This document shows, in pieces, positions 1-64,000 of a DNA stretch of 64,000 nucleotides. The notes below the pieces were generated by a model that did no database searches, had not been told where the DNA came from, and saw nothing but the letters and a program-made list of their open reading frames with translations. Position 1 is the stretch's first letter. Each line of letters starts with the position of its first letter. The translations under genes and the position numbers were made by a program. Source of the stretch: an uncultured Planctomycetia bacterium (lineage in GTDB: Bacteria; Omnitrophota; Gorgyraeia; Duberdicusellales; Duberdicusellaceae); contig CAZWJT010000006.1 of NCBI GenBank assembly GCA_964634935.1, positions 74,189 through 138,188 of the forward strand, in the 5' to 3' direction.

Positions 1-179
1 TTTTTACATACGAGACCGGGATATCCCAAGAGGATGGCGTTGCATATGGCAAGTGGGCGCTTACGTGGTTCAAGACGATCATACCAAAAACAACATCAGC
101 TTTTTCCCAACCTGCACGAAATAAAGAGCGTTTTCAATCTATCTGTATTGTTACAGAAAGCGGGCTGAGTGATTGTTTT

Positions 180-3100
180 GTGTATCCGGGCACGGCACTG
201 TTTTTGTCAGGATTTATTTTCTTGCTTTGGATGCTTTGGGCTACCCATCAGCCTCACGGTCCGCCGATCTTACTGCATTCTGACCAAACAAATCTTTCTG
301 TGCATCCAAGCGGAAATTTCATTCCTTCTTCAGTCCGCTTTCGTCTTGATAACTCCTTGCAGATTACCCGTCTTTATGAATATGTGCACTCGATGCGGCA
401 TTTATCCGGAGATCTCTCAAGACTCTTAAACCATATTCGCATTGGCAGCGTTATTGTTATGAAAATTTGTGAACAACTCGCGATGAAAAGGGAAGATGCC
501 GCTCTTGTCCGTGCCGCCTTTGCGCTTCATGATCTTGGAAAGATGCAAAACCAGGAACTATGGAATATTATTCTTTCCGATAAGACATATCCCCGTAAAG
601 ATCCGGATAACCCTGAACGTAGGCTCATTAACCAACATGCAAGATTTTCAGCTGAAATGATTCATGAATTTGGGATGGAAGTTGCTCCTGAGGTTATTTC
701 TTTGGTCCGACAGCACCATACTCCGAAGGAATTAGAGGGTCGGTTGCGCGTTTATGGGGAAATCATCTATTGGGCTGATGTTGTTGATGCCATGGTGGCT
801 AAGCGTTCTTATAAGATCAATCTTGGTACAAGTGATGATTGGGTTATTGAATCCATGGACGATTTGCGTCTGACACTCCAGAAACTCAGGGATTCTAATT
901 TTTCTTCTGCCCGATGTATTCATAAAGAGATTTATACCGCGCTCTGTAGGTTTATTGAAACAGAAGCATTTGCTGCTTTATACCCTCATGTTGATCTATC
1001 AGGGAAAAAACATATTTCAGTCGGAGAATCATCATTCGCGATGATCAACAGGATAGCTCCGTATTTATTTCAAGCTGTAATGCTCTTGCGCAATTTTAAG
1101 CTTGATGGTGTTATTACGCATATTTATATAACCGGTAGTTTTGTCACTGGGGGATGCAGTATCCCTCCCGATGACATTGACTTTGCCGTGAGCATTTCAA
1201 CGAGCCATTTCCGGTATCTCCCTTATTCAAACCAAACAGAGCGCATGGTCAAGGAATTGGAAGAAATTGGTCGTCAGGCACAAGTCAGGTTTCACTTAAC
1301 GCTTGATGCTTTTGGGTATGTGGTTTACCCCGGTCAAGAACTTTCCGTGACCGGACAGATAAGGAATCAAGTACTCGTTGACGCCATGCGAGAGCGCGGA
1401 CAAGATGCGGGGGTATTAATTGATCTAACCAACGCTGATATTGTAAATGGTGATTTTTTCATAGGCCTTTACCAAAAAATTGTAAGCCGCGGTATTGCCG
1501 GTTTAGAAGCATATAAGGCGCAGAGAAAGAATATATTGTTTTCACACTGCCGGATAAATTTAGAAATTATTTTCTTGGTATTTCTTTTTTGTTTCTTCCT
1601 TTTTGCGCACGGACCGAAGTCTGACGCGCATCCGAATTTTCTTTATAGAGCAGCAGAAGAATTAAAACAGTACCAGGCAGTATTAGGGGGGATTGGTCCT
1701 GCGGTCAGTATTTTTGGATCAGCTAGAACTAAAGAACAAGACCAGCAGTTTGCCTTCGCGCAAAGTTTAGCGGAAAGGGTATCCCGGGCCGGATTTTCTG
1801 TGATTACTGGAGGTGGTCCGGGAATTATGATGGCTGCTAACAGCGGAGTTGCTTATGGTAAATTATCGGTTGGCCTGAAAATAGATTTGGCGAAAGAACA
1901 AGTGTTGAATCCATCGGTAAATGCAGTTTTATATTTCAAATACTTTTTCGCCCGCAAAATGACTTTTATCACGGCAAGCGACGCCTTTCTTTGCTGTGTT
2001 GGCGGTTTTGGAACACTCGATGAACTCTTCGAAATTCTGGCGCTAAAAGACAGAGGGTATCTTGGGGATTTTCCGGTTATCTTAACAAACCGTAAGTTTT
2101 ATGATGGACTGATGCATCTTTTGCGAAAGCTTATTTCTTATGGTTTTCTGCGCGGAAGAATCAAGAATTTACTCTTTATCGAGGATGACCCTGAAAAGAT
2201 AGCAGGTTTACTTATCGATTCCGTTTCCCGGGTAAGGAAAAGCCAGAATAATATCGATATTGGAAGAATATTAGTTGAATTTTATCGTGTATTTGTCAAG
2301 CTTGGGCAATTAGGCCCAGCTGCGGGAATCGTCGGTTCGGAATTTATTACAAGCGAAAGTAAAAATTATTACAAAGCACGGCAAATTGCTGAACGTTTAG
2401 CCTTGGCAGATATTTCTCTTATTTGGCGTGGAGGACATGGTGTGGGAGCGGCCGTCTGGGATGGTTTTCAGTCAGCACGGAAGAAAGACCGGAGTGTGAT
2501 GGCAAAGGCTGTTTCTTTATGGATCAGTGAGCGTCCGAATCGCCGCTATCGAGCAACTGGTGATGTGCGGCTTGGATTTCACTATATGTTTGAACAAAAA
2601 ATAGCATTGGTGCGCCATGCGACCAAGGGGTTTATTTTTTTCCCTGGCGGCACTGGCACACTCGACGTGCTTTTTGAAGTTCTCTGTCTTTTGCAGACAG
2701 GGAAAATACCTGCCGTGCCGGTTGTTCTGGTTGACAGGAAATTCTGGGATCCGTGGGATAGGTGGTTTCGCCATGAGCTTGTTCCTCATGAAACTATCTC
2801 CGGAAATGATTTGGATCTTTATCAGATAACCGATAGTCCCCAAGATGCAATTGAGGCTATTTCTCAGGTTCATTACAAGGCACATGCTTTTTTCTGTCCT
2901 CCTTGGTTGGCTCTTATGGTATTCATTATGGTTCTCATATGGAGCGTAGGAAGACGTACGAGTGACCCAACGCATCGGTTGCATTGCCTATTTTCGGGCA
3001 TTCCAGTTTCCAGTACTTTCTTATTGAGTATCGTCGGGGTATTGTTTTTTCTTGGAATCTTTATTGTGTTTTATCGATTCCAAATGGTTCAGTGCAAGCC

Positions 3101-6100
3101 TCGTTCTAAGTTTTTTGAAAACCGCTTTGTGAATGCTCAGGGCAGATTTTTCATTCATCGCTACGGAAAAATAATTAAAAACAAGAAAGGGTATTTTACG
3201 GAGAGTGACCGGAAAGAGCTTTTGAGCTTTCGCGCCCTCTTTGGAGATTTGCGGTCTATAAAATATAGGGCTCGGCATTGTATTGTTTCAGCGAATCAAG
3301 TCTGCGCCTTACTGAAAGGCAAGGGATTTTTCGTGACGAAACGGACAATCTATGCTTATTATGTGCACCATGCGTTCTGCTCGGTGCGTCTGGGAGGAGT
3401 TGATTTTATTCTTGATCTTACTTCCGAGCAATTCGAAGGATATTGGGAAGATTTTGCTAACCGCCCGAAGTTTCTGGGATTGGTTCTAATTCCGGCAGAT
3501 GAGGTATTTGTTCAGAGAGATAAGTTTTTCTTTTATGTTCCCCAGGCCACTGCTTACAATGGTGTGTATGTGGTTTTTGATGCAGATGATTCAGGCCTTG
3601 AACACGGATATCTTGTTGTTTCTGTAGGATCAGAGGTATTGGAAATAAGGCCGCTGGGAGATCGAGATTTTACCAAATATGCTCGGGAGGATATTGATCC
3701 ATTGGTTCGCCAGAAAGCCAAGGAACAAATTCCAACCAGTCTAGAAAATGCGCATCCCGGCTCAGAGAAAACAGCTGTTTTTTGCCTATGGTCTTTTTCT
3801 GTATTCTTGGTTTGCGCGGGTCTCCTTTTGGTATTTTTACCGGCAAAACTGTTTGAGCGCCCGGACGGTATTTGTAATTTTTCAGTACGAAATACCCCCT
3901 ATAAAGGAGCCGTCATTATTATCGGCGGTTCTTCGGGTAGCTTTGATATTATTGAGGCGATCGTAAAAAAAATACGTAGGCCGCATCCGCCCATTGTTAT
4001 TTTAAAACACTGCATCGAACCTTATATTGTTCAGGAAATGATTGAGCGGCTCTCGCTTCGCGGGAAAATCATTGAGCATAACGAAAGGATAGAGCCTTCG
4101 TTTATTTATTTTGCGGTCGAAGGGCGCCATGTAAAATTTACCGAAGATGAATTCGGGTATCGTTTCTTACTTTCTCGACGTTCACAAAGCAGGCTCGGAT
4201 TCGTTCCTTCGATCGACAAGTGTTTTTTCTCCGCCGCAGACGTTATAGGAGAAAAAGTAATCGCTCTTATTTTGAGCGGTTGGGGTAATGACGGGGCGAG
4301 CGGTGTGTTTGTTTTGCGCCAGAAAGGAGCGGTTACTATTGCCCAGCATCCGGAATGTTCGCAAAGGCCGGATATGCCGCTTCACGCAATTTCTTCCGGT
4401 GGCATTACTCATATTTTAAGTCCCTTGGCAATCCGCGATCTTCTTATGCGACAGTCAAGTTCCGGTTTATCCTCCAGCTGTTCGGTTTTTCCTCCATTCG
4501 GATTATTGGTTTTAGTGATTTTTTTCTTGCTTACTCTAGGCAGCTTCGCGCAAAGAAAAGAGAATTATTTCCGAGGTGGCACGGTTGCCCGATCAGAAAC
4601 AATCAGCGCGCGAATCAAGCTGGCAATACAGCAGCGTAGCCTTACGGTTTCTGAATTCACAAAATGCCTTCATCGCCAAATGCGGATGATGGAGCGGGAT
4701 CCAGAAACTACCCCCGAAGCCGTCAGACGTTGGCTTACTGGAGAGCATCATCCGGATATCAAAATAATTCCTGCGTTGGCCGCGACATTAAAAGTAAGTC
4801 CAAGTTGGCTTGTATGCGGTTTGTCTCAACAAGAAGCAATGCGGCAGCCAGTGCTATTGCCAAATGAACAAGAAAAATCAGGATCAAGCCTCGGGAGGCG
4901 TATATTGATTTTACGGTGGATACAAGGAATCACTTCAGTTGAGTTTGCCAAGAAAACAGGAATGAGTCTTGGTAATCTCAACAATATTGAACAGCATCTC
5001 GCAACGTACCCTCGGCCAGCATACCTAGGAAAGATGGCCCAGGTTTTGGGCGTCAGCACTTCGATAATTCTTACTGGTTTTGAGCGCAGCCAGGTAATCG
5101 ATTATTTGCGATATGCCAAAGACAGGTTTCTGTTTCTCAGGTTATGCGCCGGGATGACCCAGGATGAATTATGGGAAAGGCTTGTTGACTCCTATGGGGT
5201 AGATGTCGAAGGAAGGACTACTGTTGCGCAATGGGAGCGCGGCGTGACGCCTCAAGATCTGCGGATACGAAAAGCTCTCAGTAATCTCTACGGGATTTCT
5301 TGGGCTCGTTTAAGCGCCTATAATCCAAGAGGCAGAAGACTCAGTGAATTTATGGAATTAGAAGCGGTGGCACGGATGCGTAACTATTTTGAGAAGATCA
5401 TTGATTCGAATCTTCCAGATTCTTCTATTGTGGTGCGGTTTCCGACGATCGTAAGCGATATTATCATGGCCGATGATCTTGAGTATGATATCAACCCCGT
5501 TGTGAATATGTTATTCGATTTGGTGGCGGAGAATACCGTAGGCGGAAGGGAGATTCGCTTAAGAAAGATAACCCACGCTTTAGATTTCTATCAGAAATTA
5601 TTTCTTTTGCGACCGGGAACCTGGAGATTGCGAGACGAGCGGGCAAAATATTTTGCGAGTGTTGTTTTAAAATCTTTTGTAAACAGGGTAAATCAAGCAG
5701 GGATTGGCAGTAGAGCAACAAAGAAGATAGCCGCCCAAATATTCTGGTCTGATATTGTTGAGTCATTAAGCGGAGGCAGCGGCAATAGGTGTGCAATAAA
5801 ATTTATTGAGGTCCAAAAAGAAAATCAACCATGGTTGAGCCGGAAAGATTTGATTGCCCGCACAGGAGTTTCGCAGTCTTTGCTCAACCGGTACGGGTTT
5901 TCAAATATTGCACTACGTTTGGGTTGGTCGTTGGCTGATTCAGATTCCGATACTCAAGAGTTCTTGAACGGGGCTCAAGGGTTTCGAAGGCGGATTTTTG
6001 ATTTTTACCAGAGGCATCGGCGGTTTCCCAAGAGAGAAAAAGGAGGTTTGCGTGAATCAGATATCTGGGTGATTGAGCTTTCAAAAGCGATGCTGGGAGG

Positions 6101-7598
6101 AAGTCTTGCTATGTTTCGGCTCAGGTTCTTTGAGGATTTTTCTTCAGAGATAAAACTATTCATCAAGCATGCCCGGCCGAGCGTCCAAAAACGCATGTAT
6201 GCAGAATTACTCCGGGTTTTACCATTTGACAGGGATGCTTTAGAATTTTCTTCTGTCGATAAAACTGAGCGGGCCAAAGATGAGGTGCGGATGCGGAAGA
6301 TAATCCCTGATTATGATACAAAGGTGAAAGAATATCACTGGTATGATTGCGCTACGCTTCGAGAACGGGGCATTCAGGATTTATCGACCGCCAGTGATCT
6401 TATCGTCAGTTATGCGGATTTTGGTTCGCTCTCGTCGAAGCAGCTTGCGCGCTTGTGGTTCGAAATGCGCAGGGGTAATACCATCGCTCGCAATTTTATT
6501 ATGGACTCAAACACTGGATTGATTATTTCGTCAGCAAGAGATATCTCTGGACGTTCCATGGCGCGGAATATCAGTCAGGCGGACTTACGCAATGAAGGAT
6601 GGTTTGGATTGCGTGTTGCCGCGGAACGATTTGATCCTTCTCGAGGTACAAAATTTTCTACGTATGCAATGTGGTGGATCATGCAAGCGCAAACAAGACT
6701 ATGTCTATATGGAGGAAGAACGATACGGGCAGATCCCGCCCTCGTCAATCGTTTTTATCGGCTCCAACAGAAAATGACTGAACTCGATAACGCTCCAGAG
6801 CAGCAGAAAGGCCGCAGGACTTACGCAATTATTTATGAAAAAACCAAGCGGGAATTTGAAAAATTACGCTGGTTCTTGCAGGGAGCGTTAAACACGAAAT
6901 CGTTGAATGATTCGGTGGGCTCTGATGAGGAGGGCACTTTGTTCTCGGAATTTGTTGAAGATGTTAAATCTGAGGATCCGGAAGATGCTGCAGGGGTGTT
7001 TGATGAGCGTGAATTTGTCAGAGATTGTCTTGCTCAAATACCAGATGAAAGAGATCGGCGGATTCTTGAGCTGCGCTATGGGGTAAAACCGCCTACTTCC
7101 GCAGAGTGGCAGATACTGCAAGAAAAAAAACCAAAGCTTGAATGCAATCCTTTCACCAGTTGGCCAAAGGGACGGGATCATCTGACTTTAGAGGAGGCCG
7201 GCTTAATTTATGGTATTACCCGCGAACGCATCCGGCAGGTTGGCAACAGAGCAGAAGATGTCTTTGCTGCTATCGTTTGTGCAAACCGGCGGCGGTTTTA
7301 CACAATAAAAGATTTGTCTGAAGAAAGAAATCTTGAATGTTTCTGTCCATTGCCGACGGTCATTGTAATCATTCTTTCATTATTTCTGGCGGCACAAGGA
7401 ATGTTTTTTACGGTTACAGAAGCATCATGCCAGCAGATTGCGCCATGGTGGAACCAGCGATCCGGAATGATGCATAGGAATATACGGGGGAAGGATTGTA
7501 ACCAATTTCTCAGGCGCAATAAGAGGGGTATCAGGTTGCCAGACAAAACACTTTATGAATTTTCCCTGGTGCCTGAGCATAAGCAGAAAAATAATTGA
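180..7598 (+). CDS. Giant multidomain signalling protein (at least 2472 aa; the frame stays open back to window position 3, so the true start may lie upstream of the window). Domain order: HD-GYP-like, minimal NTase, 2x LOG/SLOG, TM cluster, unknown domain, TM, CheB-type methylesterase, TM, 3-4 HTH_XRE, sigma-70 r2-r3-r4, C-terminal TM.
   Basis: Six-frame track shows one ORF of 2472 codons. My own translation of 3..179 in the same frame finds no stop. By-eye motifs: VHSMRH...ALHDLGK...RQHHTP...ADVVDAMVAKRSYK (HD-GYP family, GYP lost). ITGSFVTGGCSIPPDDIDF (GS-x11-DxD minimal nucleotidyltransferase). SIFGSAR...ITGGGPGIMMAANSG...SDAFLCCVGGFGTLDELFE and RGGHGVGA...FFPGGTGTLDVLFEVL (two LOG / Lysine_decarbox-like Rossmann domains). 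VIIIGGSSGSFD...PIVILKHC...LSGWGNDGASG...TIAQHPECSQRPDMPLHAI (CheB methylesterase, Ser/His/Asp present). Several XRE-like helix-turn-helix segments. IARNFIMDS...FSTYAMWWIMQAQTR and ILELRYGV...LTLEEAGLIYGITRERIRQ (sigma-70 regions 2 and 4). Confidence 0.6.
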   Translation: MYPGTALFLSGFIFLLWMLWATHQPHGPPILLHSDQTNLSVHPSGNFIPSSVRFRLDNSLQITRLYEYVHSMRHLSGDLSRLLNHIRIGSVIVMKICEQLAMKREDAALVRAAFALHDLGKMQNQELWNIILSDKTYPRKDPDNPERRLINQHARFSAEMIHEFGMEVAPEVISLVRQHHTPKELEGRLRVYGEIIYWADVVDAMVAKRSYKINLGTSDDWVIESMDDLRLTLQKLRDSNFSSARCIHKEIYTALCRFIETEAFAALYPHVDLSGKKHISVGESSFAMINRIAPYLFQAVMLLRNFKLDGVITHIYITGSFVTGGCSIPPDDIDFAVSISTSHFRYLPYSNQTERMVKELEEIGRQAQVRFHLTLDAFGYVVYPGQELSVTGQIRNQVLVDAMRERGQDAGVLIDLTNADIVNGDFFIGLYQKIVSRGIAGLEAYKAQRKNILFSHCRINLEIIFLVFLFCFFLFAHGPKSDAHPNFLYRAAEELKQYQAVLGGIGPAVSIFGSARTKEQDQQFAFAQSLAERVSRAGFSVITGGGPGIMMAANSGVAYGKLSVGLKIDLAKEQVLNPSVNAVLYFKYFFARKMTFITASDAFLCCVGGFGTLDELFEILALKDRGYLGDFPVILTNRKFYDGLMHLLRKLISYGFLRGRIKNLLFIEDDPEKIAGLLIDSVSRVRKSQNNIDIGRILVEFYRVFVKLGQLGPAAGIVGSEFITSESKNYYKARQIAERLALADISLIWRGGHGVGAAVWDGFQSARKKDRSVMAKAVSLWISERPNRRYRATGDVRLGFHYMFEQKIALVRHATKGFIFFPGGTGTLDVLFEVLCLLQTGKIPAVPVVLVDRKFWDPWDRWFRHELVPHETISGNDLDLYQITDSPQDAIEAISQVHYKAHAFFCPPWLALMVFIMVLIWSVGRRTSDPTHRLHCLFSGIPVSSTFLLSIVGVLFFLGIFIVFYRFQMVQCKPRSKFFENRFVNAQGRFFIHRYGKIIKNKKGYFTESDRKELLSFRALFGDLRSIKYRARHCIVSANQVCALLKGKGFFVTKRTIYAYYVHHAFCSVRLGGVDFILDLTSEQFEGYWEDFANRPKFLGLVLIPADEVFVQRDKFFFYVPQATAYNGVYVVFDADDSGLEHGYLVVSVGSEVLEIRPLGDRDFTKYAREDIDPLVRQKAKEQIPTSLENAHPGSEKTAVFCLWSFSVFLVCAGLLLVFLPAKLFERPDGICNFSVRNTPYKGAVIIIGGSSGSFDIIEAIVKKIRRPHPPIVILKHCIEPYIVQEMIERLSLRGKIIEHNERIEPSFIYFAVEGRHVKFTEDEFGYRFLLSRRSQSRLGFVPSIDKCFFSAADVIGEKVIALILSGWGNDGASGVFVLRQKGAVTIAQHPECSQRPDMPLHAISSGGITHILSPLAIRDLLMRQSSSGLSSSCSVFPPFGLLVLVIFFLLTLGSFAQRKENYFRGGTVARSETISARIKLAIQQRSLTVSEFTKCLHRQMRMMERDPETTPEAVRRWLTGEHHPDIKIIPALAATLKVSPSWLVCGLSQQEAMRQPVLLPNEQEKSGSSLGRRILILRWIQGITSVEFAKKTGMSLGNLNNIEQHLATYPRPAYLGKMAQVLGVSTSIILTGFERSQVIDYLRYAKDRFLFLRLCAGMTQDELWERLVDSYGVDVEGRTTVAQWERGVTPQDLRIRKALSNLYGISWARLSAYNPRGRRLSEFMELEAVARMRNYFEKIIDSNLPDSSIVVRFPTIVSDIIMADDLEYDINPVVNMLFDLVAENTVGGREIRLRKITHALDFYQKLFLLRPGTWRLRDERAKYFASVVLKSFVNRVNQAGIGSRATKKIAAQIFWSDIVESLSGGSGNRCAIKFIEVQKENQPWLSRKDLIARTGVSQSLLNRYGFSNIALRLGWSLADSDSDTQEFLNGAQGFRRRIFDFYQRHRRFPKREKGGLRESDIWVIELSKAMLGGSLAMFRLRFFEDFSSEIKLFIKHARPSVQKRMYAELLRVLPFDRDALEFSSVDKTERAKDEVRMRKIIPDYDTKVKEYHWYDCATLRERGIQDLSTASDLIVSYADFGSLSSKQLARLWFEMRRGNTIARNFIMDSNTGLIISSARDISGRSMARNISQADLRNEGWFGLRVAAERFDPSRGTKFSTYAMWWIMQAQTRLCLYGGRTIRADPALVNRFYRLQQKMTELDNAPEQQKGRRTYAIIYEKTKREFEKLRWFLQGALNTKSLNDSVGSDEEGTLFSEFVEDVKSEDPEDAAGVFDEREFVRDCLAQIPDERDRRILELRYGVKPPTSAEWQILQEKKPKLECNPFTSWPKGRDHLTLEEAGLIYGITRERIRQVGNRAEDVFAAIVCANRRRFYTIKDLSEERNLECFCPLPTVIVIILSLFLAAQGMFFTVTEASCQQIAPWWNQRSGMMHRNIRGKDCNQFLRRNKRGIRLPDKTLYEFSLVPEHKQKNN
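380..810 (+). other. HD-GYP-like phosphohydrolase domain (degenerate GYP motif) inside the giant ORF
   Basis: HS..H, HDLGK, HHTP and ADVVDAMVAKRSYK line up with the conserved HD-GYP blocks HDIGK / HHE.WDGSGYP / ADVFDALTS.RPYK; the GYP tripeptide is replaced (TPKELEG). Confidence 0.55.
1110..1450 (+). other. Minimal nucleotidyltransferase (Pol-beta superfamily) domain inside the giant ORF
   Basis: ITGSFVTGGCSIPPDDIDFAV fits the hG[GS]-x9-13-DhD signature. Confidence 0.5.
1700..2760 (+). other. Two tandem LOG/SLOG (PF03641-like, TIGR00730-like) Rossmann domains inside the giant ORF
   Basis: GGGPGIMMAANSG + CVGGFGTLDELFE (copy 1, about 1700-2110) and GGHGVGAAV + FPGGTGTLDVLFEVL (copy 2, about 2415-2760). 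Confidence 0.6.
3905..4440 (+). other. CheB-type methylesterase/glutaminase-like domain, flanked by predicted TM helices, inside the giant ORF
   Basis: IGGSSGSF (cf. IGASTGGP), PIVILKH (cf. PIVIVQH), LSGWGNDGASG (cf. LTGMGRDGAAG), TIAQHPECSQRPDMPLHAI (cf. TIAQDEATCVVYGMPREAI). Hydrophobic stretches precede it (AVFCLWSFSVFLVCAGLLLVFL) and follow it (FGLLVLVIFFLLTLGSFA). Confidence 0.6.
4590..5330 (+). other. Three consecutive XRE-family helix-turn-helix modules inside the giant ORF (a fourth HTH-like segment sits near 5830-5910)
   Basis: Repeated pattern of the form L....R...G.T..E.A...G.S...L...E.G (e.g. RSLTVSEFTKCL..., ILRWIQGITSVEFAKKTGMSLGNLNNIEQ, LRLCAGMTQDELWERLVDSYGVDVEGRTTVAQWERG). 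Confidence 0.45.
6400..7260 (+). other. Sigma-70 family module (regions 2, 3 and 4) at the C-terminal part of the giant ORF
   Basis: Region 2.x: NEGWFGLRVAAERFDPSRGTKFSTYAMWWIMQAQTR (cf. FSTYATWWIRQAI). Region 4: RRILELRYGV...LTLEEAGLIYGITRERIRQVGNRA. Confidence 0.6.
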
Positions 7599-7647
7599 TC
7601 CGTGTATTTTGATATTATTTAGTGCTATATTCAAAATGTAAATTATA

Positions 7648-8436
7648 ATGGTACCAGAGAAAACAGTGGATGAGATAAAAGGTATAAACTCGAAACGGGG
7701 TTTTTTAACTACCCCGGATCAGGTAGATATTTCTTACGTTCATTACTCAAGTGGCCGGAGGAAAAAAGCGGTAGTTATTGCTCACGGTTTTTTTAATAGT
7801 AAGAATTCCCCGCTTCTGCAGGTTCTAAAAGACGCGCTTATCTCTGAGTATGATGTGATTTTGTTTGATTTTCGGGGGCATGGAGAAAGTTCGGGGCTGT
7901 TTACCTGGACTTCCCATGAGTCGCTCGATCTACGAGCGGTTTTGCAATATGCGCAGAGTCATTATTCTATCCTTGGTCTCATTGGTTTTTCTCTGGGTGC
8001 TGCAACGAGCATTAACGTGCTTGCGAAGTATGATTGTGTTCAAAGTTTTATTTCCATCAGTGCCCCTGGCAGTTTTTGGGGTATCGATTATCATTTCTGG
8101 GCTTTGAATTTTGAGAACGATCTTTTCTATACTTTTGGCAGAGAAGGAAGAGCGGGGAAAGGAGTGCGTCCTGGGCCATTCTGGCTTAGAAAAGAAAAGC
8201 CGATCAAGAATATAGAAAGTATCCATTGTCCTGTTTGTTATATTCACGGAGAAAAAGACTGGGTCATCTTACCATATCATTCCCAGAGATTATTTTCTAG
8301 AACGAAAACCCAGAAGGTATTTCACGTTATTCCTAATGGTTTTCACGCTGAGTATCTATTGCGCCAGCAGCGTGAAATAATCATAGATTCCGTATGCCGT
8401 TGGCTTACCGAAACGCTTCATGAAGGAGGTGTATGA
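7648..8436 (+). CDS. alpha/beta-fold hydrolase
   Basis: AVVIAHGFFNS...RGHGESSG...GFSLGA (nucleophile elbow GxSxG). A TATAAT sits 7 nt upstream at 7636-7641. Confidence 0.7.
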   Translation: MVPEKTVDEIKGINSKRGFLTTPDQVDISYVHYSSGRRKKAVVIAHGFFNSKNSPLLQVLKDALISEYDVILFDFRGHGESSGLFTWTSHESLDLRAVLQYAQSHYSILGLIGFSLGAATSINVLAKYDCVQSFISISAPGSFWGIDYHFWALNFENDLFYTFGREGRAGKGVRPGPFWLRKEKPIKNIESIHCPVCYIHGEKDWVILPYHSQRLFSRTKTQKVFHVIPNGFHAEYLLRQQREIIIDSVCRWLTETLHEGGV

Positions 8437-8774
8437 TGGAGGGGTTTGGAGTAGAAAAACGCATGTTTCATCGGTTTCCTTGCGCTATGGGCAGTGTGTC
8501 CGTACGTAACCTGCAGCGTGATTTCGAAAGCAGCGGTCGATGTGTTGATCTTTCTGCTGGCGGGATCAGCTTTGAAACTGAGAAGGTTTTTTTCCCGGGT
8601 GATCCTGTCGAAATCTGGATGGATTTAAAGAACAACCTTTCCTCTTTCCAGCAGGGCGGGAAAGTAGTTTGGGCAAAGCGTATGTATCCTGAAAAATTCC
8701 GGATTGGTATTGAGTTTCAGGAACCCCAACTTACCAAGATTCATCAATTGGTTGAAGGTATTTGTAACTCGTAA
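8433..8774 (+). CDS. PilZ-domain protein (c-di-GMP receptor family)
   Basis: RMFHRFP ... DLSAGGISFE resembles the PilZ RxxxR ... D/NxSxxG motifs. Its ATGATGG start overlaps the upstream stop (translational coupling). Confidence 0.55.
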   Translation: MMEGFGVEKRMFHRFPCAMGSVSVRNLQRDFESSGRCVDLSAGGISFETEKVFFPGDPVEIWMDLKNNLSSFQQGGKVVWAKRMYPEKFRIGIEFQEPQLTKIHQLVEGICNS

Positions 8775-8791
8775 TCTGAAATATTAAGTTA

Positions 8792-8819
8792 TTGAATTAA
8801 ATAATACTTATGGTATAAT
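8792..8819 (+). promoter_or_regulatory. Sigma-70-like promoter TTGAAT-16-TATAAT upstream of the ABC transporter operon
   Basis: ttgaat(8792-8797) ... tataat(8814-8819), followed by AAGGAGG and ATG 8872. Confidence 0.4.
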
Positions 8820-8871
8820 TTCCACCATATTGTCTACCCTCTAATAGCCATCTAGCATGAAGGAGGACGGG

Positions 8872-10167
8872 ATGAGAAATATCTTCTCTGTGGCGGTAAG
8901 TTGTATAATTTTACTGTGCGGATGTTCATCGGAACAACCCTCCCAAAAATCCTCAGCTCGAGAAATAACAGTATGGTATTGGATGGTTGATCGTAAGCAG
9001 GCCTTTGAGGAATTAGCCAAGAAATATGAACAGGAAACCTCAGTCAAGGTCAATTTTAAACTGTTTTCTTCAGATATCTATGCGCAAAAAGTCATTGCTG
9101 CCGCCCGGGCAGGAAGTCTTCCGGAAATTTTCGGCATTCTTGGTGAAAAGAAGATGCTCGCCTCTTTTATCAAAGCCAACCATATTTTAGATTTAACGCC
9201 CTATATGCTGAAGGATTCTTCGGCGTGGAAGAAACGTTTCTATCCTCAAGTTTTAGGGCAGAATTCTTTTGAGAAAAATAATATATACGAAGTGCAGGAA
9301 GGAATTTATGGCGTGCCGATAGATATGATGAATATTCAATTTCTCTACAATCGGGAATTGTTTCAAAAGGCGGGGCTTAACCCGAATCAGCCTCCGGTTA
9401 CTTTTGAAGATTTCATTCAGTATGCTCGTTTGGTGAAGGAGAAGACAGGGGCAAAAGGGTTTGCGTGCGGTTGGGGAGAAGTCTGGCTTATGTCATGTGT
9501 TTTTTCTGAATGGGCGATGAATCTCCTCGGAGAAGATATTTTTCATAAAACGATTCAAGGAAAAATACCGTATACGAGCCCTCAATGGATTGAAGTATTT
9601 AGTCTTTTTGACAGACTGCGCCAAGAAGATGTGCTTCTGCCTAATATTGTAAGCACTATTAATAAAGAAGCTGAGCAGTATTTTGCTGACGGGAAATCCG
9701 CGTTTTCATTTGACGGCAGCTGGTGTATTAACATCTATCAGGAGTTAAATCCCAAGCTTTCCTACGGAGCGTTCCCTTTGCCGATCGTATCAACAAAATT
9801 TCCAATAAGGATCTGGGGCGGTGCTGGCAGTTCTTTTATGGTAAGTGCCATAAGTCCTCAAAAAGAAGAAGCGGTGCTGTTTCTTGCATGGCTGACAAAA
9901 CCAGAACAGCAAAAATATCTTATCCAATCTACCCGGAATCTTCCGGCGATTCAGGGATGCGAAGATACTTTTTCTGAGGCAATGAAGGAATTTGCCAATG
10001 ATGCCGATAAAATCACCCATCCTAATATCTGGCCGAAACAGGAAGATTCCCGGGTAACCGAGGTGATTATTAAGGGGTTGCAGCAGATTGTGATGGGCAT
10101 CACCACCCCGGAAAAAGTCGCTGAAGAAGTCCAGAAAGCAAAGGAGCGGATTGAGAAACAGCAATGA
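8872..10167 (+). CDS. ABC transporter substrate-binding lipoprotein (sugar family)
   Basis: Lipobox LLCGCSS after a hydrophobic N-terminus; size about 430 aa; followed by two MalF/MalG-like permeases; RBS AGGAGG before ATG 8872 (the ORF track starts at an earlier ATG, 8857). Confidence 0.8.
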   Translation: MRNIFSVAVSCIILLCGCSSEQPSQKSSAREITVWYWMVDRKQAFEELAKKYEQETSVKVNFKLFSSDIYAQKVIAAARAGSLPEIFGILGEKKMLASFIKANHILDLTPYMLKDSSAWKKRFYPQVLGQNSFEKNNIYEVQEGIYGVPIDMMNIQFLYNRELFQKAGLNPNQPPVTFEDFIQYARLVKEKTGAKGFACGWGEVWLMSCVFSEWAMNLLGEDIFHKTIQGKIPYTSPQWIEVFSLFDRLRQEDVLLPNIVSTINKEAEQYFADGKSAFSFDGSWCINIYQELNPKLSYGAFPLPIVSTKFPIRIWGGAGSSFMVSAISPQKEEAVLFLAWLTKPEQQKYLIQSTRNLPAIQGCEDTFSEAMKEFANDADKITHPNIWPKQEDSRVTEVIIKGLQQIVMGITTPEKVAEEVQKAKERIEKQQ

Positions 10168-11051
10168 GAAAAGACCTGCTTAAGGAAACAACGATAAGCT
10201 ATTCCTTTATCTTCCCCGCGGTATTTTTGTTCACTATTTTCTATATCTACCCGCTTTTCTATACGCTTTGGCTGAGTTTGCACCGGGGGGATGCTATTTC
10301 GTATATGAAGTTTGTTGGTCTTGCAAATTTTCAGGAAATACTTTTCCAAGACAAAGACTGGTGGCGTTCGATTTATAATGCAGGATTTATTACATTTTGG
10401 GCATTAACATTCCAGAATATCCTTGCGTTTGTTTTGGCGCTCGGCGTCGATAAGGCAATACGTCTGGGTAAACTTTACCGGGTTGTTTTTTTTATTCTGC
10501 CAATTCTTTCTGAGATTATCATCGGGCTTCTGATGCGTGAGATTCTTTTGTCTGAGCCGGGCATTTTCAATAAGCTTCTGTCAAACGTTGGGCTAGGTTT
10601 TGTTATCCGCGATTGGCTTAGTTCAGGAAATGTTCTGCTTACTACAGCTCTTGTGCATTGTTGGAAAGGATTTGGCTGGGCATTTGTGATTTTTCTCGCA
10701 GGTTTACAATCAATCCCCGCACAGCTCTATGAGGCAGCTCGAGTTGATGGAGCAAACGCTTGGCAAAGTTTTCTGAAGGTGACCTTGCCGCTTATGATTC
10801 CGGTAACTGCTATGGTTTTTGTTTTGACTATCCTTGGTACTATGCAGGCATTTGCCATGATTCTTGCTTTAACCCGAGGCGCAGGAGGTCTCACTGAGGT
10901 TCCGGTTATGCGCATCTACAACCATCTAAAAGACGGACAAGTCGGGTTTGCATGTGCTGAAGGGGTTATCCTTGGGGCACTCCTTGTTTTTGTTTCGTTC
11001 GTGATGTTCAAATTCTCGAAAGCGGTGCGAGAAAAGTATGGTGTATTATAA
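10164..11051 (+). CDS. ABC transporter permease (MalF-like, sugar)
   Basis: Six-TM profile; EAA-like loop AARVDGANAWQSFLKVTLP. Confidence 0.85.
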   Translation: MRKDLLKETTISYSFIFPAVFLFTIFYIYPLFYTLWLSLHRGDAISYMKFVGLANFQEILFQDKDWWRSIYNAGFITFWALTFQNILAFVLALGVDKAIRLGKLYRVVFFILPILSEIIIGLLMREILLSEPGIFNKLLSNVGLGFVIRDWLSSGNVLLTTALVHCWKGFGWAFVIFLAGLQSIPAQLYEAARVDGANAWQSFLKVTLPLMIPVTAMVFVLTILGTMQAFAMILALTRGAGGLTEVPVMRIYNHLKDGQVGFACAEGVILGALLVFVSFVMFKFSKAVREKYGVL

Positions 11052-11877
11052 GGCAAAAAAAATAGCATTACTTGTCATTATTCATACATTTCTTTTGAGT
11101 GTGGCTTTAAGCTGCGTCTATCCGCTTGTCTGGATGATTAATGCATCGTTCAAAACCGAACATGAATTTCGGCAAGATCAAGGTCTTTCTTTTGCTCAGG
11201 GTTTCAATCTTTCCAACTATGGAACTGCGTTGCGCGAAGGGAATCTCGGGATCAATTTTCTCAATAGCGTTTTTTATACATTTATAACTGTTACTTCCAT
11301 TGTATTTGTTTCTGCTCTTGCAGCATACGCATTCTCGCGTCTTAAATTTCCCGGGAAAAATATTCTTTTCGGAATGTTCCTTGCGGCAATGATGATACCA
11401 CTACCTGCCGGGTTTGTTCCAGTCTATATTTTGCTCAACAAGCTTCATCTTGTAAATAGAATTGGGTATGTTTTTGCAATGGTCAATATGGGGCTTTCCT
11501 TAAGTATCTATCTTTTGAAGACTTTTTTTGACCAGCTTCCTTCGGCGCTTGAAGATGCTGCCAGGATTGACGGATGCGGACATTTTGGGGTCTGGTGGCA
11601 TGTTGCTTTGCCGCTTGTCCGGCCAGCGTTAGCAGTAGTGGTTATTTTTAATGCGCTCACAGTTTGGAACGAATTTGTGCTTGCCTCGCTTATGTTTAAT
11701 AGTGAAACGCTCATGCCGCTTCAGGTTGGTTTGATGGAATTCTATAATCGGAATGTTATCCAGCATACATTACTTATGGCTTCGCTCACGATCGGGGCTG
11801 TTCCGATAATCCTTGTATATCTGAAGATGCAGAAACAGATTATCAAGGGTATTACCCAGGGAGCTTTGGTAGGATGA
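11038..11877 (+). CDS. ABC transporter permease (MalG-like, sugar)
   Basis: EAA loop DAARIDGCGHFGVWWHVALPLVRP; overlaps the upstream permease. Confidence 0.85.
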   Translation: MVYYKAKKIALLVIIHTFLLSVALSCVYPLVWMINASFKTEHEFRQDQGLSFAQGFNLSNYGTALREGNLGINFLNSVFYTFITVTSIVFVSALAAYAFSRLKFPGKNILFGMFLAAMMIPLPAGFVPVYILLNKLHLVNRIGYVFAMVNMGLSLSIYLLKTFFDQLPSALEDAARIDGCGHFGVWWHVALPLVRPALAVVVIFNALTVWNEFVLASLMFNSETLMPLQVGLMEFYNRNVIQHTLLMASLTIGAVPIILVYLKMQKQIIKGITQGALVG

Positions 11878-14162
11878 AGGAACTTTTTTCTTTAATACAT
11901 TGTCTAAGAAGTAGAATGATAAAGCAATGCGTGTTTATTGTGGCTTGTTTTCTGGTGTTTTTACCAGCGCTTCTTGCTCAGTCTGATTCTTCGGAATATC
12001 TTACAAAAGCTTGGGAAGCGCTGGGAAAGCGTAATTTTGAAGAAGTTGCACAGTTGACTGCGCGCTGTGCCCAAGAATTTGGCCCTCAGGCTGATTTGCT
12101 TGCGCAAGGTATGACGAAAATACCTGAGCAGGAGGAATCAAAATACAAGGTATTGAATGATGTCGCAGTGTGCTATTTTGTTCAAGGCGAGTCTTTAATG
12201 CGCCAAGGGAAAATTGAAGAGGCAAAGGAGGTTTTTCGAACACTTATCGGGAAATACCCCTATGCATCTGGTTGGGATCCGCGCGGTTGGTTCTGGTCAG
12301 TAAAGGAGAAGGCGGAGATCACTCTCACTAAACTCGAGAAAGGCGTGATTGAAGAGGACAATATTGAGAAAAATATTGTTATCACGCAGATTACCCTTGC
12401 TGATCCGGGAGCTTCACTGCCAATTGAATATGAGAAATTTGGTCAATTCAAAGGGGTTGGGACAAAAGACTATGAGTTTATGGTTACTGATATGGAGGGT
12501 TTAGTGAAGGCTGCGGGGGAAGGCGTTTATCCAAACTCGACCTCGGTACGCTATGATCCAGAGTTTGTGCGGATGAAAAATAACAAGGAATTGCAAGCAA
12601 AGCATTGGGATATTTTGAATGGCAGGGATTTGAAGAAAGCGTTCTATATTTGGAATATTTGCGGAGAGCCAGCGGGCATTAAACAGTTTTATATCGGAGA
12701 TCTTCTTGAACGGAGTGGTCTTATCGAACAAGCAGTCAAAGCGTACTATGCCTGTCTTGTATTTTTTCCTCGCACCTACGGTTGGACATATTGGCATACA
12801 CCGTGGTATATAGCTGAAGCAGCTCTTGCCCGTATTGAGTATCTATTAAGTACTTTCCCGCATCTTGGTTTAAGACTTGAAGGGGCTTCGGTAAAGATTG
12901 TAAACGGTTTTGACTACGATGTTTCAAACGATGTTTTTGTTATTAATCCTGGTAAGATTGTGCGAAGCGAATCTTTGAATTCTGATATTCGTAAGAAGCT
13001 GGGAGCTGTTCAGAAGAGCGTTGGTACAACGGTGCGTCTTGTACAGTATGAATCAGGCGATTGGCAGCTTTTTGTCCACGATAAACCGTTTATTGTTAAA
13101 GGCATTACATATGCTCCGACAAGGGTAGGAGAGAGCCCGGATGAGGGTACTCTTGCGAATTGGACAGAGCAGGACACAAATAAAAACGGACTTATTGATG
13201 GTCCATTTGATACCTGGGTTGACAAAGATTATAATGGAAAGCAGGATCCTGGCGAGGAAATACAAGGTGATTTTAAGTTACTCAAAGATATGGGGGTCAA
13301 TGCATTACGGGTATACCATCAACCAGCAGAGCCTAATAAAAAACTTTTTAAAACTCTTTACGAAAATTATGGTATAATGGTTATTATGGCTGATTTCCTC
13401 GGAAAATATGCGATTGGAAGTGGTGCTTCTTGGTCCGAAGGAACAAACTATTCCGACTTAAAACATCAAGAAAATATGTTGAGTTCTGTTCGAAAAATGG
13501 TTCTTGAGTACAAAGATGAGCCCTATATTCTTTTTTGGTTGCTCGGGAATGAAAATGTTTATGGGGTTGCCTGTAACGCGAACAAAGATCCGGAGAGCTT
13601 CTTTAAATTTGCGAACAAGGCAGCGCAACTGATTAAAGAGCTTGACCCTACGCGTCCGGTGGCAATTGCCAGCGGTGATGTTTTGTATCTTGATATTTTT
13701 GGGAAACACGCACCCGATATTGATATTTTTGGTACGAATGCTTATCGGGGTAAATATGGTTTTGGTTTCATCTGGGATCAGGTAAAAGAATTTGCCAATA
13801 AGCCGTGCTTGATTACTGAATATGGTGCTCCAGCCTATGGAGAGGGTTATTCCGCTCAAGAAGCTGAAGATTTCCAGGCGGAATATCACCGTGCTAATTG
13901 GGCTCATATTATGCGCAATTCTTGTTGTCAAGGAGCGGGAAACGCCTTAGGAGGGATTGTTTTCGAGTGGCTTGATGAATGGTGGAAGGCTTATGAGCCG
14001 GCATACCATGACAGAAAAGGTCTTTTTACCGGGCCATTCTTAGATGGTTTTATGCACGAAGAGTGGCTTGGGCTTGTTTCTCAGGGTGATGGAAAAAATT
14101 CCCCGTTTTTAAGAAAATTAAGAAAAGCATATTTCACCTACCAGAATATCTGGAAAAACTGA
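11874..14162 (+). CDS. Secreted TPR-containing protein with C-terminal clan GH-A-like TIM-barrel glycosidase domain
   Basis: Signal peptide; KGITYAP...NALRVYH...LLGNENVYG...ITEYGAPAYGE...FEWLDEWWK; paralogous to the 15480..16706 product. Confidence 0.6.
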   Translation: MKELFSLIHCLRSRMIKQCVFIVACFLVFLPALLAQSDSSEYLTKAWEALGKRNFEEVAQLTARCAQEFGPQADLLAQGMTKIPEQEESKYKVLNDVAVCYFVQGESLMRQGKIEEAKEVFRTLIGKYPYASGWDPRGWFWSVKEKAEITLTKLEKGVIEEDNIEKNIVITQITLADPGASLPIEYEKFGQFKGVGTKDYEFMVTDMEGLVKAAGEGVYPNSTSVRYDPEFVRMKNNKELQAKHWDILNGRDLKKAFYIWNICGEPAGIKQFYIGDLLERSGLIEQAVKAYYACLVFFPRTYGWTYWHTPWYIAEAALARIEYLLSTFPHLGLRLEGASVKIVNGFDYDVSNDVFVINPGKIVRSESLNSDIRKKLGAVQKSVGTTVRLVQYESGDWQLFVHDKPFIVKGITYAPTRVGESPDEGTLANWTEQDTNKNGLIDGPFDTWVDKDYNGKQDPGEEIQGDFKLLKDMGVNALRVYHQPAEPNKKLFKTLYENYGIMVIMADFLGKYAIGSGASWSEGTNYSDLKHQENMLSSVRKMVLEYKDEPYILFWLLGNENVYGVACNANKDPESFFKFANKAAQLIKELDPTRPVAIASGDVLYLDIFGKHAPDIDIFGTNAYRGKYGFGFIWDQVKEFANKPCLITEYGAPAYGEGYSAQEAEDFQAEYHRANWAHIMRNSCCQGAGNALGGIVFEWLDEWWKAYEPAYHDRKGLFTGPFLDGFMHEEWLGLVSQGDGKNSPFLRKLRKAYFTYQNIWKN

Positions 14163-14233
14163 ATGCCAAGATATTGATTGCGAAAGAGGAAGAGTTGTTA
14201 CGCAGAATACATAGGCAAAAAGAAGGGGGTAGT

Positions 14234-15406
14234 ATGAGAAAAATAATTTCATTGAGTCTGGTTTTGTTCTTGTGCAGTATCGGGTCGCTTTTTGCTCAGG
14301 CAGTAAGCCCAGAAGGCGCACAAGATGTAAAGAAGTTCGATGTGTACACGGATAAGGCTTCGCCATCGAACCATTACGCTCCAAGCGGATGGATGGGTGA
14401 TGTGGGCGATCTTTCTCTTGATGATCAGAATATGGAAAGTCCTTATTCTGGTTCTACCGCAATCAAAATCACCTATTCGGCAAAAAGAGTTCAAAGCAAA
14501 GGTTGGGCAGGAATCTACTGGCAGAATCCGGCGAACAACTGGGGTAACCGCAAAGGCGGTTTTGATTTAACCGGATACAATAAACTTATTTTCATGGCCA
14601 AAGGTGCCCAAGGCGGAGAGGTGCTTTCTAAGGTGAAAGTTGGCGGTATTGGAGCAACGGGCGATGTTCCTTATCCTGATTCAGCAGAGAAAGAGTCAGG
14701 ACCGATCCAGCTCACCAATGAGTGGAAAGAGTATGTCGTGAATCTCACCGACAAAGACCTTTCTTATATCAGCGGGGGATTTGCTGTTATTTTTGAGGCC
14801 GACCAGAATCAAGCAGGCGCAGAAATATTTTTAGACGATGTTGCCTTTGTATTTGACCCGGACTTAAAAGCTGAAAAGAATGAGATTTCCTTTCCTTTCT
14901 ATATTTATTCAGACGGAGGGTCTTTGGATAACCATTTCATTCCTTCCGGATGGATGCCGGCCACAGCAGCACAAGACATCAAGTTTAACCAATACGAGAA
15001 GACCGCTCCTTACTCTGGAACGAGCGCCATCCGTATTGATTACAAAGATGTTTCTGGTACTCGCTGGGCAGGAATCTACTGGCAGAATCCCGCAGAAAAC
15101 TGGGGCGCCAAAGATGGGGGCATTAATCTTACCGGAGCAACAAAGCTTACTTTCTGGGCTCGCGGAGAAAAGGGCGGAGAAAGAATAGAAGAAGTCAAGG
15201 TAGGCGGTATTATGGGGCAGTATTCTGACTCAGATTCCGCTGGCATTGGTCCAGTTGTGCTCACGAAAGAGTGGAAACAATATACGATTGATTTACGCGG
15301 CAAAGATTTAAATTCAATCATCGGTGGTTTCTGTTGGGCGACAAATACCGACGTAAATCCTGAAGGAGCGACATTCTATTTTGACGAAATAAAATACGAG
15401 AAATAA
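14234..15406 (+). CDS. Secreted protein with two tandem about 165-aa carbohydrate-binding-module-like repeats
   Basis: Signal peptide MRKIISLSLVLFLCSIGSLFAQA. Internal duplication: SPYSGSTAIKITYS...WAGIYWQNPANNWG...KVGGIG versus APYSGTSAIRIDYK...WAGIYWQNPAENWG...KVGGIMG. Confidence 0.7.
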   Translation: MRKIISLSLVLFLCSIGSLFAQAVSPEGAQDVKKFDVYTDKASPSNHYAPSGWMGDVGDLSLDDQNMESPYSGSTAIKITYSAKRVQSKGWAGIYWQNPANNWGNRKGGFDLTGYNKLIFMAKGAQGGEVLSKVKVGGIGATGDVPYPDSAEKESGPIQLTNEWKEYVVNLTDKDLSYISGGFAVIFEADQNQAGAEIFLDDVAFVFDPDLKAEKNEISFPFYIYSDGGSLDNHFIPSGWMPATAAQDIKFNQYEKTAPYSGTSAIRIDYKDVSGTRWAGIYWQNPAENWGAKDGGINLTGATKLTFWARGEKGGERIEEVKVGGIMGQYSDSDSAGIGPVVLTKEWKQYTIDLRGKDLNSIIGGFCWATNTDVNPEGATFYFDEIKYEK

Positions 15407-15412
15407 TAAACG

Positions 15413-15460
15413 GAAGGCCCTCGGTAGAAGCTTTTTCTACCGGGGGCCTTTTCTCTGTTT
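15413..15460 (+). terminator. Rho-independent terminator
   Basis: GGCCCTCGGTAGAAgctttTTCTACCGGGGGCC hairpin followed by TTTTCTCTGTTT. Confidence 0.65.
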
Positions 15461-15479
15461 ATGCATAAACTATAAGTGT

Positions 15480-16706
15480 ATGCTGGCGCGATTCTTCCTA
15501 ATCTGGTTGATGTTCTTTTGGGGGTGTTGTGGGTTTCTTCAGGCAGCGGAAATCAAGCTTGAGAAGAAACGTTCAGGCGCCCGCGTTCTCCTTGTAGACA
15601 AAAAACCTTTTTTGATCAAAGGAGTTGCCTATCATCCTATTCCTCCCGGAAAAGATTATAACTATAATTTTTGGAAAGATCTTTCATCTCTGGAAAAAGA
15701 CGCTGCGCTTATGCAAAAAGCTGGTTTTAATGCGGTGCGTTTTTACACGCATGGAGAGTCTTTAGAGGAGACAAAGGCGGTAATCCGGTTGCTTCATGAG
15801 AAATACGGTATTTATACGATCATGGGAAACTGGCTTGGTTTTTGGAACTATCCGTGTCCTTTCTATGGCAACAAAGAATACCAGGCAAAGATAAAGCAGG
15901 AAGTTTTGGAAGTTGTTCAGGCCTTGAAAGACGAACCAGGATTGCTGTTTTGGGTGTTGGGAAATGAGAATAATTATTCTTTTTCTGGTAAAGTCAACTA
16001 CTGGACGTGTCCCGAAGTAGATTCGATCCAAGAACCATGTGACCAGATTCAGAAGAGAGCGCAGATTTACTATGGTTTTGTAAACGACGTGACGAAAGCA
16101 ATCAAAAAGATTGATCCGCGTCATCCGGTCGCTCTTGGTAATGGCGAACTGGTTACCCTTGACAGTGCCGCAAAATATGCTCCGGATGTTGATGCGCTTG
16201 CTCTTATTTTCTATCGGGGGAAAAGCTTTGGAAATATTTTTAAATCAATCAAGAAAATTTTTGATAAACCTGTTTTTATCTCTGAGATGGGCTGCGATGC
16301 ATACAATGCTTTTCGCAACGAGGAAGATCAAGATGTGCAGGCGGAATTTTTGCTTGCCCAATGGAGTGAACTCTACAAGAATTCAGTATTCTTTAATGCC
16401 AAAGAAGGCAATTGTATTGGAGGAGTGGTTTTTGAGTGGATTGATGAGTGGTGGAAACATAATCCTGATGATCCATCCCGCTGGGCTTATCAGGATTCCC
16501 AGGGCGGATGGTCAAATGGGTCGTACTACCACGACATAAAAGCTGCCCGCAATCTGAATATGAACGAAGAATGGTTTGGGATTATTTCTTGGGAGAAGGC
16601 AGGGAAGGAATACAAACGGGTTCCCCGGAAAGCGTACTATATGCTTCGGGAGTTTTTCCTCGCACCGGAGAATTTTTTAAATGGAGGAAGAAGCAATGGG
16701 AAATAA
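15480..16706 (+). CDS. Secreted clan GH-A-like TIM-barrel glycosidase (paralogue of the 11874 C-terminal domain)
   Basis: KGVAYHP...NAVRFYTH...VLGNENNYS...SEMGCDAYN...FEWIDEWWKH. Confidence 0.6.
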   Translation: MLARFFLIWLMFFWGCCGFLQAAEIKLEKKRSGARVLLVDKKPFLIKGVAYHPIPPGKDYNYNFWKDLSSLEKDAALMQKAGFNAVRFYTHGESLEETKAVIRLLHEKYGIYTIMGNWLGFWNYPCPFYGNKEYQAKIKQEVLEVVQALKDEPGLLFWVLGNENNYSFSGKVNYWTCPEVDSIQEPCDQIQKRAQIYYGFVNDVTKAIKKIDPRHPVALGNGELVTLDSAAKYAPDVDALALIFYRGKSFGNIFKSIKKIFDKPVFISEMGCDAYNAFRNEEDQDVQAEFLLAQWSELYKNSVFFNAKEGNCIGGVVFEWIDEWWKHNPDDPSRWAYQDSQGGWSNGSYYHDIKAARNLNMNEEWFGIISWEKAGKEYKRVPRKAYYMLREFFLAPENFLNGGRSNGK

Positions 16707-18336
16707 ATTAATCATTCTTACGCTTTTTGTATTAGTTTTCAGTGGAGTGATTTTAGCCGAAGAGGTTTCCTTATTCGACAGGTACCAGGAGTTTTCCGAG
16801 AAGAAAGACTTTTCTGGTTTTTTAAGATTTCTTGAGACAGAAGAAGCGCACGGTTTGAATTGTGAAAAGGCTTATTTGAAGGCGTTAGCGCTCTTTGAAC
16901 AACTGAAGTTTTGGCAAGATAGGAGACAATGGGAGGAATTTTTTGAACGGAAGATCCAAATCCGCGATGAAATTATTCAACTCTGCAGTTTTACCGAAGG
17001 TGATCCTTTCCTCTGCCGGCTGCGCGGGAAGTTTCTTCTATGGAGGTTATTTGATTTTCTCAAAGAGAAGAAGATTACCGATGCTGAGATTGAGCTCGTT
17101 GCTCTTGCTCAAAAAGTCAATTCTGCCCAGAAAGAAGAGGTCGATTTTCTGAAAAGCATCATTTTTTACTTCAGCAATTTGGAAGACAAAAAAATGAGGA
17201 AACAATTTTCTGATATTTATGTCGGTGTGCTGAAGGATTCACGGAATCCAGAGCTTTTGCTAGCGGAAGTCAGGGTATTTATTGAGAAAGATGATTTGGA
17301 AGGAGCTTTTGCTTTGGCAAAGGCTTATTTGGGCCTTTCAGGAAAGGACCAAGAATATTTCCTGCGTTCATTTCTCGGGGAATTTGGTTGTTTTGGTCTT
17401 GCAGGCGGTTGTGATCCTTATTTTGGGGAATATTTTTTCTCGAAATATCATACGTCTTACGGCCGGCTCAATGCCGATTTGCTTTATCTGCGCGGGTACA
17501 ACCTTGAGAAGGGTTTCGAATATCAGAAAGCAAAAACAATTTACAAGAAGTTTCTGACTGAGTTTCCCCAAGACCCTTTAATCCCAGAAGTCCGTTTCCG
17601 TCTTGGTTTTTTGCTTTTTTATCAATTCCGAAATATGCGTTTGGCATCCTTGGTATTTAAACATCCTGGATTTGCGGGAGATTCTTATTTTCAAGATTTG
17701 GTTACGCAGCACTGCGCGTTGATTGAAAAGAACGGAATTCTCTCTGAGCCCGAACACAATACCAAAGTGTTCTTCGACACTTTATTTTCCAAAGAAGGAG
17801 ATTTCTCGGGAAAAGTTTCGCTTGTTAGTATTCCTTCGCGGGCGTTTGCAGGTACCCCTCTCTCAATAAAGGCTCTGGTCGCTGCTTCGGGAACGGGTTG
17901 TCTTGTCCCAAACGCTCTTTTTCTGTGGAGCGGAGACTTTGGAGATGTTCGAGTGGTGACGAATACCAACGTGCTGGATACTTCATTTCGCCAGAGTGGC
18001 TTTAAAATAGCGCGCGTTGCTGAAGTTGTTTCTTCGCAGGTTGAAGGCATCGACGCAACCCTGATCACGCTCTACCAGGCGAATATCTCCGTAGCGGATG
18101 AGGTTTTTTCGGTAAAAAAACCAGTTACGTTTAATCTAGCCATTGCTCCTGCACTTCCCCAGAGTGTTTTGACTTATTCCTGGGTGATAAGCGGCCCTGA
18201 GAATTTTTCATCTGACCAGCCAAACGTAGATCATGTTTTTTCTTCTCCTGGTATATACCAAGGGACAGTTACTGTTTCGTTGCTTTCACGGAAGTTTGTT
18301 GTAAAGAGCTTCTCTTTTAAGATCAACGCTTCCTAG
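16696..18336 (+). CDS. Secreted hypothetical protein (helical/TPR-like N-terminal part, beta-rich C-terminal part)
   Basis: Signal peptide MGNKLIILTLFVLVFSGVILA; RBS GGAGGA 6 nt upstream of ATG 16696. Confidence 0.55.
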   Translation: MGNKLIILTLFVLVFSGVILAEEVSLFDRYQEFSEKKDFSGFLRFLETEEAHGLNCEKAYLKALALFEQLKFWQDRRQWEEFFERKIQIRDEIIQLCSFTEGDPFLCRLRGKFLLWRLFDFLKEKKITDAEIELVALAQKVNSAQKEEVDFLKSIIFYFSNLEDKKMRKQFSDIYVGVLKDSRNPELLLAEVRVFIEKDDLEGAFALAKAYLGLSGKDQEYFLRSFLGEFGCFGLAGGCDPYFGEYFFSKYHTSYGRLNADLLYLRGYNLEKGFEYQKAKTIYKKFLTEFPQDPLIPEVRFRLGFLLFYQFRNMRLASLVFKHPGFAGDSYFQDLVTQHCALIEKNGILSEPEHNTKVFFDTLFSKEGDFSGKVSLVSIPSRAFAGTPLSIKALVAASGTGCLVPNALFLWSGDFGDVRVVTNTNVLDTSFRQSGFKIARVAEVVSSQVEGIDATLITLYQANISVADEVFSVKKPVTFNLAIAPALPQSVLTYSWVISGPENFSSDQPNVDHVFSSPGIYQGTVTVSLLSRKFVVKSFSFKINAS

Positions 18337-18427
18337 GCTTTTCGAAGAACCCGATAGATACCTTCCCGACGCGAACTGATTTCTAGATTGCCCAGAAAAA
18401 ATTTCTACAACTATTTCCAAAAATGTA

Positions 18428-18456
18428 TTGCAATTGAAAATTATCTTTGCTAAAAT
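18428..18456 (+). promoter_or_regulatory. Sigma-70-like promoter TTGCAA-17-TAAAAT
   Basis: Lies in the 140-bp AT-rich gap ahead of ATG 18478. Confidence 0.4.
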
Positions 18457-18477
18457 TTTACTAATATAATATTATTT

Positions 18478-21411
18478 ATGGTAAGAGCAGCGCGCACCAG
18501 CATACTTTCATTCGTAATTTTCTTATCTCCTTTTTTTGTTTTTGCCTCTTCTTTAGACCACCTTATTGATTCGGGTAAAAGCTATTATTTCCAGGGTGAT
18601 TACGCAAACGCAACCAGAGAGTTTGGCAAGGCGTTGTTGCTTGATCCCTCCAGCCTTGTGGCTCAAGAATACCTAAATCGTGCACAAGCAAAAATTCACA
18701 ATCAGAATGTGGAAGATCTATTGAGCATGATGGAAGATGTTCATCGGGAGAAGACAGCACCCTTGACAACGACAATATCTCAACGGGAACAACAATCTGT
18801 TTCAGAAACCGCATTACCAGAAAGCGCTCAATCTGAAGACGATTACGGCATATCTACTGTGGGTCAGGACGCCATACAGCTTCCGCCGTCTGCCTTGCTC
18901 GGTCCGTCTTCTCAAGGTCCATCAAATATTCCAGAAACGTCGCAATCAATCCAGCAAGATATTGAGAAAGCAGATGTGCCTTCCGCATTTGATGGGGGAG
19001 ATATAAACCAGACTCCTCTTTTAACCAAGCAGCCTACTCCAGCTCCGTCGGTTCCTTCCGAAACTAATATTCAGGATCAGCCGAAAGGACCAATTGTAGT
19101 TACCGGAGATTACCAGATTGGTTTTGGTGTAGACATGGATGAAGACGGGAGCGTTTATTGGAAGCGTTCCAACTACGATTTGAACGAGGAGAATTGGAGA
19201 ACTCTCGACGGAACGAATTTGAATAATTTCGAGAATACCTATGACCCAGCCATATTTAGTAAGTTGCACATTGCTGTTGATGACAACCAGGAGAAAGGGT
19301 TAGGTTTTCATACAGACCTCGACATCAGTCCTTGGAGTTTTGTCGGTAAATCAAATAAGTTGCATCTCGATGGCCAAACATGGATAGATGATGTAGAACT
19401 GCAAGTGAAGTATTGGTCAAACTCCGGCTATACGGTTAATGAAACAGTATATACGTTGCAGAATGGGGATTCTCTGAATATCCCGGAGATGAAACTTATC
19501 AACGGACGGATTCTTCCGGTAACGCTTACCTCTTTGTTCGGAAATACCTATACGATTCCCGAAGTAGACATAAGCAGGGAATTTTGGCCTTTGCGCGAAA
19601 TGTGGTTTGATTACACAACGGATGTCCTTACGCTCACAGTTTTTCCCGCCGCACTCCAGAGCAAAGCATATACCTCAGATGATATTCTGGGCTTGTCAAA
19701 CCGTAAAGTTTATTGGGAGGAAAGCCCTTGGCTTGATAGCTGGGCCCACGGACACTTAAATAATCTGAGCGGTGATTTTTCCAAGGGGTATTGGGATGAT
19801 TCCCTGAGTTTTTACAGTAAAGATTATTCAGCGTCGTATCTGACGAATTTACGGGGTATTTCAGTTGAATACGACGTCGATCTTTTAAGTTTTGACGCCA
19901 CATTGGCATCTCCTAAAACGCTGTGGCAGGAATATGACCTGTTTGATACGTACGCTGGAGCAAGCCGGATGAAGTACCTTCCTTTTGAAAACCTGCAAAT
20001 CGGAACAACATACACCGGAAAGCTTGGATACTATGAGGATAAACTTGACGCAACGAGTCAAACCGTTGGCGTCGATGTGACGTATGGTATTTCTGATACG
20101 ACAAAAGTTGGTCTAGGCCTTGCTACTTCGCGTGCTACTCAGGATAAGACCTCTCCGGATTATGAGACACAGAAGAGAGGCCATGCTTTTAAATTTGATT
20201 ATACGGCTTCTTCCGAAGCGGATATTTTTGCAAAAGATTATTTTGCTATCCGACCAGAAGAAAAGTCCGCTGTTCCATTTTACCGTCTGAACCTTGGAGT
20301 CGCACATATGGATAAAGGATTTGAGGCGGCTCTTTCGAATTATCATGAAACACGGGACGATAGTTTTTGGTCCCGGCACATCCATTTCCGCAAGCCGTTT
20401 GATTATTACTATAGTGGACTGTATGGGACGCCAATTGGCTGGGCAGACATCGAACCTTACAAAATTGGAGATGGTATTGATTACGGCAGAGATGTGATCA
20501 GGATGCGGTGTGAGTGGATGAATTTGCTTGACTCAAACTTTGACGGGTTATTTGATACCCGCAATGTCCATGACACGAATGGTAAGTTTATTGAAAATGT
20601 GACTCATATCGAAGGCACTTATAGGATAGGAGATAAATTCACCGCGAAAGCATTAGGAATACATCATAAACTTCCCAAAACTCAAGCCGGAGTTGATCCA
20701 TTTCTTGTGAATGCTGATACTATGGATCCTCTTGAAAACAGCGAAATCGTGGATGGTAAAGACCCGACGCTCAAAACAGGTTCTGTCGGGGCAGAGTACG
20801 CGTTCACGGACTGGTTGAGCTTGGACGCGACATGGGAACATACGAATGACTTAATGCTTGCATCTGACAATTTTCCTCGAGGTTTGCTTACCTGGACGAG
20901 TTTTGCTACTTACACCGAATATGGCAATGTTTACCGGGAACTCATTCAGGGCTTAAATCACGAGATAGAATTTCCGCTTCCGGAATATCCGTATTTCGAT
21001 ATTTTTAAAGCTGGATTACGCCTAAAACCAGTTGATAAGCTGGAGTTGTATTTTGATTGGACCCGCAATGAATACGAGTGGGCACAGGCGATGGACAGCA
21101 ATTTTAATCATATTGGTTTAGAAGCAGCGTATCTTCCAGTTGAAAAGCTTGCGCTCTATGCGCGGTACACGTATTCGTATATGAATGATTACTCAGAGCT
21201 TAACAATAACCAAGGGGTAAACCAGCATAGCCACCATAATTTCTTTTCCGAAATTCGCTATCGCCCCCTTGATGATCGGGAGATTATTTTCCAGTACGGT
21301 GTCGGAGGTTTAGTGCCAATCGGAGTTATTACTGGTTCTCCTTTTGGCGGTTCACTCCCGGTGCTCGATACTCAGCATATCATTCGAATGTTTTACCGAA
21401 AAAAATTCTAA
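18478..21411 (+). CDS. Large outer-membrane beta-barrel protein with N-terminal TPR and a Pro/Ser/Thr-rich linker
   Basis: Signal peptide; TPR-like GDYANATREFGKALLLDPSS; C-terminus ...RMFYRKKF ends in Phe (OMP signature); rich in Y/W/G/N/D as in beta-barrels. Confidence 0.5.
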   Translation: MVRAARTSILSFVIFLSPFFVFASSLDHLIDSGKSYYFQGDYANATREFGKALLLDPSSLVAQEYLNRAQAKIHNQNVEDLLSMMEDVHREKTAPLTTTISQREQQSVSETALPESAQSEDDYGISTVGQDAIQLPPSALLGPSSQGPSNIPETSQSIQQDIEKADVPSAFDGGDINQTPLLTKQPTPAPSVPSETNIQDQPKGPIVVTGDYQIGFGVDMDEDGSVYWKRSNYDLNEENWRTLDGTNLNNFENTYDPAIFSKLHIAVDDNQEKGLGFHTDLDISPWSFVGKSNKLHLDGQTWIDDVELQVKYWSNSGYTVNETVYTLQNGDSLNIPEMKLINGRILPVTLTSLFGNTYTIPEVDISREFWPLREMWFDYTTDVLTLTVFPAALQSKAYTSDDILGLSNRKVYWEESPWLDSWAHGHLNNLSGDFSKGYWDDSLSFYSKDYSASYLTNLRGISVEYDVDLLSFDATLASPKTLWQEYDLFDTYAGASRMKYLPFENLQIGTTYTGKLGYYEDKLDATSQTVGVDVTYGISDTTKVGLGLATSRATQDKTSPDYETQKRGHAFKFDYTASSEADIFAKDYFAIRPEEKSAVPFYRLNLGVAHMDKGFEAALSNYHETRDDSFWSRHIHFRKPFDYYYSGLYGTPIGWADIEPYKIGDGIDYGRDVIRMRCEWMNLLDSNFDGLFDTRNVHDTNGKFIENVTHIEGTYRIGDKFTAKALGIHHKLPKTQAGVDPFLVNADTMDPLENSEIVDGKDPTLKTGSVGAEYAFTDWLSLDATWEHTNDLMLASDNFPRGLLTWTSFATYTEYGNVYRELIQGLNHEIEFPLPEYPYFDIFKAGLRLKPVDKLELYFDWTRNEYEWAQAMDSNFNHIGLEAAYLPVEKLALYARYTYSYMNDYSELNNNQGVNQHSHHNFFSEIRYRPLDDREIIFQYGVGGLVPIGVITGSPFGGSLPVLDTQHIIRMFYRKKF

Positions 21412-21416
21412 TTTTC

Positions 21417-22604
21417 ATGGAAAAAGAGAAGGATTTTCTAGAAGGAGAAATATCAGAGAAAAGTAAGCGTACGCTTGCGATCCTCGAGGTGCTGCGTCGT
21501 CGCGGCCCGTTAAGCCGAATGGATATCTCCAAGACAATCGGCATTAATCCGGTCACTGTTTCAAATTACATCGATCGCCTCATCGCTCACGATGTTATTT
21601 ATGAAAAAGAGTTCGATGTTTCTACCGGCGGCAGGAGGCCGATGCTTCTTGATTTGAATCCTGATGCTGGGTATGTGCTCGGAGTAGGCATTAATTTATT
21701 CGATGCCGTAGGCGTCGTGACGAATCTTGACGGGAAAGTCATCTATCGCTACAAAAAAGAAGGCAGCGTGGCAACGCCGAATGCGGTAATTGAAACGATC
21801 ATTTCAGTCATAGAAAATCTTTTGAGCTCTTCGCAGATACACTTAAGCAAAGTCAAGGGCATCGGAGTCGGGGTGGGCGGGGTTGTTGATAAGAAACGAG
21901 GAGTTATCCGTTGGCCGCAGAAAGCAAACCATTCAGTTACCTATACCTATATTACGATGCCTTTGCAAGGGTATTTGGAGAACAAATATAATGTTCCAGT
22001 CTTTGTAGACAATGACGCAACGTTGGCTTGTTTTGCTGAGCACTGGTTTTCTTTAGACGCGAATATTCGCAATGTTGTTTATATGTTTTCCGGCGTAGGG
22101 GCAGGTTTAGTTCTTAACTCAGAGATTTACACGGGAGTCAGCGGGTGCGCAGGAGAGCTTTTTATCAATATTGCTCCGAATGAAGCAAACTGTTTTTTTG
22201 GTGACTGTGCAATCTTAAGCCAATGGGATAAAGATTTATATTTAGTTGAGCGAACGAACCAGCTTCTGCAGACCGAAGGAATTTCCGTTGAGACGATTGA
22301 AGAAGTTTTTGGTCTGGCTGCACGCCATATCGCGGTTAAAGAGTTGATTTACGAAGCAGCTAGAGCGCTGGCGATAAAGATAGCGTTTTTAGTGAATCTT
22401 TTGAATCCAGAGGTAGTCATTATTGGCGGCGGGATGGAAAAAGGCGGATTTGAATTTATAGAACGGATTAACCACTTTGTGCGTAAGTATGCCTTTGAGG
22501 AGATGACGAAAGATTTAAGAATCGTTCCTTCATCTCTCGGTGACGATAGTGTTGCTTTAGGAGCCGCAAGTTTAGTTGTAAGAAATATATTTACTTCGAT
22601 ATAG
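21417..22604 (+). CDS. ROK-family transcriptional regulator
   Basis: N-terminal winged HTH (LAILEVLRRRGPLSRMDISKTIGINPVTVSNYIDRL) plus ROK sugar-kinase-like fold (GIGVGVGGVVD...VDNDATLACFAEHWF). Confidence 0.8.
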   Translation: MEKEKDFLEGEISEKSKRTLAILEVLRRRGPLSRMDISKTIGINPVTVSNYIDRLIAHDVIYEKEFDVSTGGRRPMLLDLNPDAGYVLGVGINLFDAVGVVTNLDGKVIYRYKKEGSVATPNAVIETIISVIENLLSSSQIHLSKVKGIGVGVGGVVDKKRGVIRWPQKANHSVTYTYITMPLQGYLENKYNVPVFVDNDATLACFAEHWFSLDANIRNVVYMFSGVGAGLVLNSEIYTGVSGCAGELFINIAPNEANCFFGDCAILSQWDKDLYLVERTNQLLQTEGISVETIEEVFGLAARHIAVKELIYEAARALAIKIAFLVNLLNPEVVIIGGGMEKGGFEFIERINHFVRKYAFEEMTKDLRIVPSSLGDDSVALGAASLVVRNIFTSI

Positions 22605-22638
22605 GTTATGTTATAATCCGTTTTATAGGGAGGTGAGT

Positions 22639-23835
22639 ATGGGACAAAGCAAGTTTCCGGTAATAGTTTTAGGAGTCCTCTTTTTGGTAAGCGCGGGATT
22701 GGCGTATTTATTTTATGATAAAAGTCAGAAATTATTTGATGAAAAACAGACTCTTCAGAAAGAGAAAGATCAATTAACAGAGGATAACGCCGCCTTAAAA
22801 GGCCAAGTAAATTCGTTGCGATCAGAGAAGGATCGGCTTACCCGCAATCTTGAAGAAGTGAACGCTATGCTCGCTCGTACCGAAAAAGAGCGCGATGATT
22901 TGAAACGACGGTACGATACAACTTCGCAAGAACGTGATGCCGCCCTGCAGGAAATTCAGAAATTGAAAGCTTCTTCTCCTGCCGGCGCCCAAGAAATGGC
23001 CGCTGCCGTTAATCAAGATGCAGGCGCTACCCCGGCAACTTCAGATAAATATTGGCAGGACTTAATTGTCAAGAGAGCTGAATTGCAGACCAAGCTCGAG
23101 AAAACAGTCGCGGATCTGAACGCGCAGACAAACCAGTTGAAAATAGTCGAGCAAGAAAAACGCGATTTAGCCGATAAAGTTTCCGCTTTAGAAAATGACA
23201 AGCGTGATTTGCAAAGCAAAATTGATTTTAACACTCGCACCGTTGAGATTATTTCTCGTGATTTAATCCGCGAGAAGACTTCGCGGAATGAAGCCGAAGA
23301 GCGGATTAAGGCGCTGAAGAAAGAAAACATCGAAATGCGCAAAGAATTGAAAATGGTCGCGCAGATAAAAGAGGACACGGAGAAGAAGTATCAGCAGGCT
23401 CAGCAGGTACGCAATGTTCTCGAACGGAAAGTAAAAGATGTTGAAGGGGTGCTCAAAGAGAAAGCACTCGAAATGAAAGAACTTCATGAACAGGTTGCTA
23501 CAACTGCGGATACTGCTCAAGGCGTTGTCGCCGGACAAGTCAAAGCGGTTGAGCTTCCTCCCATAGTCGTTAAGCCAGACACTACTCCTTTCTCCCAGCC
23601 AAAGGTAACACAAGGAAGAGTGTTGGTTGTTAATGAAGAAGAAATGCTTGTTGGTATCGATATTGGTCTTTCGCACGGAGTACGGCCAGGTATGAAGTTT
23701 GTGGTTTTACGGCAGAATCAGAAAATCGCAACGCTTACCGTTGTAAAATGCCAAGCGAATGTTTCGGTGTGCGATATCGAACAGATAAAACCAGGCGAAC
23801 GGATTATTGAAAAAGACCTGATTGAACTCCAATAG
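22639..23835 (+). CDS. Membrane-anchored coiled-coil protein
   Basis: N-terminal TM (FPVIVLGVLFLVSAGLAYLF); about 270 aa of heptad-rich E/K/Q/L sequence; small C-terminal beta domain. RBS GGGAGGTGA before ATG 22639. Confidence 0.5.
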   Translation: MGQSKFPVIVLGVLFLVSAGLAYLFYDKSQKLFDEKQTLQKEKDQLTEDNAALKGQVNSLRSEKDRLTRNLEEVNAMLARTEKERDDLKRRYDTTSQERDAALQEIQKLKASSPAGAQEMAAAVNQDAGATPATSDKYWQDLIVKRAELQTKLEKTVADLNAQTNQLKIVEQEKRDLADKVSALENDKRDLQSKIDFNTRTVEIISRDLIREKTSRNEAEERIKALKKENIEMRKELKMVAQIKEDTEKKYQQAQQVRNVLERKVKDVEGVLKEKALEMKELHEQVATTADTAQGVVAGQVKAVELPPIVVKPDTTPFSQPKVTQGRVLVVNEEEMLVGIDIGLSHGVRPGMKFVVLRQNQKIATLTVVKCQANVSVCDIEQIKPGERIIEKDLIELQ

Positions 23836-23908
23836 GATTTCTGAGTAGTTAAAAAGAGTTCCGTAGTTACTTCCTTTGCTCTCCATAGAGTTCTGACTGA
23901 GGTGTTGT

Positions 23909-24901
23909 GTGACCATCAAGGATGTTGCGAGAAAAGCCGGCGTTTCCATTGCTACAGTATCTCGAGTCTTAAACGATCCAGCCCAAGTTTCTCCAGAAAA
24001 AAGATATCTTGTCGAAGAAGCGATAAAAACTCTCCATTTTAAGCCTAATGCGTCAGCGCGGCGGCTTGCCGGTGGTCGAGCCAATACGATAGGATTGATT
24101 ATTCCTGAGTATGAGGGGATTTTTAGTTCTTTTTATGCGCTCGAAATTATTAAATATGTTGGCCGGGAGGTCGAACGTCTTAAAAAAGATCTTTTTGTTC
24201 ATATCTTTCGCGGAAGAGACGTTTTTGATGAAAGCAAGGTTGATGCTGTTCTATTTTCCGATCTTATCGCGAATGATGAACAGCTGAAACGCATTATCAG
24301 CCGCGGCGTTTTCTGCGTGGTCATCAATAATAATGCTTTTGGAATGCCGGTAAGCTTTGTGTCGATTGATAATTACAAGGCAGCGTTTGATATCGTTGAA
24401 TACTTACTCGGTCTAGGCCATGTGCGGATTGCGCATATTACCGGAGACCTAAAAACACAGTGCGCAAAAGACCGACTTTTAGGTTTTCAGGAAGCGTTGC
24501 ACAGGAACAATATTCTTTTCCCAGAGGCATATATCCAAAAAGGCGATTTCTCTCGTACTTCAGCTCGTAGATGTTTTGAGAATCTTTTTAAACTGCAAGA
24601 GCCGCCAACGGCTATTTTCTGTGCTTCCGATGATATGGCAGAAGAAGTGCTGCAGGTATGTAGCGAGCGGAGCGTTAAGGTTCCTGAGCAGGTTTCGTTG
24701 GTTGGTTTTGATGAGAATCCGAATTACCTCTATAGCCCAGTGAGCTTGACAACGGTGAATCAGCCATTGGAAGCAATGATCAAAGAGGCAATTGGATTCA
24801 TCGAGAAGTTTCTCGAGACGCGAAAATCAACCGTCTTACAAAAAGTGCTTCCTGCTGCGCTTGTGATTCGCGAGTCGACCGCTCCTCCGGAAAAGAAATA
24901 A
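23909..24901 (+). CDS. LacI-family transcriptional regulator
   Basis: MTIKDVARKAGVSIATVSRVLN HTH followed by a periplasmic-binding-protein-like sugar-binding core. Confidence 0.9.
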   Translation: MTIKDVARKAGVSIATVSRVLNDPAQVSPEKRYLVEEAIKTLHFKPNASARRLAGGRANTIGLIIPEYEGIFSSFYALEIIKYVGREVERLKKDLFVHIFRGRDVFDESKVDAVLFSDLIANDEQLKRIISRGVFCVVINNNAFGMPVSFVSIDNYKAAFDIVEYLLGLGHVRIAHITGDLKTQCAKDRLLGFQEALHRNNILFPEAYIQKGDFSRTSARRCFENLFKLQEPPTAIFCASDDMAEEVLQVCSERSVKVPEQVSLVGFDENPNYLYSPVSLTTVNQPLEAMIKEAIGFIEKFLETRKSTVLQKVLPAALVIRESTAPPEKK

Positions 24902-24984
24902 TATTTTTTCCTTCTTACAGGAGCCAAAGCTTTTTTGTGTCTTTTTTGAAATACCAACAAATTGTGTTCACTATCCATAGATAG

Positions 24985-25034
24985 CACAATATATTGTATA
25001 TTAAACTTGACAAAGGAAATTTTGTGTGTAAGAT
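24985..25034 (+). promoter_or_regulatory. NrdR-box-like palindrome(s) overlapping a TTGACA-16-TAAGAT promoter upstream of nrdJ
   Basis: gCACAATATATTGTat (24985-24997) fits the NrdR box consensus acaCwAtATaTwGtgt. A second weaker palindrome ACAAAGGAAATTTTGT sits at 25010-25025. -35 TTGACA 25007-25012, -10 TAAGAT 25029-25034. Confidence 0.45.
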
Positions 25035-25080
25035 GAAAAATGGAATTCTTTAAAATAAATATTTGAAAGGAGCGTGTGGC

Positions 25081-27369
25081 ATGGAACCGAAACTGTCCCA
25101 GAACGCTTTACTCGTGTTAGAGAAGCGCTACTTAAAAAAAGATGAACACGGAACTGTTATTGAGACCCCTCAGGAATTATTCATGCGTGTTTCCAGCGCG
25201 ATAGCCCAAGCTGAAAGAATATATGGAGTGGCGGATGAGGATGTACAAAAGATACAAGAATCGTTTTATTCTTTAATGACTCATTTTGAATTTATGCCTA
25301 ATTCCCCGACTTTAATGAATGCAGGGAAAGAACTAGGACAATTGTCCGCATGTTTCGTTCTTCCCATAGAGGACAGTATGGATTCCATTTTTGAAAGCCT
25401 CAAGGCAACCGCGTTGATCCATAAATCTGGAGGAGGAACCGGATTTAATTTTTCTCGGCTTCGTCCAAAAAACAGCGTTGTCCGTACTACCGGGGGAGTG
25501 GCTTCGGGTCCAGTATCATTTATGAAAGTGTTTGATGCAGCGACCCAGGCAGTTAAGCAAGGAGGTACTCGGCGCGGTGCGAATATGGGTATTCTCCGCG
25601 TTGATCATCCCGATATATTGGAATTTATTCAATGTAAAGAAAAAGAGGGAGAAATTTCCAATTTCAACATTTCTATAGCCATAACTGATGAGTTTATGGA
25701 AAAAGTTGTCCATGGAGGAGAATACGCTTTAGTTGATCCGCATACGCATCAGGCTCAAGGTACGTTGAGTGCGCAGAAAGTATTTGATCTCATCACCGAA
25801 GGGGCGCATCGGAATGGAGAACCGGGAATTGTTTTTATTGATAAAATTAATGCCAATAATCCTGTTTCTCATCTGGGTGCTATCGAAAGTACAAACCCTT
25901 GCGGAGAACAGCCGCTTCTTCCCTATGAGTCTTGCAATTTAGGTTCGATCAATCTGGCTAAAATGGTGAAACGCGATAGTTCAGGATATATTATTGATTG
26001 GGATCGATTGAAACGCACCGTTAATGTTTCAGTGCGTTTTCTTGATAATGTTATCGATATGAATCGTTTCCCGTTGCCAGAAATTGGAGAAAATACCAAA
26101 AAAACAAGGAAGATCGGTTTAGGGGTTATGGGCTGGGCAACTCTTTTATGCTATCTGGGTATTCCGTATGATTCAGAAGAAGCTTTGAATCTGGCTGAGA
26201 AATTAATGGCTTTCATCCTGAAACAGGCTCGTCTTGCCTCTTCGATGTTAGCAAAAGAAAAAGGAGTTTTTCCTGCATATCGGGGAAGTATTTACGATAA
26301 AGAGAATCTTGTCGTACGAAATGCTACTTTAACAACGCTTGCTCCTACCGGTACAATTAGTATCATTGCTGGTCCTACTTCGTCTGGCATTGAACCGATT
26401 TTCGCGCTTGTTTATTATCGCAAAGTTCTAGACGGTCAGAAATTAGCTGAAATTGATCCTGCTTTCGAGGAGATTGCCCGGAAAAAAGGATTTTACTCAG
26501 AAGCACTGTTAGAAAAGATTGCTCAAAGCAACGGATCGATAAAAGATATTCAGGAAATTCCAGAAGAGATCCGCCGGATGTTTGTTACTGCTTTGGATAT
26601 TGATCCAGTCTGGCATATTCGTATGCAAGCCGCGTTTCAAAAGTATACCGATAATGCTGTTTCTAAAACGATAAACCTTCCTTCTTCGGCAACTCTTGAG
26701 GACGTAAAAGAAGCGTATCTGCTTGCCTATAAGTTGGGTTGTAAGGGGGTAACCGTGTATCGGGATAAATCTCGGCAAGAGCAGGTGTTAAACATCGGCC
26801 TTTCAGAAAACGCCCATAAACCAGAGCAGATTCCATTGCCAGAAGAAATACTTCCGAAGCCAAGGCCCGAAGTCATTATCGGTACAACCACCAAGGTTAC
26901 TACCGGCTGCGGAAATCTTTATGTGACGATCAACCAAGACGAGAAAGGAAGTCTTTTTGAGGTTTTTACGCAGATGGGGAAGGCTGGAGGATGTGCTGGT
27001 TCTCAATTGGAAGCTGTAGGGCGGTTAATTTCACTTTCGCTCCGGGGTGGACTTGATATCAAAGCGGTTGTCGAACAGCTCAAGGGAATACGTTGCCCTT
27101 CTCCGTCATGGGCAAACGGCAAGAAGATATTTTCCTGTGCTGATGCGATTGCCCGGGTACTTGAACGACGGGCAACCGACCAGCAAGAAATTATTCAGAC
27201 AAAAGCCACCGAGAATGAGACCGAAGAGGCCCTCGATGATTTACTTTCCCGTTCTTCCATCGGACATGTAAGCACAAACGTTGTTGGTGTTTGTCCGGAA
27301 TGCGGCCTTGCGTTGCGTCACGAAGAAGGATGTGTAGTTTGTCTTTCCTGCGGTTATTCAAAATGTTAG
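25081..27369 (+). CDS. nrdJ: Adenosylcobalamin-dependent ribonucleoside reductase (class II, NrdJ)
   Basis: LSQNALLVLEKRYLKKDEHG...TPQELFMRVS...NPCGEQPL...; C-terminal zinc ribbon CPECG...CVVCLSCG; RBS AAGGAG before ATG 25081 (ORF track starts at 25063). Confidence 0.85.
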   Translation: MEPKLSQNALLVLEKRYLKKDEHGTVIETPQELFMRVSSAIAQAERIYGVADEDVQKIQESFYSLMTHFEFMPNSPTLMNAGKELGQLSACFVLPIEDSMDSIFESLKATALIHKSGGGTGFNFSRLRPKNSVVRTTGGVASGPVSFMKVFDAATQAVKQGGTRRGANMGILRVDHPDILEFIQCKEKEGEISNFNISIAITDEFMEKVVHGGEYALVDPHTHQAQGTLSAQKVFDLITEGAHRNGEPGIVFIDKINANNPVSHLGAIESTNPCGEQPLLPYESCNLGSINLAKMVKRDSSGYIIDWDRLKRTVNVSVRFLDNVIDMNRFPLPEIGENTKKTRKIGLGVMGWATLLCYLGIPYDSEEALNLAEKLMAFILKQARLASSMLAKEKGVFPAYRGSIYDKENLVVRNATLTTLAPTGTISIIAGPTSSGIEPIFALVYYRKVLDGQKLAEIDPAFEEIARKKGFYSEALLEKIAQSNGSIKDIQEIPEEIRRMFVTALDIDPVWHIRMQAAFQKYTDNAVSKTINLPSSATLEDVKEAYLLAYKLGCKGVTVYRDKSRQEQVLNIGLSENAHKPEQIPLPEEILPKPRPEVIIGTTTKVTTGCGNLYVTINQDEKGSLFEVFTQMGKAGGCAGSQLEAVGRLISLSLRGGLDIKAVVEQLKGIRCPSPSWANGKKIFSCADAIARVLERRATDQQEIIQTKATENETEEALDDLLSRSSIGHVSTNVVGVCPECGLALRHEEGCVVCLSCGYSKC

Positions 27370-27438
27370 GCGTGGCTCAGGAGACAGCTGTTTTACATAC
27401 AAATTTTCCCGTTTGAGAAAAAATTTTAAAAACAAAAT

Positions 27439-27470
27439 CTTCCGGCGGAACCGCCGATTTTCTTCTTGAC
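27439..27470 (+). terminator. Putative rho-independent terminator after nrdJ
   Basis: TTCCGGCGGaacCCGCCGA hairpin plus TTTTCTTCTT. Confidence 0.45.
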
Positions 27471-27493
27471 TTGCTTTTCGTTTATGGTATAAC
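27466..27493 (+). promoter_or_regulatory. Sigma-70-like promoter TTGACT-16-TATAAC for the por operon
   Basis: Lies immediately after the terminator, 20 nt upstream of ATG 27513. Confidence 0.4.
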
Positions 27494-27512
27494 TAATTAA
27501 AATTTTTGTGCC

Positions 27513-28049
27513 ATGAAAGAAGTGAAGATATTTGCTCGTGCTGGACAGGGCGCAATTACCACTGCGGCAATTTTAGGGGAGGCTCTGTTTCACGAGGGAA
27601 AATTTGCCTATGCTTTTCCTCACTTCGGAGCAGCGCGGATGGGCGCTCCGATGAATGCTTTTTTAAGGTTTGATACGCAACCAATCAGGCTTCGTTCAAA
27701 AATAGAAACTCCCAATTATATTGTTATCGTTGATCCAACGCTTATTGAAAGTGAGCGGTGTTTTGTAGGGCTTGTTCAGGGAACGAAAGTGATCGTTGCT
27801 GTAAGGGACACTACGAAACTTCCAAAAGTAGAAGGAATCACAGTGAGCGCTCTTCCTGCTGAAAATATTGCTCAAGAAATTATTGGAAGACCTTTTGCCA
27901 ATACAGTTCTTGTAGGGGCTTTTGCCAAGGTGAGCAAAGAACTCTCGCTTGACTCGGTTTTGAAAGCAGTCAGCAAACAGTTTGAAGATAAGCCAGAAAT
28001 TTTAAAAAAGAACATCGCTGCTGTGACGAAAGGGTACGAAAGTGTTTAG
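27513..28049 (+). CDS. porG: Pyruvate:ferredoxin oxidoreductase, gamma subunit
   Basis: MKEVKIFARAGQGAITTAAILGEA... is typical of the PorG/KorC family. Confidence 0.85.
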   Translation: MKEVKIFARAGQGAITTAAILGEALFHEGKFAYAFPHFGAARMGAPMNAFLRFDTQPIRLRSKIETPNYIVIVDPTLIESERCFVGLVQGTKVIVAVRDTTKLPKVEGITVSALPAENIAQEIIGRPFANTVLVGAFAKVSKELSLDSVLKAVSKQFEDKPEILKKNIAAVTKGYESV

Positions 28050-28299
28050 CGTATTTGTTACGAGAGCAAAGACATCTGCTCAGAATAAAACAGGTTCTTG
28101 GCGGACACGCCTGAAGCCGTTGTTTTTGCAGAAGAACTGCATCGCCTGCGGTCTCTGCAAGCTTATCTGTCCTGAAGGATGCATTGAGGGAAAAGAAAAA
28201 AACAAATATTCGACCGATTATGAGTATTGCAAGGGGTGTGGGGTCTGTGCGTATATTTGTCCCAAGAAGGACATTGAAATGGTGAAAGAGGAAAAGTAG
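28042..28299 (+). CDS. porD: Pyruvate:ferredoxin oxidoreductase, delta subunit (2x[4Fe-4S])
   Basis: CIACGLCKLICPEGC and CKGCGVCAYICP cluster motifs. Confidence 0.85.
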   Translation: MFSVFVTRAKTSAQNKTGSWRTRLKPLFLQKNCIACGLCKLICPEGCIEGKEKNKYSTDYEYCKGCGVCAYICPKKDIEMVKEEK

Positions 28300-28304
28300 A
28301 GTTT

Positions 28305-29480
28305 ATGAAGAAATTCTTAGAAGGTTCAATGGCGATTGCGGAAGCCGCGAAATTATGCAGGCCGGGAGTGGTTTCTGCATATCCGATTACTCCGCAAACC
28401 CATATTGTAGAACATCTTGCGCAATTCGTTGCCGATGGCGATTTAAAGGCGGAATCGATTAATGTCGAGAGTGAACATTCGGCAGCCTCAGTTGTGCTGG
28501 GTTCCGAAGCGGTAGGAGTCCGAAGTTTTACGGCAACGAGCTCCCAGGGGTTGTTTCTTATGGCTGAAGTCGTTTTTAATATTTCAGGGATGCGGCTTCC
28601 GATACTTATGGTTTGCGCTAATCGCGCAATCTCTGCCCCCATTAATATCTGGAATGATCAGCAGGATTCAATTTCCCTGCGTGATGCTGGCTGGATTCAA
28701 TTCTATGCCGAAAACAACCAAGAGGCGATCGATCTGATAATCGCTGGATATAAAATCGGAGAGAATCCGAAAGTGATGCTTCCTGTTATGGTATGCGTTG
28801 ATGGGTTTATTTTGACGCACGGCATGGAAACCGTTGATATGCCTTCACAGGAGAGCGTGGATGCATTCCTTCCTTCCTATAATCCTCCGTTTAAACTTGA
28901 TGTGGAGAACCCCATGAGTCTTGGATTGCTGGGTGATCCTTCCATCTATATGGAAAATAGATACGCTTTGCATAAAACGCTAGAAGAGACAATTCCTTTC
29001 ATCGGAAAGATTGGAAATGAATTTAAGTCTGCTTTCGGCCGGGAGAGTGTCCGGTTGGTTGAAGAATATAAACTTTCAGATGCGGATACGGCGATCATCG
29101 CTATGGGTTCAGTTTGCGGAACAATTAAAGACGTTATTGATCAACAGCGCAGCAAGGGAAAGAAAGTCGGGCTTTTAAAAATCGTCTCATTCAGGCCGTT
29201 TCCCAGGGAAGCAATCAATACGGCTTTAAAGCATATTTCTACGGTTGCAGTAGTTGATAAAAATATTTCTTTGGGAGCAGACGGAGCTTTATACACCGAG
29301 GTAAAGTCTCTTTGTACCAGTGAGAAGAAAGTCAGTGGTTTTGTCGCCGGCCTTGGTGGACGTGATATTTCAACGGCGATGATTGAGCAGATTATTCAGA
29401 GTGCGCAAAAAGAAGAAAAGAGTTGTACTTTTATCGGGTTAAATAATTCATTACTTTGGGAGGAGTTTCGTGCAACCTGA
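28305..29480 (+). CDS. porA: Pyruvate:ferredoxin oxidoreductase, alpha subunit
   Basis: GSMAIAEAAKLCRPGVVSAYPITPQTHIVE... Confidence 0.9.
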   Translation: MKKFLEGSMAIAEAAKLCRPGVVSAYPITPQTHIVEHLAQFVADGDLKAESINVESEHSAASVVLGSEAVGVRSFTATSSQGLFLMAEVVFNISGMRLPILMVCANRAISAPINIWNDQQDSISLRDAGWIQFYAENNQEAIDLIIAGYKIGENPKVMLPVMVCVDGFILTHGMETVDMPSQESVDAFLPSYNPPFKLDVENPMSLGLLGDPSIYMENRYALHKTLEETIPFIGKIGNEFKSAFGRESVRLVEEYKLSDADTAIIAMGSVCGTIKDVIDQQRSKGKKVGLLKIVSFRPFPREAINTALKHISTVAVVDKNISLGADGALYTEVKSLCTSEKKVSGFVAGLGGRDISTAMIEQIIQSAQKEEKSCTFIGLNNSLLWEEFRAT

Positions 29481-30378
29481 GCGAGAACATTTCATCGAGC
29501 AAAATTTTGTTTCCGGGCATACGGCATGTCCCGGATGCGGGCAGTCGATGGCGGCGCGCATCGTTGTTAATGTAGCAGGAAAAAATACGATGATTACCAA
29601 TGCCACCGGATGCCTTGAAGTTTTTTCTACAAAGGCGCCAGAAACTTCCTGGGGGGTTCCCTGGATACATTCTCTTTTTGAAAATGCCGCAGCCGTCGCA
29701 AGCGGCGTTGAGGCAGGATTACGTTTTTTAGGAAAGATTGATGCAGTACGCGTTATCGCTCAGGGCGGCGATGGAGGAACCGGTGATATTGGACTTCAAG
29801 CGCTTTCTGGGATGCTTGAACGTGGACACGACGTTCTCTATGTCTGCTATGATAATGAGGCTTACATGAATACCGGGATACAGCGCAGCGGGCTTACGCC
29901 ATTTTCAGCGAATACTACTACATCTCCGACTGGACAGAAATCTTTAGGGAATCCTCAACAAAAGAAACCACTTGTTGAAATCTGCGCCGCGCATCATATT
30001 CCTTATGCCGCATCTAGCTCAGTCGCCTATCCTCAAGATATCCAAAATAAGGTAAAAAAAGCGCTTTCGATTCGTGGGCCAAAGTTTTTGCAAATTCATG
30101 TTCCTTGCCCGCTTGGTTGGAGCGCTGATTCTTCTCTCACCATTGAATTGGCCAAGCTTGCCGTTGAAACCGGCCTTTATCCTTTAATTGAATATGAATA
30201 TGGAAAGCTTGTGCGTGTGCGTAAGCTTATTACCCCAAAACCAGTTGAGGAATATCTCTCAAAACAGGGGCGCTTCCGCCATGTCCTTAAGGATCTTGAG
30301 AAAATTAAGAATGTCCAGGAATCCGCGAATAAGAATATTGAATATTACGGGTTGAGACAAACCGAGAAAACCATATAA
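29470..30378 (+). CDS. porB: Pyruvate:ferredoxin oxidoreductase, beta subunit (TPP-binding)
   Basis: CPGCGQS...GDGGTGDIGLQAL...YDNEAYMNTGIQRS. Confidence 0.9.
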   Translation: MQPEREHFIEQNFVSGHTACPGCGQSMAARIVVNVAGKNTMITNATGCLEVFSTKAPETSWGVPWIHSLFENAAAVASGVEAGLRFLGKIDAVRVIAQGGDGGTGDIGLQALSGMLERGHDVLYVCYDNEAYMNTGIQRSGLTPFSANTTTSPTGQKSLGNPQQKKPLVEICAAHHIPYAASSSVAYPQDIQNKVKKALSIRGPKFLQIHVPCPLGWSADSSLTIELAKLAVETGLYPLIEYEYGKLVRVRKLITPKPVEEYLSKQGRFRHVLKDLEKIKNVQESANKNIEYYGLRQTEKTI

Positions 30379-30386
30379 GGAGGCTC

Positions 30387-30575
30387 ATGATGACAAAGAT
30401 AACTATTGATGAAAGTCTCTGTGTTGGATGCGGGTTGTGCGTGAATGCATGCGCTGAGTGTTTCGAGCTTTCAGATGAGGGGATTGCGAAAGTAAAAGCC
30501 CAGGAATGTAAGAATTGTGATATTCAGGAAGTTGCTTCGCAATGTCCGGTAAACGCAATTATTGTTGAGGAATAA
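30387..30575 (+). CDS. Small ferredoxin
   Basis: CVGCGLCVNACAECF ... CKNCDIQEVASQCP. Confidence 0.75.
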   Translation: MMTKITIDESLCVGCGLCVNACAECFELSDEGIAKVKAQECKNCDIQEVASQCPVNAIIVEE

Positions 30576-31974
30576 CTGAAAGTTTACTTTCCTTAATTAT
30601 TTCTTCGATAATCTTCTGTTGTTCGGAAAGCTTTTTATATTCAAGTATTTTTGCGGCAAATTCCGCCTTTTCTCGAGCGAACTTTTCCAGATCCAAAGGC
30701 TTAAAATCGATTAATTGCACTACGTAGATACCTTGTTGCAGCTGTAATGGTTTTAAGAGTATTTCCTTCATTTTCAACTTAAATACTTCTTCAGAAAGTG
30801 TTGGTTCAAGCCCAATTTGCTCGAGGAACGAGCCTCGTTTAAAGAATTCAGTAGTCTTCAATTCTTTTCCTGGCAGTGTTTTTAAGGCTTCAGCGAGATT
30901 CTTGATATCTTTTTCTTGGATAAATTTGATTGTTTCTTGGGCGGCTGTTTGCGCCTGCGTAATGGCAATCTCATGCTGCATCTTGCTTTTTACCGCATCA
31001 ATAATTTCGTTTAATTCTGGTACATAGGATGATTTTTCTTCTATTTTTTCGAAAAGAATCAAACCATCTTCGGAGGCGATTGGACCTTGTACTGTAAATA
31101 AGGGAATTTCGAAAGCCAGGATATTGATCATATCCTTCCAGCCCAATCCTTTTATCGGATCTGTTTTTGAGAAAAAATCAGATATTTCAAGAGGGAGGGC
31201 AAAAGTTTCGGAAATCGTGCGCAGCGAATCTTTTTTCTGAATTGCCTGACGGATTTTTTTCAGTACCTGGGGGTTTATTTCTGTCGGAAGCTTTATATAG
31301 GATATTTTTACTTGGTTGGGCACGCGAAATGCATCCTTGTTTTTTTCATAATATGCGTTCAGTTCCGTCTCTGAAAGGCTGATGTTCGCAGCGTAGTCGT
31401 TAAACAAAAAAGGAACATACGCTATTTTTGCTTCTTCCGTCTGTTGTTGGTAGATAGTTTTTACTTCTTCGTCCGAAACGGTTATCCGCGCAACTGCTTG
31501 GGCAAGGAATTTATCCGCCAAAACAATTTCTCGAATAAAGTCTTCGAATTGACCAGGGGTTACCTGTCGCTGTTTGAGAAAGTTTAAATAGTATTGCTTC
31601 TGGAATTTTCCTCGGACAATGAACTGGGAAAGACTTGTAATCCTTGAAATCAATTCACGATCATCTACCCTTAGACGTTCTTTCCGGGCTTTTTCGACAA
31701 GAATCAAGTGTTTCCAGAGGTTACGCTCGATAGTTTTCTGGTCGATTGTTTCTACAAATTCCCGGCCATAGGTGGCAAGTAGAAAGAGTTTCATCTTTTG
31801 GAGTGCTGAGTCAAAATCTTGCGGATAGAGCGATTTATTGTAGAATTTTGCGATAGGCTGTTGGCGCTGGCTTATAAAATAAACTCCGCCCCAGAGTACG
31901 AATGACGGGATAATAATAAAAACAAGTACCCAGAGGATTTTTTTGAGATCTTTTTGTCGAACTTTCCTGAACAT
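30559..31974 (-). CDS. ppiD: Periplasmic chaperone / peptidyl-prolyl isomerase PpiD-like
   Basis: N-terminal TM anchor (ILWVLVFIIIPSFVLWGGVYFI); SurA_N-like helical domain plus parvulin-like domain; 3' end overlaps the ferredoxin gene by 17 bp (convergent). Confidence 0.7.
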   Translation of the reverse strand: MFRKVRQKDLKKILWVLVFIIIPSFVLWGGVYFISQRQQPIAKFYNKSLYPQDFDSALQKMKLFLLATYGREFVETIDQKTIERNLWKHLILVEKARKERLRVDDRELISRITSLSQFIVRGKFQKQYYLNFLKQRQVTPGQFEDFIREIVLADKFLAQAVARITVSDEEVKTIYQQQTEEAKIAYVPFLFNDYAANISLSETELNAYYEKNKDAFRVPNQVKISYIKLPTEINPQVLKKIRQAIQKKDSLRTISETFALPLEISDFFSKTDPIKGLGWKDMINILAFEIPLFTVQGPIASEDGLILFEKIEEKSSYVPELNEIIDAVKSKMQHEIAITQAQTAAQETIKFIQEKDIKNLAEALKTLPGKELKTTEFFKRGSFLEQIGLEPTLSEEVFKLKMKEILLKPLQLQQGIYVVQLIDFKPLDLEKFAREKAEFAAKILEYKKLSEQQKIIEEIIKESKLSVIPQQ

Positions 31975-32117
31975 AACAATTTTATAAATGTAGCTTCTAG
32001 ATTACTTGAATGCGCCTTTTTTGTCAAGGAAGTTTTAGGCGTTCACAACCAACTTTTTGCTTTACAAGGGTATTTTTACGGGTATAATTTAATGTCGTTC
32101 ATCGAGAATGCACCTTC

Positions 32118-33005
32118 ATGACAAAGACAAAACAGATTCTTAAACTAGGCCTTCCGAAAGGGAGCCTCCAGGAGGCAACATTTAAAATATTTGAGATGGC
32201 TGGGTTCCGGCTCGGAGCGAGCAACCGGTCATATTTTCCTTCAATCGATGATACCGAGATAGAGCCGGTATTGATGCGTGCCCAGGAAATGTCAAGATAT
32301 GTTGAAGACGGGGTTCTTGACTGCGGGATTACCGGCCACGATTGGATTCTCGAAAACAATTCAGATGTTATTGAGCTTACAGAACTTCGCTACGCAAAAA
32401 GAACTTTGCGGCCAGTTCGCTGGGTCGTCGCAGTCCGCGAGTCTTCTCCAATAAAAACCTTCCAAGATCTTGCCGGAAAACGCATTGCCACGGAACTGGT
32501 AAATTATACAAAGTCATTCTTGAAGAAACAAAAAGTTAAGGCGGAAGTCGAATTTAGCTGGGGAGCTACGGAGGTAAAGGTTGCGGCTGGGCTCGTTGAC
32601 GCGATTGTAGAACTTACTGAAACAGGATCATCTCTCCGTGCGAACAACCTGCGCGAGATCGGGACTATCTGTTCTTCGACTACAAAGTTTATCGCCAACA
32701 AACAGGCGTATCAGAATAGTTGGAAGAAAAAGAAGATGGAGTATATTGAATTGCTTTTGAAGGGTGCGATTGAGGCATACGGGAAGGTCGGCATTAAACT
32801 GAACGTAGAAAAAAGGAATTTAGAAAAAATTTTGAGCAGCCTCCCTGCTTTAAAAAAACCTACCGTTTCTTCTCTTTCTACGCCTGATTGGTTTGCCGTT
32901 GAGGTTATCGTGAGCGAAGAAGAAGTGAAACGATTGATTGTTCGGCTGAAGGAAGAGGGGGCTCAGGGGATCGTAGAGTATCCCTTAAACAAGATAATTT
33001 ATTAA
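32118..33005 (+). CDS. hisG: ATP phosphoribosyltransferase (long form)
   Basis: MTKTKQILKLGLPKGSLQEATFKIFEMAGF...; about 295 aa with C-terminal regulatory domain. Confidence 0.85.
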   Translation: MTKTKQILKLGLPKGSLQEATFKIFEMAGFRLGASNRSYFPSIDDTEIEPVLMRAQEMSRYVEDGVLDCGITGHDWILENNSDVIELTELRYAKRTLRPVRWVVAVRESSPIKTFQDLAGKRIATELVNYTKSFLKKQKVKAEVEFSWGATEVKVAAGLVDAIVELTETGSSLRANNLREIGTICSSTTKFIANKQAYQNSWKKKKMEYIELLLKGAIEAYGKVGIKLNVEKRNLEKILSSLPALKKPTVSSLSTPDWFAVEVIVSEEEVKRLIVRLKEEGAQGIVEYPLNKIIY

Positions 33006-33020
33006 CCCTTCGAGGTAGTT

Positions 33021-33110
33021 ATGCCGTGTGGAAAAAAAAGAAAACTACGCAAGGTTAAGCGGCACTGGTTTAAGAAAAGAAGAAAACAACAGCGCCACAA
33101 GAACAAGTAA
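33021..33110 (+). CDS. Putative 29-aa highly basic small protein
   Basis: GAGGT Shine-Dalgarno 5 nt before ATG 33021; MPCGKKRKLRKVKRHWFKKRRKQQRHKNK*; not in the ORF track because of its length. Confidence 0.3.
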   Translation: MPCGKKRKLRKVKRHWFKKRRKQQRHKNK

Positions 33111-33136
33111 CCTCTGCGCTGAACAAAACTTTCCTT

Positions 33137-34123
33137 ATGATGCAAAGATGGGGAAAATTGGGTGTGGGTTTTTTATGCACACTCTTACCGGTATGCGTTT
33201 TTGCGTTCTCGCAAGATAGCGTAAAATCCGTTTCTCGTGCGTATGCTTTTTATTTGCGGGGGCTCATGGCCGATTACTATGCGCAACCAAAAGAAGCACT
33301 TGAAGAATATCTCAAGGTAAAGAATTTTGATAAAAACTCTCTGTCTGCGCGTTTACGACTCGCTGCTTCATACGTCAAGCTTAATCAGTATGATCAAGCA
33401 GTAAATATCCTGAAAGAGGCAAAAGATCTCGATCAAGATAGCCTTGATGCTTCCGTCTTGCTTGTTCTTATCTATACCGCGGAAGGAAAGAATGATGAGG
33501 CGAACGAGGAGTATGAGTCGTTTCTGCGGAAAGCGCACAAACTGAACCCTGAAAATCTGAAGATTTTAGAGTATCTGGCGCAATTTAAGTTTCAACAGGG
33601 ACAGAAAAAAGACGCCGTTTTGTTGTATCGCCAGATTTTACGGGAAAATCCCCAATATGCAGACGGTTATTTTTGGCTTGGTTACATGTTTGAAGATACG
33701 GGGCGGCGTGCTTCGGCGATCATCTGCTGGAAGAAAACCCTTCTTCTTTCTCCGCAGCATCCAGACGCTCTGAATTCTTTAGGATATGTCTATGCGGAAG
33801 AAGGGAGAAACCTTAAGAAAGCAGAGCGCATGCTCAAAAAGGCGCTAGAGGTTTCTCCTCAAAATCCAGCGTATTTGGACAGCTTAGGTTGGATTTATTT
33901 TCATCAAGGTGATTATATACAAGCTGAGCAGTATGTACATCAAGCAAGCATGCTCCTGAAAGATCCGGTTATTTTTGATCACCTCGGTGACATTTATCAG
34001 AAACTCGGCGAAACTCAAAAGGCAATAGAAAGCTGGGAGGTGGCTTTTTCTTTCGAAACTCCCGATAAACAAAAAATAGCTCAAAAGATCGAAGGATTGA
34101 AAAATGCAAGACATGGCTTCTGA
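33137..34123 (+). CDS. Secreted TPR-repeat protein
   Basis: Signal peptide plus repeated TPR signatures (W-LG-Y, A...F...AL...P). Confidence 0.8.
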   Translation: MMQRWGKLGVGFLCTLLPVCVFAFSQDSVKSVSRAYAFYLRGLMADYYAQPKEALEEYLKVKNFDKNSLSARLRLAASYVKLNQYDQAVNILKEAKDLDQDSLDASVLLVLIYTAEGKNDEANEEYESFLRKAHKLNPENLKILEYLAQFKFQQGQKKDAVLLYRQILRENPQYADGYFWLGYMFEDTGRRASAIICWKKTLLLSPQHPDALNSLGYVYAEEGRNLKKAERMLKKALEVSPQNPAYLDSLGWIYFHQGDYIQAEQYVHQASMLLKDPVIFDHLGDIYQKLGETQKAIESWEVAFSFETPDKQKIAQKIEGLKNARHGF

Positions 34124-34931
34124 AATAAAACTACTTGAACAGAAGGCTCGTTACATACGTAAGCTCATTGTTGAAATGATTTTTAAAGCAGGGAGTGGTC
34201 ATCCTGGAGGTTCTTTGTCTCTTGCAGATATTTTGACCTGTCTTTATTTCTCGGTAATGCGTCACGATCCTAGCAATCCGACTTGGCCTGAGCGCGACCG
34301 TTTCCATCTCTCGAAAGGACATGCTTGTCCTGCTTGGTATGCTGTTCTTGCCTGCGCTGGGTATTTCCCGGAATCGCATCTTTGGACTTTGCGCAAATTA
34401 GGCAGTATTCTCCAGGGCCATCCGGATAAACACACTCCTGGAATTGATGTGGCGAGTGGTTCGCTTGGGCAAGGGCTTTCTGTGGCGCTTGGCATAGCGT
34501 TGGCTGGAAAACTTGATCAGAAAAATCATCGTGTATATTGTGCCTTAGGTGACGGCGAATTACAGGAAGGAAATGTATGGGAAGCTGCAATGGCCGCCGC
34601 GCATTTTGGTGCACATAATCTCTGTGCGATTGTTGACCACAATCGGTTTCAGATTGACGGGCAGGTTGAGAGTGTTATGAGTATTCATCCGCTTCCTGAG
34701 AAATGGAAATCATTTGGGTGGCATGTTCTCGAAATTGACGGGCATTCTTTCGAGGAAATTTTATGTGCTTTTCGTTCCGCCCAGGGAGTTCTAAATGCAC
34801 CTACGGTTATCATCGCTTCTACAACAAAAGGGAAGGGAGTATCACTCATGGAGAATGTTCTTGATTTTCACGGAAGAGCTCCCACGAAAGAAGAAAGAGA
34901 GCGCGCTATTCAGGAGCTTTCCAAAGATTAA
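34104..34931 (+). CDS. Transketolase, N-terminal (TPP-binding) subunit
   Basis: GSGHPGGSLSLADILTCLYF...GDGELQEGNVWEA. Confidence 0.9.
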   Translation: MQDMASEIKLLEQKARYIRKLIVEMIFKAGSGHPGGSLSLADILTCLYFSVMRHDPSNPTWPERDRFHLSKGHACPAWYAVLACAGYFPESHLWTLRKLGSILQGHPDKHTPGIDVASGSLGQGLSVALGIALAGKLDQKNHRVYCALGDGELQEGNVWEAAMAAAHFGAHNLCAIVDHNRFQIDGQVESVMSIHPLPEKWKSFGWHVLEIDGHSFEEILCAFRSAQGVLNAPTVIIASTTKGKGVSLMENVLDFHGRAPTKEERERAIQELSKD

Positions 34932-34940
34932 GAGGATATT

Positions 34941-35891
34941 ATGAAACCAGGAGATATGCTGTATACCCGAGATGTGTATGGGAACACTTTGTGCGAATTG
35001 GGTCAGAGTGACCCCAATGTGGTAGTATGCGATGCTGATCTTTCCAGCTCAACAAGAACCGCATTATTTGGGCGCGCGTTCCCCGAGAGGTTTTTTAATT
35101 TCGGTATTGCTGAGCAGAATATGATGGCGACGGCAGCAGGATTGGCAAGTTGCGGAAAAGTAGTTTTTGTCTCAACTTTTGCTATGTTTGCCACCGCCAG
35201 GGTTCTCGACCAAATAAGGAACAGCATTTGTTATAATAATTGTAACGTTAAGATTGTTGCAACTCATGCCGGGTTAACCGTTGGGGAAGATGGTTCTTCG
35301 CATCAGGCGCTTGAAGATATTTCTTTTTTGCGTTCTCTTCCGAATATGAAAGTCATCGTGCCTTCAGATCCTTCTGAGACCGCAGAAGCGATTCTTTGCG
35401 CCCATAAGACTCAAGGCCCATTCTATATCCGCTTAGGTCGTGCTAAGACTGAGGTTCTTGTTCGGCCTGCCCCTTTTGCGCTCGGTAAGAGCATGATTCT
35501 GGCTGAAGGTTCCGAAGTCTGTATCGTTGCGTGTGGAATAATGGTGAAACAAGCTTTGCTTGCTCGAGAGCTTCTGCTGCAAAAGAAAATGCATCCTTAC
35601 GTCGTGGCCATGCCCTCTATTAAGCCGTTTGATCAAGAGGCGATTCTGAAGATTGCACGGAAGGTGAAAGGGTTTGTAACCTGCGAAGAACACAGTATTC
35701 TTGGAGGTCTTGGTTCTACTCTCTGTGAAGTGCTTGCGGAATTTTGTCCCCGTCCGGTTCTTCGTATCGGAACCAAAGATATTTTTGGTCAATCTGGAGC
35801 ACCGGAATTGCTACTGAAAGAATACGGGTTGACTCCAGAGCACATTGCAGCTTCAGCCGAGCGTATATTTTTAGCAAGCGACGGACAGTAA
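34941..35891 (+). CDS. Transketolase, C-terminal (pyrimidine-binding) subunit
   Basis: FGIAEQNMMATAAGLA...THAGLTVGEDGSSHQALEDI. Confidence 0.9.
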   Translation: MKPGDMLYTRDVYGNTLCELGQSDPNVVVCDADLSSSTRTALFGRAFPERFFNFGIAEQNMMATAAGLASCGKVVFVSTFAMFATARVLDQIRNSICYNNCNVKIVATHAGLTVGEDGSSHQALEDISFLRSLPNMKVIVPSDPSETAEAILCAHKTQGPFYIRLGRAKTEVLVRPAPFALGKSMILAEGSEVCIVACGIMVKQALLARELLLQKKMHPYVVAMPSIKPFDQEAILKIARKVKGFVTCEEHSILGGLGSTLCEVLAEFCPRPVLRIGTKDIFGQSGAPELLLKEYGLTPEHIAASAERIFLASDGQ

Positions 35892-35913
35892 AAACGGTTT
35901 ACCGCGCGGTAAT

Positions 35914-36771
35914 ATGTCTTTTCCCTTGAGAAAACTCACCTTTTTCGCGCCTGCGAAGATAAATCTTTATCTCAATGTGCTTGGTAAAAGGCCCGATGGT
36001 TTTCATGAGCTTGTAAGCCTCATGGAAAGGGTATCTTTGTTCGACCGGCTTACGATTTGTCTTCGAAAGGAAAAGGGGATAAAGTTGCGATGTGATATTC
36101 ATGAATTAGAGAATAAGAAAAACATTGTTTTTCGGGCTCTGGTATTGTTGCACGAGCGTTTTCGGTTGTCATGCGGTTTTTCCGTTTTTCTCCGGAAGAG
36201 AATTCCTCCGGGTTCCGGATTGGGAGGAGCTTCAAGTGACGCCGCCGCTACTATTGAGTTGGTTAACAAGCTTTGTCGCTTGCGTCTTACCCGGCAAGAA
36301 AAATACTCGATAGGAGAGTGCCTTGGGAGCGACGTTAATTTTTTCCTTTCAGGGGCTTCTTTTGCCTTTGTTTTTGGGAGAGGCGAGCAGATTCAACCAG
36401 TAAAAACTCGTCTCAGAATAAGCCATTTGCTCATTTTTCCTGGAAAACCTTGTTTCACAAAACTTGTCTATGGTGCGTATAAAGTAGGATTGACAAAGTA
36501 TCTCGAGAATGTTAAACTTATTCAGCATTGTCTCCTTACCAACGATGGGCGGCTTTTGCAAAAGACTGTCTTTAACTCGCTGACAAATGCCGCGATTTCA
36601 GTATGCGGCAGAATCAACGATATTTTTGAGCGTCTCGCCGCAATCCCGAATATTACCTATGGGATAAGCGGAAGTGGATCTGCAATTTTTGTGATTGGAG
36701 AAAATTTAACATCCGTGCGAAAGGTACTGAAACGCGAGCAAATTCTTTTTCGGGAAGTCGTTACCGTCTAA
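35914..36771 (+). CDS. ispE: 4-diphosphocytidyl-2-C-methyl-D-erythritol kinase
   Basis: PAKINLYLNVLGKRPDGFHEL...PPGSGLGGASSDAAA (GHMP kinase motif). Confidence 0.85.
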   Translation: MSFPLRKLTFFAPAKINLYLNVLGKRPDGFHELVSLMERVSLFDRLTICLRKEKGIKLRCDIHELENKKNIVFRALVLLHERFRLSCGFSVFLRKRIPPGSGLGGASSDAAATIELVNKLCRLRLTRQEKYSIGECLGSDVNFFLSGASFAFVFGRGEQIQPVKTRLRISHLLIFPGKPCFTKLVYGAYKVGLTKYLENVKLIQHCLLTNDGRLLQKTVFNSLTNAAISVCGRINDIFERLAAIPNITYGISGSGSAIFVIGENLTSVRKVLKREQILFREVVTV

Positions 36772-36785
36772 ACAAGGAGGTCAGC

Positions 36786-37214
36786 GTGGAAATCACAGAA
36801 GTCAGAGTCGCTCTTAAGGAAAGTGGCAACAAGAAACTGAAAGCCTATACAACGGTTACATTTGATAATTGTTTTGTGGTGCGTAATATAAAAGTCATTG
36901 AGGGAAACAGCGGTTTATTTGTTGCGATGCCTTCAAAGAAAGCAAAGCAATTTTGTTCTCGTTGCGGGAAAAAAACAGACGTAAACAATAAGTACTGCGG
37001 TCAATGCGGTTCTCAACTTCCGCCGCCGCCGCGTGAGACTGAAAAAGATCAAAACCAGCAGATGTACCAGGACATTGCGCATCCAATTAACCAGCAATTT
37101 CGTGACTACCTGCAGAAACGGGTACTTGAGGAGTATCACAGCGAGCAAGAAAAAGGGAAAAGCCAGTCTTCTTCTGCTGAACATCCTCTGGATGATGCCG
37201 AGGATGAAGCATAG
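36786..37214 (+). CDS. spoVG: SpoVG-family protein with an inserted CxxC...CxxC zinc ribbon
   Basis: MEITEVRVAL...GLFVAMPSKK | FCSRCGKKTDVNNKYCGQCGSQL... | YQDIAHPINQQFRDYLQKRVLEEYH. The canonical SpoVG blocks are present with an insertion of about 45 aa. GTG start with AAGGAGG RBS. Confidence 0.75.
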   Translation: MEITEVRVALKESGNKKLKAYTTVTFDNCFVVRNIKVIEGNSGLFVAMPSKKAKQFCSRCGKKTDVNNKYCGQCGSQLPPPPRETEKDQNQQMYQDIAHPINQQFRDYLQKRVLEEYHSEQEKGKSQSSSAEHPLDDAEDEA

Positions 37215-37256
37215 TTGCGTTCCTCGCTTTTAAGAATACTAAATAGCAATATTTCT

Positions 37257-37327
37257 TGCCCGGTGGTGTAATGGTAACACAGCAGAATTTGGATCTGCTT
37301 TTTGAGGTTCGAATCCTCACCGGGCAG
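37257..37327 (+). tRNA. tRNA-Gln (anticodon UUG)
   Basis: Manually folded cloverleaf: acceptor TGCCCGG/CCGGGCA, D-arm GTGT-AATGGTA-ACAC, anticodon stem GCAGA/TCTGC with loop ATTTGGA, T-arm TGAGG-TTCGAAT-CCTCA, discriminator G; no encoded CCA. Confidence 0.8.
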
Positions 37328-37363
37328 TTACGAAGCGTAGAGGAATAGTTTTATCAGGGCATA

Positions 37364-38635
37364 ATGAAAAAAGAAAAGATAGATGCGCTTATACTCGCTG
37401 CAGGTAAGGGTACGCGAATGCGGTCGTCAACGCCGAAGGTACTCCACGAAGTTTGCGGGGTGCCGCTTATTTACTATGCGCTTGATACGGTTGTATCCTT
37501 GGGAATATCCAATATTGTAGTTGTTGTTGGGCATAGCAAGGAACTCATCGAACAAGAAGTTTGTTCCTATTTCCCGAATATCAGTTTTGTGACTCAAAAG
37601 GTTTTAAACGGAAGCGCCAAAGCTGTTGAAGCTGGTATTTCGCGGCTCAAAGGAGAACATGTGTTCATTCTTTGTGCTGATTCGCCGCTCTGGGATGTTC
37701 ATTGTGCTCGAAAGATGCTTCACGCGCATCTTCAGTCTCGGTCGGATGCGACCATTCTCAGCCAGAATGTTTCAAAACCGGACGGCCTTGGCCGCATCGT
37801 AAAGGACTTAAGCGGTGATTTTCTCGCAATCCGTGAAGAGATTGATGCCGCGGATGAGGAAAAGGAGATCACGGAAATTAATACAGGAATTTATTTGTTC
37901 CGCAAAGATGCTCTTTTGCAGAATATCAAAAAGATACAAAAGAATCCCAAGAAGCAAGAATTCTTTTTTACAGACATCTTTCCGATTCTTCTTTCCCAAG
38001 ATAAAAAAATTTCCGTGTTTTGTTCCGCCAAAGCTTGTTTTTTTTCTGTGAACACAATGCAGGATTTATTGACTGCCCAGGAGTGTGTCCGCGTGAAGCT
38101 TTTCGAATGTTTCAGCGGCCGGGGGATACGTATTGTTGATCCAGAAAGCACTTTTTTAACCCCCTTGACTTTTATAGGAGAAAATACTACAATCTATCCT
38201 TTCGCTTTCCTGGAAAAGAACGTGAAAATCGGCAAATCTTGTGCTGTGGGTCCTTTTGTCCACTTGCGGGAAGGGACTATTCTTGAAGATCGAGCTTCTC
38301 TAGGAAATTTCACTGAATCCGTCCGTAGCAGGATTGGAGAACGAGTGAAAATGCGGCATTTTAGTTACGTAGGTGATGCGGTTATCGGCAACGACGTCAA
38401 CATCGGAGCAGGAACGGTCATTGCGAATTTTGACGGTACCAAGAAGAACAAAACCGTTATTGGGAAAGGCGCATTTATCGGTTCCGACAGCGTGCTTGTA
38501 GCTCCAGTTAAGATTGGTGAAAAGAGTATTACTGGAGCAGGGTGCGTAGTCACAAAAGATGTTCCGCCGAAATCTACCGTGGTTGGCGTTCCTGCAAGAA
38601 TTTTGAAGCGAAGTCATGCACGAAAGAAAACATAG
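37364..38635 (+). CDS. glmU: Bifunctional UDP-N-acetylglucosamine pyrophosphorylase / GlcN-1-P acetyltransferase
   Basis: LILAAGKGTRMRSSTPKVLH N-terminal NTase fold; C-terminal left-handed beta-helix hexapeptide repeats. Confidence 0.85.
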   Translation: MKKEKIDALILAAGKGTRMRSSTPKVLHEVCGVPLIYYALDTVVSLGISNIVVVVGHSKELIEQEVCSYFPNISFVTQKVLNGSAKAVEAGISRLKGEHVFILCADSPLWDVHCARKMLHAHLQSRSDATILSQNVSKPDGLGRIVKDLSGDFLAIREEIDAADEEKEITEINTGIYLFRKDALLQNIKKIQKNPKKQEFFFTDIFPILLSQDKKISVFCSAKACFFSVNTMQDLLTAQECVRVKLFECFSGRGIRIVDPESTFLTPLTFIGENTTIYPFAFLEKNVKIGKSCAVGPFVHLREGTILEDRASLGNFTESVRSRIGERVKMRHFSYVGDAVIGNDVNIGAGTVIANFDGTKKNKTVIGKGAFIGSDSVLVAPVKIGEKSITGAGCVVTKDVPPKSTVVGVPARILKRSHARKKT

Positions 38636-38660
38636 CAATGTAGTAACCAAAGGAGAAGCA

Positions 38661-39617
38661 ATGGCTGATGATTTATGTATTTTTTCCGGAAATTCTAACC
38701 GAGAGCTCAGTGAGAAGATCGCAAAGAATCTCGATACTTGTCTCTGCCCAGCCTTGGTGAGCCGGTTTAGCGATAGTGAAATACGGGTAAAGATTGAAGC
38801 AAACGTCCGCGGTAAAGATGTTTTTGTTGTTCAGGCAACTTCCGCTCCAGTCAATGAGCATCTCATGGAGCTTTTGATTATGATCGATGCTTTGCGGCGC
38901 GCTTCAGCGAAAAGGATAACCGCGGTGATCCCCTATTTTGGATATGCTCGTCAAGATAGAAAAGATCAACCCCGAGTTCCGATTACAGCGCGGCTTGTCG
39001 CGAATTTAATCACAGTTGCCGGAGCGAATAGGGTTCTTACTATGGATTTGCATGCCGGTCAGATTCAAGGATTTTTTGATATTCCACTCGACAATCTTTA
39101 TGGGATTAACGCTTTTCTTGATTATTTTGCGGAGAAAAAAGCACTTCATAAAGACCTTGTCGTTGTCTCACCTGATGTGGGTGGTATTAAGATGGCCCGC
39201 GGATATGCCCGCCGTTTCAACGCAGGGTTAGCCATTATTGACAAACGTCGTATTTCTCCACACGCTACTGAAGCGGCCCATATTTTAGGAGAAGTGGAAC
39301 ATAAGGATGCAATCATGGTTGACGATATAGTCGCCACCGGAAGTTCTTTAATCGAAGGAGCCAACGTATTAAAAAAAGCTGGATGCCGGAAAATCTATGC
39401 CGCGATTACCCATGGGGTGCTTTCCGCAGACGCAATCAGTAAGATTCAGAACTCGGCGATCGATGAGCTTATTATTACAGATTCGATTTATCTGCCGGAA
39501 GAAAAAAGGGTTTCAAAAATAAAAGTGATTACTGTCGCATCTATTTTAGCTGAAGCAATTAAGAGAATTCATTCCGAAGAATCTATCAGTATTCTTTTTG
39601 ATTTTGTTCAGCAATAG
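38661..39617 (+). CDS. prs: Ribose-phosphate pyrophosphokinase
   Basis: LCIFSGNSNRELSEKIAKNL...VVVSPDVGG...DDIVATGSS; AAGGAG RBS before ATG 38661 (ORF track starts at 38616). Confidence 0.9.
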   Translation: MADDLCIFSGNSNRELSEKIAKNLDTCLCPALVSRFSDSEIRVKIEANVRGKDVFVVQATSAPVNEHLMELLIMIDALRRASAKRITAVIPYFGYARQDRKDQPRVPITARLVANLITVAGANRVLTMDLHAGQIQGFFDIPLDNLYGINAFLDYFAEKKALHKDLVVVSPDVGGIKMARGYARRFNAGLAIIDKRRISPHATEAAHILGEVEHKDAIMVDDIVATGSSLIEGANVLKKAGCRKIYAAITHGVLSADAISKIQNSAIDELIITDSIYLPEEKRVSKIKVITVASILAEAIKRIHSEESISILFDFVQQ

Positions 39618-40350
39618 TGAATTTACAGGGAATTTTAACAAGGAGGTTCTTTTGAACGAGATAAAATTAAACGTAACAAAGCGCGGCGAAAAAGGGTCCG
39701 GGGTTATTCGTCGCATGCGTAAGAGTGGTTTTGTTCCCGCAGTGGTTTACAGCCGCGGAACAAATATTCCGGTGAAAATTAAGAAGAACGATCTTATTAT
39801 TCTGAAGCGTAACCACTTTTCGGAAAATATTATTATTACTATGGCGGTTGACGCTGAAGCGGAACCCTTGCTTACCCTGATCAAGGACGTGCAGTTTGAT
39901 CCTTTGACCGAAGAGGTCATTCATCTTGATTTTATCAAGGTTTCTTTGAAAGAAAAAGTTTCGGTGAAAGTTCCTGTTGAGGTTATTGGAGAGCCGGCAG
40001 GAATAAAAGAAGGTGGAATTCTTGAGCATGTTTTATGGGAAATCACAGTCGAGTGTTTCCCTACAGATATTCCGCGAAGCATTCCAGTGAATGTTGCGGA
40101 ATTAAAAATTGGGGATGCGATTCATATTCGTGAGCTCACACTTCCAGAAAAAGTGAAGGTATTGCATGATCCTAAGGATGTCGTTGTGCTAGTGAGCGCA
40201 CCTCAGGCTGAAGAAGAGCCAGTTGCGGCCACGGAAGAAAAAGTCGAACCGGAAGTCATTAAAGAAAAGCCTAAGGAAGAAAAAGAAGGCGAAACAGAGA
40301 AAGAAAAAGGCAAAGAAAAAGAGAAGGAAAAGGAGAAGAGTAAAGATTGA
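39598..40350 (+). CDS. rplY: Ribosomal protein L25 / general stress protein Ctc with a long K/E-rich C-terminal tail (true start possibly TTG 39643 after AAGGAGG)
   Basis: KRGEKGSGVIRRMRKSGFVPAVVYSRG...; tail PKEEKEGETEKEKGKEKEKEKEKSKD. Confidence 0.8.
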   Translation: MILFSNSEFTGNFNKEVLLNEIKLNVTKRGEKGSGVIRRMRKSGFVPAVVYSRGTNIPVKIKKNDLIILKRNHFSENIIITMAVDAEAEPLLTLIKDVQFDPLTEEVIHLDFIKVSLKEKVSVKVPVEVIGEPAGIKEGGILEHVLWEITVECFPTDIPRSIPVNVAELKIGDAIHIRELTLPEKVKVLHDPKDVVVLVSAPQAEEEPVAATEEKVEPEVIKEKPKEEKEGETEKEKGKEKEKEKEKSKD

Positions 40351-40910
40351 AAGTTATCCTTGGCTTGGGCAATCCGGGCAAGCAATACGAACTCACACGG
40401 CACAATATCGGACGGAGGATTATTGAGGCCTATGCCGCAGAAGAGGGAGTTGCGTTACGGAAGCGAGGAATATTCGGCTTATTTCGTTCAATAACCATCG
40501 CGCATAACCAACAAAATATAACCTTAGCTGTTCCTTCTGTGTATATGAATATTTCCGGAAAGGCGGTTTCCGATGCCGTGAAAAGATTCGGGATTCCTCT
40601 TGAAAATTTACTCATCCTGTGCGATGATATACAGCTACCGTTTGGGCACCTGAGAATACGTTCTTCAGGTTCATCTGGAGGGCATAACGGTCTTGCTTCT
40701 GTTATTCGAGTGCTTGGTACGAGCGAATTTTCCCGGTTGCGGATTGGAATTGACAAGCCTTTGCAGGGCGTCGATCTTGCAGACTACGTGTTGAAAAGGT
40801 TTACATCGGAAGAGGAACATAAGCTTGCCGGTATTATTCAAGAAAGCATAGCTGCCTGTAAGCTGTGGGTTGAATACGGGATACAAAAAACAATGGAAAG
40901 GGTGAACTGA
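40347..40910 (+). CDS. pth: Peptidyl-tRNA hydrolase
   Basis: MKVILGLGNPGKQYELTRHNIG...GGHNGL. Confidence 0.9.
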   Translation: MKVILGLGNPGKQYELTRHNIGRRIIEAYAAEEGVALRKRGIFGLFRSITIAHNQQNITLAVPSVYMNISGKAVSDAVKRFGIPLENLLILCDDIQLPFGHLRIRSSGSSGGHNGLASVIRVLGTSEFSRLRIGIDKPLQGVDLADYVLKRFTSEEEHKLAGIIQESIAACKLWVEYGIQKTMERVN

Positions 40911-40916
40911 AAAGAT

Positions 40917-41234
40917 ATGAAATACTATGAGGTGATGATTATTTTTCTGCCGGACTTAGAAAAGAAGATTTATGCGGAAACCATGGAAAGGTTTGCTAAG
41001 GATATTTCCGAACATAAAGGAAAACTTGAAAACTGGCAGGTATGGGCTGAAAAAAGATCTTTGGCTCATCTTTTGCAGTCAAAAGGCGCTGAACGGAAGA
41101 AATATGACGCAGGAACGTATATACTTGCCGATTTTGAGCTTGGCGAAGAAGCTTTAAAACGGCTGAAATATCTTTTAACCTTGGAAGAAAGTATCTTACG
41201 GTTTGTTATTTTGAGAAAGGAGCACAATGGCTGA
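40917..41234 (+). CDS. rpsF: 30S ribosomal protein S6
   Basis: MKYYEVMIIFLPDLEKK... Confidence 0.85.
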   Translation: MKYYEVMIIFLPDLEKKIYAETMERFAKDISEHKGKLENWQVWAEKRSLAHLLQSKGAERKKYDAGTYILADFELGEEALKRLKYLLTLEESILRFVILRKEHNG

Positions 41235-41655
41235 CCTGAACAAGGTTTTTTTGATCGGCAACCTTACTCGAGATCCGGAGCTTCGTTATACCCCCCAGGG
41301 GGTCGCAGTAACTAACTTGCGCGTAGCTGTGAATACAAGGTTTCGTACCAAAGAAAACCAGGAAGTTAAGAAGGAAACTTGTTTTATGACGGTTGTTGCT
41401 TGGGGGAATCTTGCTGAAACCTGTAATCAGTATTTGCAGAAAGGTAAGCCTGTTTTTATTGAGGGCAGACTTCAATCACGCACTTGGCAGGATCAAAGTG
41501 GGGCGAATCGGTCAGTGATTGAAGTGCGCGCTGAGCGTATTCAATTTCTAGGCCGTCCTGCGACGCAGGATTCAGCAACATCAGAGGCTCCATCCGAACT
41601 CGGTGTTGAACCAAGCCAAGAAACAGATGAATTCCAAGAGGAACCTTCAGCGTAA
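41227..41655 (+). CDS. ssb: Single-stranded DNA-binding protein
   Basis: LNKVFLIGNLTRDPELRYTPQGVAVTNLRVAVN... OB fold; acidic C-terminal tail. Confidence 0.9.
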   Translation: MADLNKVFLIGNLTRDPELRYTPQGVAVTNLRVAVNTRFRTKENQEVKKETCFMTVVAWGNLAETCNQYLQKGKPVFIEGRLQSRTWQDQSGANRSVIEVRAERIQFLGRPATQDSATSEAPSELGVEPSQETDEFQEEPSA

Positions 41656-41670
41656 TCTAAAAGGAGTAAT

Positions 41671-41910
41671 ATGAAAAGAGAAAAACCACGCAAAGTATTT
41701 GAGAGACCTCAAAAGATAGTTGTGGCGCATTGCATATTTTGTAAGAATGACAATCTTGCTATTGATTATAAAAATATGGATTTAATGGGAGATTGTATTA
41801 CTACCAAGGGTAAGATGATTTCCAGGCGTATTAGCGGTAATTGCGCTAAGCACCAACGTAAAATTGCCCGGGAAGTACAGAGAGCCAGGTTTCTTGCGCT
41901 TCTTCCTTAA
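41671..41910 (+). CDS. rpsR: 30S ribosomal protein S18
   Basis: CIFCKNDNLAIDYKNMDLMGDCITTKGKMISRRISGNCAKHQRKIAREVQRARFLALLP. Confidence 0.9.
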   Translation: MKREKPRKVFERPQKIVVAHCIFCKNDNLAIDYKNMDLMGDCITTKGKMISRRISGNCAKHQRKIAREVQRARFLALLP

Positions 41911-41941
41911 AAAACCAGCTTAACAAAAAAGAGGTAGTATT

Positions 41942-42391
41942 ATGAAGGTCGTTTTGATCCAAAATGTTGCTGGGGTGGGGAAAGAAGGCCAGCAACTTGA
42001 AGTGAAACCAGGGTATGCCCGCAATTATCTTTTCCGCGGTAATTTCGCTCTAGAGGCAACAGAAGAAAACATAGCGCTTTTTGAGGCTCGGAAAAAACAG
42101 CGGGAGAAAACTTCTCTTCGCGAACAAGAAAAAGCAACTTTAATAAAGAAAAAAATCGATTCTGTTTCGATCACCATTCCGGTTGAAGTTAAGAATAAGG
42201 AGACCGAAGAGATTTTTGGTTCAGTCACTAGCTCGATGATTTGCAAGGCCCTCCAGGAAGAAGGTATTTCCGTGGAGGAAAACAAAATTATTCTCGCCTC
42301 CCCCATAAAGAAGCTCGGTATTTTCAATGTTCCTGTTGCTTTGCACGATAGCGTCCAGGGAGAGGTAAAAGTATGGGTAGTAAAGAAGTAA
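41942..42391 (+). CDS. rplI: 50S ribosomal protein L9
   Basis: MKVVLIQNVAGVGKEGQQLEVKPGYARNYLF... Confidence 0.9.
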   Translation: MKVVLIQNVAGVGKEGQQLEVKPGYARNYLFRGNFALEATEENIALFEARKKQREKTSLREQEKATLIKKKIDSVSITIPVEVKNKETEEIFGSVTSSMICKALQEEGISVEENKIILASPIKKLGIFNVPVALHDSVQGEVKVWVVKK

Positions 42392-43749
42392 GACCGGCAT
42401 CATTTTTTGAAGACAAAGTTCCTCCTCAGAGCATCGAAGCCGAAGTTGCCGTACTCGGAGCGATGCTCATCGACGAGAAAGTGATTTCCGAGATTCTTGA
42501 GATCATAGACACTTCCTATTTCTACAGGCAGGATCATCAAATTATTTTTTCCGCAGTTGTTGATTTATTCCAATCCCGTAAGAATGTTGATCTGCTTACG
42601 GTTGCTGAAGAGATTAAGCGTAAAGGGAAGATTGAAGATATCGGCGGAACCGTATATTTGACTCACCTTGTTGATAACACGCCCTCTTCCGCAAATGCTG
42701 TTAGCTATGCAAAAATTGTCAAAGAAAAAGGGATGTTGCGCTTTTTAATTACTTCCGCCACACAAATTCTTTCTTTATGTTACCAATCTGAAGATGATGC
42801 AAATGCGATTCTTGATAAATCTGAGAGGCTTATTTTTGATATTAGTACTCAAAAAGTCGAAGGCGGATATATTCATATCAAAAATATTATTAAAGACAGC
42901 ATCGAGCTTATTGACAGTCTTTACCAGAAGAAAACGCACATTACTGGGATTCCTTCCGGGTTCCACGATTTTGATATTAAGACTGCTGGTTTTCAAAAAG
43001 GAGATCTCGTTATCATTGCTGGCCGGCCTTCTATGGGAAAAAGTGCCTTTGCTGGGGGGCTGGCTGAATATGCGGCAGTTGAAGAAAATATTCCTGTAGG
43101 AATTTTTAGTCTTGAAATGTCGAAAGAGCAATTAACCCAGCGTTTTCTTTGTTCTCAGGCAAAAGTGGATGCACATAAGTTACGCACTGGTTTTCTGGCG
43201 CCATCCGACTGGCCACTTCTTACTTCGGCAGCCGGAAGACTTTCAGAAGCCCCCATCTATATTGATGATACTCCCGGGATTAGCATTTTTGAATTGCGGG
43301 CAAAAAGCCGACGATTAAAACTACACCACAATATCCAGTTGCTCATTGTGGATTATCTGCAGCTTTTACATACAAGTTCTCGCTTTGAAAGCAGGCAGCA
43401 AGAGATTTCCGAGATTTCCCGTTCGCTGAAAGCGTTGGCTAAGGAGATTGAAGTTCCGGTAATTGTGGTGAGTCAACTTTCGCGAGCCGTCGAGGCGCGC
43501 ACCGATAAACGGCCCCAGCTTTCTGATTTGCGTGAATCCGGAGCGATTGAACAGGATGCAGATGTAGTCGTGCTTTTGTTGCGGGAAGATTATTACAATC
43601 CTGATACGGAAAAAAAAGGCATCGCTGAAGCAATCATCGCAAAGCAGAGAAATGGGCCGGTAGGTAGCGTTTTTCTTGGTTTTATTAAGGAGTACATGAA
43701 ATTTGTGAGTTTAGATATGTCGCATACCCCGTCTGCTGAAGGATTATGA
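42373..43749 (+). CDS. dnaB: Replicative DNA helicase
   Basis: PPQSIEAEVAVLGAMLID...; Walker A GRPSMGKSAFAGG; RecA-like core. Confidence 0.9.
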   Translation: MGSKEVRPASFFEDKVPPQSIEAEVAVLGAMLIDEKVISEILEIIDTSYFYRQDHQIIFSAVVDLFQSRKNVDLLTVAEEIKRKGKIEDIGGTVYLTHLVDNTPSSANAVSYAKIVKEKGMLRFLITSATQILSLCYQSEDDANAILDKSERLIFDISTQKVEGGYIHIKNIIKDSIELIDSLYQKKTHITGIPSGFHDFDIKTAGFQKGDLVIIAGRPSMGKSAFAGGLAEYAAVEENIPVGIFSLEMSKEQLTQRFLCSQAKVDAHKLRTGFLAPSDWPLLTSAAGRLSEAPIYIDDTPGISIFELRAKSRRLKLHHNIQLLIVDYLQLLHTSSRFESRQQEISEISRSLKALAKEIEVPVIVVSQLSRAVEARTDKRPQLSDLRESGAIEQDADVVVLLLREDYYNPDTEKKGIAEAIIAKQRNGPVGSVFLGFIKEYMKFVSLDMSHTPSAEGL

Positions 43750-43767
43750 AATTTTATCGCTCAATGG

Positions 43768-43796
43768 TTGACTTTCAAGGGAGGGTATCATATAAT
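43768..43796 (+). promoter_or_regulatory. Sigma-70-like promoter TTGACT-17-TATAAT upstream of bamA
   Basis: ttgact(43768-43773) ... tataat(43791-43796), 10 nt before ATG 43806. Confidence 0.45.
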
Positions 43797-43805
43797 AAGT
43801 AAATT

Positions 43806-46112
43806 ATGAATAAAAAAATAATTTATTTCATCATTTTTCTTCTTTTTACCGTTCTTTTCTCCGCAGGAGCTCAAACCCAGGATGAGCCTCTTCAGGATCG
43901 CCCTGTAACCGCCATTGAAGTAAAAGGGATTAAGGTGGTAGGCAAGGAAAAAGTAATATCCCAAATTAAGACCAGAATTGGGCAGCCCTATAATAAGAAT
44001 ATTTCCAATGAAGATATGAACCGTCTCTATGCGCTTGACTTTTTTGAAAGAATTGAAGTTCAACTGGAAGATTTTGAAAAGGGAGTGAAGGTTACTTTCC
44101 ATGTGACCGAGAAGCCGCTTTTGAAGAAGATTGAAATTGAAGGGAGCCGGAAAATCGGGAAGAAAAAGATCCTCGACACTTTGAACTTAAAAGAAGGCAG
44201 TTTTCTTGATGAATTCAAGGTGAAAGAAGCGGTAGATAACCTAAAGAGCTTATACGGTAAGCGGGGTTTTACGGAATCTTCCGTTGAATATCAGATCGTC
44301 CGCGATGAGGCAAAGAATGAGGCAGTTGTTCAGTTTTTGATCAGCGAGTTTAAGAAGTTTAAAATAAGAAAAGTCGAACTTCAGGGAAATTCCGTATTCC
44401 GCAGCAAACGAATTTTCAAACTTTTAAAAACCAGGCCGGCATGGCTTTTTAATGCGGGTCTTTTTAAAGAAGAAACGGCGAATGATGACATAAAGCGGTT
44501 GGAAGATTTCTATCGGCGTGAAGGTTATGGTGACGCCAAGGCAGTTTATACCACGAAAGTTGATAAAGAAAAAGGTTTTGTTTTCGTCACTTTTCAGATA
44601 ACCGAGGGCAGGAAATATTTGGTAGGAGATGTGACGATTGATGGGAACGAAAAAATCCCCGGCTATAAAATTACCGATACGCTCACCTTGCGCAAGAACG
44701 GCGTTTTCAGCCAGGTTGCCGCGCAGGCAGAAGCTTCTCGCATCCAGCAGGTGTATGTTGATGAAGGGTATATTTTTGCCCAGGTAAAACCAGTTTCATA
44801 TCTGAACCCAAAAAGTGATCAGGTAGACATCGCTTATAAAATCAAAGAAAATAATCTCGCGTATGTCAACCGGATTGATATCCGGGGAAATCTTAAGACG
44901 CGGGATAACGTTATCCGGCGAGAACTGCGGATTTTTCCTGGGGATAAATTCAGCGGAGATAAGATTCGCCGCTCAAAAGAAAAACTGCAGAATCTGGGTT
45001 TTTTTGAAGAAATCAAGTTTGATACAGAATCGACGGAAAAACCGGATTGGCAGGATTTAGTAGTGCACGTGAAAGAAGCAAAAACAGGAAGCTTTAGTTT
45101 CGGCGGCGGGTATAGTTCGGTTGAGCAACTCATCGGCTTTATTGAGCTGCGTCAAAAGAATTTTGATTACAAAAATTTTCCCTATTTTACCGGTGGGGGG
45201 CAGGATTTAAGTTTCTTTGGACAATTTGGTTCTAACGCGACTGAATACGAGTTGAGCTTTACCAATCCATGGATTTTTGACCGACCGATCTCTTTTGGTT
45301 TTGACATCTATCAGCGCGAACACGATCGGGAAAGCGACGTGGGATACGGATACGACGAGCTGCGGCGCGGAGGGAAGATACGTCTTGGAAAAGAGTTGAA
45401 TGAATATCTCAAGGGAGGACTTGCCTATAAATTTGAGACTGTTGAGATTTCAGATGTTGATCCGTCAGCCACGAACGAATTAAAGAAGGAAATAGGCAAG
45501 AACAACATCAGCAGCATGGAATACTCACTCACCCTTGATAAGCGCGACAATCCATTTTTCCCGACGAAGGGTTTCTATGCAACGAGTGCGCTAGAAACCG
45601 CTGGTTCATTTCTCGGTGGTGATAAAGATTACGTAAAGTTGTTTTCGCAGGGCAGTTTTTTTGTGCCTTTGTTCCGCGGTTCTGTCGTTGAGCTTAAAGG
45701 CCGGGTCGGGCTTGCTAAACCCATTGATGATACCGAGGATATTCCTATCTATGAACGGTTTTTTGCAGGCGGTGCCTATACTATCCGCGGTTATCATGAA
45801 CGGAAAGTCGGCCCTATCGATGCCGTAACGAATGACCCCATCGGTGGTGAGGCGCTTTTTATCGGTAATATTGAATATACCTATCCGCTGACTGAATACT
45901 TACGGCTTGCCGCTTTCTTTGATACTGGGAACGTTTGGACTCACTACGATGAATTATTTACCGGTAGTTTTAAATCCAGCTTTGGTCTTGGCGTTAGAGT
46001 CAAAACGCCTTTCGGACCGATCAATGTTGATTATGGGTATCCTTTGGCTGATGAGCCGGGAGAAGAAGGGAAATCAGGCAAGTTTCATTTCAGCGTGAGC
46101 AGAGGCTTTTAA
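43806..46112 (+). CDS. bamA: Outer membrane protein assembly factor BamA
   Basis: Signal peptide; POTRA repeats; C-terminal barrel ending ...FHFSVSRGF. Confidence 0.85.
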   Translation: MNKKIIYFIIFLLFTVLFSAGAQTQDEPLQDRPVTAIEVKGIKVVGKEKVISQIKTRIGQPYNKNISNEDMNRLYALDFFERIEVQLEDFEKGVKVTFHVTEKPLLKKIEIEGSRKIGKKKILDTLNLKEGSFLDEFKVKEAVDNLKSLYGKRGFTESSVEYQIVRDEAKNEAVVQFLISEFKKFKIRKVELQGNSVFRSKRIFKLLKTRPAWLFNAGLFKEETANDDIKRLEDFYRREGYGDAKAVYTTKVDKEKGFVFVTFQITEGRKYLVGDVTIDGNEKIPGYKITDTLTLRKNGVFSQVAAQAEASRIQQVYVDEGYIFAQVKPVSYLNPKSDQVDIAYKIKENNLAYVNRIDIRGNLKTRDNVIRRELRIFPGDKFSGDKIRRSKEKLQNLGFFEEIKFDTESTEKPDWQDLVVHVKEAKTGSFSFGGGYSSVEQLIGFIELRQKNFDYKNFPYFTGGGQDLSFFGQFGSNATEYELSFTNPWIFDRPISFGFDIYQREHDRESDVGYGYDELRRGGKIRLGKELNEYLKGGLAYKFETVEISDVDPSATNELKKEIGKNNISSMEYSLTLDKRDNPFFPTKGFYATSALETAGSFLGGDKDYVKLFSQGSFFVPLFRGSVVELKGRVGLAKPIDDTEDIPIYERFFAGGAYTIRGYHERKVGPIDAVTNDPIGGEALFIGNIEYTYPLTEYLRLAAFFDTGNVWTHYDELFTGSFKSSFGLGVRVKTPFGPINVDYGYPLADEPGEEGKSGKFHFSVSRGF

Positions 46113-46130
46113 CAGAACAAGAAAGAAAGG

Positions 46131-46646
46131 ATGCATATGAGAAAGCTCGTAATTGGTCTTGCTGCGTTTGTATTTTTGGCGACACTCCCCGTGTTTGCCC
46201 AAGGGATGTCTATGGCGTATGTTGATGTACTTGAGGTCTTCAACAAATACAAGAAAACCGAAGAGTACGACGGAATGCTTGAGAAGAAAAAAGCGATAAA
46301 AGAAAAAGAACTTGAACAACAGAAGAATGACATCGAGAAATTGCGCACCGAACTCAAGATGCTTAAAGAAGCCGAGAAAAAAGCAAAGCAGGGTGAATTG
46401 GAGGCAAAAATTGATCAGTACAATACTTCATTGCGCGGTATTGCGCTCGACTTAAAAAAAGAGCGGGATGAGCGGATGAGAGATATTTTGGATGATATCC
46501 AGAAGAGTATTGAGGCCTATGCGAAAGAAAACAAAATTTCTCTCATTTTCCGGGAAGGCGCGATTGCGTTCGGCGACAAAAGCATGGATAAAACAGAAGA
46601 CATCATAAGAATCATCAATACAAAATATAAGCCAAGCAAAAAATGA
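46131..46646 (+). CDS. skp: Periplasmic chaperone Skp/OmpH
   Basis: Signal peptide; coiled-coil K/E-rich body of about 170 aa; position between bamA and lpxD. Confidence 0.8.
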
Positions 46647-47686
46647 GGATGACGCTTGCGGAAATCGCAGAGGTTATCGGCGGCGAAGTCATTGGCGATT
46701 CTCAAACAGTTATTACCGGAATTTCAGGGATTAAAGAAGCACAAACAGGGGACATAACCTTTTTAGCAAATCCAAAGTATGCCCCTCTTCTTTCCACAAC
46801 AGGCGCTTCAGCGGTTCTTCTTGACAGAGAATCAAAGATTGAAAACTGCAAGAAGCCTGTTGTACGAACTGATGATCCTTCATTCGCCTTTGCCCAGATA
46901 GTTTCCTTGGTTTCTCCGCAAAAAAAAGTACATCCACAGGGGATTAGTAAGTTTGCGTCGATTGCTCCCGGAGCTGTACTTGGAAAGGATGTTTCTATCG
47001 GGCCTTTTGCAATCATTGAACCCAATGTCCGCGTTGGCGATAATTCAGTGATTTATGGAGGCTGTTTCATCGGTAATTCTGCTCAGATAGGCAGTGATTG
47101 TCTTCTCTATTCGCATGTCACCATCCGGGAAGATGTGCAAATCGGCAACCGGGTTATTGTTCATTCCGGAACTGTCATTGGATCCGATGGTTTTGGGTTT
47201 GTTGCCGTTGAAGGTTCACAACAAAAAATTCCTCAGATTGGGATTGTGGTTATCGAAGACGATGTGGAGATCGGGGCAAATGTAACCATTGACCGAGCCC
47301 GTTTTGACAAAACGGTTATCGGACAAGGAACAAAAATCGATAACCTTGTGCAGATAGCTCACAATGTTTGTGTGGGGAAACATTGTTTAATCGTTGCCCA
47401 GGCGGGAGTTTCCGGGAGTACGGTTGTTGGTAATGGCGCAGTACTTGCCGGGCAAGCGGGCATTGTTGGGCACATCCGTATTGGCGAGAAGGCGATCGTG
47501 GCAGCGCAAGCAGGAGTTACCAAATCTGTTCCTGATCACACCATGGTTTCCGGGTACCCCGCGCGACCGCATGATACAGCTAAACGAGTCAATGCTTGTG
47601 TTCAGAAGCTTCCTGAATTATATACACGGGTGAAGGAGCTTGAGGAAGAAATAAGGAAATTAAAGGAACAGCTATCCAATGGATAA
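46643..47686 (+). CDS. lpxD: UDP-3-O-acylglucosamine N-acyltransferase
   Basis: [17 protein letters not shown]...; hexapeptide-repeat left-handed beta-helix. Confidence 0.9.
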
Positions 47687-48992
47687 TCAAAGAACAATCC
47701 GAAAAGAGATCGTTTTTAAAGGGAAGGGGCTTCATACCGGTCAGGAAGTTGAGATGAAGCTTTCACCGCTCCCAGAGAACAGCGGCATTGTTTTTGTGCG
47801 CTCCGACCAGGAAACTCCTTTCGTATGCAAAGCCGATATTTTTTCAGTAGCAAACTTTCCGCACGGTTTACGCAGAACTTCCATTGGGCGGAACAATATT
47901 TACATCCACACGATTGAACATCTCATGGCTGCTTTCTCAATCCTTGGCATCGATAATGTCCAGGTTGTCTTAGACGGAGAAGAAGTCCCGGGTATGGACG
48001 GAAGCGCCGCTGTTTTTCTTGAAAGGATAAAAGAAGCGGGAATTTGCGAACAGACTTTAGCACGGAATTTTTTTGTCGTAAAAGAGCCGCTTTGGGTTGA
48101 GGAGAAAAACGCGAGTATCGCAGTTCTCCCTTATCCGCAGTTTCGCATCACCTACATGCTTCAATATGAGAATAGCGTTATTGGTACTGAGCTTTTAGAT
48201 ATCGTTTTTGATGGAAACCAAGAAGAATCTCTTGCTTGTGCACGGACATTTTGTTTAGAGGAAGAGGTTGATCCGTTGAAAAAGCTCGGGTTAGGCAAGG
48301 GTGCAAATTTTACCAACACTTTGGTTGTTTCAGCCAAAGGCATTCTTGACAACAAAGTGCGTGTTCCCGATGAATTTGTCCGACATAAAGTGCTTGATCT
48401 CATCGGAGATCTGTATCTTGCCGGCGCCTTGAAAGGACACGTTATTGCTTTACGCAGCGGACACACCGCAAATATTCAACTACTCCATAAGCTTAAAGTG
48501 CTTCGGGAGAAAAGCCGGGCAAGCGGAGTGGGAAGTGTGAGCGGGTATGTTCCTCAAGGAAAGATTTTAGGAGCTTCCGAAATTATGCAGATTCTACCGC
48601 ACCGCTATCCTTTCCTTTTAGTTGATAAAATCGTTGATATGGAGCCAAATCAGCGGGCCGTAGGAATTAAGAATGTCACGGTCAATGAGAGTTTTTTCCA
48701 GGGACATTTTCCAGGGAAGCCGGTTATGCCCGGAGTTCTGATCGTTGAGGCAATGGCGCAAGTTGGAGGAGTGTTGATGCTTGCGAACCCTGAACACCAA
48801 GGGAAACTTGCTTTTTTCATGGCGGCGGATCAGGTAAAATTTAGAAAAACGGTTGAACCCGGTGATCAGTTAGTTATTGAGGTTAAAGTAGGAAAGATTA
48901 AGCAGAAAACAGGGCAAGTACATACCAAGGCGACAGTGGATGGAAAAGTCGTGGCTGAGGGAGACCTTATGTTTGCTTTGGTTGAAAGGTAA
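47679..48992 (+). CDS. lpxC/fabZ: Bifunctional UDP-3-O-acyl-GlcNAc deacetylase / 3-hydroxyacyl-ACP dehydratase (LpxC-FabZ fusion)
   Basis: N-terminal LpxC ([16 protein letters not shown]...[10 protein letters not shown]) fused to C-terminal hot-dog FabZ ([15 protein letters not shown]...[23 protein letters not shown]). Confidence 0.9.
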
Positions 48993-48996
48993 TCGC

Positions 48997-49809
48997 ATGG
49001 GGGTACGGATTCATCCTACGGCGCTTGTTTCTCCGGGGGCACAATTGGGGGAGAACGTAGAAATTGGCGCTTTCTCGGTCATTGAGAGCAGTGTGGTTAT
49101 TGGCAAAAACTCCCAAATATTCCACCATGTTTCAATCACCGGAAACACGATGATTGGAGACGAGTGTAAAATCTTTCCTTTTGCTTCCCTGGGAAGCGCT
49201 CCGCAGGATTTAAAATATCAAGGCCAGAAATCATTTGTTTGTATCGGCAAGAAAAATATTATCCGGGAAAGTGTTACGATTAATCCAGGGACAGAGGAGG
49301 GTACGACAACTGAAATTGGAGATTCCAATCTGATTATGGCTTATTCGCATATTGCTCATAATTGCATCGTCGGCAGTAACTGCGTGCTTGCGAATTCCGC
49401 GACACTCGCCGGTCATGTTACTTTGGGAAGCCGGGTTATTATTGGAGGACTTGTGGCGATTCATCAATTTTGCCGGATAGGAGATTTTTCGATTATCGGC
49501 GGATGTTCAAAGGTCGTTCAGGATGTTCCTCCTTATGCGCTGTGTGACGGACATCCGGCATTCATTTACGGATTAAATCTGGTTGGATTGCGCCGCGCAG
49601 GGATTAATTCGGAAACGATCAAGGTCCTACGGCGAGTTTATAAGATACTTTTTTTTGAAGGGCACACAACAAAAGAAGGCGTAGAAATTGTCCGGAGCGA
49701 ATTCAACTCTGTTCCGCAAATAAAGCAACTCATCGATTTTGTTACCCTCTCTTCCCGAGGCATCTGCCGCAATAAGTCAAAAAATGCAGAGCAACTTCAA
49801 GAAAGTTAA
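48997..49809 (+). CDS. lpxA: Acyl-ACP--UDP-GlcNAc O-acyltransferase
   Basis: MGVRIHPTALVSPGAQLGENVEIGAFSVIE... hexapeptide repeats. Confidence 0.85.
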   Translation: MGVRIHPTALVSPGAQLGENVEIGAFSVIESSVVIGKNSQIFHHVSITGNTMIGDECKIFPFASLGSAPQDLKYQGQKSFVCIGKKNIIRESVTINPGTEEGTTTEIGDSNLIMAYSHIAHNCIVGSNCVLANSATLAGHVTLGSRVIIGGLVAIHQFCRIGDFSIIGGCSKVVQDVPPYALCDGHPAFIYGLNLVGLRRAGINSETIKVLRRVYKILFFEGHTTKEGVEIVRSEFNSVPQIKQLIDFVTLSSRGICRNKSKNAEQLQES

Positions 49810-49833
49810 CTTAGGCATTTTGGATTCACAGAC

Positions 49834-50649
49834 ATGAAAATAGGGCTACTTGCAGGTAATAGAAATTTTCCTCTCCTTTTTGCTCAAGAATTCCGGAAAA
49901 AAAACCCTTCTTGTGAGCTTGTTATTTGTGCGTTGCGCGGAGAAGCAAATCCCGCTCTCTGCCAGTACGCACATAAGTTCTATTGGGTTATGCCTACCAA
50001 CCTCGGTGATGTTATCGCAATTTTCCACAAAGAAAATATTACTCAGGCTTTTATGGCTGGCCAGGTTTCTCCCTGGAGGATTTTCCGGCATCAGAACAAC
50101 TGGGACGCGTTACTGAAAAAAGTTATGATGCATACTGCAGATATCCGCCCGCATTCGGTTTTTACCGCGATTCTTGATGAGTTTAAATCCCAGGGTATAG
50201 TTTTTCTTGATTCAACCCAGTTTCTCAAAGAATATCTTACTGTCCAAGGAGTTATGAATCAAATTGTTCTTGGGAATGCAATTGAGCAAGACATTTCTTG
50301 TGCTTTAAAGATCGCTCAGGATATTGTAAACCTTGATATCGGCCAAACAGTTGTGGTAAAAGATAAGGCTGTTGTTGCGGTAGAAGCACTTGAGGGAACT
50401 GATGCTGCAATTCGCCGGGCAGCTCGTATTTGCGGAAAAGGGTTTATGGTTTTGAAGCTTAGCCGTAAAAACCAAGATATGCGTTTTGATGTGCCGATAG
50501 TTGGTTTCAACACGGTAAAACTTCTTGCTAAACTTTCTGCCCGTGCGCTGGTACTGGAACAGGGGAAAGTTTTGATTCTTGATAAAGAAAGGTTCCTTTC
50601 TTATGCCAACCGTGCCCGCATCTCAATTGTCGGAGTTTGCCTGAAGTAG
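49834..50649 (+). CDS. lpxI: UDP-2,3-diacylglucosamine hydrolase LpxI (DUF1009 family)
   Basis: MKIGLLAGNRNFPLLFAQEFRKKNP...; size about 270 aa; sits directly after lpxA. Confidence 0.7.
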   Translation: MKIGLLAGNRNFPLLFAQEFRKKNPSCELVICALRGEANPALCQYAHKFYWVMPTNLGDVIAIFHKENITQAFMAGQVSPWRIFRHQNNWDALLKKVMMHTADIRPHSVFTAILDEFKSQGIVFLDSTQFLKEYLTVQGVMNQIVLGNAIEQDISCALKIAQDIVNLDIGQTVVVKDKAVVAVEALEGTDAAIRRAARICGKGFMVLKLSRKNQDMRFDVPIVGFNTVKLLAKLSARALVLEQGKVLILDKERFLSYANRARISIVGVCLK

Positions 50650-51178
50650 ACGAGCAGCAAGTTCCTTCTGAACTACGCACTACCGACACTTTTCTTTTGC
50701 ACGACGAAATACCCCAAAAATAGTAAGTAAAAAAAAGTATTTTTCCGAGCGTATCTGTTGCGGGTTCTGTTCCATCATTGCTGGGTCGGCATAGATGCCA
50801 GGATTTAAGTTAAACAGCACAGAGAATAATTATGTTTATCGATAGCTTACGTCTAATGGTTTCTGTGCAAGGGGAAAACAATTTTTTCTGGCTCGCTGTT
50901 TTACAGATATCAAAGAGATTTTTAAAGTCTTCGGATATGAGAATGACCCCGCAAAAACTCAACTATTTAAATCAAGCGATCTGGAAAAGCATTGACTCAT
51001 CTTTAGCTTTGGAATATAATTAAAACTCAGCTAGATACTTTTTTAAATTGTCTTGACGATAATTTTGGCTTTGGCATGTGCGAACCCAAGAGGTATAATT
51101 GGGCTTAGTCTGTAGGTTTGGATTACGTGAGCTCTCCATACAAAACCCCATCTTTTCATACCATAACCAGGAGGTTAT

Positions 51179-53230
51179 ATGAGCCAAGATATTCTTAAAA
51201 AAAGGGTTTTTATGCTTTGCGGACATGCTCAGTCAGGGAAGACTTCTTTAACGGAAGCTCTGTTATATAAAGCCGGTGTTTCCGGCCGGCTTGGCAAGAC
51301 GGACGACGGTACGACGCTCAGCGATTATCAAGATGATGAGATTGAACGGAAAAGTTCGATTAACGCGTCGTTTTTCAGTTTCACCTATAAGGACTTTCCG
51401 TTTCATTTAGTTGATACTCCTGGGTATCTCGATTTTATTGGAGACGTTATTTCGTCAAGCAGGGGGGTTGATTTTGCTGTTATTGTTGTTGATGGACAAT
51501 CCGGGGTTGAAGTAGGAACAGAGAAAGCCTGGGAAATTGTTCGTAAGGAGAACGTGCCGTGTCTTTTTTTCGTGAATAAGTTAGATAAGGAAAACGCCGA
51601 TTTTAAGAAGATTCTCAAAGATATACAGGAATCTTTTTCAAAAAAGGCATCCGCATTTGTTTATCCCGTTGGGAAAGAGGCGGATTTTAAAGAGGTCGTC
51701 AGTCTTTTTGATAAAAACAGCATGAATGCTCTCTCTGATGCGGAAAAGAAAGAAGCCTCGGAATTACGGACAAATCTTCTTGATAATATCGTTGAACTTG
51801 ATGATTCGTTGCTGGAGAAGTATCTTGCGTCCGGAGAGCTTTCATCTGAAGAAATACTGCCGATTTTGAAGAATGCAATACACAAATGTGAGATTTTTCC
51901 TGTGCTTGCCGGTTCGGCAATTCAAGTGAAAGGCATTGAGCTTTTGCTTGAAACAATCTGTAATCTTATGGTTTCTCCAAAAGAGAGGATGTCCTTACCG
52001 CTGAAAGACGATCAAGGAAAAGAGATTCTGGCGATGGAAGACAATGGTAAGCTATACGCCCAAGTGATAAAAACTATTTCAGACCCCTATGTTGGACAGC
52101 TTAGCATTCTTCGCGTATTTGCTGGTAAGCTGGCTTCAAACACTGGTTTTTACAACGCTTCTCAGAGAAACAAAGAACGAATCGGACAGATCTATCAGCT
52201 TCAAGGAAAAGAACAGCGGCCAGTTGAGGCAGTACAGGCAGGAGATATCGCCGCAATTGCCAAGTTAAAAAGTACCCATACACAGGATGTTCTTTTAAGC
52301 GAGGAGAAGCAGGTTGTTTTTCCAGAGATCACATTTCCCATACCGACCTTTTCTTCTTCAATAAAACCGAAAACTCGGCAGGACGAAGAAAAAATATCGC
52401 AGGTATTGCAGAAGTTAACCGCTGAGGATCCAACTATTCAGGTCAGTCGAGATCCTCAAACCAAAGAATTGGTGGTTTCCGGGGTTGGAGAATTACACAT
52501 TGCAGTTGTCGTTAGCAGAATTAAAAAACGCTTTGGTGTTGATGTCGAAATAGGAACGCCTAAAGTTCCTTATTTTGAGACAGTTACCCACGCAGCGAAA
52601 GTCCAGGGGCGGTATAAAAAACAAACTGGAGGTCACGGTCAGTATGGTGATGTTTGGATTAATCTTGAACCTATGGAGAGGGGGAAAAACTTTGAGTTTG
52701 TTGATAAGATTGTAGGAGGTGCGATTCCCCGTAACTTTATTCCTTCAGTTGAAAAAGGTATCCGCAAGGCTATGGAAGAAGGTTTTCTTGCTGGATTCCC
52801 GATTCGGGATATCCGGGTTACCCTTTTTGACGGCTCATACCATCCTGTTGATTCTTCAGATATTGCTTTCCAAATTGCCGGTTCAATGGCTTTTAAAAAA
52901 GCTCTTGAGCAGGCAGGAGCAGTTCTCCTTGAGCCGATTATGAATGTAGAAATAGCAGTTCCAGGAGAATTTATGGGGCAAATTACCGGTGATATCAACT
53001 CTCGCCGAGGCCGAGTTCTTGGCATGGATGCTAAAGGAAAGAATGAAGTGGTAAAAGCTTCGATTCCTCTGGCGGAAATGTTTAAGTATGCTTCTGATTT
53101 ACGTTCAGTTACCGGAGGAAGAGGTAGCTATTCTATGTCATTTTCGCACTATGAAATAGTTCCCCAGAGAATTGCCCAGACGGTTATTGAGCAGTCCCAG
53201 AAAACAAAAACTCACCAAGAACAAGAATAA
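51179..53230 (+). CDS. Elongation factor G-family GTPase (EF-G paralogue)
   Basis: G1 GHAQSGKTSL; G3 DTPGYLDF; G4 NKLD; five-domain EF-G-like length of 683 aa. Confidence 0.8.
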   Translation: MSQDILKKRVFMLCGHAQSGKTSLTEALLYKAGVSGRLGKTDDGTTLSDYQDDEIERKSSINASFFSFTYKDFPFHLVDTPGYLDFIGDVISSSRGVDFAVIVVDGQSGVEVGTEKAWEIVRKENVPCLFFVNKLDKENADFKKILKDIQESFSKKASAFVYPVGKEADFKEVVSLFDKNSMNALSDAEKKEASELRTNLLDNIVELDDSLLEKYLASGELSSEEILPILKNAIHKCEIFPVLAGSAIQVKGIELLLETICNLMVSPKERMSLPLKDDQGKEILAMEDNGKLYAQVIKTISDPYVGQLSILRVFAGKLASNTGFYNASQRNKERIGQIYQLQGKEQRPVEAVQAGDIAAIAKLKSTHTQDVLLSEEKQVVFPEITFPIPTFSSSIKPKTRQDEEKISQVLQKLTAEDPTIQVSRDPQTKELVVSGVGELHIAVVVSRIKKRFGVDVEIGTPKVPYFETVTHAAKVQGRYKKQTGGHGQYGDVWINLEPMERGKNFEFVDKIVGGAIPRNFIPSVEKGIRKAMEEGFLAGFPIRDIRVTLFDGSYHPVDSSDIAFQIAGSMAFKKALEQAGAVLLEPIMNVEIAVPGEFMGQITGDINSRRGRVLGMDAKGKNEVVKASIPLAEMFKYASDLRSVTGGRGSYSMSFSHYEIVPQRIAQTVIEQSQKTKTHQEQE

Positions 53231-53245
53231 CAACCCCAACAAATC

Positions 53246-53935
53246 ATGAAAATAGCTTCCTTAGGACTTGAAATTACTCCAGGCAAACAAAAATTTTCTG
53301 ATGAAAAGCTCGTTGCGCTTGAGAAAAAGTTTGCTCCCAAGAAAGTTACGCCATTTGTTGTTGAATTTATTGGAGAAGACTTTGTACATGCTGACGCGAT
53401 TGTCTGTTCTTCGGGCAGAAAACTCGATTTGATCATTGAAGATTTAGGCAAACTTGAACAACGTCAGTTAAAAACCCAGGATGCTCAGGAAAAGGAACTT
53501 TTAAGCAAGATAAAGCACGTTCTGGAGAATGAAAAACTAGTTAGTGATTGTGAGTTTAGCGAGGGAGAACGGAATATTCTCAAAACTCTGGCTTTTCTCA
53601 CTGATAAGCCTGTTGTGGTGGAGGATGATATCTCCGACATGAATCTATTGATGAGCAAAGTTTTTGAAAAATCGCGGATGATTTTCTTCTATACCGCAGG
53701 ACCTAAGGAAGTACATAGCTGGCCCTTATTGCAAGGTTCCTCTGCGCTCGAGGCAGCAGGGAAAATTCACAGTGATCTAGCGCGGGGTTTTATCCGGGCA
53801 GAAATCGTTAATTTTCGTGAGCTTGATAAATTCCATAATTTTAACGACGCAAGGCAAAAAGGCTTGGTAAAGTCAGTTGAGAAAGATCATCCGATTGAAG
53901 ACGGCGATATCATCGAAATAAAATTTAGCGTATAG
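53246..53935 (+). CDS. YchF-like protein lacking the N-terminal P-loop GTPase region (helical plus TGS-like C-terminal domains only)
   Basis: FFYTAGPKEVHSWPLLQGSSALEAAGKIHSDLARGFIRAEIVNF...DGDIIEIKFSV aligns to the C-terminal two-thirds of YchF/Ola1; no GxxxxGKS motif is present. Confidence 0.6.
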   Translation: MKIASLGLEITPGKQKFSDEKLVALEKKFAPKKVTPFVVEFIGEDFVHADAIVCSSGRKLDLIIEDLGKLEQRQLKTQDAQEKELLSKIKHVLENEKLVSDCEFSEGERNILKTLAFLTDKPVVVEDDISDMNLLMSKVFEKSRMIFFYTAGPKEVHSWPLLQGSSALEAAGKIHSDLARGFIRAEIVNFRELDKFHNFNDARQKGLVKSVEKDHPIEDGDIIEIKFSV

Positions 53936-53945
53936 AAAAAAGTTT

Positions 53946-55460
53946 ATGCTTTTGATTAAACGCGCGTTAATTAGTGTGTGGGATAAAACTGGGGTAGTTG
54001 ATTTTGCCAGGGTTCTTCTGAAATATGGAGTCGAACTTATTTCGACGGGAGGAACCCACAAGGCTTTTTTAGAGGCAGGCATCCATGCTACAGAAGTATC
54101 CGCGTTGACTCAATTTCCTGAAATTTTAAACGGCCGGGTTAAGACTCTCAGTCCTTTTATTTTTTCGGGAATCCTTGCCGACAAGGAACAGAAAGGGCAC
54201 ATCGCGCAACTATCCGAGCAGAGAATGAAGCCGATAGATTTAGTCGTGGTTAATCTGTATCCGTTTGAAAAAATGCGCACGAGTGGGCTTTCTGAAGAGA
54301 AGCTCATTGAGTACATTGATATCGGGGGTCCGGCTATGTTGCGAGCTGCTGCCAAAAATTTTAAGTCAGTAGCGGCGGTAAGTTCTCCGCGGCAGTACCC
54401 GGAGGTTATACAAGAATTAAACCGCAATAAAGGATGCTTGAACAGGGAGTTCTTAAAACAGCTCGCCTGCGCTGTGTTTGCCGCAACATCTTGTTATGAA
54501 CGGGAAATTTACAATTATTTTTCCGGAACACAGCAGTTTTCTTTTTCCTTCCGCGCAAAGAATGAACTGCGGTATGGGGAAAATCCACACCAGAAAGGTT
54601 TTCTTCTTTCTGGCGGCTCTGCGGGAGAGGTTTCTTTTGCCAAATTGCAGGGTAAAGAGCTTTCGTTCAATAACTTGCTTGATTTAGACAGCACCTTGAA
54701 AATTGTGCGCCAGTTTTCAAACCCAGCCGCCGTCGTGGTAAAACACGGCAATCCTTGCGGCGCCTGTGAAGGCGATAATCCGAAAACCGCGTATCGGAAA
54801 GCGTACCAGGCTGACGCATTGGCAAGTTTTGGTGGAATTGTGGGAATCAATAGGTCTGTTGGCGGCGAATGTGCCCGAGAAATCATCAAGAGCGGTTTTC
54901 GCGAAGTGATTCTTGCTCCTTCATTCAGTAAAGAAGCACTGCGGGTATTTGCTCAAAAGAAAAATCTTCGTATCGTGAGCGCTGATTTCCAGAAATGCGC
55001 TGATTCTTACGATATAAAAAAGACGGAATTTGGAGTTCTTATCCAAGAACCGGACATAAAAATTCAGAACCTTGCTGATTTCCGGTGTGTGACCAGAAGA
55101 AAACCAACCAAAAAGCAGCTGCAAGATTTATTGTTTGCTTGGCAGGTCGTGCAATTTGTGAAATCAAATGCAATCGTTCTTGCGAAAAATCGCTGTACCT
55201 GCGGGATCGGAATGGGGCTTGTATCACGGGTTGACGCGGTACGGCTTGCAATCTCTAAATCACAGCGTTCACTCTCTGGCGCAGTTCTTGCTTCGGACGC
55301 ATTCTTACCGAAGGAGGATAATGTAAAATTTGCCCACAAAGCAGGTATCTCTGCGATTGTTCAACCAGGCGGCTCTATTGAAGATGAGAAAATTATCTCT
55401 GCGTGCAATGCTTATGGTATCGCAATGGTGTTTACCGGAGTGCGTCATTTCCGCCATTGA
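53946..55460 (+). CDS. purH: Bifunctional AICAR transformylase / IMP cyclohydrolase
   Basis: KRALISVWDKTGVVDFARVLLKYGVELISTGGT... Confidence 0.9.
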   Translation: MLLIKRALISVWDKTGVVDFARVLLKYGVELISTGGTHKAFLEAGIHATEVSALTQFPEILNGRVKTLSPFIFSGILADKEQKGHIAQLSEQRMKPIDLVVVNLYPFEKMRTSGLSEEKLIEYIDIGGPAMLRAAAKNFKSVAAVSSPRQYPEVIQELNRNKGCLNREFLKQLACAVFAATSCYEREIYNYFSGTQQFSFSFRAKNELRYGENPHQKGFLLSGGSAGEVSFAKLQGKELSFNNLLDLDSTLKIVRQFSNPAAVVVKHGNPCGACEGDNPKTAYRKAYQADALASFGGIVGINRSVGGECAREIIKSGFREVILAPSFSKEALRVFAQKKNLRIVSADFQKCADSYDIKKTEFGVLIQEPDIKIQNLADFRCVTRRKPTKKQLQDLLFAWQVVQFVKSNAIVLAKNRCTCGIGMGLVSRVDAVRLAISKSQRSLSGAVLASDAFLPKEDNVKFAHKAGISAIVQPGGSIEDEKIISACNAYGIAMVFTGVRHFRH

Positions 55461-55500
55461 CCCCCAAATTTATTATATCATCCTCGGCAGATAAGAATTT

Positions 55501-56835
55501 ATGACATACCCAGAGGCGCTTTTATATCTTGAAAGTTTTATCAATTACGAACGGCGTCCCGAGGCATTTTCTTCTCGTGAGTGTAAGTTAAAAAGAGTTT
55601 TCAATCTTTTTCGAAGATTAGGCATCAACCAAAACGCTATACCGTCTGTCCATATTGCTGGTACCAAGGGAAAAGGTTCAACCGCAACGATTCTTGCATA
55701 CATTCTTGCTGCGAGTGGCTATAAGGTTGGTTTGTATACTTCTCCTCATATCCGAGACGCGCGCGAACGGATACAAATATTTACCCGCGTTTCTTCTGCA
55801 GTACGAAACGCTTTAATCAGTAAGGAATCTTTTGGTGCGCATCTTGCCCGGATGCGACCCAGTTTGGAAAATATGCGCTCTTCTGTTCAATATGGCACAC
55901 TCAGCTTTTTTGAGATTTATACAGCCGTCGCTTTTTCATATTTTCAAGAAGAACGCTGTGATTTCCTGGTTGTCGAGTGTGGGCTCGGTGGTCGGTTAGA
56001 CGCAACAAATATTCTGAAGCCTCTCATTTCAATTATTACGCCGATTGGTTTTGACCACACCAGAATTCTTGGGCGGACACTCAAGAAAATAGCTTTTGAG
56101 AAAGCGGGGATTATAAAAAAGAACAGCCTGGTTATTTCTGCTCTGCAACCGCGTTCAGTCCAGGGTGTTCTTACGGAGCAAGCCAAACAGCAAAAAGCAA
56201 GGTATTTTGCTTACGGGAAAGATTTTTCGGCTCAAAATATCCGTTGTGCAACCCGTGGTTCACATTTTGATTTTTCTGGAATTGATTCTTTCCCGGTGCG
56301 TCTTAGACTTTTTGGCATTCACCAAGTTGAGAATGCGTCATGCGCTCTGCACGCGGCTCAATTATTGAAACAGTGTGGATATTCGAAGATAAAGATCAAA
56401 ACGATGCAGCGGGGAGCCGAAAGAAGCAAAGTTCCCGGTCGTTTTGAAATCATTTCGCATCATCCGTTTGTCATTGTCGATGTTGCCCACAATCCTCTCT
56501 CGGCGAAAGTATTGGCTCGGAATTTAAAACTTTACTTTCCCGGGAGAAAGATTATTATGGTTTTTGCATGTTCACAAGATAAAGATCCTTCAAAGATGAT
56601 GAGCTATTTTTCTCCCGAGTCTGTGATTTTCACCAGATTTATGAACCCTCGGGCATATCCGCCGTTACAGCTTAAGAAAATTACTGGAATTTCTTCGGCG
56701 AATGTTGCGGATTCTCTGACAGATGCATTGAGTATAGCAAAAAAACAAGTTTCCTCTGATTCATTGATTTTGATTTGGGGTTCTTTTTTTCTTGTAGGTG
56801 AGGCAAAGAAAGACTGGCGGGTTCTTAGGGAATAG
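55501..56835 (+). CDS. folC: Folylpolyglutamate synthase / dihydrofolate synthase
   Basis: HIAGTKGKGSTATILAYIL (Mur ligase P-loop). Confidence 0.85.
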   Translation: MTYPEALLYLESFINYERRPEAFSSRECKLKRVFNLFRRLGINQNAIPSVHIAGTKGKGSTATILAYILAASGYKVGLYTSPHIRDARERIQIFTRVSSAVRNALISKESFGAHLARMRPSLENMRSSVQYGTLSFFEIYTAVAFSYFQEERCDFLVVECGLGGRLDATNILKPLISIITPIGFDHTRILGRTLKKIAFEKAGIIKKNSLVISALQPRSVQGVLTEQAKQQKARYFAYGKDFSAQNIRCATRGSHFDFSGIDSFPVRLRLFGIHQVENASCALHAAQLLKQCGYSKIKIKTMQRGAERSKVPGRFEIISHHPFVIVDVAHNPLSAKVLARNLKLYFPGRKIIMVFACSQDKDPSKMMSYFSPESVIFTRFMNPRAYPPLQLKKITGISSANVADSLTDALSIAKKQVSSDSLILIWGSFFLVGEAKKDWRVLRE

Positions 56836-56839
56836 CAAG

Positions 56840-58249
56840 ATGAAAAAATCATTTCTCAGTTGTAATGATACTATCGCGGCCATCGCGACGCCTCTTTTCC
56901 CGGGAGCGATCGGGGTAATTAAAATTTCCGGGAAAGACGCTTTATCTATTGTGCATCGAGTTTTTCTCCCCAAGCGAAGAAAGGATATCCGTAAAGCGCA
57001 AACCTACACACTCCACTACGGGTGGATTGTTTCCATCAACGGACAGAAGCGGCGTAAAGATTCGAGGGAGAAAATAGATGAGGTATTAATTGCGATTATG
57101 CGCCGGCCGCATTCTTATACCCGGGAAGATGTTGTTGAGATTTATTCTCATTCGAGCATTCTGGTGACGAGTAAGATTCTGAAATTGATCGTTTCGTGTG
57201 GAGCGAGACTGGCAGAGGCGGGGGAATTTACCCGGCGTGCATTTCTCTCTGGAAGGATTGATCTGATCCAGGCAGAAGCAGTTATGGATGTTGTCCAGGC
57301 AAAAACAGACCAAGCCTTGCAGACCAGCGTACTGCAACTGCAGGGGATGCTTTCCGGAAAAATGAGAGCACTGTCTCAGAAGGTAGAGATGATCTATGCT
57401 GCTTTGGAAGCGGCAGTTTCCTTTCCTGAAGAAAGTCGTGCCCCTGAACGTGTGCGCTTTGCGCAGGATATCCGAAAAACAAAAACCGAGATTGAGCAGC
57501 TTCTTGCTGGATGTGAGCAGGGGAGAATTTTACGAGAAGGGGTAAAATGTGTTATTTGCGGCAGAGCGAATGTAGGGAAATCTTCTCTTTTTAATTCGTT
57601 TCTTGGAGAAAATAAGGCAATCGTGACTCATATCGCAGGAACCACCCGAGATCTTGTTGAAGCAAGTCTCGTCCTCGGCGGGATTCCGTTCTTCATTTCT
57701 GACACTGCGGGCATTGCTCCAGCCCGTGATTGCATTGAAGAAGAAGCTCAGCGTAAGTCTGAAGAAGCGATTGCTGCCGCGGATGTGATATTATTTGTTC
57801 TGGACAATGCTGTTCCTCTGCACGCTCGAGAAAAAGCATTATTACGATCTTTGGCGGGAAGAAGAAGTATCATTGTGGTTAATAAGATAGATTTGCCTGG
57901 GAAGCTGGAACAAGCCGAGCTTCGGGAATTTTCTACTATGGTCAGACGTATTTCTGTTTTGGAGAATAACGGAATAGAAAGACTGAAACAGTCGCTTGTC
58001 TGCCTTTTTTCTCAAAAGAGCCGCGGGCATCACCCGCTTTACATTTCAAATATCAGACATATTATACTTCTGGAGCGTATTTTGCAGCATTTAACCAAAG
58101 CATCTGGATATTTACAGGATGGACAATCATTGGATTTTTTACTTGTTCCTTTGCAGGAAGCCTGGAATGATTTTGGAGAGATTACTGGAAGCGCTTACTC
58201 CCAGGATATCTTAGATTCGATATTTAAACGTTTTTGTATCGGAAAATAA
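56840..58249 (+). CDS. mnmE: tRNA modification GTPase MnmE
   Basis: DTIAAIATP...GRANVGKSSLFN...; C-terminal CIGK. Confidence 0.9.
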   Translation: MKKSFLSCNDTIAAIATPLFPGAIGVIKISGKDALSIVHRVFLPKRRKDIRKAQTYTLHYGWIVSINGQKRRKDSREKIDEVLIAIMRRPHSYTREDVVEIYSHSSILVTSKILKLIVSCGARLAEAGEFTRRAFLSGRIDLIQAEAVMDVVQAKTDQALQTSVLQLQGMLSGKMRALSQKVEMIYAALEAAVSFPEESRAPERVRFAQDIRKTKTEIEQLLAGCEQGRILREGVKCVICGRANVGKSSLFNSFLGENKAIVTHIAGTTRDLVEASLVLGGIPFFISDTAGIAPARDCIEEEAQRKSEEAIAAADVILFVLDNAVPLHAREKALLRSLAGRRSIIVVNKIDLPGKLEQAELREFSTMVRRISVLENNGIERLKQSLVCLFSQKSRGHHPLYISNIRHIILLERILQHLTKASGYLQDGQSLDFLLVPLQEAWNDFGEITGSAYSQDILDSIFKRFCIGK

Positions 58250-58278
58250 TCAGAAGAATCACAAAGAGGAGGCTGTCG

Positions 58279-58842
58279 ATGGATAAGAAAAAGATTGAAC
58301 GGGCAACCAGATTGCTCTTGGAGGCCTTGGGTGTGGATCTTGGGGCGGAGGATATTCAAAGAACGCCACGGCGGGTTGCCCAGATGTACAGCGAAATTCT
58401 TGAAGGTAGCACCAAAGATCCTGGGCAGGCACTTGAGACGACCTTGGCGCAGGAACACGATGAGATTATTCTCGTCAAGGATATCCCGTTGTATTCTCTT
58501 TGTGAGCATCATTTGCTTCCGTTTCTCGGAAGGGCCCACGTTGCCTATATTCCCGACAAACGAATAACCGGATTAAGTAAGCTTGCGCGGGTTGTCGAAG
58601 TATTAAGCCGGCGTTTGCAGGTACAGGAACGCTTGACTACTCAGATCGCCGATATTATTATGAAAAAATTACGGCCAAAAGGCGTTATGGTAATACTTGA
58701 AGCTGAACATCTCTGTATGGTGATGCGGGGAGTGCGTAAACCCGGTTCTATGACCATGACTTCTGTCGTTCGGGGCGTTTTCCGTTCGCACTCAAAGACA
58801 CGCCAGGAAGCATTAAGTCTTATTTTTTCTTCGCGCTCCTAG
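58279..58842 (+). CDS. folE: GTP cyclohydrolase I
   Basis: RTPRRVAQMYSEIL...SLCEHHLLPF...; RBS AGAGGAGG before ATG 58279. Confidence 0.9.
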   Translation: MDKKKIERATRLLLEALGVDLGAEDIQRTPRRVAQMYSEILEGSTKDPGQALETTLAQEHDEIILVKDIPLYSLCEHHLLPFLGRAHVAYIPDKRITGLSKLARVVEVLSRRLQVQERLTTQIADIIMKKLRPKGVMVILEAEHLCMVMRGVRKPGSMTMTSVVRGVFRSHSKTRQEALSLIFSSRS

Positions 58843-58869
58843 GCGGCCACCTGGAAAGCATGTTTCTCG

Positions 58870-60828
58870 ATGGTTGATTATCAGAAAGATTTAAATCAGG
58901 GTCAGCATGAGGTTGTTACCCGGGCCGATGGGCCAGTCCTTGTTCTTGCTGGCGCTGGGTCGGGGAAGACCAGGGTGCTTGTGTATCGGCTTGCCTATCT
59001 TTTAGATCAGGGGGTTTCTCCCCGTAACATTATGCTCGCGACATTCACGAACAAGGCGGCACGAGAAATGACTACGCGGGCAGAAATTTTGTTGCGCAAA
59101 GATTTGAAATCCCTGTGGTCGGGAACCTTTCACCACATCGGACACATGATATTACGCCGTGAGGCAGAGCGGATTGGATTAAGCCAACACTTTACCATTA
59201 TCGATGTTGAAGACGCATGCGCGCTCATCGATGATTGTATTGAAGAACTTGGCTTCCACAAGCACGGAAAGCTTTTCCCAAAGAAAGATTTAATTGGAAC
59301 AATTTGGTCATTGGCAGTAAACGCTCAGAAAAATACCGAGCAGATCATCAACGAATTCTATCCGCATACGCAGGAATACGCTGAGGAGATAAAAAAAATC
59401 CTCACGCTTTTTGTCCGGAAGAAAAAAGAGGCTCAACTTGTAGATTTCAATGATTTGCTCCTTTTATGGCTGGAACTTCTGAGAAATGATGAAGTATGCG
59501 AGAAGTATTCTTCAGGTTTTCAGTATATCCTTGTAGATGAATACCAGGATACCAACAGGCTGCAGTTTGAAATTTTGGTTCGACTTTCTTCAATACACCG
59601 AAACATTCTTGTTGTTGGAGATGATGCCCAGTCAATTTATTCTTTCCGAGCCGCTGAAGTGCGCAACATCCTGGACTTTCCTAAAATTTTTCCCGATGCC
59701 AAAGTATTCAAGTTAGAGGTAAACTACCGCAGTTCTCCGGAAATCCTGGAGCTGGCGAACCAGATTATTCGGAATAATCAAGAACAATTTCCCAAAGAAC
59801 TCAAGGCTATCAAACCTTCGGCTTCCGTGCCCTTGGTAGTTACAACAAAAGATGTATACCACCAAGCAGAATTTGTAGCAAAAACGATCATAGAATTCAT
59901 TCGTGAGGATGCAAAGCTTAGTGATATTGCTGTTTTATTTCGTTCGCGTTTCCAGGCGCTTGAGCTTGAAATGGAACTCATCAAGCGGAATATCCCCTAT
60001 ATCATCCGTGGTGGGGTACGCTTCTTTGAGCAGGCTCATATTAAAGACACAATTGCCTTCCTCCGGATACTTACAAACCCTCAGGACGAAATCTCCTTTA
60101 AGCGGGCTCTTTGTCTCTATGAGTCTATCGGCCGGGGATACGCGGCAAAGATTTGGGGGCATATCGTAAAAGATAAGAAAAATTTTCAAGACATCTGCAA
60201 TATACTTCCTCAACGGCAACGGAAAGGCTTTGGCGAGTTTTACCAGCTTGTGAGTCTTATTAAAAAGAAGGAGAATCCGCAAGAAGCTCTCTCAGAAATC
60301 ATTTCTTTCTACAAGGAATACTGTTATGTGACTTTCGAAAACCCTGATGACCGGCTGGCTGATTTAGCGGAACTTGAGAAAATGGCCGGAAAGTATCCAA
60401 GTACACGGAGTTTTCTGGATGATATCGGTTCCTATGAAGAATTCAAGGGAGAAAGTGTCGTTGGATATTCTGAGCGAGAAGACATGCTTGTTCTTTCGAC
60501 GATACACCAGGCGAAAGGCCTTGAGTGGGAATCAGTATTTCTAATCGGATTTTCCGAGTACGATTTTCCTCATCCCAAATCATTGAAGAACAAGCAATCT
60601 TATGAAGAAGAAAGACGGTTATTCTATGTCGCAGCAACCCGGGCAAAGAAACACTTTTCCATTGTGTATCCGGCACGGAAATATACCCCGCGCGAAGGGG
60701 CTATTCTGGCGCGGCCATCGCCTTTCTTAAAAGAACTGTCATCCCACGCAGTGCACGAATTGTGTTTGTATGATTACGAAACTTCTTCTTTAGAGTCTTC
60801 GGTGGCCGACGATGATTTTTTTATATAA
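58870..60828 (+). CDS. UvrD/PcrA/Rep-family ATP-dependent DNA helicase
   Basis: LNQGQHEVV...VLAGAGSGKTRVLVYRLAYLL...; downstream helicase motifs. Confidence 0.85.
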   Translation: MVDYQKDLNQGQHEVVTRADGPVLVLAGAGSGKTRVLVYRLAYLLDQGVSPRNIMLATFTNKAAREMTTRAEILLRKDLKSLWSGTFHHIGHMILRREAERIGLSQHFTIIDVEDACALIDDCIEELGFHKHGKLFPKKDLIGTIWSLAVNAQKNTEQIINEFYPHTQEYAEEIKKILTLFVRKKKEAQLVDFNDLLLLWLELLRNDEVCEKYSSGFQYILVDEYQDTNRLQFEILVRLSSIHRNILVVGDDAQSIYSFRAAEVRNILDFPKIFPDAKVFKLEVNYRSSPEILELANQIIRNNQEQFPKELKAIKPSASVPLVVTTKDVYHQAEFVAKTIIEFIREDAKLSDIAVLFRSRFQALELEMELIKRNIPYIIRGGVRFFEQAHIKDTIAFLRILTNPQDEISFKRALCLYESIGRGYAAKIWGHIVKDKKNFQDICNILPQRQRKGFGEFYQLVSLIKKKENPQEALSEIISFYKEYCYVTFENPDDRLADLAELEKMAGKYPSTRSFLDDIGSYEEFKGESVVGYSEREDMLVLSTIHQAKGLEWESVFLIGFSEYDFPHPKSLKNKQSYEEERRLFYVAATRAKKHFSIVYPARKYTPREGAILARPSPFLKELSSHAVHELCLYDYETSSLESSVADDDFFI

Positions 60829-60839
60829 CTTCACTTATC

Positions 60840-61160
60840 CTAGGTGCCGTGGTATTGGCTAAAATTCGGATGCCCAGCCCTTACTCCTACTACTTTGCCA
60901 TCTTCAAAGAGCACGTAAATTGCTACAAGCGGGTGTTTATCGGGGTATTGGGAGATTTGGGCGTAATACCAAATATCAACCCCATTCTCAGTAAAAGCCT
61001 TGGTTGGCATACCTATTTTTGAGAATACTTCAGCTTTGTTCATTCGAAACATACTATAATCGAGCTTACCGGTGAAGCTGTTCGTATCCGCGTAAATAGC
61101 CCCAGCGAATACGCTCAGTAAAAGAACAAAAAAACATACCGTCGTTCCTATTGTTTTCAT
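60840..61160 (-). CDS. Small secreted hypothetical protein
   Basis: Signal peptide MKTIGTTVCFFVLLLSVFAGAIYA; 106 aa; convergent with the helicase gene. Confidence 0.5.
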   Translation of the reverse strand: MKTIGTTVCFFVLLLSVFAGAIYADTNSFTGKLDYSMFRMNKAEVFSKIGMPTKAFTENGVDIWYYAQISQYPDKHPLVAIYVLFEDGKVVGVRAGHPNFSQYHGT

Positions 61161-61408
61161 TTTTTCCTCCTTCTTTAGTCACTTCCTATTTTAAGAGTAG
61201 CATATAACAAAGTATTTTTTCAAGGGCAGGGGGGGGGTCATTATTCAACAAAAACAGGAAAACCCGAGATGCTTATTCTTTTTTTCCACCTGGACGTATG
61301 GAAACATTCTCATGAAAAGGTATATTTTTATTGAAAAACAAGCGTAAAGCGGTACAATTGCTATAAGGTGGATAAAATTCCGGGATATTTAAACGATAGG
61401 GGGGGTGC

Positions 61409-61837
61409 ATGCTGATTAAAGATATTATGACAAAGAACGTGATCACCGTTTCACCTGATGCGTCGTTGAAAGAGGTGGGAACCATTTTGAAAGAAAAACG
61501 CATCAGTGGCATTCCGGTTGTCGATCAAAAGGGATGTATTGTCGGAATAGTGACGTTAACGGATATGCTTAAGATTTTAGACCATATCTATCAGTGGAAA
61601 GAATTAGAGCGCAAAGAACCAACGCTAAAACTCAGTGAAGTTTTTACCCAGGAGAAACTGAATGCGAAGGCGAGAGATGTGATGACAAAAGATGTCGTGA
61701 CGCTTGAAGAAAACAGCTCTATCGATGATGTGATGCGGGTTATGTTCGATAAAAAAATACACACGATTCCAATTACGAGTGATGGTAAGTTAGTCGGTGT
61801 TATCGGAAAGCGGGATCTTGTTTATCTGAGTTTCTAG
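61409..61837 (+). CDS. CBS-domain pair protein
   Basis: IMTKNVITVSPDASLKEV...GIPVVD and VMTKDVVTLEENSSIDDV...IPI. Confidence 0.8.
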   Translation: MLIKDIMTKNVITVSPDASLKEVGTILKEKRISGIPVVDQKGCIVGIVTLTDMLKILDHIYQWKELERKEPTLKLSEVFTQEKLNAKARDVMTKDVVTLEENSSIDDVMRVMFDKKIHTIPITSDGKLVGVIGKRDLVYLSF

Positions 61838-61847
61838 CAAACTGAAG

Positions 61848-62240
61848 GTGGGTATGCACGAGAGAAGAAAATTTTGGGAATTACGGACTGCTGTAAAGTT
61901 ATTCAAGGTATTGCTCTCGATCATTAGTATTTGTACCTTAATCGGGTGTTGGGTTTCCATCCACATCGTCAGTCAGCTGCAGTCTTCGCTTTTGCTCGGT
62001 GTGCAATTTCTGATTGCCCAATTTGTTTTCGCCATCGCTATTTTTACGGCACTCGGAGCGATTGTTCTTTTGATTCATCGTTCCTTAGGTCCCCTTCCCC
62101 GCCTGGAAGACATCCTGGAACAAATCAGAAACGGCAACTATTCTTTGCGTATGCGGATACGCAAGAAGGATTTTCTGGTGTCTTTTGTCGAGAAACTGAA
62201 TGCAGTTCTTGATATTCTTGAAGAAAAAGCAAAGAAGTGA
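61848..62240 (+). CDS. Small membrane protein
   Basis: Two predicted TM helices. Confidence 0.45.
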   Translation: MGMHERRKFWELRTAVKLFKVLLSIISICTLIGCWVSIHIVSQLQSSLLLGVQFLIAQFVFAIAIFTALGAIVLLIHRSLGPLPRLEDILEQIRNGNYSLRMRIRKKDFLVSFVEKLNAVLDILEEKAKK

Positions 62241-62279
62241 TTTCTCCAAACTTTTTTGTAGTTTTATTCTTCCGAAAGC

Positions 62280-62651
62280 ATGCAGTCGATAGCCTTTACG
62301 AAGAAACTTTCTCATAGAATAATTTCATATCAATGGGTTATTGGGTTGTTCCCTTTATTCTTTTTATTGGTGAGCGGGTGTTCTGAAGAGAAAAGATACA
62401 TGTATGACTCATTTCAGCAACAGGAAGTCGTCAAACAGGCGCAAAGCGCCGCGCAAGATAAAGCGAAAGAACTTTTGAAGCAGCAGGAGCTTGAAAAACA
62501 AAGGGCGCAATATTTTCGAGATATGAAGGATAGGCAGGAACAAGCGTATCAGCGTCAAGAGCGCGAAGTCCGCGAGTACCTGGAAAAGCTTGAAGCTGAG
62601 AAAGTGCAAGAAGGGGAATGTCCTTTTTGTGATCAAAAGAAAGGAGATTAG
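62280..62651 (+). CDS. Putative lipoprotein with charged coiled-coil
   Basis: LFFLLVSGCSEE lipobox-like; Q/E/K-rich. Confidence 0.45.
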   Translation: MQSIAFTKKLSHRIISYQWVIGLFPLFFLLVSGCSEEKRYMYDSFQQQEVVKQAQSAAQDKAKELLKQQELEKQRAQYFRDMKDRQEQAYQRQEREVREYLEKLEAEKVQEGECPFCDQKKGD

Positions 62652-62653
62652 CA

Positions 62654-63109
62654 ATGAGAAAGAGCTTGGTAGCAGCGTGCAGTATTTTTTTATTCGCCCT
62701 GGCAGGATGTCAAACTACCAGTACCACGAGAACTGGTGAAGGCGCGTTGATAGGAGGCCTTTTGGGTGCGGCGGCGGGGGGCATTGTCGGTCATCAGAGT
62801 AATCATGGGGCAGAAGGTGCGGCAATTGGTGCTGCGGCCGGCGCTTTAACCGGAGCTCTGGTCGGTAGTCAAATCAAGAAAACTGAAGCCTCGACAGCAG
62901 GGCAAACCACAAATGTTTCTTCGAATAACAATCAAATGTCACTGCAGCAAATAGCCGATCTCTCAAAGCAGGGTATCAACGAGAACGTTATTATTGACAG
63001 AATATACCTTACTAATTCCAAGTTTTCGCTGACGCCCGCAGACATAGAATATTTGCAGAAGGAAGGGGTAAGTCCAAAAGTGATTGAAGCGATGCAGGGA
63101 GCCCGTTAG
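62654..63109 (+). CDS. Glycine-zipper lipoprotein
   Basis: LFALAGCQT lipobox; GALIGGLLGAAAGGIVG...GAAIGAAAGALTGALVG. Confidence 0.6.
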   Translation: MRKSLVAACSIFLFALAGCQTTSTTRTGEGALIGGLLGAAAGGIVGHQSNHGAEGAAIGAAAGALTGALVGSQIKKTEASTAGQTTNVSSNNNQMSLQQIADLSKQGINENVIIDRIYLTNSKFSLTPADIEYLQKEGVSPKVIEAMQGAR

Positions 63110-63144
63110 GAGCATTTCTTGTTTTTCCCAAGATTTAATTTGAT

Positions 63145-63411
63145 GTGATGACCTCTTCTACACAGAAAGTAATTGCGCGAGAAGGACTTTGCATCGTTGG
63201 AATTCTTGCAGTATCTCTTTTTTGTGTTGTTTTTGGGGAAATAGGACGGCATATTTTTAAAAGCGACACAACGATTCGATTTATCCTTGCAAATGTCGAA
63301 GTGTTCGGTCTTCTTCTTTTTCTTTGTGGTTGTCCCGTGTACCTTATCGTTCGTTTTACGTTCTGGGCCTTGAAGATTCTTGCTCGGGAAGAACCTGCCT
63401 CTAGAGCATAG
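63145..63411 (+). CDS. Small membrane protein
   Basis: Two hydrophobic helices; 88 aa. Confidence 0.4.
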   Translation: MMTSSTQKVIAREGLCIVGILAVSLFCVVFGEIGRHIFKSDTTIRFILANVEVFGLLLFLCGCPVYLIVRFTFWALKILAREEPASRA

Positions 63412-63453
63412 GCCGATTATCTATTTTCCATATCCTGTAAAAGGATTGCCGGG

Positions 63454-64000
63454 ATGCTTACAAAAGTACTTTCTGCGCTCAATCTTGGACTCGATGTTCA
63501 AATCGTCGAGGTGGAAGTGGATATCCGCAGGGGGTTCCCTAAAGTAGTGCTTGTTGGTCTTCCTGATACAGCAGTAAAAGAAAGCAAAGAACGAGTCGAA
63601 ACCGCTATCCGTAACTCCAACTTTTCTTTCCCAAATAATACGGTTACTATTAATTTTGCTCCAGCAAACATTAAGAAAGAAGGGGTATTTTTTGATTTAC
63701 CGGTAGCAATAGGAATCCTTGCTTCATCGGCACAAATCAAAAAGGAACAGCTTCAGGAATTCGTCTTTCTCGGTGAGCTCTCCCTGGAAGGAAATATCCG
63801 CAAGGTGAGCGCTGTTTTACCGATTATTGCGGAATTGAAGAAACACAAGATAAGCAAAGTTGTTGTACCATTTGAGAATGCCCGAGAAGCAGCCTTGGTA
63901 GACGGTATCAGGGTTTACCCGTTGAAAAACCTTCTCGAAGCAGCAGCATTTCTCAACGGTGAAATATCGCCGATGCCATTTCCTTCTCAAAAAGAGTTTT
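63454..64000 (+). CDS. YifB/ComM-family Mg-chelatase-like AAA+ protein, N-terminal part (runs off the window)
   Basis: MLTKVLSALNLGLDVQIVEVEVDIRRGFPKVVLVGLPDTAVKESKERVETAIRNS...LPVAIGILAS resembles the ChlI/ComM N-terminal Lon-like domain; frame 1 stays open to 64000. Confidence 0.7.
   Translation, partial: MLTKVLSALNLGLDVQIVEVEVDIRRGFPKVVLVGLPDTAVKESKERVETAIRNSNFSFPNNTVTINFAPANIKKEGVFFDLPVAIGILASSAQIKKEQLQEFVFLGELSLEGNIRKVSAVLPIIAELKKHKISKVVVPFENAREAALVDGIRVYPLKNLLEAAAFLNGEISPMPFPSQKEF

Follow-up and report, generated by a model that had tools for sequence, protein, structure and literature searches.

A probable giant mosaic gene of the Omnitrophota/PVC kind with a built-in helix-turn-helix and sigma-70 unit

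The 64,000-nucleotide stretch of DNA analysed here (the window) opens inside a very long reading frame in which an earlier note had recognized signalling, enzymatic, DNA-binding and sigma-factor domains, and this raises the question of what kind of gene would unite them. We consider it probable that bases 3-7598 belong to a genuine giant mosaic gene on the chromosome, of the Omnitrophota/PVC kind, and form its 3' end; the gene would be built of shuffled modules and membrane-anchoring linkers.

3..7598, + strand: open reading frame (ORF), 2531 codons plus stop, with an independent assembly over 2920-7598

Frame 3 of the forward strand is free of stops from base 3 to the stop codon at 7596-7598, a run of 2531 sense codons that has a chance probability of about 1e-66 when computed with the base composition of this region (GC 0.444). 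The longest open run in the other five frames is at most 156 codons, and codon-usage scoring against 40 neighbouring genes favors the ORF's frame in 25 of 25 consecutive 300-nt windows. Open frame, codon usage and independent assembly (2920-7598) thus agree that the giant ORF is genuine, as the earlier note had held; its figure of at least 2472 residues counts from the first possible start, GTG180, within the full open frame of 2531 codons. It was also right to set recoding aside, since the 41 neighbouring ORFs terminate with TAA (19), TGA (11) and TAG (11), as expected under the standard code. The first in-frame start within the window is GTG180, which lacks a convincing ribosome-binding site; most probably, therefore, the gene starts upstream of the window and 3-7598 is the 3' portion of a longer one, with the caveat that this genome rarely uses ribosome-binding sites (12 of 40 genes). 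The first part of the visible ORF is made up as follows.

174..245, + strand: hydrophobic segment 0, aa 58-81 (Kyte-Doolittle scans)
447..815, + strand: HD phosphohydrolase domain, aa 149-271 (Pfam HD, 41.6 bits against a cut-off of 22)
1089..1337, + strand: minimal-nucleotidyltransferase-like domain, aa 363-445 (GS-x10-DDID motif; sub-threshold matches)
1566..1607, + strand: hydrophobic segment 1, aa 522-535 (Kyte-Doolittle scans)
1701..2204, + strand: LOG/SLOG domain 1, aa 567-734 (TIGR00730, 167.2 against 96.35)
2316..2858, + strand: LOG domain 2, about aa 772-952 (Lysine_decarbox, 75.3 bits)
2886..3074, + strand: hydrophobic cluster, aa 962-983 and 995-1024 (Kyte-Doolittle scans)
3075..3770, + strand: orphan Cys/His domain, aa 1025-1256 (C...HH...D pattern: RHC, HHAF, ILDLT)
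3771..3845, + strand: hydrophobic segment, aa 1257-1281 (hydrophobicity scan)
3900..4457, + strand: CheB-type methylesterase catalytic domain, aa 1300-1485 (CheB_methylest, 102.9 bits against 24)

Most of the domains read from the sequence in the earlier note hold up in profile searches, namely HD, two LOG domains, CheB with an intact triad, XRE helix-turn-helix (HTH) domains and sigma-70 regions 2-4, while the nucleotidyltransferase stays below threshold throughout (DUF6932 26.0 against 27; NTP_transf_2 E = 0.032; Polbeta E = 0.078). The HD domain carries the motifs HDLGK, HH and DAMVAKRSYK; the HD-GYP-like type proposed is not supported, as HD_5 scores 14.5 against 27.2 and the GYP motif is absent. 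The Pfam Lysine_decarbox/LOG model matches two stretches with 156.8 bits. LOG domain 1 resembles the LOG/TIGR00730 Rossmann-fold nucleotide hydrolases in passing their curated cut-off and keeping both signature motifs (GGGPGIM and GGFGTLDE). Unlike those enzymes, the LOG domains here stand in tandem, as two copies within a giant protein, and copy 2 has degenerate motifs (GGHGVGAA; PGGTGTLDV, with Val for Glu). Its homologue (54% identity), the LOG module in P0001, a giant fragment from Omnitrophica, likewise lacks the motif glutamate. By eye, the Cys/His pattern resembles a transglutaminase-like or cysteine-protease core; homologue and Pfam searches returned nothing for this domain, PDB matches were weak, and the AF2 model was unusable (pLDDT 37.5).

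The CheB domain aligns with CheB (PDB 1CHD and 1A2O) over the full length of the catalytic domain, with Ser1309, His1336 and Asp1431 at the positions of CheB Ser164, His190 and Asp286. It differs from CheB in having no receiver domain, in being flanked by hydrophobic segments, and in scoring far below the cut-off of full-length CheB models (82.1 against 342). No chemotaxis genes were seen near the ORF. The remainder of the ORF is dominated by a unit of about 900 residues that joins HTH domains to a sigma factor.

4482..4550, + strand: hydrophobic segment upstream of the HTH-sigma unit, aa 1494-1516 (hydrophobicity scan)
4593..5351, + strand: three XRE-type HTH domains, aa 1531-1783 (HTH_3, 23.7 and 27.3 bits against a cut-off of 23; third 18.2)
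5352..6482, + strand: conserved all-helical region, aa 1784-2160 (motifs LDFYQKLF, KYFAS, SNIALRLG, VLPFDRDA)
6483..7268, + strand: RpoD-like sigma-70 regions 2.1-4.2, aa 2161-2422 (Pfam r2 and r4 above cut-off)
7083..7181, + strand: insertion between sigma regions 4.1 and 4.2, aa 2361-2393 (about 27-33 residues, PP..EW...NP.T.WP.GRD, in all homologues)
7338..7394, + strand: hydrophobic segment after the sigma unit, aa 2446-2464 (Kyte-Doolittle scans)
7395..7598, + strand: C-terminal tail and stop (67 residues, non-conserved)

The unusual part of this giant protein is that a strongly conserved, housekeeping-type sigma factor is built into it. Sigma70_r2 (35.1 bits against 24), Sigma70_r4 (30.6 against 24.1) and TIGR02937 (68.3 against 42.9) all match, hhalign aligns the sigma part with RpoD residues 360-585 at a probability of 98.9%, and in the PDB it matches primary sigma factors (SigA/RpoD, E ~1e-29). 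It carries FSTYAMWWIMQAQTR in regions 2.3/2.4 and TRERIRQ in region 4.2. As in primary and group-2 sigma-70 factors (RpoD/SigA/RpoS), regions 2.1-4.2 are alignable and the residues for core binding, for the -10 element (Y, WW, Q, T) and for the -35 element (RERIRQ) are conserved; the closest free-standing relatives are named 'primary sigma factor', RpoD or RpoS in their sources. Unlike those free proteins, this sigma factor lies within a giant membrane protein and shows no detectable trace of regions 1.1 and 1.2. It is extended at its N-terminal side by 640 residues that include three XRE HTH domains, bears the conserved insertion of about 30 residues in region 4, and falls far short of the equivalog cut-offs for RpoD, RpoS and SigA (e.g. 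109.6 against 354). Two of the three or more XRE HTHs claimed earlier stand as HTH_3 units above the cut-off and the third falls below it; AF2 models this part as helical bundles with pLDDT 70-90. The helical region that follows is conserved in all homologues, with low AF2 confidence and no Pfam or PDB match. We found the HTH-sigma unit in at least seven giant proteins, all of those with a phylum name being Omnitrophota, and no description of it in the literature searched; as an embedded unit it appears to be previously undescribed.

How far these parts belong together can be judged from the closest relative, a syntenic locus labelled 'uncultured Planctomycetales bacterium' (L002), where the ORF is open for at least 6505 codons. 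The two ORFs have only aa 1300-2431 in common. This CheB-TM-HTH-sigma block is 64% identical, compared with 49.6% for the syntenic binding protein and 51.7% for the permease, and has different modules on both sides: at the position of the C-terminal tail the L002 ORF runs on for about 2040 residues, and the 10 kb upstream of its CheB block hold hydrolase, protease-like and methyltransferase modules instead of HD-NTase-LOG-LOG-Cys/His. The HTH-sigma unit also occurs without CheB in five other giants, beside acetate-kinase fragment, PPDK_N, GNAT or PCMT modules, and the LOG2 module recurs in P0001 with different partners. Block sharing and recurrence together indicate an array of shuffled, independently conserved modules, and in these comparisons the conserved units are the modules and not the whole array.

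An unlikely alternative is that all modules cooperate as one membrane mega-regulator, with second-messenger sensing by the HD, nucleotidyltransferase and LOG domains, modification by CheB and output through the HTH-sigma unit. Every domain type in the list can serve in signalling or regulation; CheB, linker and HTH-sigma stay together in two genomes; protein-modifying modules (CheB, PCMT, GNAT) often adjoin the sigma unit; and the gene directly downstream at each of the two loci encodes a PilZ protein, whose family is known for cyclic-di-GMP receptors. Set against this are the sub-threshold nucleotidyltransferase call and the missing GYP motif, as well as the absence of HD-NTase-LOG-LOG-Cys/His from the 10 kb upstream of the CheB block in L002 and the changing partners of the HTH-sigma and LOG2 modules. 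With only the CheB-TM-HTH-sigma block kept in the syntenic relative, the self-contained sensory and transcriptional regulator of the earlier note is not supported.

A decaying remnant, in which former genes or modules were fused by stop loss and are no longer functional, is highly improbable. The odd location of a sigma factor, the degenerate motifs of LOG domain 2, and the orphan status of the Cys/His domain and the C-terminal tail would fit such a reading, but catalytic and promoter-recognition residues are intact, and decaying sequence would pick up stops within 7.6 kb. Moreover, purifying selection acts on the CheB, HTH and sigma parts. In the comparison of the window with L002, pN is 0.16-0.31 and pS 0.73-0.86 (saturated) across the conserved CheB, HTH, helical and sigma parts, with 0 indels over 901 residues. 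Identity is 52.7% for CheB (pN 0.31, pS 0.73), 68% for the XRE HTH part, 64.7% for the gap-free helical region and 73.9% for the sigma part. Linkers are only 19-24% identical; segment aa 1494-1516 has kept its hydrophobicity in L002 at 24% identity, with a K/R-rich C-terminal flank.

We think it very improbable that an assembly chimera or sequencing frameshift has falsely fused ordinary separate genes. In its favor, bases 1-2919 lie outside the independent contig (L001, Logan assembly of SRR12133403), which covers 2920-18436 of the window and whose end at base 2920 is a module border. A variant site at 2963 lies close to this contig end, however, and suggests that the break is due to strain variation. 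Over 2920-18436 the two assemblies are collinear with 4 mismatches and 0 gaps, and the one mismatch inside the ORF is synonymous; 2920-7598 is thus reproduced without indels. The coding signal keeps to one frame through all 25 windows, including the one across 2920, separate genes would have retained stops somewhere in 2531 codons, and the relative holds the same block within its own stop-free frame. With a collinear independent assembly and a 64%-identical block in another giant ORF at a syntenic locus, the chimera offered as an alternative in the earlier note can be rejected for 2920-7598.

The reading as a giant mosaic gene draws further support from its kin and its surroundings. Giant mosaic proteins have been reported in Omnitrophota and in further PVC bacteria (West-Roberts et al. 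2023, bioRxiv 10.1101/2023.11.21.568195; Seymour et al. 2023, PMC10066038), including a class 1 'multi-enzyme' and a regulatory Pfam module 1 (Nielsen & Lui 2026, bioRxiv 10.64898/2026.06.07.730766), the regulatory module including HD. As in those proteins, many unrelated Pfam domains of cytoplasmic regulatory and enzymatic type, HD among them, tile one ORF, and conservation across genomes is very low outside islands. Seven hydrophobic segments separate the modules over 2531 residues by Kyte-Doolittle scans, bearing out the TM segments noted earlier; this is about 1 per 360 residues, where the published catalogue has about 1 per 370. Homologues are few and are themselves giant or truncated; almost all of those with a taxon name come from Candidatus Omnitrophota MAGs. 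The ORF departs from the published giants in that its 2531 visible residues fall short of the literature thresholds (10,000 residues or 20 kb), the full length extending beyond the window, and in that the visible part is without SecA_DEAD, C39 or S8 peptidase, dockerin or repeat scaffold. The main texts searched make no mention of sigma-70, CheB or LOG modules in giant proteins. The earlier note was therefore right to think of the giant genes of uncultivated lineages, and the locus is not the new type of system it had also entertained. The genes downstream are a context typical for giant-gene loci, GH2 and sugar-import genes having been reported beside giant genes.

7648..18336, + strand: downstream context (Pfam annotation of the Logan contig), with an alpha/beta hydrolase and a PKD protein besides the genes below
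8436-8774, + strand: PilZ protein (Pfam), syntenic in L002
8857-10167, + strand: ABC sugar-import binding protein (Pfam), syntenic in L002
10164-11877, + strand: ABC sugar-import permeases (Pfam), permease syntenic in L002
11874-14162 and 15480-16706, + strand: two GH2 proteins (Pfam)

An anti-phage or conflict system that combines nucleotide-processing modules with a sigma factor, as in MZA or other defence islands, is very unlikely: MzaA models match the sigma part (NCBIfam 90.5 bits; PADLOC 42.3 bits) and PADLOC gives weak matches to LOG (PsyrA), nucleotidyltransferase-like (PDC-M63A) and HTH (RmrA) parts, but the 90.5 bits compare with a cut-off of 800 and reflect the generic sigma core only, the other PADLOC matches are fragments at E 1e-3 to 1e-5, no relative lies on viral contigs, the neighbours are housekeeping and sugar-uptake genes, and no other MZA genes or complete known defence architecture were seen.

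If the gene is such a giant mosaic, its product would be a chain of self-contained globular modules (HD with nucleotidyltransferase-like, two LOG, Cys/His, receiver-less CheB, and the HTH-sigma unit with its three XRE HTHs, helical region and RpoD-like sigma-70 regions 2-4) joined by fast-evolving hydrophobic linkers that would anchor it in the inner membrane. Selection would act on modules shuffled among giant genes, and the whole array would not be one signalling machine. We tentatively suggest, with some doubt, that the HTH-sigma unit may be a membrane-tethered or proteolytically released sigma factor. It would form a loop of about 930 residues on the cytoplasmic side, with a membrane segment at either end, kept at the membrane like a tethered pro-sigma factor while in the giant protein. 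It could guide RNA polymerase to promoters of the -35/-10 type, most plausibly once the linkers have been cleaved, which would also release the other modules, polyprotein-like. Cytoplasmic placement is favored by the K/R counts at the membrane segments on the unit's flanks (4 against 1 and 3 against 0) and by the lack of any hydrophobic segment within the unit in any homologue. Competence as a sigma factor is suggested by the alignment with RpoD regions 2.1-4.2, the retention of FSTYA.WWI.QA..R and TRERIRQ, and the PDB matches to primary sigma factors.

Several observations speak against parts of this mechanism. Cleavage of giant proteins is a proposal in the literature, but module borders have no conserved junction motif, and AXA-like ends occur at 5 of 7 linkers here against 5 of 28 in relatives. 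Strict membrane alternation would implausibly make CheB and both LOG domains periplasmic, and the flank charges of the membrane segments show no consistent orientation. In P0004 and P0153 the giant protein begins with a signal-peptide-like sequence about 240 residues before the HTH-sigma unit, a poor fit to a cytoplasmic sigma factor.

Viral polyproteins, to which we draw an analogy and not a homology, are threaded through membranes and cut between modules; they are likewise single long ORFs with independent modules separated by hydrophobic segments, whereas here the gene is cellular and chromosomal, and neither a protease module nor a cleavage motif was recognized in its visible part. The pro-sigma-K and pro-sigma-E of Bacillus are sigma factors made as membrane-associated precursors. 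Like ECF52 (SCO4117, PMC5826349), which has a membrane region of its own, they share with the present case the union of sigma domain and membrane segment in a single chain, a design that points to control through tethering or processing. They are, however, small sporulation or ECF sigma factors with a single extension, whereas the putatively processed one here is RpoD-like with region 3 and has unrelated enzymes around it in a protein exceeding 2500 residues.

On the forward strand, the frame entering the window at base 3 stays open until the stop codon at 7596-7598, a run of 2531 sense codons. Given the local GC content of 0.444, the probability of meeting no stop over this length is about 1e-66, and the longest stop-free runs in the remaining five frames reach 86-156 codons. 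With codon usage taken from 40 neighbouring genes, the ORF frame scores best in 25 of 25 consecutive 300-nt windows. Chance thus does not explain the open frame, as the earlier note had argued, and recoding can likewise be dismissed: the stops of 41 neighbouring ORFs are TAA (19), TGA (11) and TAG (11), so no stop codon has been reassigned. Taking GTG 180 as the start yields the 2472 aa reported previously from an ORF listing, and within the window no in-frame ATG, GTG or TTG lies upstream of it. GTG 180 has no convincing ribosome-binding site, which is weak evidence since Shine-Dalgarno sites are used by only 12 of 40 genes of this genome. The gene most probably extends upstream beyond the window start, and the length seen, at least 2531 aa, is a lower bound set by that cut. 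There are seven candidate internal translation starts, none at a module border; the DNA repeats present are short chance ones, and promoter-like and terminator-like sites lie within about 1.3 sd of shuffled means.

We scored the translation against Pfam and NCBIfam at their curated cut-offs. Several Pfam families tile the ORF above cut-off (HD, LOG, CheB_methylest, HTH_3, Sigma70_r2 and Sigma70_r4) with none dominant, and most of the domain calls made earlier by eye are supported at this level. In window coordinates, with ORF residues in brackets, the features concerned are:

3-7598, forward strand: the giant ORF, with modules in the order HD, nucleotidyltransferase-like, two LOG, Cys/His, CheB and an HTH-sigma unit, about 900 residues long, that combines three XRE HTHs with a helical region and an RpoD-like sigma-70 part
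2424-2456 and 2643-2678: the degenerate motifs of LOG copy 2 (LOG2)
3270-3434 (aa 1090-1144): the Cys/His pattern read by eye
7083-7181 (aa 2361-2393): an insertion in sigma region 4
8433-8774: a small PilZ protein directly after the giant gene, preceding ABC sugar-import and GH2 genes
37256-37328: tRNA-Gln, the only Rfam element found
40347-43749: a run of ordinary housekeeping genes (pth, rpsF, ssb, rpsR, rplI, dnaB)

The N-terminal module seen is an HD domain (41.6 bits against a cut-off of 22), so that part of the former HD-GYP-like call stands, while its GYP part falls: HD_5 reaches 14.5 against 27.2, and GYP is absent after the HH motif. The minimal nucleotidyltransferase call reaches sub-threshold scores only (DUF6932, 26.0 against 27). 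The LOG pair is supported, with TIGR00730 at 167.2 against 96.35 and the second copy scoring 75.3 bits alone. Copy 1 keeps both the GGGxGxM and PGGxGTxxE motifs intact; in LOG2 these read GGHGVGAA and PGGTGTLDV, with the Glu replaced by Val. At 54% identity, LOG2 matches the first part of P0001 (L005 3-431), an internal fragment of an Omnitrophica giant that spans at least 4240 aa, is cut at both contig ends and has other partners, and this counterpart also lacks the motif Glu (PGGLGTLDI). The shared loss suggests that the LOG2 type may be a conserved non-catalytic LOG/SLOG variant, perhaps one that binds a ligand.

The CheB module scores 102.9 bits against 24, and in alignment to 1A2O its triad matches Ser164, His190 and Asp286 of Salmonella CheB, in agreement with the intact triad seen by eye. 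It thus shares the catalytic domain and Ser-His-Asp triad of CheB methylesterase but lacks that enzyme's N-terminal receiver domain: Pfam gives no Response_reg match in the ORF, and the full-length model PRK12555 scores 82.1 against 342. A Kyte-Doolittle scan places seven hydrophobic segments between modules, approximately one per 360 residues, as the membrane-segment clusters described earlier would have it.

Between LOG2 and CheB lies an orphan Cys/His domain, for which our search found no homologue, Pfam returned no match even at E up to 10, and phmmer found no match in the other giants. Its single-sequence AF2 model has a pLDDT of 37.5, too low for use. An IsdH NEAT identity was rejected, as the PDB matches reached only E = 0.014 and were treated as chance. 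By eye, the domain carries the pattern RHC...(28 residues)...HHAFCSVRLGGVDFILDLT, which looks like a Cys-His-Asp core of the transglutaminase-like or cysteine-protease sort, a reading confirmed by none of the tools used. If this core is real, the domain could be a processing protease.

The C-terminal HTH-sigma unit is the most distinctive part of the ORF. Two of its XRE HTHs pass the HTH_3 cut-off of 23 (23.7 and 27.3 bits) and a third falls below it at 18.2. The sigma-70 r2-r3-r4 assignment is supported: Sigma70_r2 scores 35.1 against 24, Sigma70_r4 30.6 against 24.1 and TIGR02937 68.3 against 42.9, and hhalign aligns the sigma part with RpoD regions 2.1-4.2 at a probability of 98.9%. Core-binding, -10 and -35 residues are kept in the alignment to RpoD (EGWFGL..ERFD, FSTYAMWWIMQAQTR and TRERIRQ), and the best solved-structure matches are primary sigma factors. 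The RpoD, RpoS and SigA equivalogs have cut-offs of 354-572, whereas the sigma part reaches 100-110 bits, and regions 1.1/1.2, typical of those orthologues, lie outside the hhalign match, which is confined to RpoD residues 360-585. Judged from its sequence, the sigma part belongs to the sigma-70 family without being an orthologue of RpoD, RpoS or SigA. Between regions 4.1 and 4.2 it carries an insertion of about 27-33 residues (PP..EW...NP.T.WP.GRD), which is absent from RpoD and present at the same position in the syntenic relative locus L002 and in P0003, P0004, P0153 and P0007, all proteins with the HTH-sigma unit. This insertion could alter how the -35 element is recognised or how the beta flap is contacted. 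An AF2 model of the whole unit from a 3-sequence alignment has a mean pLDDT of 55.8, with only the three HTH bundles confident.

Two other identities for this region were considered and set aside. A defence-system reading falls short: MzaA, the sigma factor of the MZA system, scores 90.5 against an equivalog cut-off of 800, and the PADLOC matches are weak, the one to MzaA spanning profile positions 435-519 of 683. ECF52-type membrane sigma factors (PMC5826349) contain an ECF-type sigma limited to regions 2 and 4, along with a membrane region, a zinc finger and an extension at the C-terminus that binds carbohydrate, whereas the sigma part here is RpoD-like with region 3, and Pfam finds no zinc-finger or carbohydrate-binding domain in the ORF.

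The earlier note had allowed that the frame might be an assembly chimera. L001, a 15,988-bp contig of the independent Logan assembly of run SRR12133403 that was reached via a neighbouring protein, aligns to window 2920-18436 with 4 mismatches and 0 gaps, and only one of these mismatches falls in the ORF, where it leaves the amino acid unchanged. Bases 2920-7598 are contiguous and frameshift-free in two assemblies, which speaks against a chimera for that part; the independent support covers 2920-7598, with bases 1-2919 outside L001. L001 ends inside the gene at base 2920, in the hydrophobic cluster after LOG2 and thus at a module border, and one of only four differences between the assemblies, at site 2963, falls 43 bases inside that end. 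Taken together, these suggest strain variation and not a misjoin, and the pattern probably reflects strain heterogeneity at the module border.

A scan of one genome per species returned one related locus, L002, on contig CAZRVK010000003.1 (280,782 bp; labelled 'uncultured Planctomycetales bacterium'). Its frame, cut by the start of the 23.4-kb stretch examined, stays open over 6505 codons or more. Only aa 1300-2431 of the ORF (CheB, linker, HTH, helical region and sigma) are common to the two, at 64% identity, and it is only over this block that L002 is collinear, so the full domain order noted earlier does not recur in the stretch examined. In L002 (2-19519) the block is preceded by alpha/beta-hydrolase, trypsin-like and TrmB-like methyltransferase modules and followed by about 2040 more residues with alpha-amylase and methyltransferase modules. 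Whole modules have thus been gained and lost at one locus. Both loci then continue with the PilZ protein (19624-20328 in L002; 27% identity, in the PilZ part), the sugar-binding protein (49.6%) and a permease (51.7%), so the shared block is better conserved than neighbouring genes. Within it, identity is 52.7% for CheB, 68.0% for HTH, 64.7% for the helical region and 73.9% for sigma, and the alignment stays free of indels for 901 residues; in the linkers identity drops to 19-24%. Against a pN of 0.16-0.31, pS is at saturation (0.73-0.86).

Searched exhaustively by HMMER, with aa 1300-2431 as query, a set of 1.84 billion representative proteins yielded only six at E <=1e-30, all matched from HTH to sigma with CheB unmatched. 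Partial proteins from MAGs of Candidatus Omnitrophota account for four of these, and a fifth bears the label 'bacterium'; one of the six has a 5991-aa cluster mate from Omnitrophota. Counting relatives of the LOG2 module and of the HTH-sigma unit together, the name is Candidatus Omnitrophota or Omnitrophica on six and 'bacterium' on one, which points to Omnitrophota, while the closest locus, L002, is labelled Planctomycetales. The modules flanking the HTH-sigma unit in the six are an acetate-kinase fragment, PPDK_N, GNAT and PCMT. In P0004 and P0153 the true gene start is visible, with a signal-peptide-like sequence first and the HTH-sigma unit from residue 276. CheB and the HTH-sigma unit occur together in two genomes only and are the sole pair travelling together. 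A scan of viral contigs for relatives found nothing, and L003, from two JGI metagenome scans, was rejected as a distant ordinary sigma factor.

Sequence comparison shows the modules to be the units of selection and to be shuffled, with the full array not conserved. This argues against the single, self-contained mega-regulator proposed in the earlier note, as L002 shares only part of the chain and other giants flank the unit with other modules. Nor does the ORF need a new type of giant regulator, since the closest kind is the known giant mosaic proteins of Omnitrophota/PVC bacteria. In these published giants, many unrelated Pfam families share one ORF, including a regulatory set of HD, GNAT and methyltransferases; transmembrane helices occur about once per 370 residues; sequence conservation is poor; and GH2 hydrolases, carbohydrate-import genes or secretion/pilus genes lie nearby. 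The ORF likewise has unrelated Pfam families tiling one chain and hydrophobic segments at a similar spacing, and directly downstream it has an ABC sugar-binding protein, two permeases and two GH2_C proteins, so that GH2 and carbohydrate-import neighbours are common to both. Given this tiling, spacing, neighbourhood and poor conservation, we read 3-7598 as probably the tail of such a giant mosaic gene. Published length thresholds are >=10,000 aa in the catalogue of Nielsen & Lui or, in Seymour et al., an ORF >20 kb; the 2531 aa seen lie below these but are a lower bound for a gene cut by the window. The suggestion of a gene of the giant kind from uncultivated lineages thus agrees with anatomy, neighbours and Omnitrophota homologues alike, and of the earlier interpretation it is the giant mosaic, along with the open frame, that is supported and the integrated regulator that is not. 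The 'Archaeovorin' type of giant has a SecA_DEAD domain and an N-terminal C39 or S8 peptidase; none of these is found in the 2531 residues seen, the gene's N-terminal part lying beyond the window. Elsewhere the window encodes NrdJ, GlmU, DnaB, BamA, EF-G, PurH, FolC, PcrA and rpsF-ssb-rpsR-rplI, and is otherwise the ordinary chromosome of an outer-membrane bacterium.

In this lineage a giant mosaic ORF is to be expected, but an RpoD-like sigma unit embedded in it and strongly conserved is not. Being better conserved than the neighbouring transporter genes and recurrent in several giants, the unit is very unlikely to be junk. No mention of a sigma factor, CheB or LOG inside giants was found in the searchable literature; supplementary catalogues may list PF04542. 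Giant genes are already known in Omnitrophota/PVC bacteria, and whether their products work as one chain or as cut pieces is a question of that literature. As a housekeeping-type sigma factor can work only in the cytoplasm, where RNA polymerase and DNA are, knowing its position settles the topology of this part of the chain. Sigma activity is also readily assayed, and a freed sigma fragment would directly prove processing, which makes the unit a practical handle on giant-protein processing. The comparison with L002, in which modules come and go at one locus while selected blocks stay, offers a concrete picture of giant-gene evolution.

How the unit might be deployed can be framed from its surroundings. 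It has no hydrophobic segment in any homologue, and K/R are enriched on the unit side of both bounding hydrophobic segments (4 vs 1 and 3 vs 0). These flanks fit a cytoplasmic loop of about 930 residues between two membrane segments, as a sigma factor would require. The unit would then be a membrane-tethered pro-sigma factor, fully active once its linkers are cut, and the giant ORF would behave as a polyprotein of cytoplasmic modules. We offer this tether-and-release mechanism tentatively, at less than even chances. Among published giants, a large 'TM-only' class has been read as inner-membrane-anchored, cytoplasm-facing modules. Slightly less probable than that mechanism is that the unit is an internal polyprotein segment that is either proteolytically released or holds RNA polymerase at the membrane, and we are similarly doubtful that such internal-segment deployment of a sigma factor is previously undescribed. 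If true, giant-protein synthesis would be coupled directly to a transcription programme in Omnitrophota-like bacteria. Several results weigh on the other side. No conserved cleavage or junction motif was found at the unit borders among homologues, and AXA-like linker ends, in 5 of 7 cases here against 5 of 28 in relatives, are not a general feature. Flank charges over 35 segments (15 positive, 16 negative) give no consistent orientation, strict alternation of membrane segments would leave CheB and both LOG domains on the periplasmic side, and the start of P0004 is signal-peptide-like. The mechanism is therefore not to be treated as settled. Accounts of published giants likewise concede that parts of the predicted topology are implausible, and they leave chain cleavage open.

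Further observations concern the relatives. NCBI already labels one homologue 'sigma-70 family RNA polymerase sigma factor, partial'. For P0005, which covers the N-terminal portion of an HTH-sigma unit, our Pfam search returned no family, but the protein carries the precomputed Pfam accession PF27520.1; Pfam may recently have defined a family there, and parts of the unit may thus be catalogued already. P0005 and P0007, from one MAG, have a near-identical overlap of about 150 residues and look like pieces of one giant in the order HTH-sigma, hydrophobic segment, PCMT, hydrophobic segment, GNAT. In an Omnitrophota MAG (L004 8410-9634 and 10001-14394), an exosortase EpsH/EpsI cluster and a divergent toxin-antitoxin pair, AbiEii/AbiEi, directly precede the start of a giant gene with the HTH-sigma unit, and the product of this gene opens with the signal-peptide-like sequence MFLGQGHKRRVLSLFRVVSLILIPAILFCDPTFAQ.

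Follow-up and report, generated by a model that had tools for sequence, protein, structure and literature searches.

Multi-enzyme long proteins of the Omnitrophota constitute class 1 of Nielsen & Lui (2026, bioRxiv 10.64898/2026.06.07.730766). In these proteins many Pfam domains, including HD-domain regulators, are tiled along one polypeptide, with a helix about once per 370 residues. For these organisms a predatory or episymbiotic way of life has been proposed; according to predictions, their long proteins are mostly surface-exposed. Giant proteins of the Archaeovorin type have been described by West-Roberts et al. (2023, bioRxiv 10.1101/2023.11.21.568195).

We analysed a window (the whole stretch of DNA under study, 64,000 nucleotides) in which positions 380–2760 had been predicted to encode a nucleotide second-messenger cassette. 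On balance, the evidence favours another reading: this segment comprises soluble blocks 1 and 2 of a mosaic multi-enzyme open reading frame (ORF), which would be a short, regulator-rich form of the Omnitrophota-type long proteins. The ORF extends from 180 to 7598 and is stop-free for 2,472 codons (translation table 11), residue i beginning at nt 180 + 3(i − 1). All features given below lie on the + strand, and all modules of the ORF are inside one frame. An HD domain, a nucleotidyltransferase (NTase) and two LOG domains follow one another in one chain, just as the original prediction had it.

The HD module (residues 56–277; 345–1010) belongs to a clade of the HD-GYP family which lacks the GYP tripeptide. 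It passes the cut-off of Pfam HD (PF01966; 1.7e-10, 41.6 versus 22 bits) and is below that of HD_5 (PF13487; 14.5 versus 27.2 bits). The metal ligands H85, H117-D118, H153, H179-H180 and D203 are all intact and do not vary across the 11 sequences of the family alignment. At the position of the HHExxDGxGYP signature the window has HHTPKELEG, quoted correctly in the original prediction; the clade consensus is HHxPExI, and none of the 11 members contains GYP. Assignment to the HD-GYP type was confirmed by searching the PDB with the family profile, which retrieved V-cGAP3 (5z7c, 1.8e-12), PmGH (4mcw, 4.1e-12) and 9rbz (5e-6), while the single sequence reached only 0.078 against solved HD-GYP enzymes. 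With the HD-GYP phosphodiesterases PmGH, V-cGAP3 and PA4781 (4r8z) the module shares the ligand set H..HD..H..HH..D and the signatures HDxGK and ADxxDA(x)xxxR(x)Y. It differs from them in that the Glu following HH is missing together with GYP throughout the clade, in an N-terminal extension of about 35 residues (LYxxV..R.L.GD) and a helical C-terminal extension added by the clade, and in having no receiver domain. The module is a predicted metal-dependent phosphodiesterase of the HD-GYP family, which might act on a cyclic or a linear nucleotide.

The adjoining NTase module (residues 280–445; 1017–1514) misses all curated Pfam thresholds (DUF6932, 25.9 versus 27 bits; NTP_transf_2, 14.6 versus 21 bits; Polbeta, 13.5 versus 26.9 bits), but some of its homologues do pass that of NTP_transf_2. 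About 20 homologues were found in a library of 1.84 billion representative proteins, with E-values from 4e-20 to 1e-4. The motif hG[GS]x9-13Dh[DE]h is present in the window as ITGSFVTGGCSIPPDDIDFAV, and all 16 sequences compared agree in G319-S320 and D332-x-D334. In the column of the third ligand (model strand 96–100) the window has His372; most members have His here, the others E, D or N. A single-sequence AF2 model of HD plus NTase was unusable (pLDDT 36). The fold, a pol-beta-like alpha/beta arrangement, is closest to minimal NTases, namely MNT proteins and aminoglycoside adenylyltransferases (ANT), and not to CD-NTases. Of the traits of second-messenger synthases, neither a two-lobed cGAS/DncV-like fold (about 300 residues) nor a GGDEF domain was found in the module. 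The minimal NTase which had been predicted in the chain is thus present, with GS and DxD intact.

The GS...DxD motif and the small size are common to this module, to the MNT component of HEPN–MNT pairs (8xeh, 1no5, 5yep) and to the aminoglycoside and lincosamide adenylyltransferases AAD(9) (6sxj), LinB (3jyy) and ANT(4') (4ebj). In contrast to these enzymes, it has no recognisable substrate-binding C-domain and carries extra beta-strands and a long N-terminal helix; the predominant His at the third ligand position and the embedding in long ORFs also set its clade apart. The Pfam matches of the ORF do not include any HEPN family, the cognate partner in MNT toxin–antitoxin pairs. The module is a predicted minimal MNT/ANT-type enzyme which would transfer NMP onto a protein or a small molecule and would make no cyclic messenger.

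The two LOG copies are of different character. LOG1 (residues ~496–690; 1665–2249) has intact GGGPGIM, ARK and GGFGTLDE motifs and is a type-II LOG enzyme. It scores 167.3 bits with TIGR00730 (cut-off 96.35), is about 45% identical to canonical members of that family and matches the type-II LOG structure 5wq3 at 1e-46. LOG2 (residues ~700–897; 2277–2870) is recognised as Lysine_decarbox (8e-21), but departs from the family motifs GGGxGxM, RK and PGGxGTxxE: the corresponding sequences are RGGHGVG, EQK and PGGTGTLDV. The Gly-rich phosphate loop, the Arg and the Glu have been lost, a loss common to two long relatives (P0022 and P0036). LOG2 is orthologous to the second copies of these and of P0047, and is a degenerate pseudo-enzyme copy. 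The original prediction of two reader-type LOG domains was right as to the duplication; LOG1 belongs to the canonical enzymes and not to the SLOG sensor type. All motifs of the type-II LOG enzymes from Corynebacterium glutamicum (5wq3) and Thermus thermophilus (TT1465, 1wek) and of the LOG-like nucleosidase PpnN are found in LOG1, which differs from them by its fusion to an inactive second copy and by the hydrophobic helices on both flanks of the tandem. LOG1 would split nucleoside 5'-monophosphates into base and ribose-5-phosphate, and would form an intramolecular pseudo-dimer with LOG2 as the inactive half.

The closest relative of the LOG tandem, from an entry annotated as Candidatus Omnitrophica, has a different adjoining module. 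The tandem of one active and one inactive copy also occurs as a stand-alone gene of about 450 codons, located beside IMPDH/TGT or phosphoribosyltransferase genes, which is a purine-metabolism context. One such stand-alone tandem is placed after a gene for a protein of 12,086 residues. Altogether the surroundings of LOG-LOG vary: a HATPase-like module, the N-terminus of the protein, or a separate gene with the above neighbours.

Downstream of the LOG tandem the chain continues with regulatory modules. Block 3 (residues 965–1199; 3072–3776) contains no recognisable family, as Pfam, PHROG and PDB searches were all negative; a papain- or transglutaminase-like protease, considered for this block, found no support in these searches. 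It is followed by a CheB-type methylesterase module without receiver domain (residues 1246–1420; 3915–4439; PF01339, 2e-29), an array of XRE-type HTH domains (residues ~1490–1700; 4647–5279; HTH_3 at 6e-14 in two stretches, HTH_31), which resembles the HTH array of P0022, and a sigma-70 module comprising regions 2–4 (residues ~2089–2358; 6444–7253; RpoD_Cterm 1.7e-31, Sigma70_r2, Sigma70_r4). A PilZ gene (112 codons; 8436–8774) had been announced downstream and is indeed there. It was identified by PF07238 on the identical gene of the Logan assembly and has the RxxxR and DxSxxG motifs. It starts 0.84 kb past the ORF stop, which is 5.7 kb past nt 2760. PilZ as a part of the ORF was rejected, since it is a separate gene, a neighbour of the ORF; any functional tie between the two is putative.

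Between the blocks, Kyte–Doolittle analysis predicts hydrophobic helices. Helix 1 (residues 1–22; 180–245; 19-residue mean 1.77) is N-terminal and signal-anchor-like. Helix 2 (residues 459–477; 1554–1610; mean 2.31) marks the boundary between HD-NTase and LOG-LOG; this helix in the gap between NTase and LOG1 was missing from the original prediction. Helices 3 and 4 (residues 903–921 and 946–964; 2886–3071) enclose a basic loop, helix 5 (residues 1200–1218; 3777–3833) and helix 6 (residues 1436–1454; 4485–4541) flank the CheB module, and helix 7 (residues 2387–2405; 7338–7394) precedes a tail of 67 residues. These seven hydropathy peaks in 2,472 residues correspond to one per 353 residues, a figure obtained with Kyte–Doolittle and not with DeepTMHMM. 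A simple charge count around the helices leads to conflicting topologies; at least some of the helices may therefore not be transmembrane, or the chain may undergo processing.

The distribution of the modules among relatives is suggestive of independent shuffling. Among the 1.84 billion representative proteins, matches of the HD clade and of the NTase clade form disjoint sets. Many of them are mosaic ORFs of 2–5 kAA (P0002, P0008, P0009, P0022, P0024, P0028 and P0036), one of which (P0002, 5,163 residues) contains an HD module 58% identical to that of the window; others are stand-alone proteins of 180–310 residues. P0022 and P0036, which represent one lineage, combine LOG-LOG with the NTase in another module order, only P0022 having the HTH array, and both are devoid of the HD module. 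The nearest genomic relative of the HD module lies in locus L001, whose MAG bears the label Planctomycetales. Here at least 6,873 codons are free of stops, and the same HD module is directly followed by a hydrophobic helix, one of about 14; further modules are PTA, a methyltransferase and a deaminase. A Cys-plus-helix junction motif common to the ORF and L001 was considered and dropped, as it is not significant in L001. Other long relatives have lineage-specific short motifs at the module junctions, where they bracket HD and NTase modules: P0008 has 12 RFSE-like motifs where 0.3 would be expected, and P0025 has five copies of SSPV against an expectation of 0.03.

As its modules are found elsewhere as stand-alone genes or reordered in long ORFs, those of the ORF are probably functionally autonomous. 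In such a mosaic protein the hydrophobic helices, about one every 350 residues, would anchor the blocks at the membrane and indicate where they join, and the chain may be cleaved at or near these helices. One consequence counts against this reading: single helices between blocks would put modules depending on NTP, DNA or RNA polymerase on alternating sides of the membrane. The modest length of the ORF also speaks against it, as do the labels of the relatives, of which the nearest LOG-LOG homologue alone is assigned to Omnitrophica while L001 is assigned to Planctomycetales. That four nucleotide-acting modules are present could reflect a functional theme rather than random assortment.

Among the alternatives, an exported effector polyprotein is unlikely but deserves discussion. 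The chain or its pieces would be delivered to a host, a prey or the cell surface, where the modules would manipulate or scavenge the nucleotide pool of the target. This would fit the proposed way of life of the Omnitrophota and the predicted surface exposure of their long proteins. Many homologous long proteins open with a signal-anchor-like segment, like the ORF, and carry strings of cytoplasm-type enzymes, and the junction motifs of the relatives repeat in the manner of protease sites. The charges that flank helices 2 and 3, taken by themselves, would place LOG-LOG on the outer face. The genomic location argues against this reading: the locus is core-chromosomal (ribosomal proteins, DnaB, BamA, Lpx genes, EF-G) and not a mobile or secretion-system island. 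Sigma-70, XRE HTHs and CheB are self-regulatory and have no evident use in an effector, and no protease, toxin or secretion-related domains were detected in the ORF. Polyvalent proteins of phages and conjugative elements and the MARTX toxins also unite autonomous enzymatic modules in one giant chain. The ORF resembles them in its combinatorial string of modules, and some of its relatives in their recurrent junction motifs, but it is core-chromosomal, its junctions are hydrophobic helices, and neither a processing protease nor a delivery apparatus was identified. A scan of viral contigs with the HD alignment yielded no match, which speaks against a phage polyvalent-protein origin.

The original interpretation of 380–2760 as a writer–eraser–reader cassette is weakly supported. 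It would require a circuit in which a nucleotide messenger made by the NTase is removed by the GYP-less HD module and sensed by the LOG domains, above all by the inactive LOG2, and which might pass its output on to PilZ or to the CheB, HTH and sigma modules; we regard this as distinctly improbable. The domain identities on which it was built are correct, and HD, NTase (GS, DxD) and LOG1 retain their catalytic residues; nothing that the original prediction named as its refutation was observed. The nearest solved relatives of the HD module are phosphodiesterases for cGAMP and c-di-GMP. LOG2, a conserved pseudo-enzyme by its sequence, could bind without cleaving. Four successive modules handle nucleotides, regulatory modules come next in the chain, a canonical PilZ gene is close by, and LOG-LOG is again combined with the NTase in P0022 and P0036. 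However, the latter are a single lineage lacking the HD module, and none of the other 1.84 billion representatives contains both the HD clade and the NTase clade. The NTase is neither of the CD-NTase nor of the GGDEF type, LOG1 is above the cut-off of an enzyme family, LOG2 has neither phosphate loop nor catalytic residues, and stand-alone LOG tandems are found in housekeeping purine surroundings. A predicted membrane helix lies between HD-NTase and LOG-LOG, and the continuation of the chain as beads on a string is typical of combinatorial mosaic long proteins. In PADLOC the sigma region matched MzaA only (7e-12); the matches in the HD, NTase and LOG region have E-values of at least 7e-4 and are not significant.

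Nucleotide-centric conflict and signalling systems of the CBASS/SMODS–SLOG type, reportedly catalogued by Burroughs and co-workers in 2015, draw on the same superfamilies as the ORF, namely pol-beta NTases, HD domains and SLOG/LOG Rossmann domains. The ORF differs from them: it has neither a CD-NTase-type synthase nor an effector, its domains do not co-occur in a conserved way, its surroundings are not those of a defence island, and its LOG belongs to the enzyme clade. A recurrent association of generator, degrader and sensor across genomes was not found, the HD and NTase matches being disjoint and the neighbours of LOG-LOG variable.

It is also improbable, to our mind quite markedly so, that a genuine bacterial polyprotein is encoded here, with an operon in the form of a single reading frame. 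Internal helices would then serve as signal anchors and cleavage elements, and cutting would set free enzymes with separate locations and a sigma-70 factor held at the membrane. A Cys precedes each helix, and four of the seven have a small-x-small sequence at their end (AHG, SVG, SFA, AQG). At equivalent junctions of the relatives RFSE or SSPV is found. If the polyprotein reading were true, HD-NTase and LOG-LOG would be made in fixed stoichiometry with a transcription factor, and processing would be a general strategy of gene expression in Omnitrophota-like bacteria.

The integrity of the ORF rests on several lines of evidence. At a GC content of 43%, 2,472 codons without a stop are no product of chance. 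The in-frame codon-usage score is positive over all domain blocks and falls to about zero at the hydrophobic linkers, including helix 2, as expected for hydrophobic segments. An independent Logan assembly, which covers the 3' part only (nt 1–2920 are outside it), is 99.97% identical to the locus and has the 3' 1,558 codons uninterrupted and called as one gene; along these 4.7 kb, one synonymous SNP is the sole difference. The exact 2,472-residue product is absent from a collection of 15 billion proteins (11 alternative starts; a non-ATG start may mismatch at the first residue), a word-indexed protein search gave one weak CheB match with the whole ORF and none with HD plus NTase, and a metagenome scan for close relatives of residues 40–940 gave none. 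A second metagenome scan retrieved the P0003 contig and one weak match. A search of the ORF region for direct and inverted DNA repeats revealed none at the junctions, and in promoter and terminator scans the linkers were not enriched. Shine–Dalgarno sequences are barely used in this genome and therefore do not allow internal starts to be judged. In the Rfam scan of the window the only hit was a tRNA-Gln elsewhere.

That adjacent genes were fused into a biologically meaningless chain by assembly or sequencing error or by stop-codon loss is highly improbable. In favour of it, the exact product is missing from the protein collection while five of the neighbours checked are present, the codon-usage score drops at the linkers, and a signal-anchor-like segment opens each block as it does separate genes of the family. 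Against it, such linker scores are anticipated, at least six in-frame junctions in 7.4 kb without a stop are impossible by error, the 3' part is confirmed by the second assembly, and the helix-punctuated layout recurs in the unrelated MAG of L001 and is reported for 176 complete nanopore genomes (Nielsen & Lui, 2026).

If the modular reading is right, adjacency of domains in such ORFs does not amount to a functional cassette, and guilt-by-association arguments call for caution in Omnitrophota and PVC bacteria. At 2.5 kAA the ORF is experimentally tractable, unlike proteins of 10–150 kAA. Three uncharacterised module families with stand-alone relatives are suited to biochemistry: the GYP-less HD-GYP clade, the MNT-like NTase clade and the LOG tandem of active and inactive copy.

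In length the ORF falls short of the Omnitrophota long proteins by a factor of 4 to 60, with 2.5 kAA against 10–147 kAA, and lies below the 10,000 residues by which the class is defined. HEAT, glycosyltransferase, SecA or peptidase modules were not detected in it, whereas it possesses a complete sigma-70 module (r2–r4), XRE HTHs and CheB, and each of its helices is located exactly at a block boundary. In other respects it conforms to the class. Many distinct, unrelated Pfams of cytoplasmic type (HD, NTase, two LOG, CheB, HTH_3, Sigma70_r2/r4) tile one polypeptide without a dominant repeat. The helix density (one per 353 residues in the ORF, one per 350–370 in the class), the N-terminal signal or anchor, the HD-domain and regulatory modules, and the combination of a unique sequence with a recurring architecture are common to both.

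The domains under study are contained in a single stop-free reading frame of 2,472 codons (180–7598, plus strand), and HD, nucleotidyltransferase (NTase) and two LOG domains thus lie in one chain, as the original prediction had it. Domains were placed along the ORF with Pfam and NCBIfam, all on the plus strand: HD (aa 90–205, Pfam, E = 1.7e-10), a weak nucleotidyltransferase match (aa ~300–390, DUF6932, 25.9 bits versus a cut-off of 27), LOG1 (aa 509–675, TIGR00730, 167 bits versus a cut-off of 96), a second Lysine_decarbox/LOG domain (LOG2, aa ~785–893, E = 8e-21), which establishes the proposed duplication, a CheB methylesterase (aa 1246–1420, window 3915–4439, E = 2e-29), XRE-type HTH domains (aa ~1490–1700, Pfam/NCBIfam) and an RpoD-like sigma-70 factor with regions 2–4 (aa ~2089–2358, E = 1.7e-31). 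A hydropathy scan revealed seven hydrophobic helix-like segments, also on the plus strand (helices 1–7: aa 1–22, 459–477, 903–921, 946–964, 1200–1218, 1436–1454 and 2387–2405). All seven sit between domain blocks and none within a block; one helix parts the HD–NTase block from the LOG–LOG block.

With a codon-usage score trained on nearby genes, the ORF frame is favoured in every domain block; the score comes down to about zero at the hydrophobic linkers and nowhere else. A Logan contig (run SRR12133403) is 99.97% identical across window 2920–18436 and on it the 3'-terminal 1,558 codons form one gene, the sole within-ORF difference being synonymous. This second assembly starts at window 2920; the 5' 2.7 kb, which hold most of the HD–NTase–LOG region, rest on one assembly. 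Outside the ORF, the window contains ordinary bacterial genes of 150–977 aa on the plus strand.

A search with residues 1–500 against 1.84 billion representative proteins gave 39 matches, of which about 20 cover the HD module (aa 56–277) and the remaining ~20 the NTase module (aa 280–445). In an 11-member alignment of the HD clade, H85, H117-D118, G120, K121, H153, H179-H180, D203, R209 and Y211 are invariant. The consensus reads HHxPExI and GYP is found in no member, yet the clade profile matches solved HD-GYP enzymes (V-cGAP3, 1.8e-12; PmGH, 4.1e-12), so that the description as an HD-GYP type domain lacking GYP is correct. Judged from the aligned sequences, GYP loss is a property of the whole clade. 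By family membership, the HD module would be a metal-dependent phosphodiesterase acting on some nucleotide substrate.

In the NTase alignment, G319-S320, G324 and D332-x-D334 are invariant. The DxD of the active site is therefore intact, and GS together with DxD bears out the claim of a minimal nucleotidyltransferase; at the expected position of the third metal ligand, the window and most members have His. The AlphaFold2 model from a 16-sequence alignment is confident (pLDDT 88, pTM 0.85). The domain is a minimal NTase of the kind by which proteins or small molecules are adenylylated, and it is not recognisable as a messenger synthase; its family would make it an NMP-transferase with a protein or small molecule as target.

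LOG1 aligns with type-II LOG structures (5wq3, 1e-46) and has intact GGGPGIM, ARK and GGFGTLDE motifs. In LOG2 these read RGGHGVG, EQK and PGGTGTLDV, a degeneration by which phosphate loop, catalytic Arg and catalytic Glu are all lost. LOG1 would be an NMP N-glycosidase, with LOG2 as an inactive copy in an intramolecular pseudo-dimer, as far as family membership indicates. The tandem is an old unit: in each of the homologues P0022, P0036 and P0047, LOG1 matches the first copy and LOG2 the second. Tandems of an active and an inactive copy are also known as stand-alone proteins of ~450 aa, the second copy of which retains the Gly loop and Arg and has Gln replacing the catalytic Glu. Their genes adjoin those for IMPDH and tRNA-guanine transglycosylase, or phosphoribosyltransferase and transketolase; these are settings of nucleotide metabolism and not defence or signalling islands. 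Within long ORFs, the tandem neighbours HD–NTase (window), a HATPase-like module (P0047) or the N-terminus (P0022, P0036). The closest LOG–LOG relative (46% identity) is annotated as Candidatus Omnitrophica. At another locus (L009 1–7824; GCA_053996315.1, JBMXYS010000037.1), the start of a 607-aa LOG–LOG gene overlaps the end of a 12,086-aa gene by 16 nt, an overlap that suggests an exchange of modules between separate genes and long ORFs.

The original prediction had combined the domains into an integrated writer–eraser–reader cassette. This is not supported, as the HD-clade and NTase-clade matches are disjoint and no other protein in the 1.84-billion-representative library has both. Each module occurs as small stand-alone proteins (180–310 aa) and also within very long mosaic proteins (5,163, 4,367, 4,246, 3,700, 3,012, 2,403, 2,156 and 2,044 aa), together with methyltransferases, kinases, GNATs, ParB-like, YcaO-like, poly(A)-polymerase-like and other modules; the HD module of the 5,163-aa protein is 58% identical to that of the window. 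LOG–LOG plus NTase is common to the window, P0022 and P0036, and P0022 also has an HTH array. The latter two proteins represent a single lineage, differ from the window in module order and spacing, and lack HD. An integrated system is a minority possibility; we read the ORF as a membrane-punctuated mosaic in which the four domains are probably autonomous modules. The PilZ gene reported downstream is indeed present as a separate 112-aa gene (8436–8774, with canonical RxxxR and DxSxxG motifs) 0.84 kb past the ORF stop; an alpha/beta-hydrolase gene (7648–8436) abuts its start. No GGDEF/EAL gene was seen in the Pfam-checked parts of the window.

Relatives that have no internal helices carry lineage-specific short motifs at their module boundaries. 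P0008 (4,367 aa) contains [RS]F[AST]E 12 times (0.3 expected), bracketing the HD module at 2374 and 2620. SSPV occurs five times in P0025 (1,950 aa; 0.03 expected), where it also forms the last residues, and it borders the NTase module of P0012, P0019, P0025 and P0034; in P0003 and P0009 the recurrent motifs are AARP and ATASP. All of these motifs are candidates for processing sites. In the window ORF, a Cys lies at −12 to +4 relative to the start of each of the six internal helices (20% expected per helix; post hoc P ~7e-5), in plus-strand regions aa 447–463, 891–907, 934–950, 1188–1204, 1424–1440 and 2375–2391 (FFCPPW, VFCLW, SCSVFPPF, CFCPLP and others), and a small-x-small motif (AHG, SVG, SFA, AQG) ends four of the seven helices. 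Both patterns are compatible with putative processing sites; the Cys pattern was not seen in the related locus L001, and no protease domain was found. A protease-like C...HH...D pattern in aa 965–1199 (window 3072–3776) is unsupported by Pfam, PHROGs and PDB sequences, none of which match this block; aa ~1710–2085 (5310–6440) is likewise without a Pfam or PHROGs match. K/R counts around the helices place the C-terminus of the HD–NTase block, the helix 3–4 loop and the sigma block in the cytoplasm, by which LOG–LOG would lie outside. This topology conflicts at helix 6, a difficulty of the kind noted in the literature for Omnitrophota long proteins.

The CheB module lies between helices 5 and 6 without a receiver domain; judged by eye, its Ser/His/Asp motifs (GGSSGS, LKHC, GNDGA) look kept. 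In the stretch from helix 6 to helix 7 (window 4485–7394, aa 1436–2405), these two helices flank a complete sigma-70 module, preceded by the XRE HTH array and ~375 aa without family match. Such a membrane-bracketed primary-type sigma factor within a mosaic ORF, as predicted here, is unusual.

The ORF is located in the core chromosome, near genes for ribosomal proteins L25/S6/S18/L9, SSB, DnaB, BamA, LpxD/C/A/I, EF-G, PurH, 2-oxoacid:ferredoxin oxidoreductase and HisG, and the host appears to be an anaerobic diderm. A diderm envelope is indicated by the lipid A cluster (LpxD, LpxC-FabZ, LpxA, LpxI) with its LpxC-FabZ fusion gene (47679–48992), next to BamA and OmpH. Two ORFs without Pfam match (977 aa, 18478–21411; 410 aa, 14174–15406) lie among glycoside-hydrolase and ABC sugar-transporter genes.

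Scanning genomes with the HD alignment brought up L001 (CAZRVK010000003.1, 34092–54712), a locus from a MAG that bears the label 'Planctomycetales'. Its 20,621 nt form one frame, open at both ends, of 6,873 codons or more, with a hydrophobic helix directly after the HD module, ~14 helices spaced 350–800 aa apart, and phosphotransacetylase, methyltransferase and cytidine-deaminase modules. In Omnitrophota long proteins, the chain is covered by many Pfam domains that are unrelated to one another and often of cytoplasmic type, among them methyltransferases, NUDIX, glycolytic enzymes and 'HD-domain regulators'; proteolytic processing of these proteins is suspected but unproven (bioRxiv 10.64898/2026.06.07.730766; 10.1101/2023.11.21.568195). 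What makes the window ORF of interest is not so much second-messenger signalling as that it offers a small, tractable example of this unexplained architecture, one in which hydrophobic helices bracket a complete sigma-70 module. It is best classed with the Omnitrophota-type multi-enzyme long proteins, as a short variant rich in regulatory modules; it has one helix per 353 residues, compared with the numerous transmembrane helices, roughly one per 370 residues, described for these proteins in the same two preprints.

Follow-up and report, generated by a model that had tools for sequence, protein, structure and literature searches.

The 64-kb stretch of DNA analysed here (the window) encodes, at nt ~3900-4454, a genuine catalytic domain of the CheB family, its Ser-His-Asp triad intact, as confirmed by sequence comparison and structural modelling. 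The domain is of the CheB type without a receiver domain (3900..4454, + strand; aa 1241-1425; Pfam core at nt 3915-4439) and forms one module of a giant open reading frame (ORF). Judging from its sequence, it is probably an active, unregulated esterase/deamidase in a gene-joined giant ORF, with its substrate encoded elsewhere. The biochemistry of the domain is ordinary, and it is the setting that is unusual: a receiver-less CheB module lies beside a complete RpoD-like sigma factor, DNA-binding domains, and nucleotide-metabolism enzymes, with hydrophobic linkers between them.

The identity of the domain is established by several independent comparisons. In a Pfam search, PF01339 (CheB_methylest) matches ORF aa 1246-1420 with an E-value of 2e-29 and a score of 103 bits (curated cut-off 24). 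The match spans profile positions 1-172 of 174; it is full-length, and neither gaps nor a disrupted frame interrupt it. The same residues are recognized by the CheB models of NCBIfam, and a phmmer search of the PDB retrieves CheB from Salmonella (1CHD and 1A2O), Pectobacterium (6YMZ), and Thermotoga (3SFT), with E-values of 6e-20 to 1e-15. The catalytic residues, all encoded on the + strand, align with those of Salmonella CheB as follows: Ser1251 (codon 3930..3932) corresponds to S164 and is the first of the two adjacent serines in the motif GGSSGS, His1277 (codon 4008..4010) corresponds to H190 in ILKHC, and Asp1371 (codon 4290..4292) corresponds to D286 in GNDGASG. The respective motifs are GGSTGS, KHC, and GDDGA in an independent MAG contig, CAZRVK010000003.1 (hereafter L003), the only relative found to have a CheB module. 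In a MAFFT alignment of ~145 CheB-family domains taken from an exhaustive search, the triad columns hold Ser in 130, His in 131, and Asp in 133 sequences.

The predicted fold agrees with this assignment. An AF2 model of the module has a mean pLDDT of 78.4 and a pTM of 0.77, with a confident core, and its strong Foldseek matches are CheB catalytic domains only (1CHD: E 1.5e-16, TM 0.82). The best nine PDB matches are all CheB, with TM values of 0.79-0.83 save for 7ESG (0.70). The conserved signature blocks and the triad, which the initial annotation had recognized from the letters alone, are therefore borne out by the Pfam match, the PDB alignment, the family-wide columns, and the fold. The module is predicted to be catalytically competent, and from its sequence we infer an esterase or deamidase activity. 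It is noteworthy that the alignment reveals clade-specific changes in the conserved CheB blocks: QHMPP becomes KHC[IV]EP, HRPSVDVLF becomes GFVPSIDKCF, TGMG becomes SGWG, and [FY]GMP becomes PDMP. Because of these altered blocks, substrate specificity may differ from that of a typical CheB.

The giant ORF occupies 3..7598 on the + strand and comprises at least 2531 codons, with its stop codon at 7596-7598. None of the 2531 codons in this frame is a stop, against 87-158 stops in each of the other five frames. The ORF had been taken to be complete at 2472 aa; there is no in-frame stop between nt 3 and 180, so the frame is open back to nt 3 and the ORF runs off the 5' edge of the window. By codon-usage score, this frame is the best along the full length, with dips at the linkers; the score is ~0.12, against 0.21 +/- 0.04 in ordinary genes. 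Pfam recognizes seven non-overlapping domain types (HD, DUF6932, LOG/SLOG, CheB, HTH, and sigma regions 2 and 4), and the order of the modules is HD, NTase-like (DUF6932), two LOG/TIGR00730 copies, an unknown module, CheB, three HTH, and sigma-70. The last part (4575..7337, + strand; aa ~1466-2386; HTH_3, Sigma70_r2, and Sigma70_r4) consists of three XRE-type HTH domains, a helical region of ~400-450 aa, and sigma-70 regions 2-4. The NCBIfam matches of the sigma module are RpoD/RpoS-like, all far under the cut-off. For a defence-system reading, PADLOC gave weak, partial matches only, the sigma part being MzaA-like. Directly downstream of the ORF lie a PilZ gene and then ABC-transporter genes (solute-binding, permease).

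The module directly upstream of CheB (3072..3776, + strand; aa 965-1199) has no recognized fold. It has no Pfam match even at E 10 and no homologue in two homologue searches, one of them word-indexed, or in a PDB sequence search, and its single-sequence AF2 model is unusable (pLDDT 37.7). No alignment could be made between it and the module that precedes CheB in L003. A Cys...HH...D pattern (papain/transglutaminase-like) that the two upstream modules appeared to share was discarded as without statistical support (BLAST E 29).

Other accounts of the long frame were considered and set aside. An assembly artefact or chance ORF is ruled out: five independent contigs keep the frame open, and the L003 locus is orthologous. 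Since L003, an independent contig, has the same CheB-linker-HTH-sigma block, with the PilZ and ABC-transporter genes again behind it, the arrangement is not a product of assembly. An alternative genetic code is likewise ruled out, as even the strictest code leaves the frame without a stop, and the neighbouring genes end in TAA, TAG, and TGA. As for separate genes with internal starts, there is no in-frame canonical start at the CheB N-terminus, and a candidate AAAGGAG upstream of I1246 is not kept in L003. Internal promoter-like and terminator-like sites show no excess over the shuffled expectation. The ORF is of the multi-enzyme, hydrophobic-linker-punctuated type described for Omnitrophota and relatives. 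Its translation as a single polypeptide has indirect support from the open frame in five contigs and from a linker motif, repeated six times in the related locus L004, that is conserved at the peptide level. In this 36-aa motif, ten pairwise comparisons of five copies give 87 codon positions with synonymous differences, 120 with amino-acid differences, and 153 that are identical. The motif provides indirect evidence, at the sequence level, that the linkers are translated.

Seven hydrophobic segments are found in the 2531 aa of the giant ORF by Kyte-Doolittle analysis. The linker on the N-side of CheB, VFCLWSFSVFLVCAGLLLV (3777..3833, + strand; aa 1200-1218), has a 19-residue mean of 2.53, and the linker between CheB and the HTH-sigma part, VFPPFGLLVLVIFFLLTLG (4485..4541, + strand; aa 1436-1454), has one of 2.44. 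At the place of the second linker, L003 also has a hydrophobic stretch, only ~25% identical (pN 0.47). The proposal that the CheB domain sits between hydrophobic helices within the giant ORF therefore holds for the window, where both flanking peaks are present, but not for L003, where the N-side segment is missing at the equivalent position. A further segment follows the sigma module (7338..7394, + strand; aa 2387-2405), after which 67 aa remain before the stop codon; in L004 (P0006), a hydrophobic linker likewise follows directly after sigma region 4. The topology of the chain is less clear, as counts of flanking charges at the hydrophobic segments are contradictory. If every segment were single-pass and the chain intact, the membrane would separate CheB from HTH-sigma. 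Such a placement is implausible, and a simple single-pass topology or an intact chain is therefore in doubt. A Cys just before each hydrophobic linker was dropped as a general signal: it is enriched in the window (5 of 7 linkers, 0.19 expected) but not in L003 (3 of 14, 0.17 expected).

Comparison with related giant ORFs tells the conserved part from the variable one. Between the window and L003, the CheB, linker, and HTH-sigma parts are 64% identical over 1132 aa, and behind them both loci carry PilZ, solute-binding, and permease genes that correspond. The CheB domain itself is 53% identical to its L003 orthologue, with a pN of 0.31 against a saturated pS of 0.74; the pN of the sigma module is 0.16. 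The L003 orthologue scores 115.8 bits against PF01339. By these sequence measures, the CheB-linker-HTH-sigma block is orthologous with that of L003 and under purifying selection. The HTH-sigma core is the conserved part common to the related giant ORFs, at 37-69% identity (37-46% for P0002-P0006 and 64% for L003). In relatives, this same core is joined to Pta and AckA; to a PPDK-like module; to HAD and REC; to PCMT and GNAT; or to an alpha/beta hydrolase, a trypsin-like peptidase, methyltransferases, and an amylase. The open frames of relatives reach at least 6272, 5170, and 3415 aa, and their database labels disagree, being Candidatus Omnitrophota (two), uncultured Planctomycetales (one), and Clostridia (one). 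A word-indexed search with the CheB part gave one distant match. A metagenome scan with patterns of the CheB clade found nothing, and one with the HTH-sigma alignment found one locus, truncated by the contig start. From these comparisons, the module content of such giant ORFs is seen to turn over freely and quickly between relatives.

Based on this, the favoured reading, that of an active and unregulated CheB module with a substrate encoded elsewhere, can be put as follows. Genes that are normally separate would, in this lineage, be joined as full-size copies into one frame by hydrophobic linkers of ~20-40 residues, and the placement of CheB between hydrophobic segments and beside HTH-sigma-70 would be a product of this gene-joining habit. 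The odd position of the domain probably reflects this habit and not new chemistry. The module would hydrolyse gamma-glutamyl methyl esters, or deamidate glutamine, on a protein substrate. A gene located elsewhere in the genome would encode this substrate, which may be chemoreceptor-like or a methyl-accepting protein of another kind. The module would be free of phosphorylation gating, since the receiver domain that inhibits canonical CheB is absent: Pfam finds no Response_reg domain anywhere in the giant ORF, and the gap between the upstream hydrophobic segment and the CheB catalytic core is only ~25 residues. The flanking linkers may hold the module at the membrane, or release it from there. 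The enzymatic activity, the kind of substrate, and the action in trans are what we infer from the domain and its setting.

Another reading, which we regard as unlikely yet the best placed of the others, is that the domain belongs to an ordinary system of the chemotaxis or Tfp type. A canonical che or pil-chp cluster would lie elsewhere in the genome, and the methylesterase would have been swept into the giant ORF, its receiver domain lost or separately encoded. The intact triad and fold are in keeping with such an origin, and so is the PilZ gene just downstream. The best matches of the module are bona fide CheBs with receiver domains, at 28-39% identity, a level ordinary for CheB catalytic domains across phyla. 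As a weak lead, CheA, methyl-accepting proteins, and Omnitrophota are reportedly all named in one preprint on magnetotactic bacteria (10.1101/2022.07.08.499144). Against it, no CheA, CheW, CheR, CheY, CheD, or MCP domains were found in the 64-kb window (ORFs of at least 150 aa, checked small ORFs, and the rest of the giant ORF). The absence of CheA, CheW, CheR, and MCP genes noted initially was upheld, and the term orphan applies to these 64 kb. The lack of a receiver domain in the giant ORF also argues against this reading, and the clade-specific block changes hint at an altered specificity. In a broad survey of Omnitrophota genomes (PMC10066038), the terms 'chemotaxis' and 'flagell' are absent from the main text.

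CheB domains outside classical chemotaxis are not exceptional. Among 163 CheB domain matches (best 150 representatives), 29 lie in proteins of <260 aa and 28 in proteins of >450 aa, and one of them, P0001 (locus L007), adjoins CheR in a histidine-kinase cluster. The view that CheB domains acting on non-chemoreceptor targets are rare is at odds with these counts, as receiver-less, non-chemotaxis CheBs are not rare.

It is doubtful that the module acts in cis, as the initial annotation suggested in proposing a partner domain of the same protein as its target. In that case, CheB would demethylate or deamidate its own polypeptide, most likely the HTH-sigma-70 part or the upstream module, and the Glu/Gln state would control a membrane-tethered sigma factor. 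The window and L003 share an orthologous, unbroken run of CheB, linker, and HTH-sigma, which could mean functional coupling; however, the adjacency may be plain synteny, because the two are close relatives (64% identity). Protein methyltransferase modules do occur in relatives: L003 has a Methyltransf_4 module upstream of its CheB, and in L004 (P0006) the sigma part is followed by PCMT. Pfam finds no methyltransferase module in the window part of the giant ORF. What lies directly upstream of CheB in the window has no homology to the corresponding module of L003. The MCP-type methylation consensus is absent from both ORFs, a weak test because only 0.09 (window) and 0.21 (L003) matches would be expected by chance. 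Precedent exists for methylation of the CheR type in a sigma-factor pathway, namely RsbM acting on RsbK in the sigma-B pathway of Bacillus cereus (available part of PMC12848376). The same HTH-sigma core carries varying modules: one relative alone, L003, has CheB, and four other HTH-sigma contigs have unrelated modules in its place. That the modules are fused therefore argues only weakly for a cis target, and the proposal is not supported by an ORF that concatenates otherwise free-standing enzymes and regulators and whose modules vary among relatives.

An extended form of the same idea is very improbable. Here, CheB, the linker, and the three-HTH-sigma-70 part, perhaps with the upstream module, would form a membrane-tethered transcription switch, in which CheB edits Glu/Gln in cis, cleavage occurs in the Pro/Gly-containing linkers, and the RpoD-like sigma factor is released. 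To our knowledge, sigma-factor control by CheB-type cis modification and linker cleavage has no described counterpart. If true, a CheB-controlled release of sigma from a giant ORF would be a new kind of sigma-factor control.

Least credible of all is that CheB is an inactive relic, a decaying passenger of a fast-evolving giant ORF that has lost its enzymatic function: the low codon-usage score of the ORF, the weaker conservation of CheB than of the sigma module (pN 0.31 vs 0.16), and the want of close relatives beyond L003 in very large databases are set against three catalytic residues identical in two lineages with saturated synonymous sites, an undisrupted full-length match to PF01339, and a confidently modelled core.

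Several modules of this giant ORF can function in the cytoplasm alone, and the locus therefore sharpens a question about giant ORFs of the Omnitrophota type: each may be a single protein threaded through the membrane, or a polyprotein from which free enzymes are released by cleavage. With their small size, the CheB and sigma modules lend themselves to assays that would tell the two apart. For chemotaxis biology, the locus adds one more CheB catalytic domain without a phosphorylation switch and apparently without nearby receptors.

Among the closest known systems is Salmonella CheB (1CHD, 1A2O; PF01339). The window module has the same fold (TM 0.82), an aligned triad, and a full-length match to the Pfam profile. 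It differs in that it has no N-terminal receiver and no che genes nearby, is embedded between hydrophobic linkers, and carries KHC[IV]EP, GFVPSIDKCF, SGWG, and PDMP in the conserved blocks. P0001 (L007) is similar in being CheB alone without a receiver; it is 30-31% identical to the window module and has the same start point of the fold. Clusters of the P0001 type have an adjacent CheR and histidine kinases, whereas the window has neither CheR nor kinase, and its CheB is not a separate gene. The RsbK/RsbY/RsbM system of Bacillus cereus sigma-B, in which CheR-type methylation of a sensor kinase controls a sigma factor (PMC12848376, in the part available), resembles the locus in that covalent modification enzymes of the chemotaxis type work outside chemotaxis, in a sigma-factor pathway. 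It serves as a lead only. The enzyme there is a methyltransferase that acts on a separately encoded kinase; at the present locus, the analysis revealed neither a kinase nor a methyltransferase, nor any anti-sigma component.

Multi-enzyme, TM-studded giant ORFs of Omnitrophota have already been described. The available parts of the sources describe giant proteins with many unrelated enzyme domains, in which a TM helix recurs roughly every few hundred residues (10.64898/2026.06.07.730766; 10.1101/2023.11.21.568195; PMC10066038), the most TM-rich giant having about one helix per 370 residues (10.64898/2026.06.07.730766). CheB and sigma-70 receive no mention in the main texts of 10.1101/2023.11.21.568195 and 10.64898/2026.06.07.730766, or in one supplementary file of the latter. 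Like these giants (the Archaeovorin type of West-Roberts et al. 2023 and class 1 of Nielsen and Lui 2026), the present ORF is long and tiled with unrelated enzyme and regulator domains, with a hydrophobic helix every few hundred residues, and methyltransferase, GNAT, HAD, and HD types occur in its relatives. In contrast, the window part is ~2.5 kaa and the relatives range from 3.4 to >6.3 kaa, well under the threshold of 10,000 aa used for the published catalogue of 916 giant proteins (10.64898/2026.06.07.730766, available part). The content of the window ORF also differs, as it consists of cytoplasmic-type regulators (sigma-70, HTH, LOG, and CheB) rather than adhesion or glycan-degrading domains.

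The CheB module of the giant ORF (nt ~3900–4454, plus strand) is a CheB catalytic domain under evolutionary constraint and with an intact structure; it has the catalytic triad and lacks a receiver domain. CheB_methylest (PF01339) matches aa 1246–1420 (nt 3915–4439) with an E-value of 2e-29; it scores 103 bits, where 24 is the cut-off, and spans profile positions 1–172 of 174, and the CheB models of NCBIfam match the same stretch. Searched by sequence against the PDB, the region aligns with four CheB proteins of known structure (E 6e-20 to 1e-15). Counted along the alignment to Salmonella 1A2O, residues S164, H190, and D286 of Salmonella CheB correspond to S1251 (third residue of GGSSGS, nt 3930–3932), H1277 (ILKHC, nt 4008–4010), and D1371 (GNDGASG, nt 4290–4292). 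Over about 145 aligned CheB-family domains, these columns hold S in 130, H in 131, and D in 133; the domain and the conserved Ser-His-Asp triad proposed in the initial annotation are thus confirmed by profile, PDB alignment, and homologues alike. An AF2 model of the module, built from a two-sequence alignment, has a mean pLDDT of 78.4 and a pTM of 0.77, and the only PDB entries that Foldseek matches to it strongly are CheB catalytic domains (1CHD, E 1.5e-16, TM 0.82).

The frame containing nt 3800–4560 is stop-free up to a stop codon at 7596–7598, with no in-frame stop in 2531 codons versus 87–158 in each of the five other frames. Since it is open back to nt 3, the first full codon (window 3–180 checked), the giant ORF extends beyond the 5' end of the window, which makes 2472 aa a minimum length. 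The first 59 residues (window 3–180) resemble the end of another module and are followed by a hydrophobic linker (aa 1–22 of the listed ORF). By codon-usage score this frame is the best over its whole length; ordinary genes score higher, and the linkers show dips. Otherwise the window is typical diderm chromosomal DNA (BamA, OmpH, LpxD, LpxC-FabZ, LpxA, LpxI, DnaB, EF-G, PurH, and others) whose genes use all three stop codons. The plus strand holds nearly every gene of window 1–64000, and all 2-kb windows across the 64 kb have positive GC skew, consistent with one replichore and strong gene co-orientation.

The modules of the giant ORF are set apart by hydrophobic segments of ~20 residues each (Kyte-Doolittle). 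An HD domain (aa 90–205) and a weak NTase-like DUF6932 match (aa 304–386) precede two tandem LOG/TIGR00730 copies ("lysine decarboxylase-like", SLOG; aa about 508–885, window 1704–2834), all found with Pfam, a set of nucleotide-signalling flavour. Directly upstream of CheB lies a module of unknown type (aa 965–1199, window 3072–3776), and downstream, by Pfam and NCBIfam, are three XRE-type HTH domains and sigma-70 regions 2–4 of RpoD/RpoS type (aa about 1466–2386, window 4575–7337), all on the plus strand. Hydrophobic 19-residue windows peak on both sides of CheB, at aa 1200–1218 and aa 1436–1454. A Cys stands at or just before the start of linkers (aa 459, 903, 934, 1200, 1436, 2387) in 5/7 against 0.19 expected; in L003, the closest related locus, the figure is 3/14 against 0.17. 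As this enrichment is absent in L003, Cys-before-linker is probably no general signal.

L003, from a MAG labelled "uncultured Planctomycetales", is 64% identical to the window over 1132 aa. On its 3' side, PilZ, solute-binding, and permease genes match window 8433–11051, and, judged from sequence and gene order, the locus is orthologous. The wider synteny blocks (PilZ, ABC solute-binding protein, permease) span window 7648–11877 and L003 18925–21956. Homology sets in at YKG..., five residues ahead of the CheB core, and runs unbroken through CheB, linker, and HTH-sigma module. Amino-acid identity is 53% in the CheB core (pN 0.31, pS 0.74, saturated), 25% in the linker (pN 0.47, pS 0.71), and 65–75% in the HTH-sigma module (pN 0.16–0.23, pS 0.76–0.85). 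Both CheB copies deviate from the consensus in the same way: QHMPP to KHC[IV]EP, HRPSVDVLF to GFVPSIDKCF, TGMG to SGWG, and [FY]GMP to PDMP. The upstream modules (window 3072–3776 and L003 8621–9298) are not mutually alignable, no relatives of either were found in databases, and the AF2 model of the window copy was unusable. A papain/transglutaminase-like identity for both, suggested by a Cys...HH...D pattern seen by eye, lacks statistical backing (BLAST E 29). The hydrophobic flanks described initially are both present in the window, but the N-side segment is absent in L003. Between sigma and PilZ, the L003 giant ORF is longer by ~2000 residues, which form alpha-amylase and methyltransferase modules, whereas the window has a free-standing alpha/beta-hydrolase gene instead; L003 has an alpha/beta-hydrolase module within its ORF. 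Such comparisons suggest that modules enter and leave the giant frame.

Proteins of the window itself are absent from the large collections. An exhaustive HMMER search with aa 960–2100 returned for the HTH-sigma part five strong matches (P0002–P0006; 41–51% identity over the matched stretch), every one a fragment of a giant ORF. Genome and metagenome scans queried with an alignment of the module gave, besides L003 (module at ~9900–12700), L004 (44% identity to the window, Candidatus Omnitrophota; 10001–12718), L005 (= L002; 45%, labelled "Clostridia"; 2632–5325), L006 (= L001; 37%, Candidatus Omnitrophota; 4171–6432), and L008 (46%, a metagenome contig; 99–2792). The module, ~930 aa at 37–69% identity and including a helical region besides the HTH and sigma-70 domains, occurs in at least six contigs and, where flanks are present, sits inside giant ORFs with hydrophobic segments on either side; open frames reach at least 6272, 5170, 3415, and 2154 aa. 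Full-size enzymes, differing between loci, are joined to this core: Pta and AckA in L005, a PPDK-like module in L001, HAD, REC, PCMT, and GNAT in L004, and alpha/beta hydrolase, trypsin-like peptidase, Methyltransf_4, alpha-amylase, and MTS methyltransferase in L003. In L005, complete phosphotransacetylase and acetate kinase form a head-to-tail fusion (1–2040), which a hydrophobic segment joins to the HTH-sigma module; the single open frame is at least 3415 aa long.

In L004, a 36-aa linker motif, LLLAIAGIAxLEIIASSFGAPGAGVACAxAPIAAG, occurs in six copies between unrelated modules (aa 458, 759, 1490, 2075, 2366, and 4265 of the frame-2 translation, nt 2–15511). Ten pairwise comparisons of five copies gave 87 synonymous differences, 120 amino-acid differences, and 153 identical codon positions; with so many synonymous differences, conservation of the linker is at the peptide level, unlike that of a DNA repeat. 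From its helix-GAPGAG-helix shape, it could be a hairpin, or else a site of recognition or cleavage. If linkers were single-pass and the chain intact, CheB and the DNA-binding sigma module would lie on opposite membrane sides. Flanking-charge counts are contradictory. We infer that the chain is cut or else that the linkers are hairpin or re-entrant, the latter being suggested by the two-part shape of the motif; it is difficult to see how a sigma factor could function within a membrane-threaded giant ORF unless released.

In canonical CheB, the active site stays blocked by the receiver domain until the latter is phosphorylated, and the catalytic domain on its own has higher activity than the full-length protein in its unphosphorylated state. 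Lacking this inhibitory domain, the CheB module would be constitutively competent. Its probable role is that of an esterase/deamidase working in trans, the substrate being a methyl-accepting protein whose gene lies outside the window. As first annotated, the 64-kb window has no other chemotaxis genes: CheA, CheW, CheR, CheY, CheD, and MCP were not seen by Pfam scans (every ORF of 150 aa or more, eight of the shorter ones, and the remainder of the giant ORF) or by eye (the other small ORFs in two gap regions). An ordinary che or Tfp CheB with partner genes elsewhere is an unlikely reading. The CheB part of the HMMER search recovered generic CheB-family proteins only (28–39% identity), and host proteins of 163 CheB domain matches (best 150 representatives) measured 260–450 aa, the size of receiver-containing CheBs, in 106 cases, less than 260 aa in 29, and more than 450 aa in 28. 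That CheB regulates the neighbouring sigma module in cis is quite unlikely: adjacency is kept in L003, methyltransferase modules are present in related giant ORFs, and the RsbM/RsbK system (PMC12848376) offers a precedent, but the four remoter contigs carrying the HTH-sigma core lack CheB, and an MCP-type motif is absent (a weak test). The partner domain in the same protein proposed initially is this same reading and gains no support: with module turnover between relatives and complete housekeeping enzymes as modules, fusion is weak evidence of functional coupling. An inactive relic is highly improbable, the triad being conserved across lineages whose synonymous sites are saturated. Action in trans remains our preferred reading.

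By domain, the module is a member of the PF01339 family. In contrast to canonical chemotaxis CheB, it has neither receiver domain nor che neighbours, and unlike histidine-kinase-linked receiver-less CheBs, it has no CheR partner. A CheB module immediately 5' of an RpoD-like sigma factor that is embedded in a giant ORF goes unmentioned in the papers searched: CheB, methylesterase, and sigma are absent from the main text of 10.1101/2023.11.21.568195 and 10.64898/2026.06.07.730766, and CheB and sigma from one supplementary file of the latter. By context, the giant ORF fits the Omnitrophota multi-enzyme giant ORFs, the phylum being read indirectly from the labels of relatives, which disagree. Giant ORFs occur in most classes of Omnitrophota (PMC10066038); they carry many unrelated enzyme domains and numerous TM helices, and embedded peptidases may cut them (10.1101/2023.11.21.568195). 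In the "multi-enzyme" class, TM residues make up about 2%, and methyltransferase, GNAT, HAD, and HD form a signalling/regulatory domain community (10.64898/2026.06.07.730766). The giant ORF and its relatives match these descriptions, and the main interest of the locus lies in the giant-ORF phenomenon, less in CheB chemistry.
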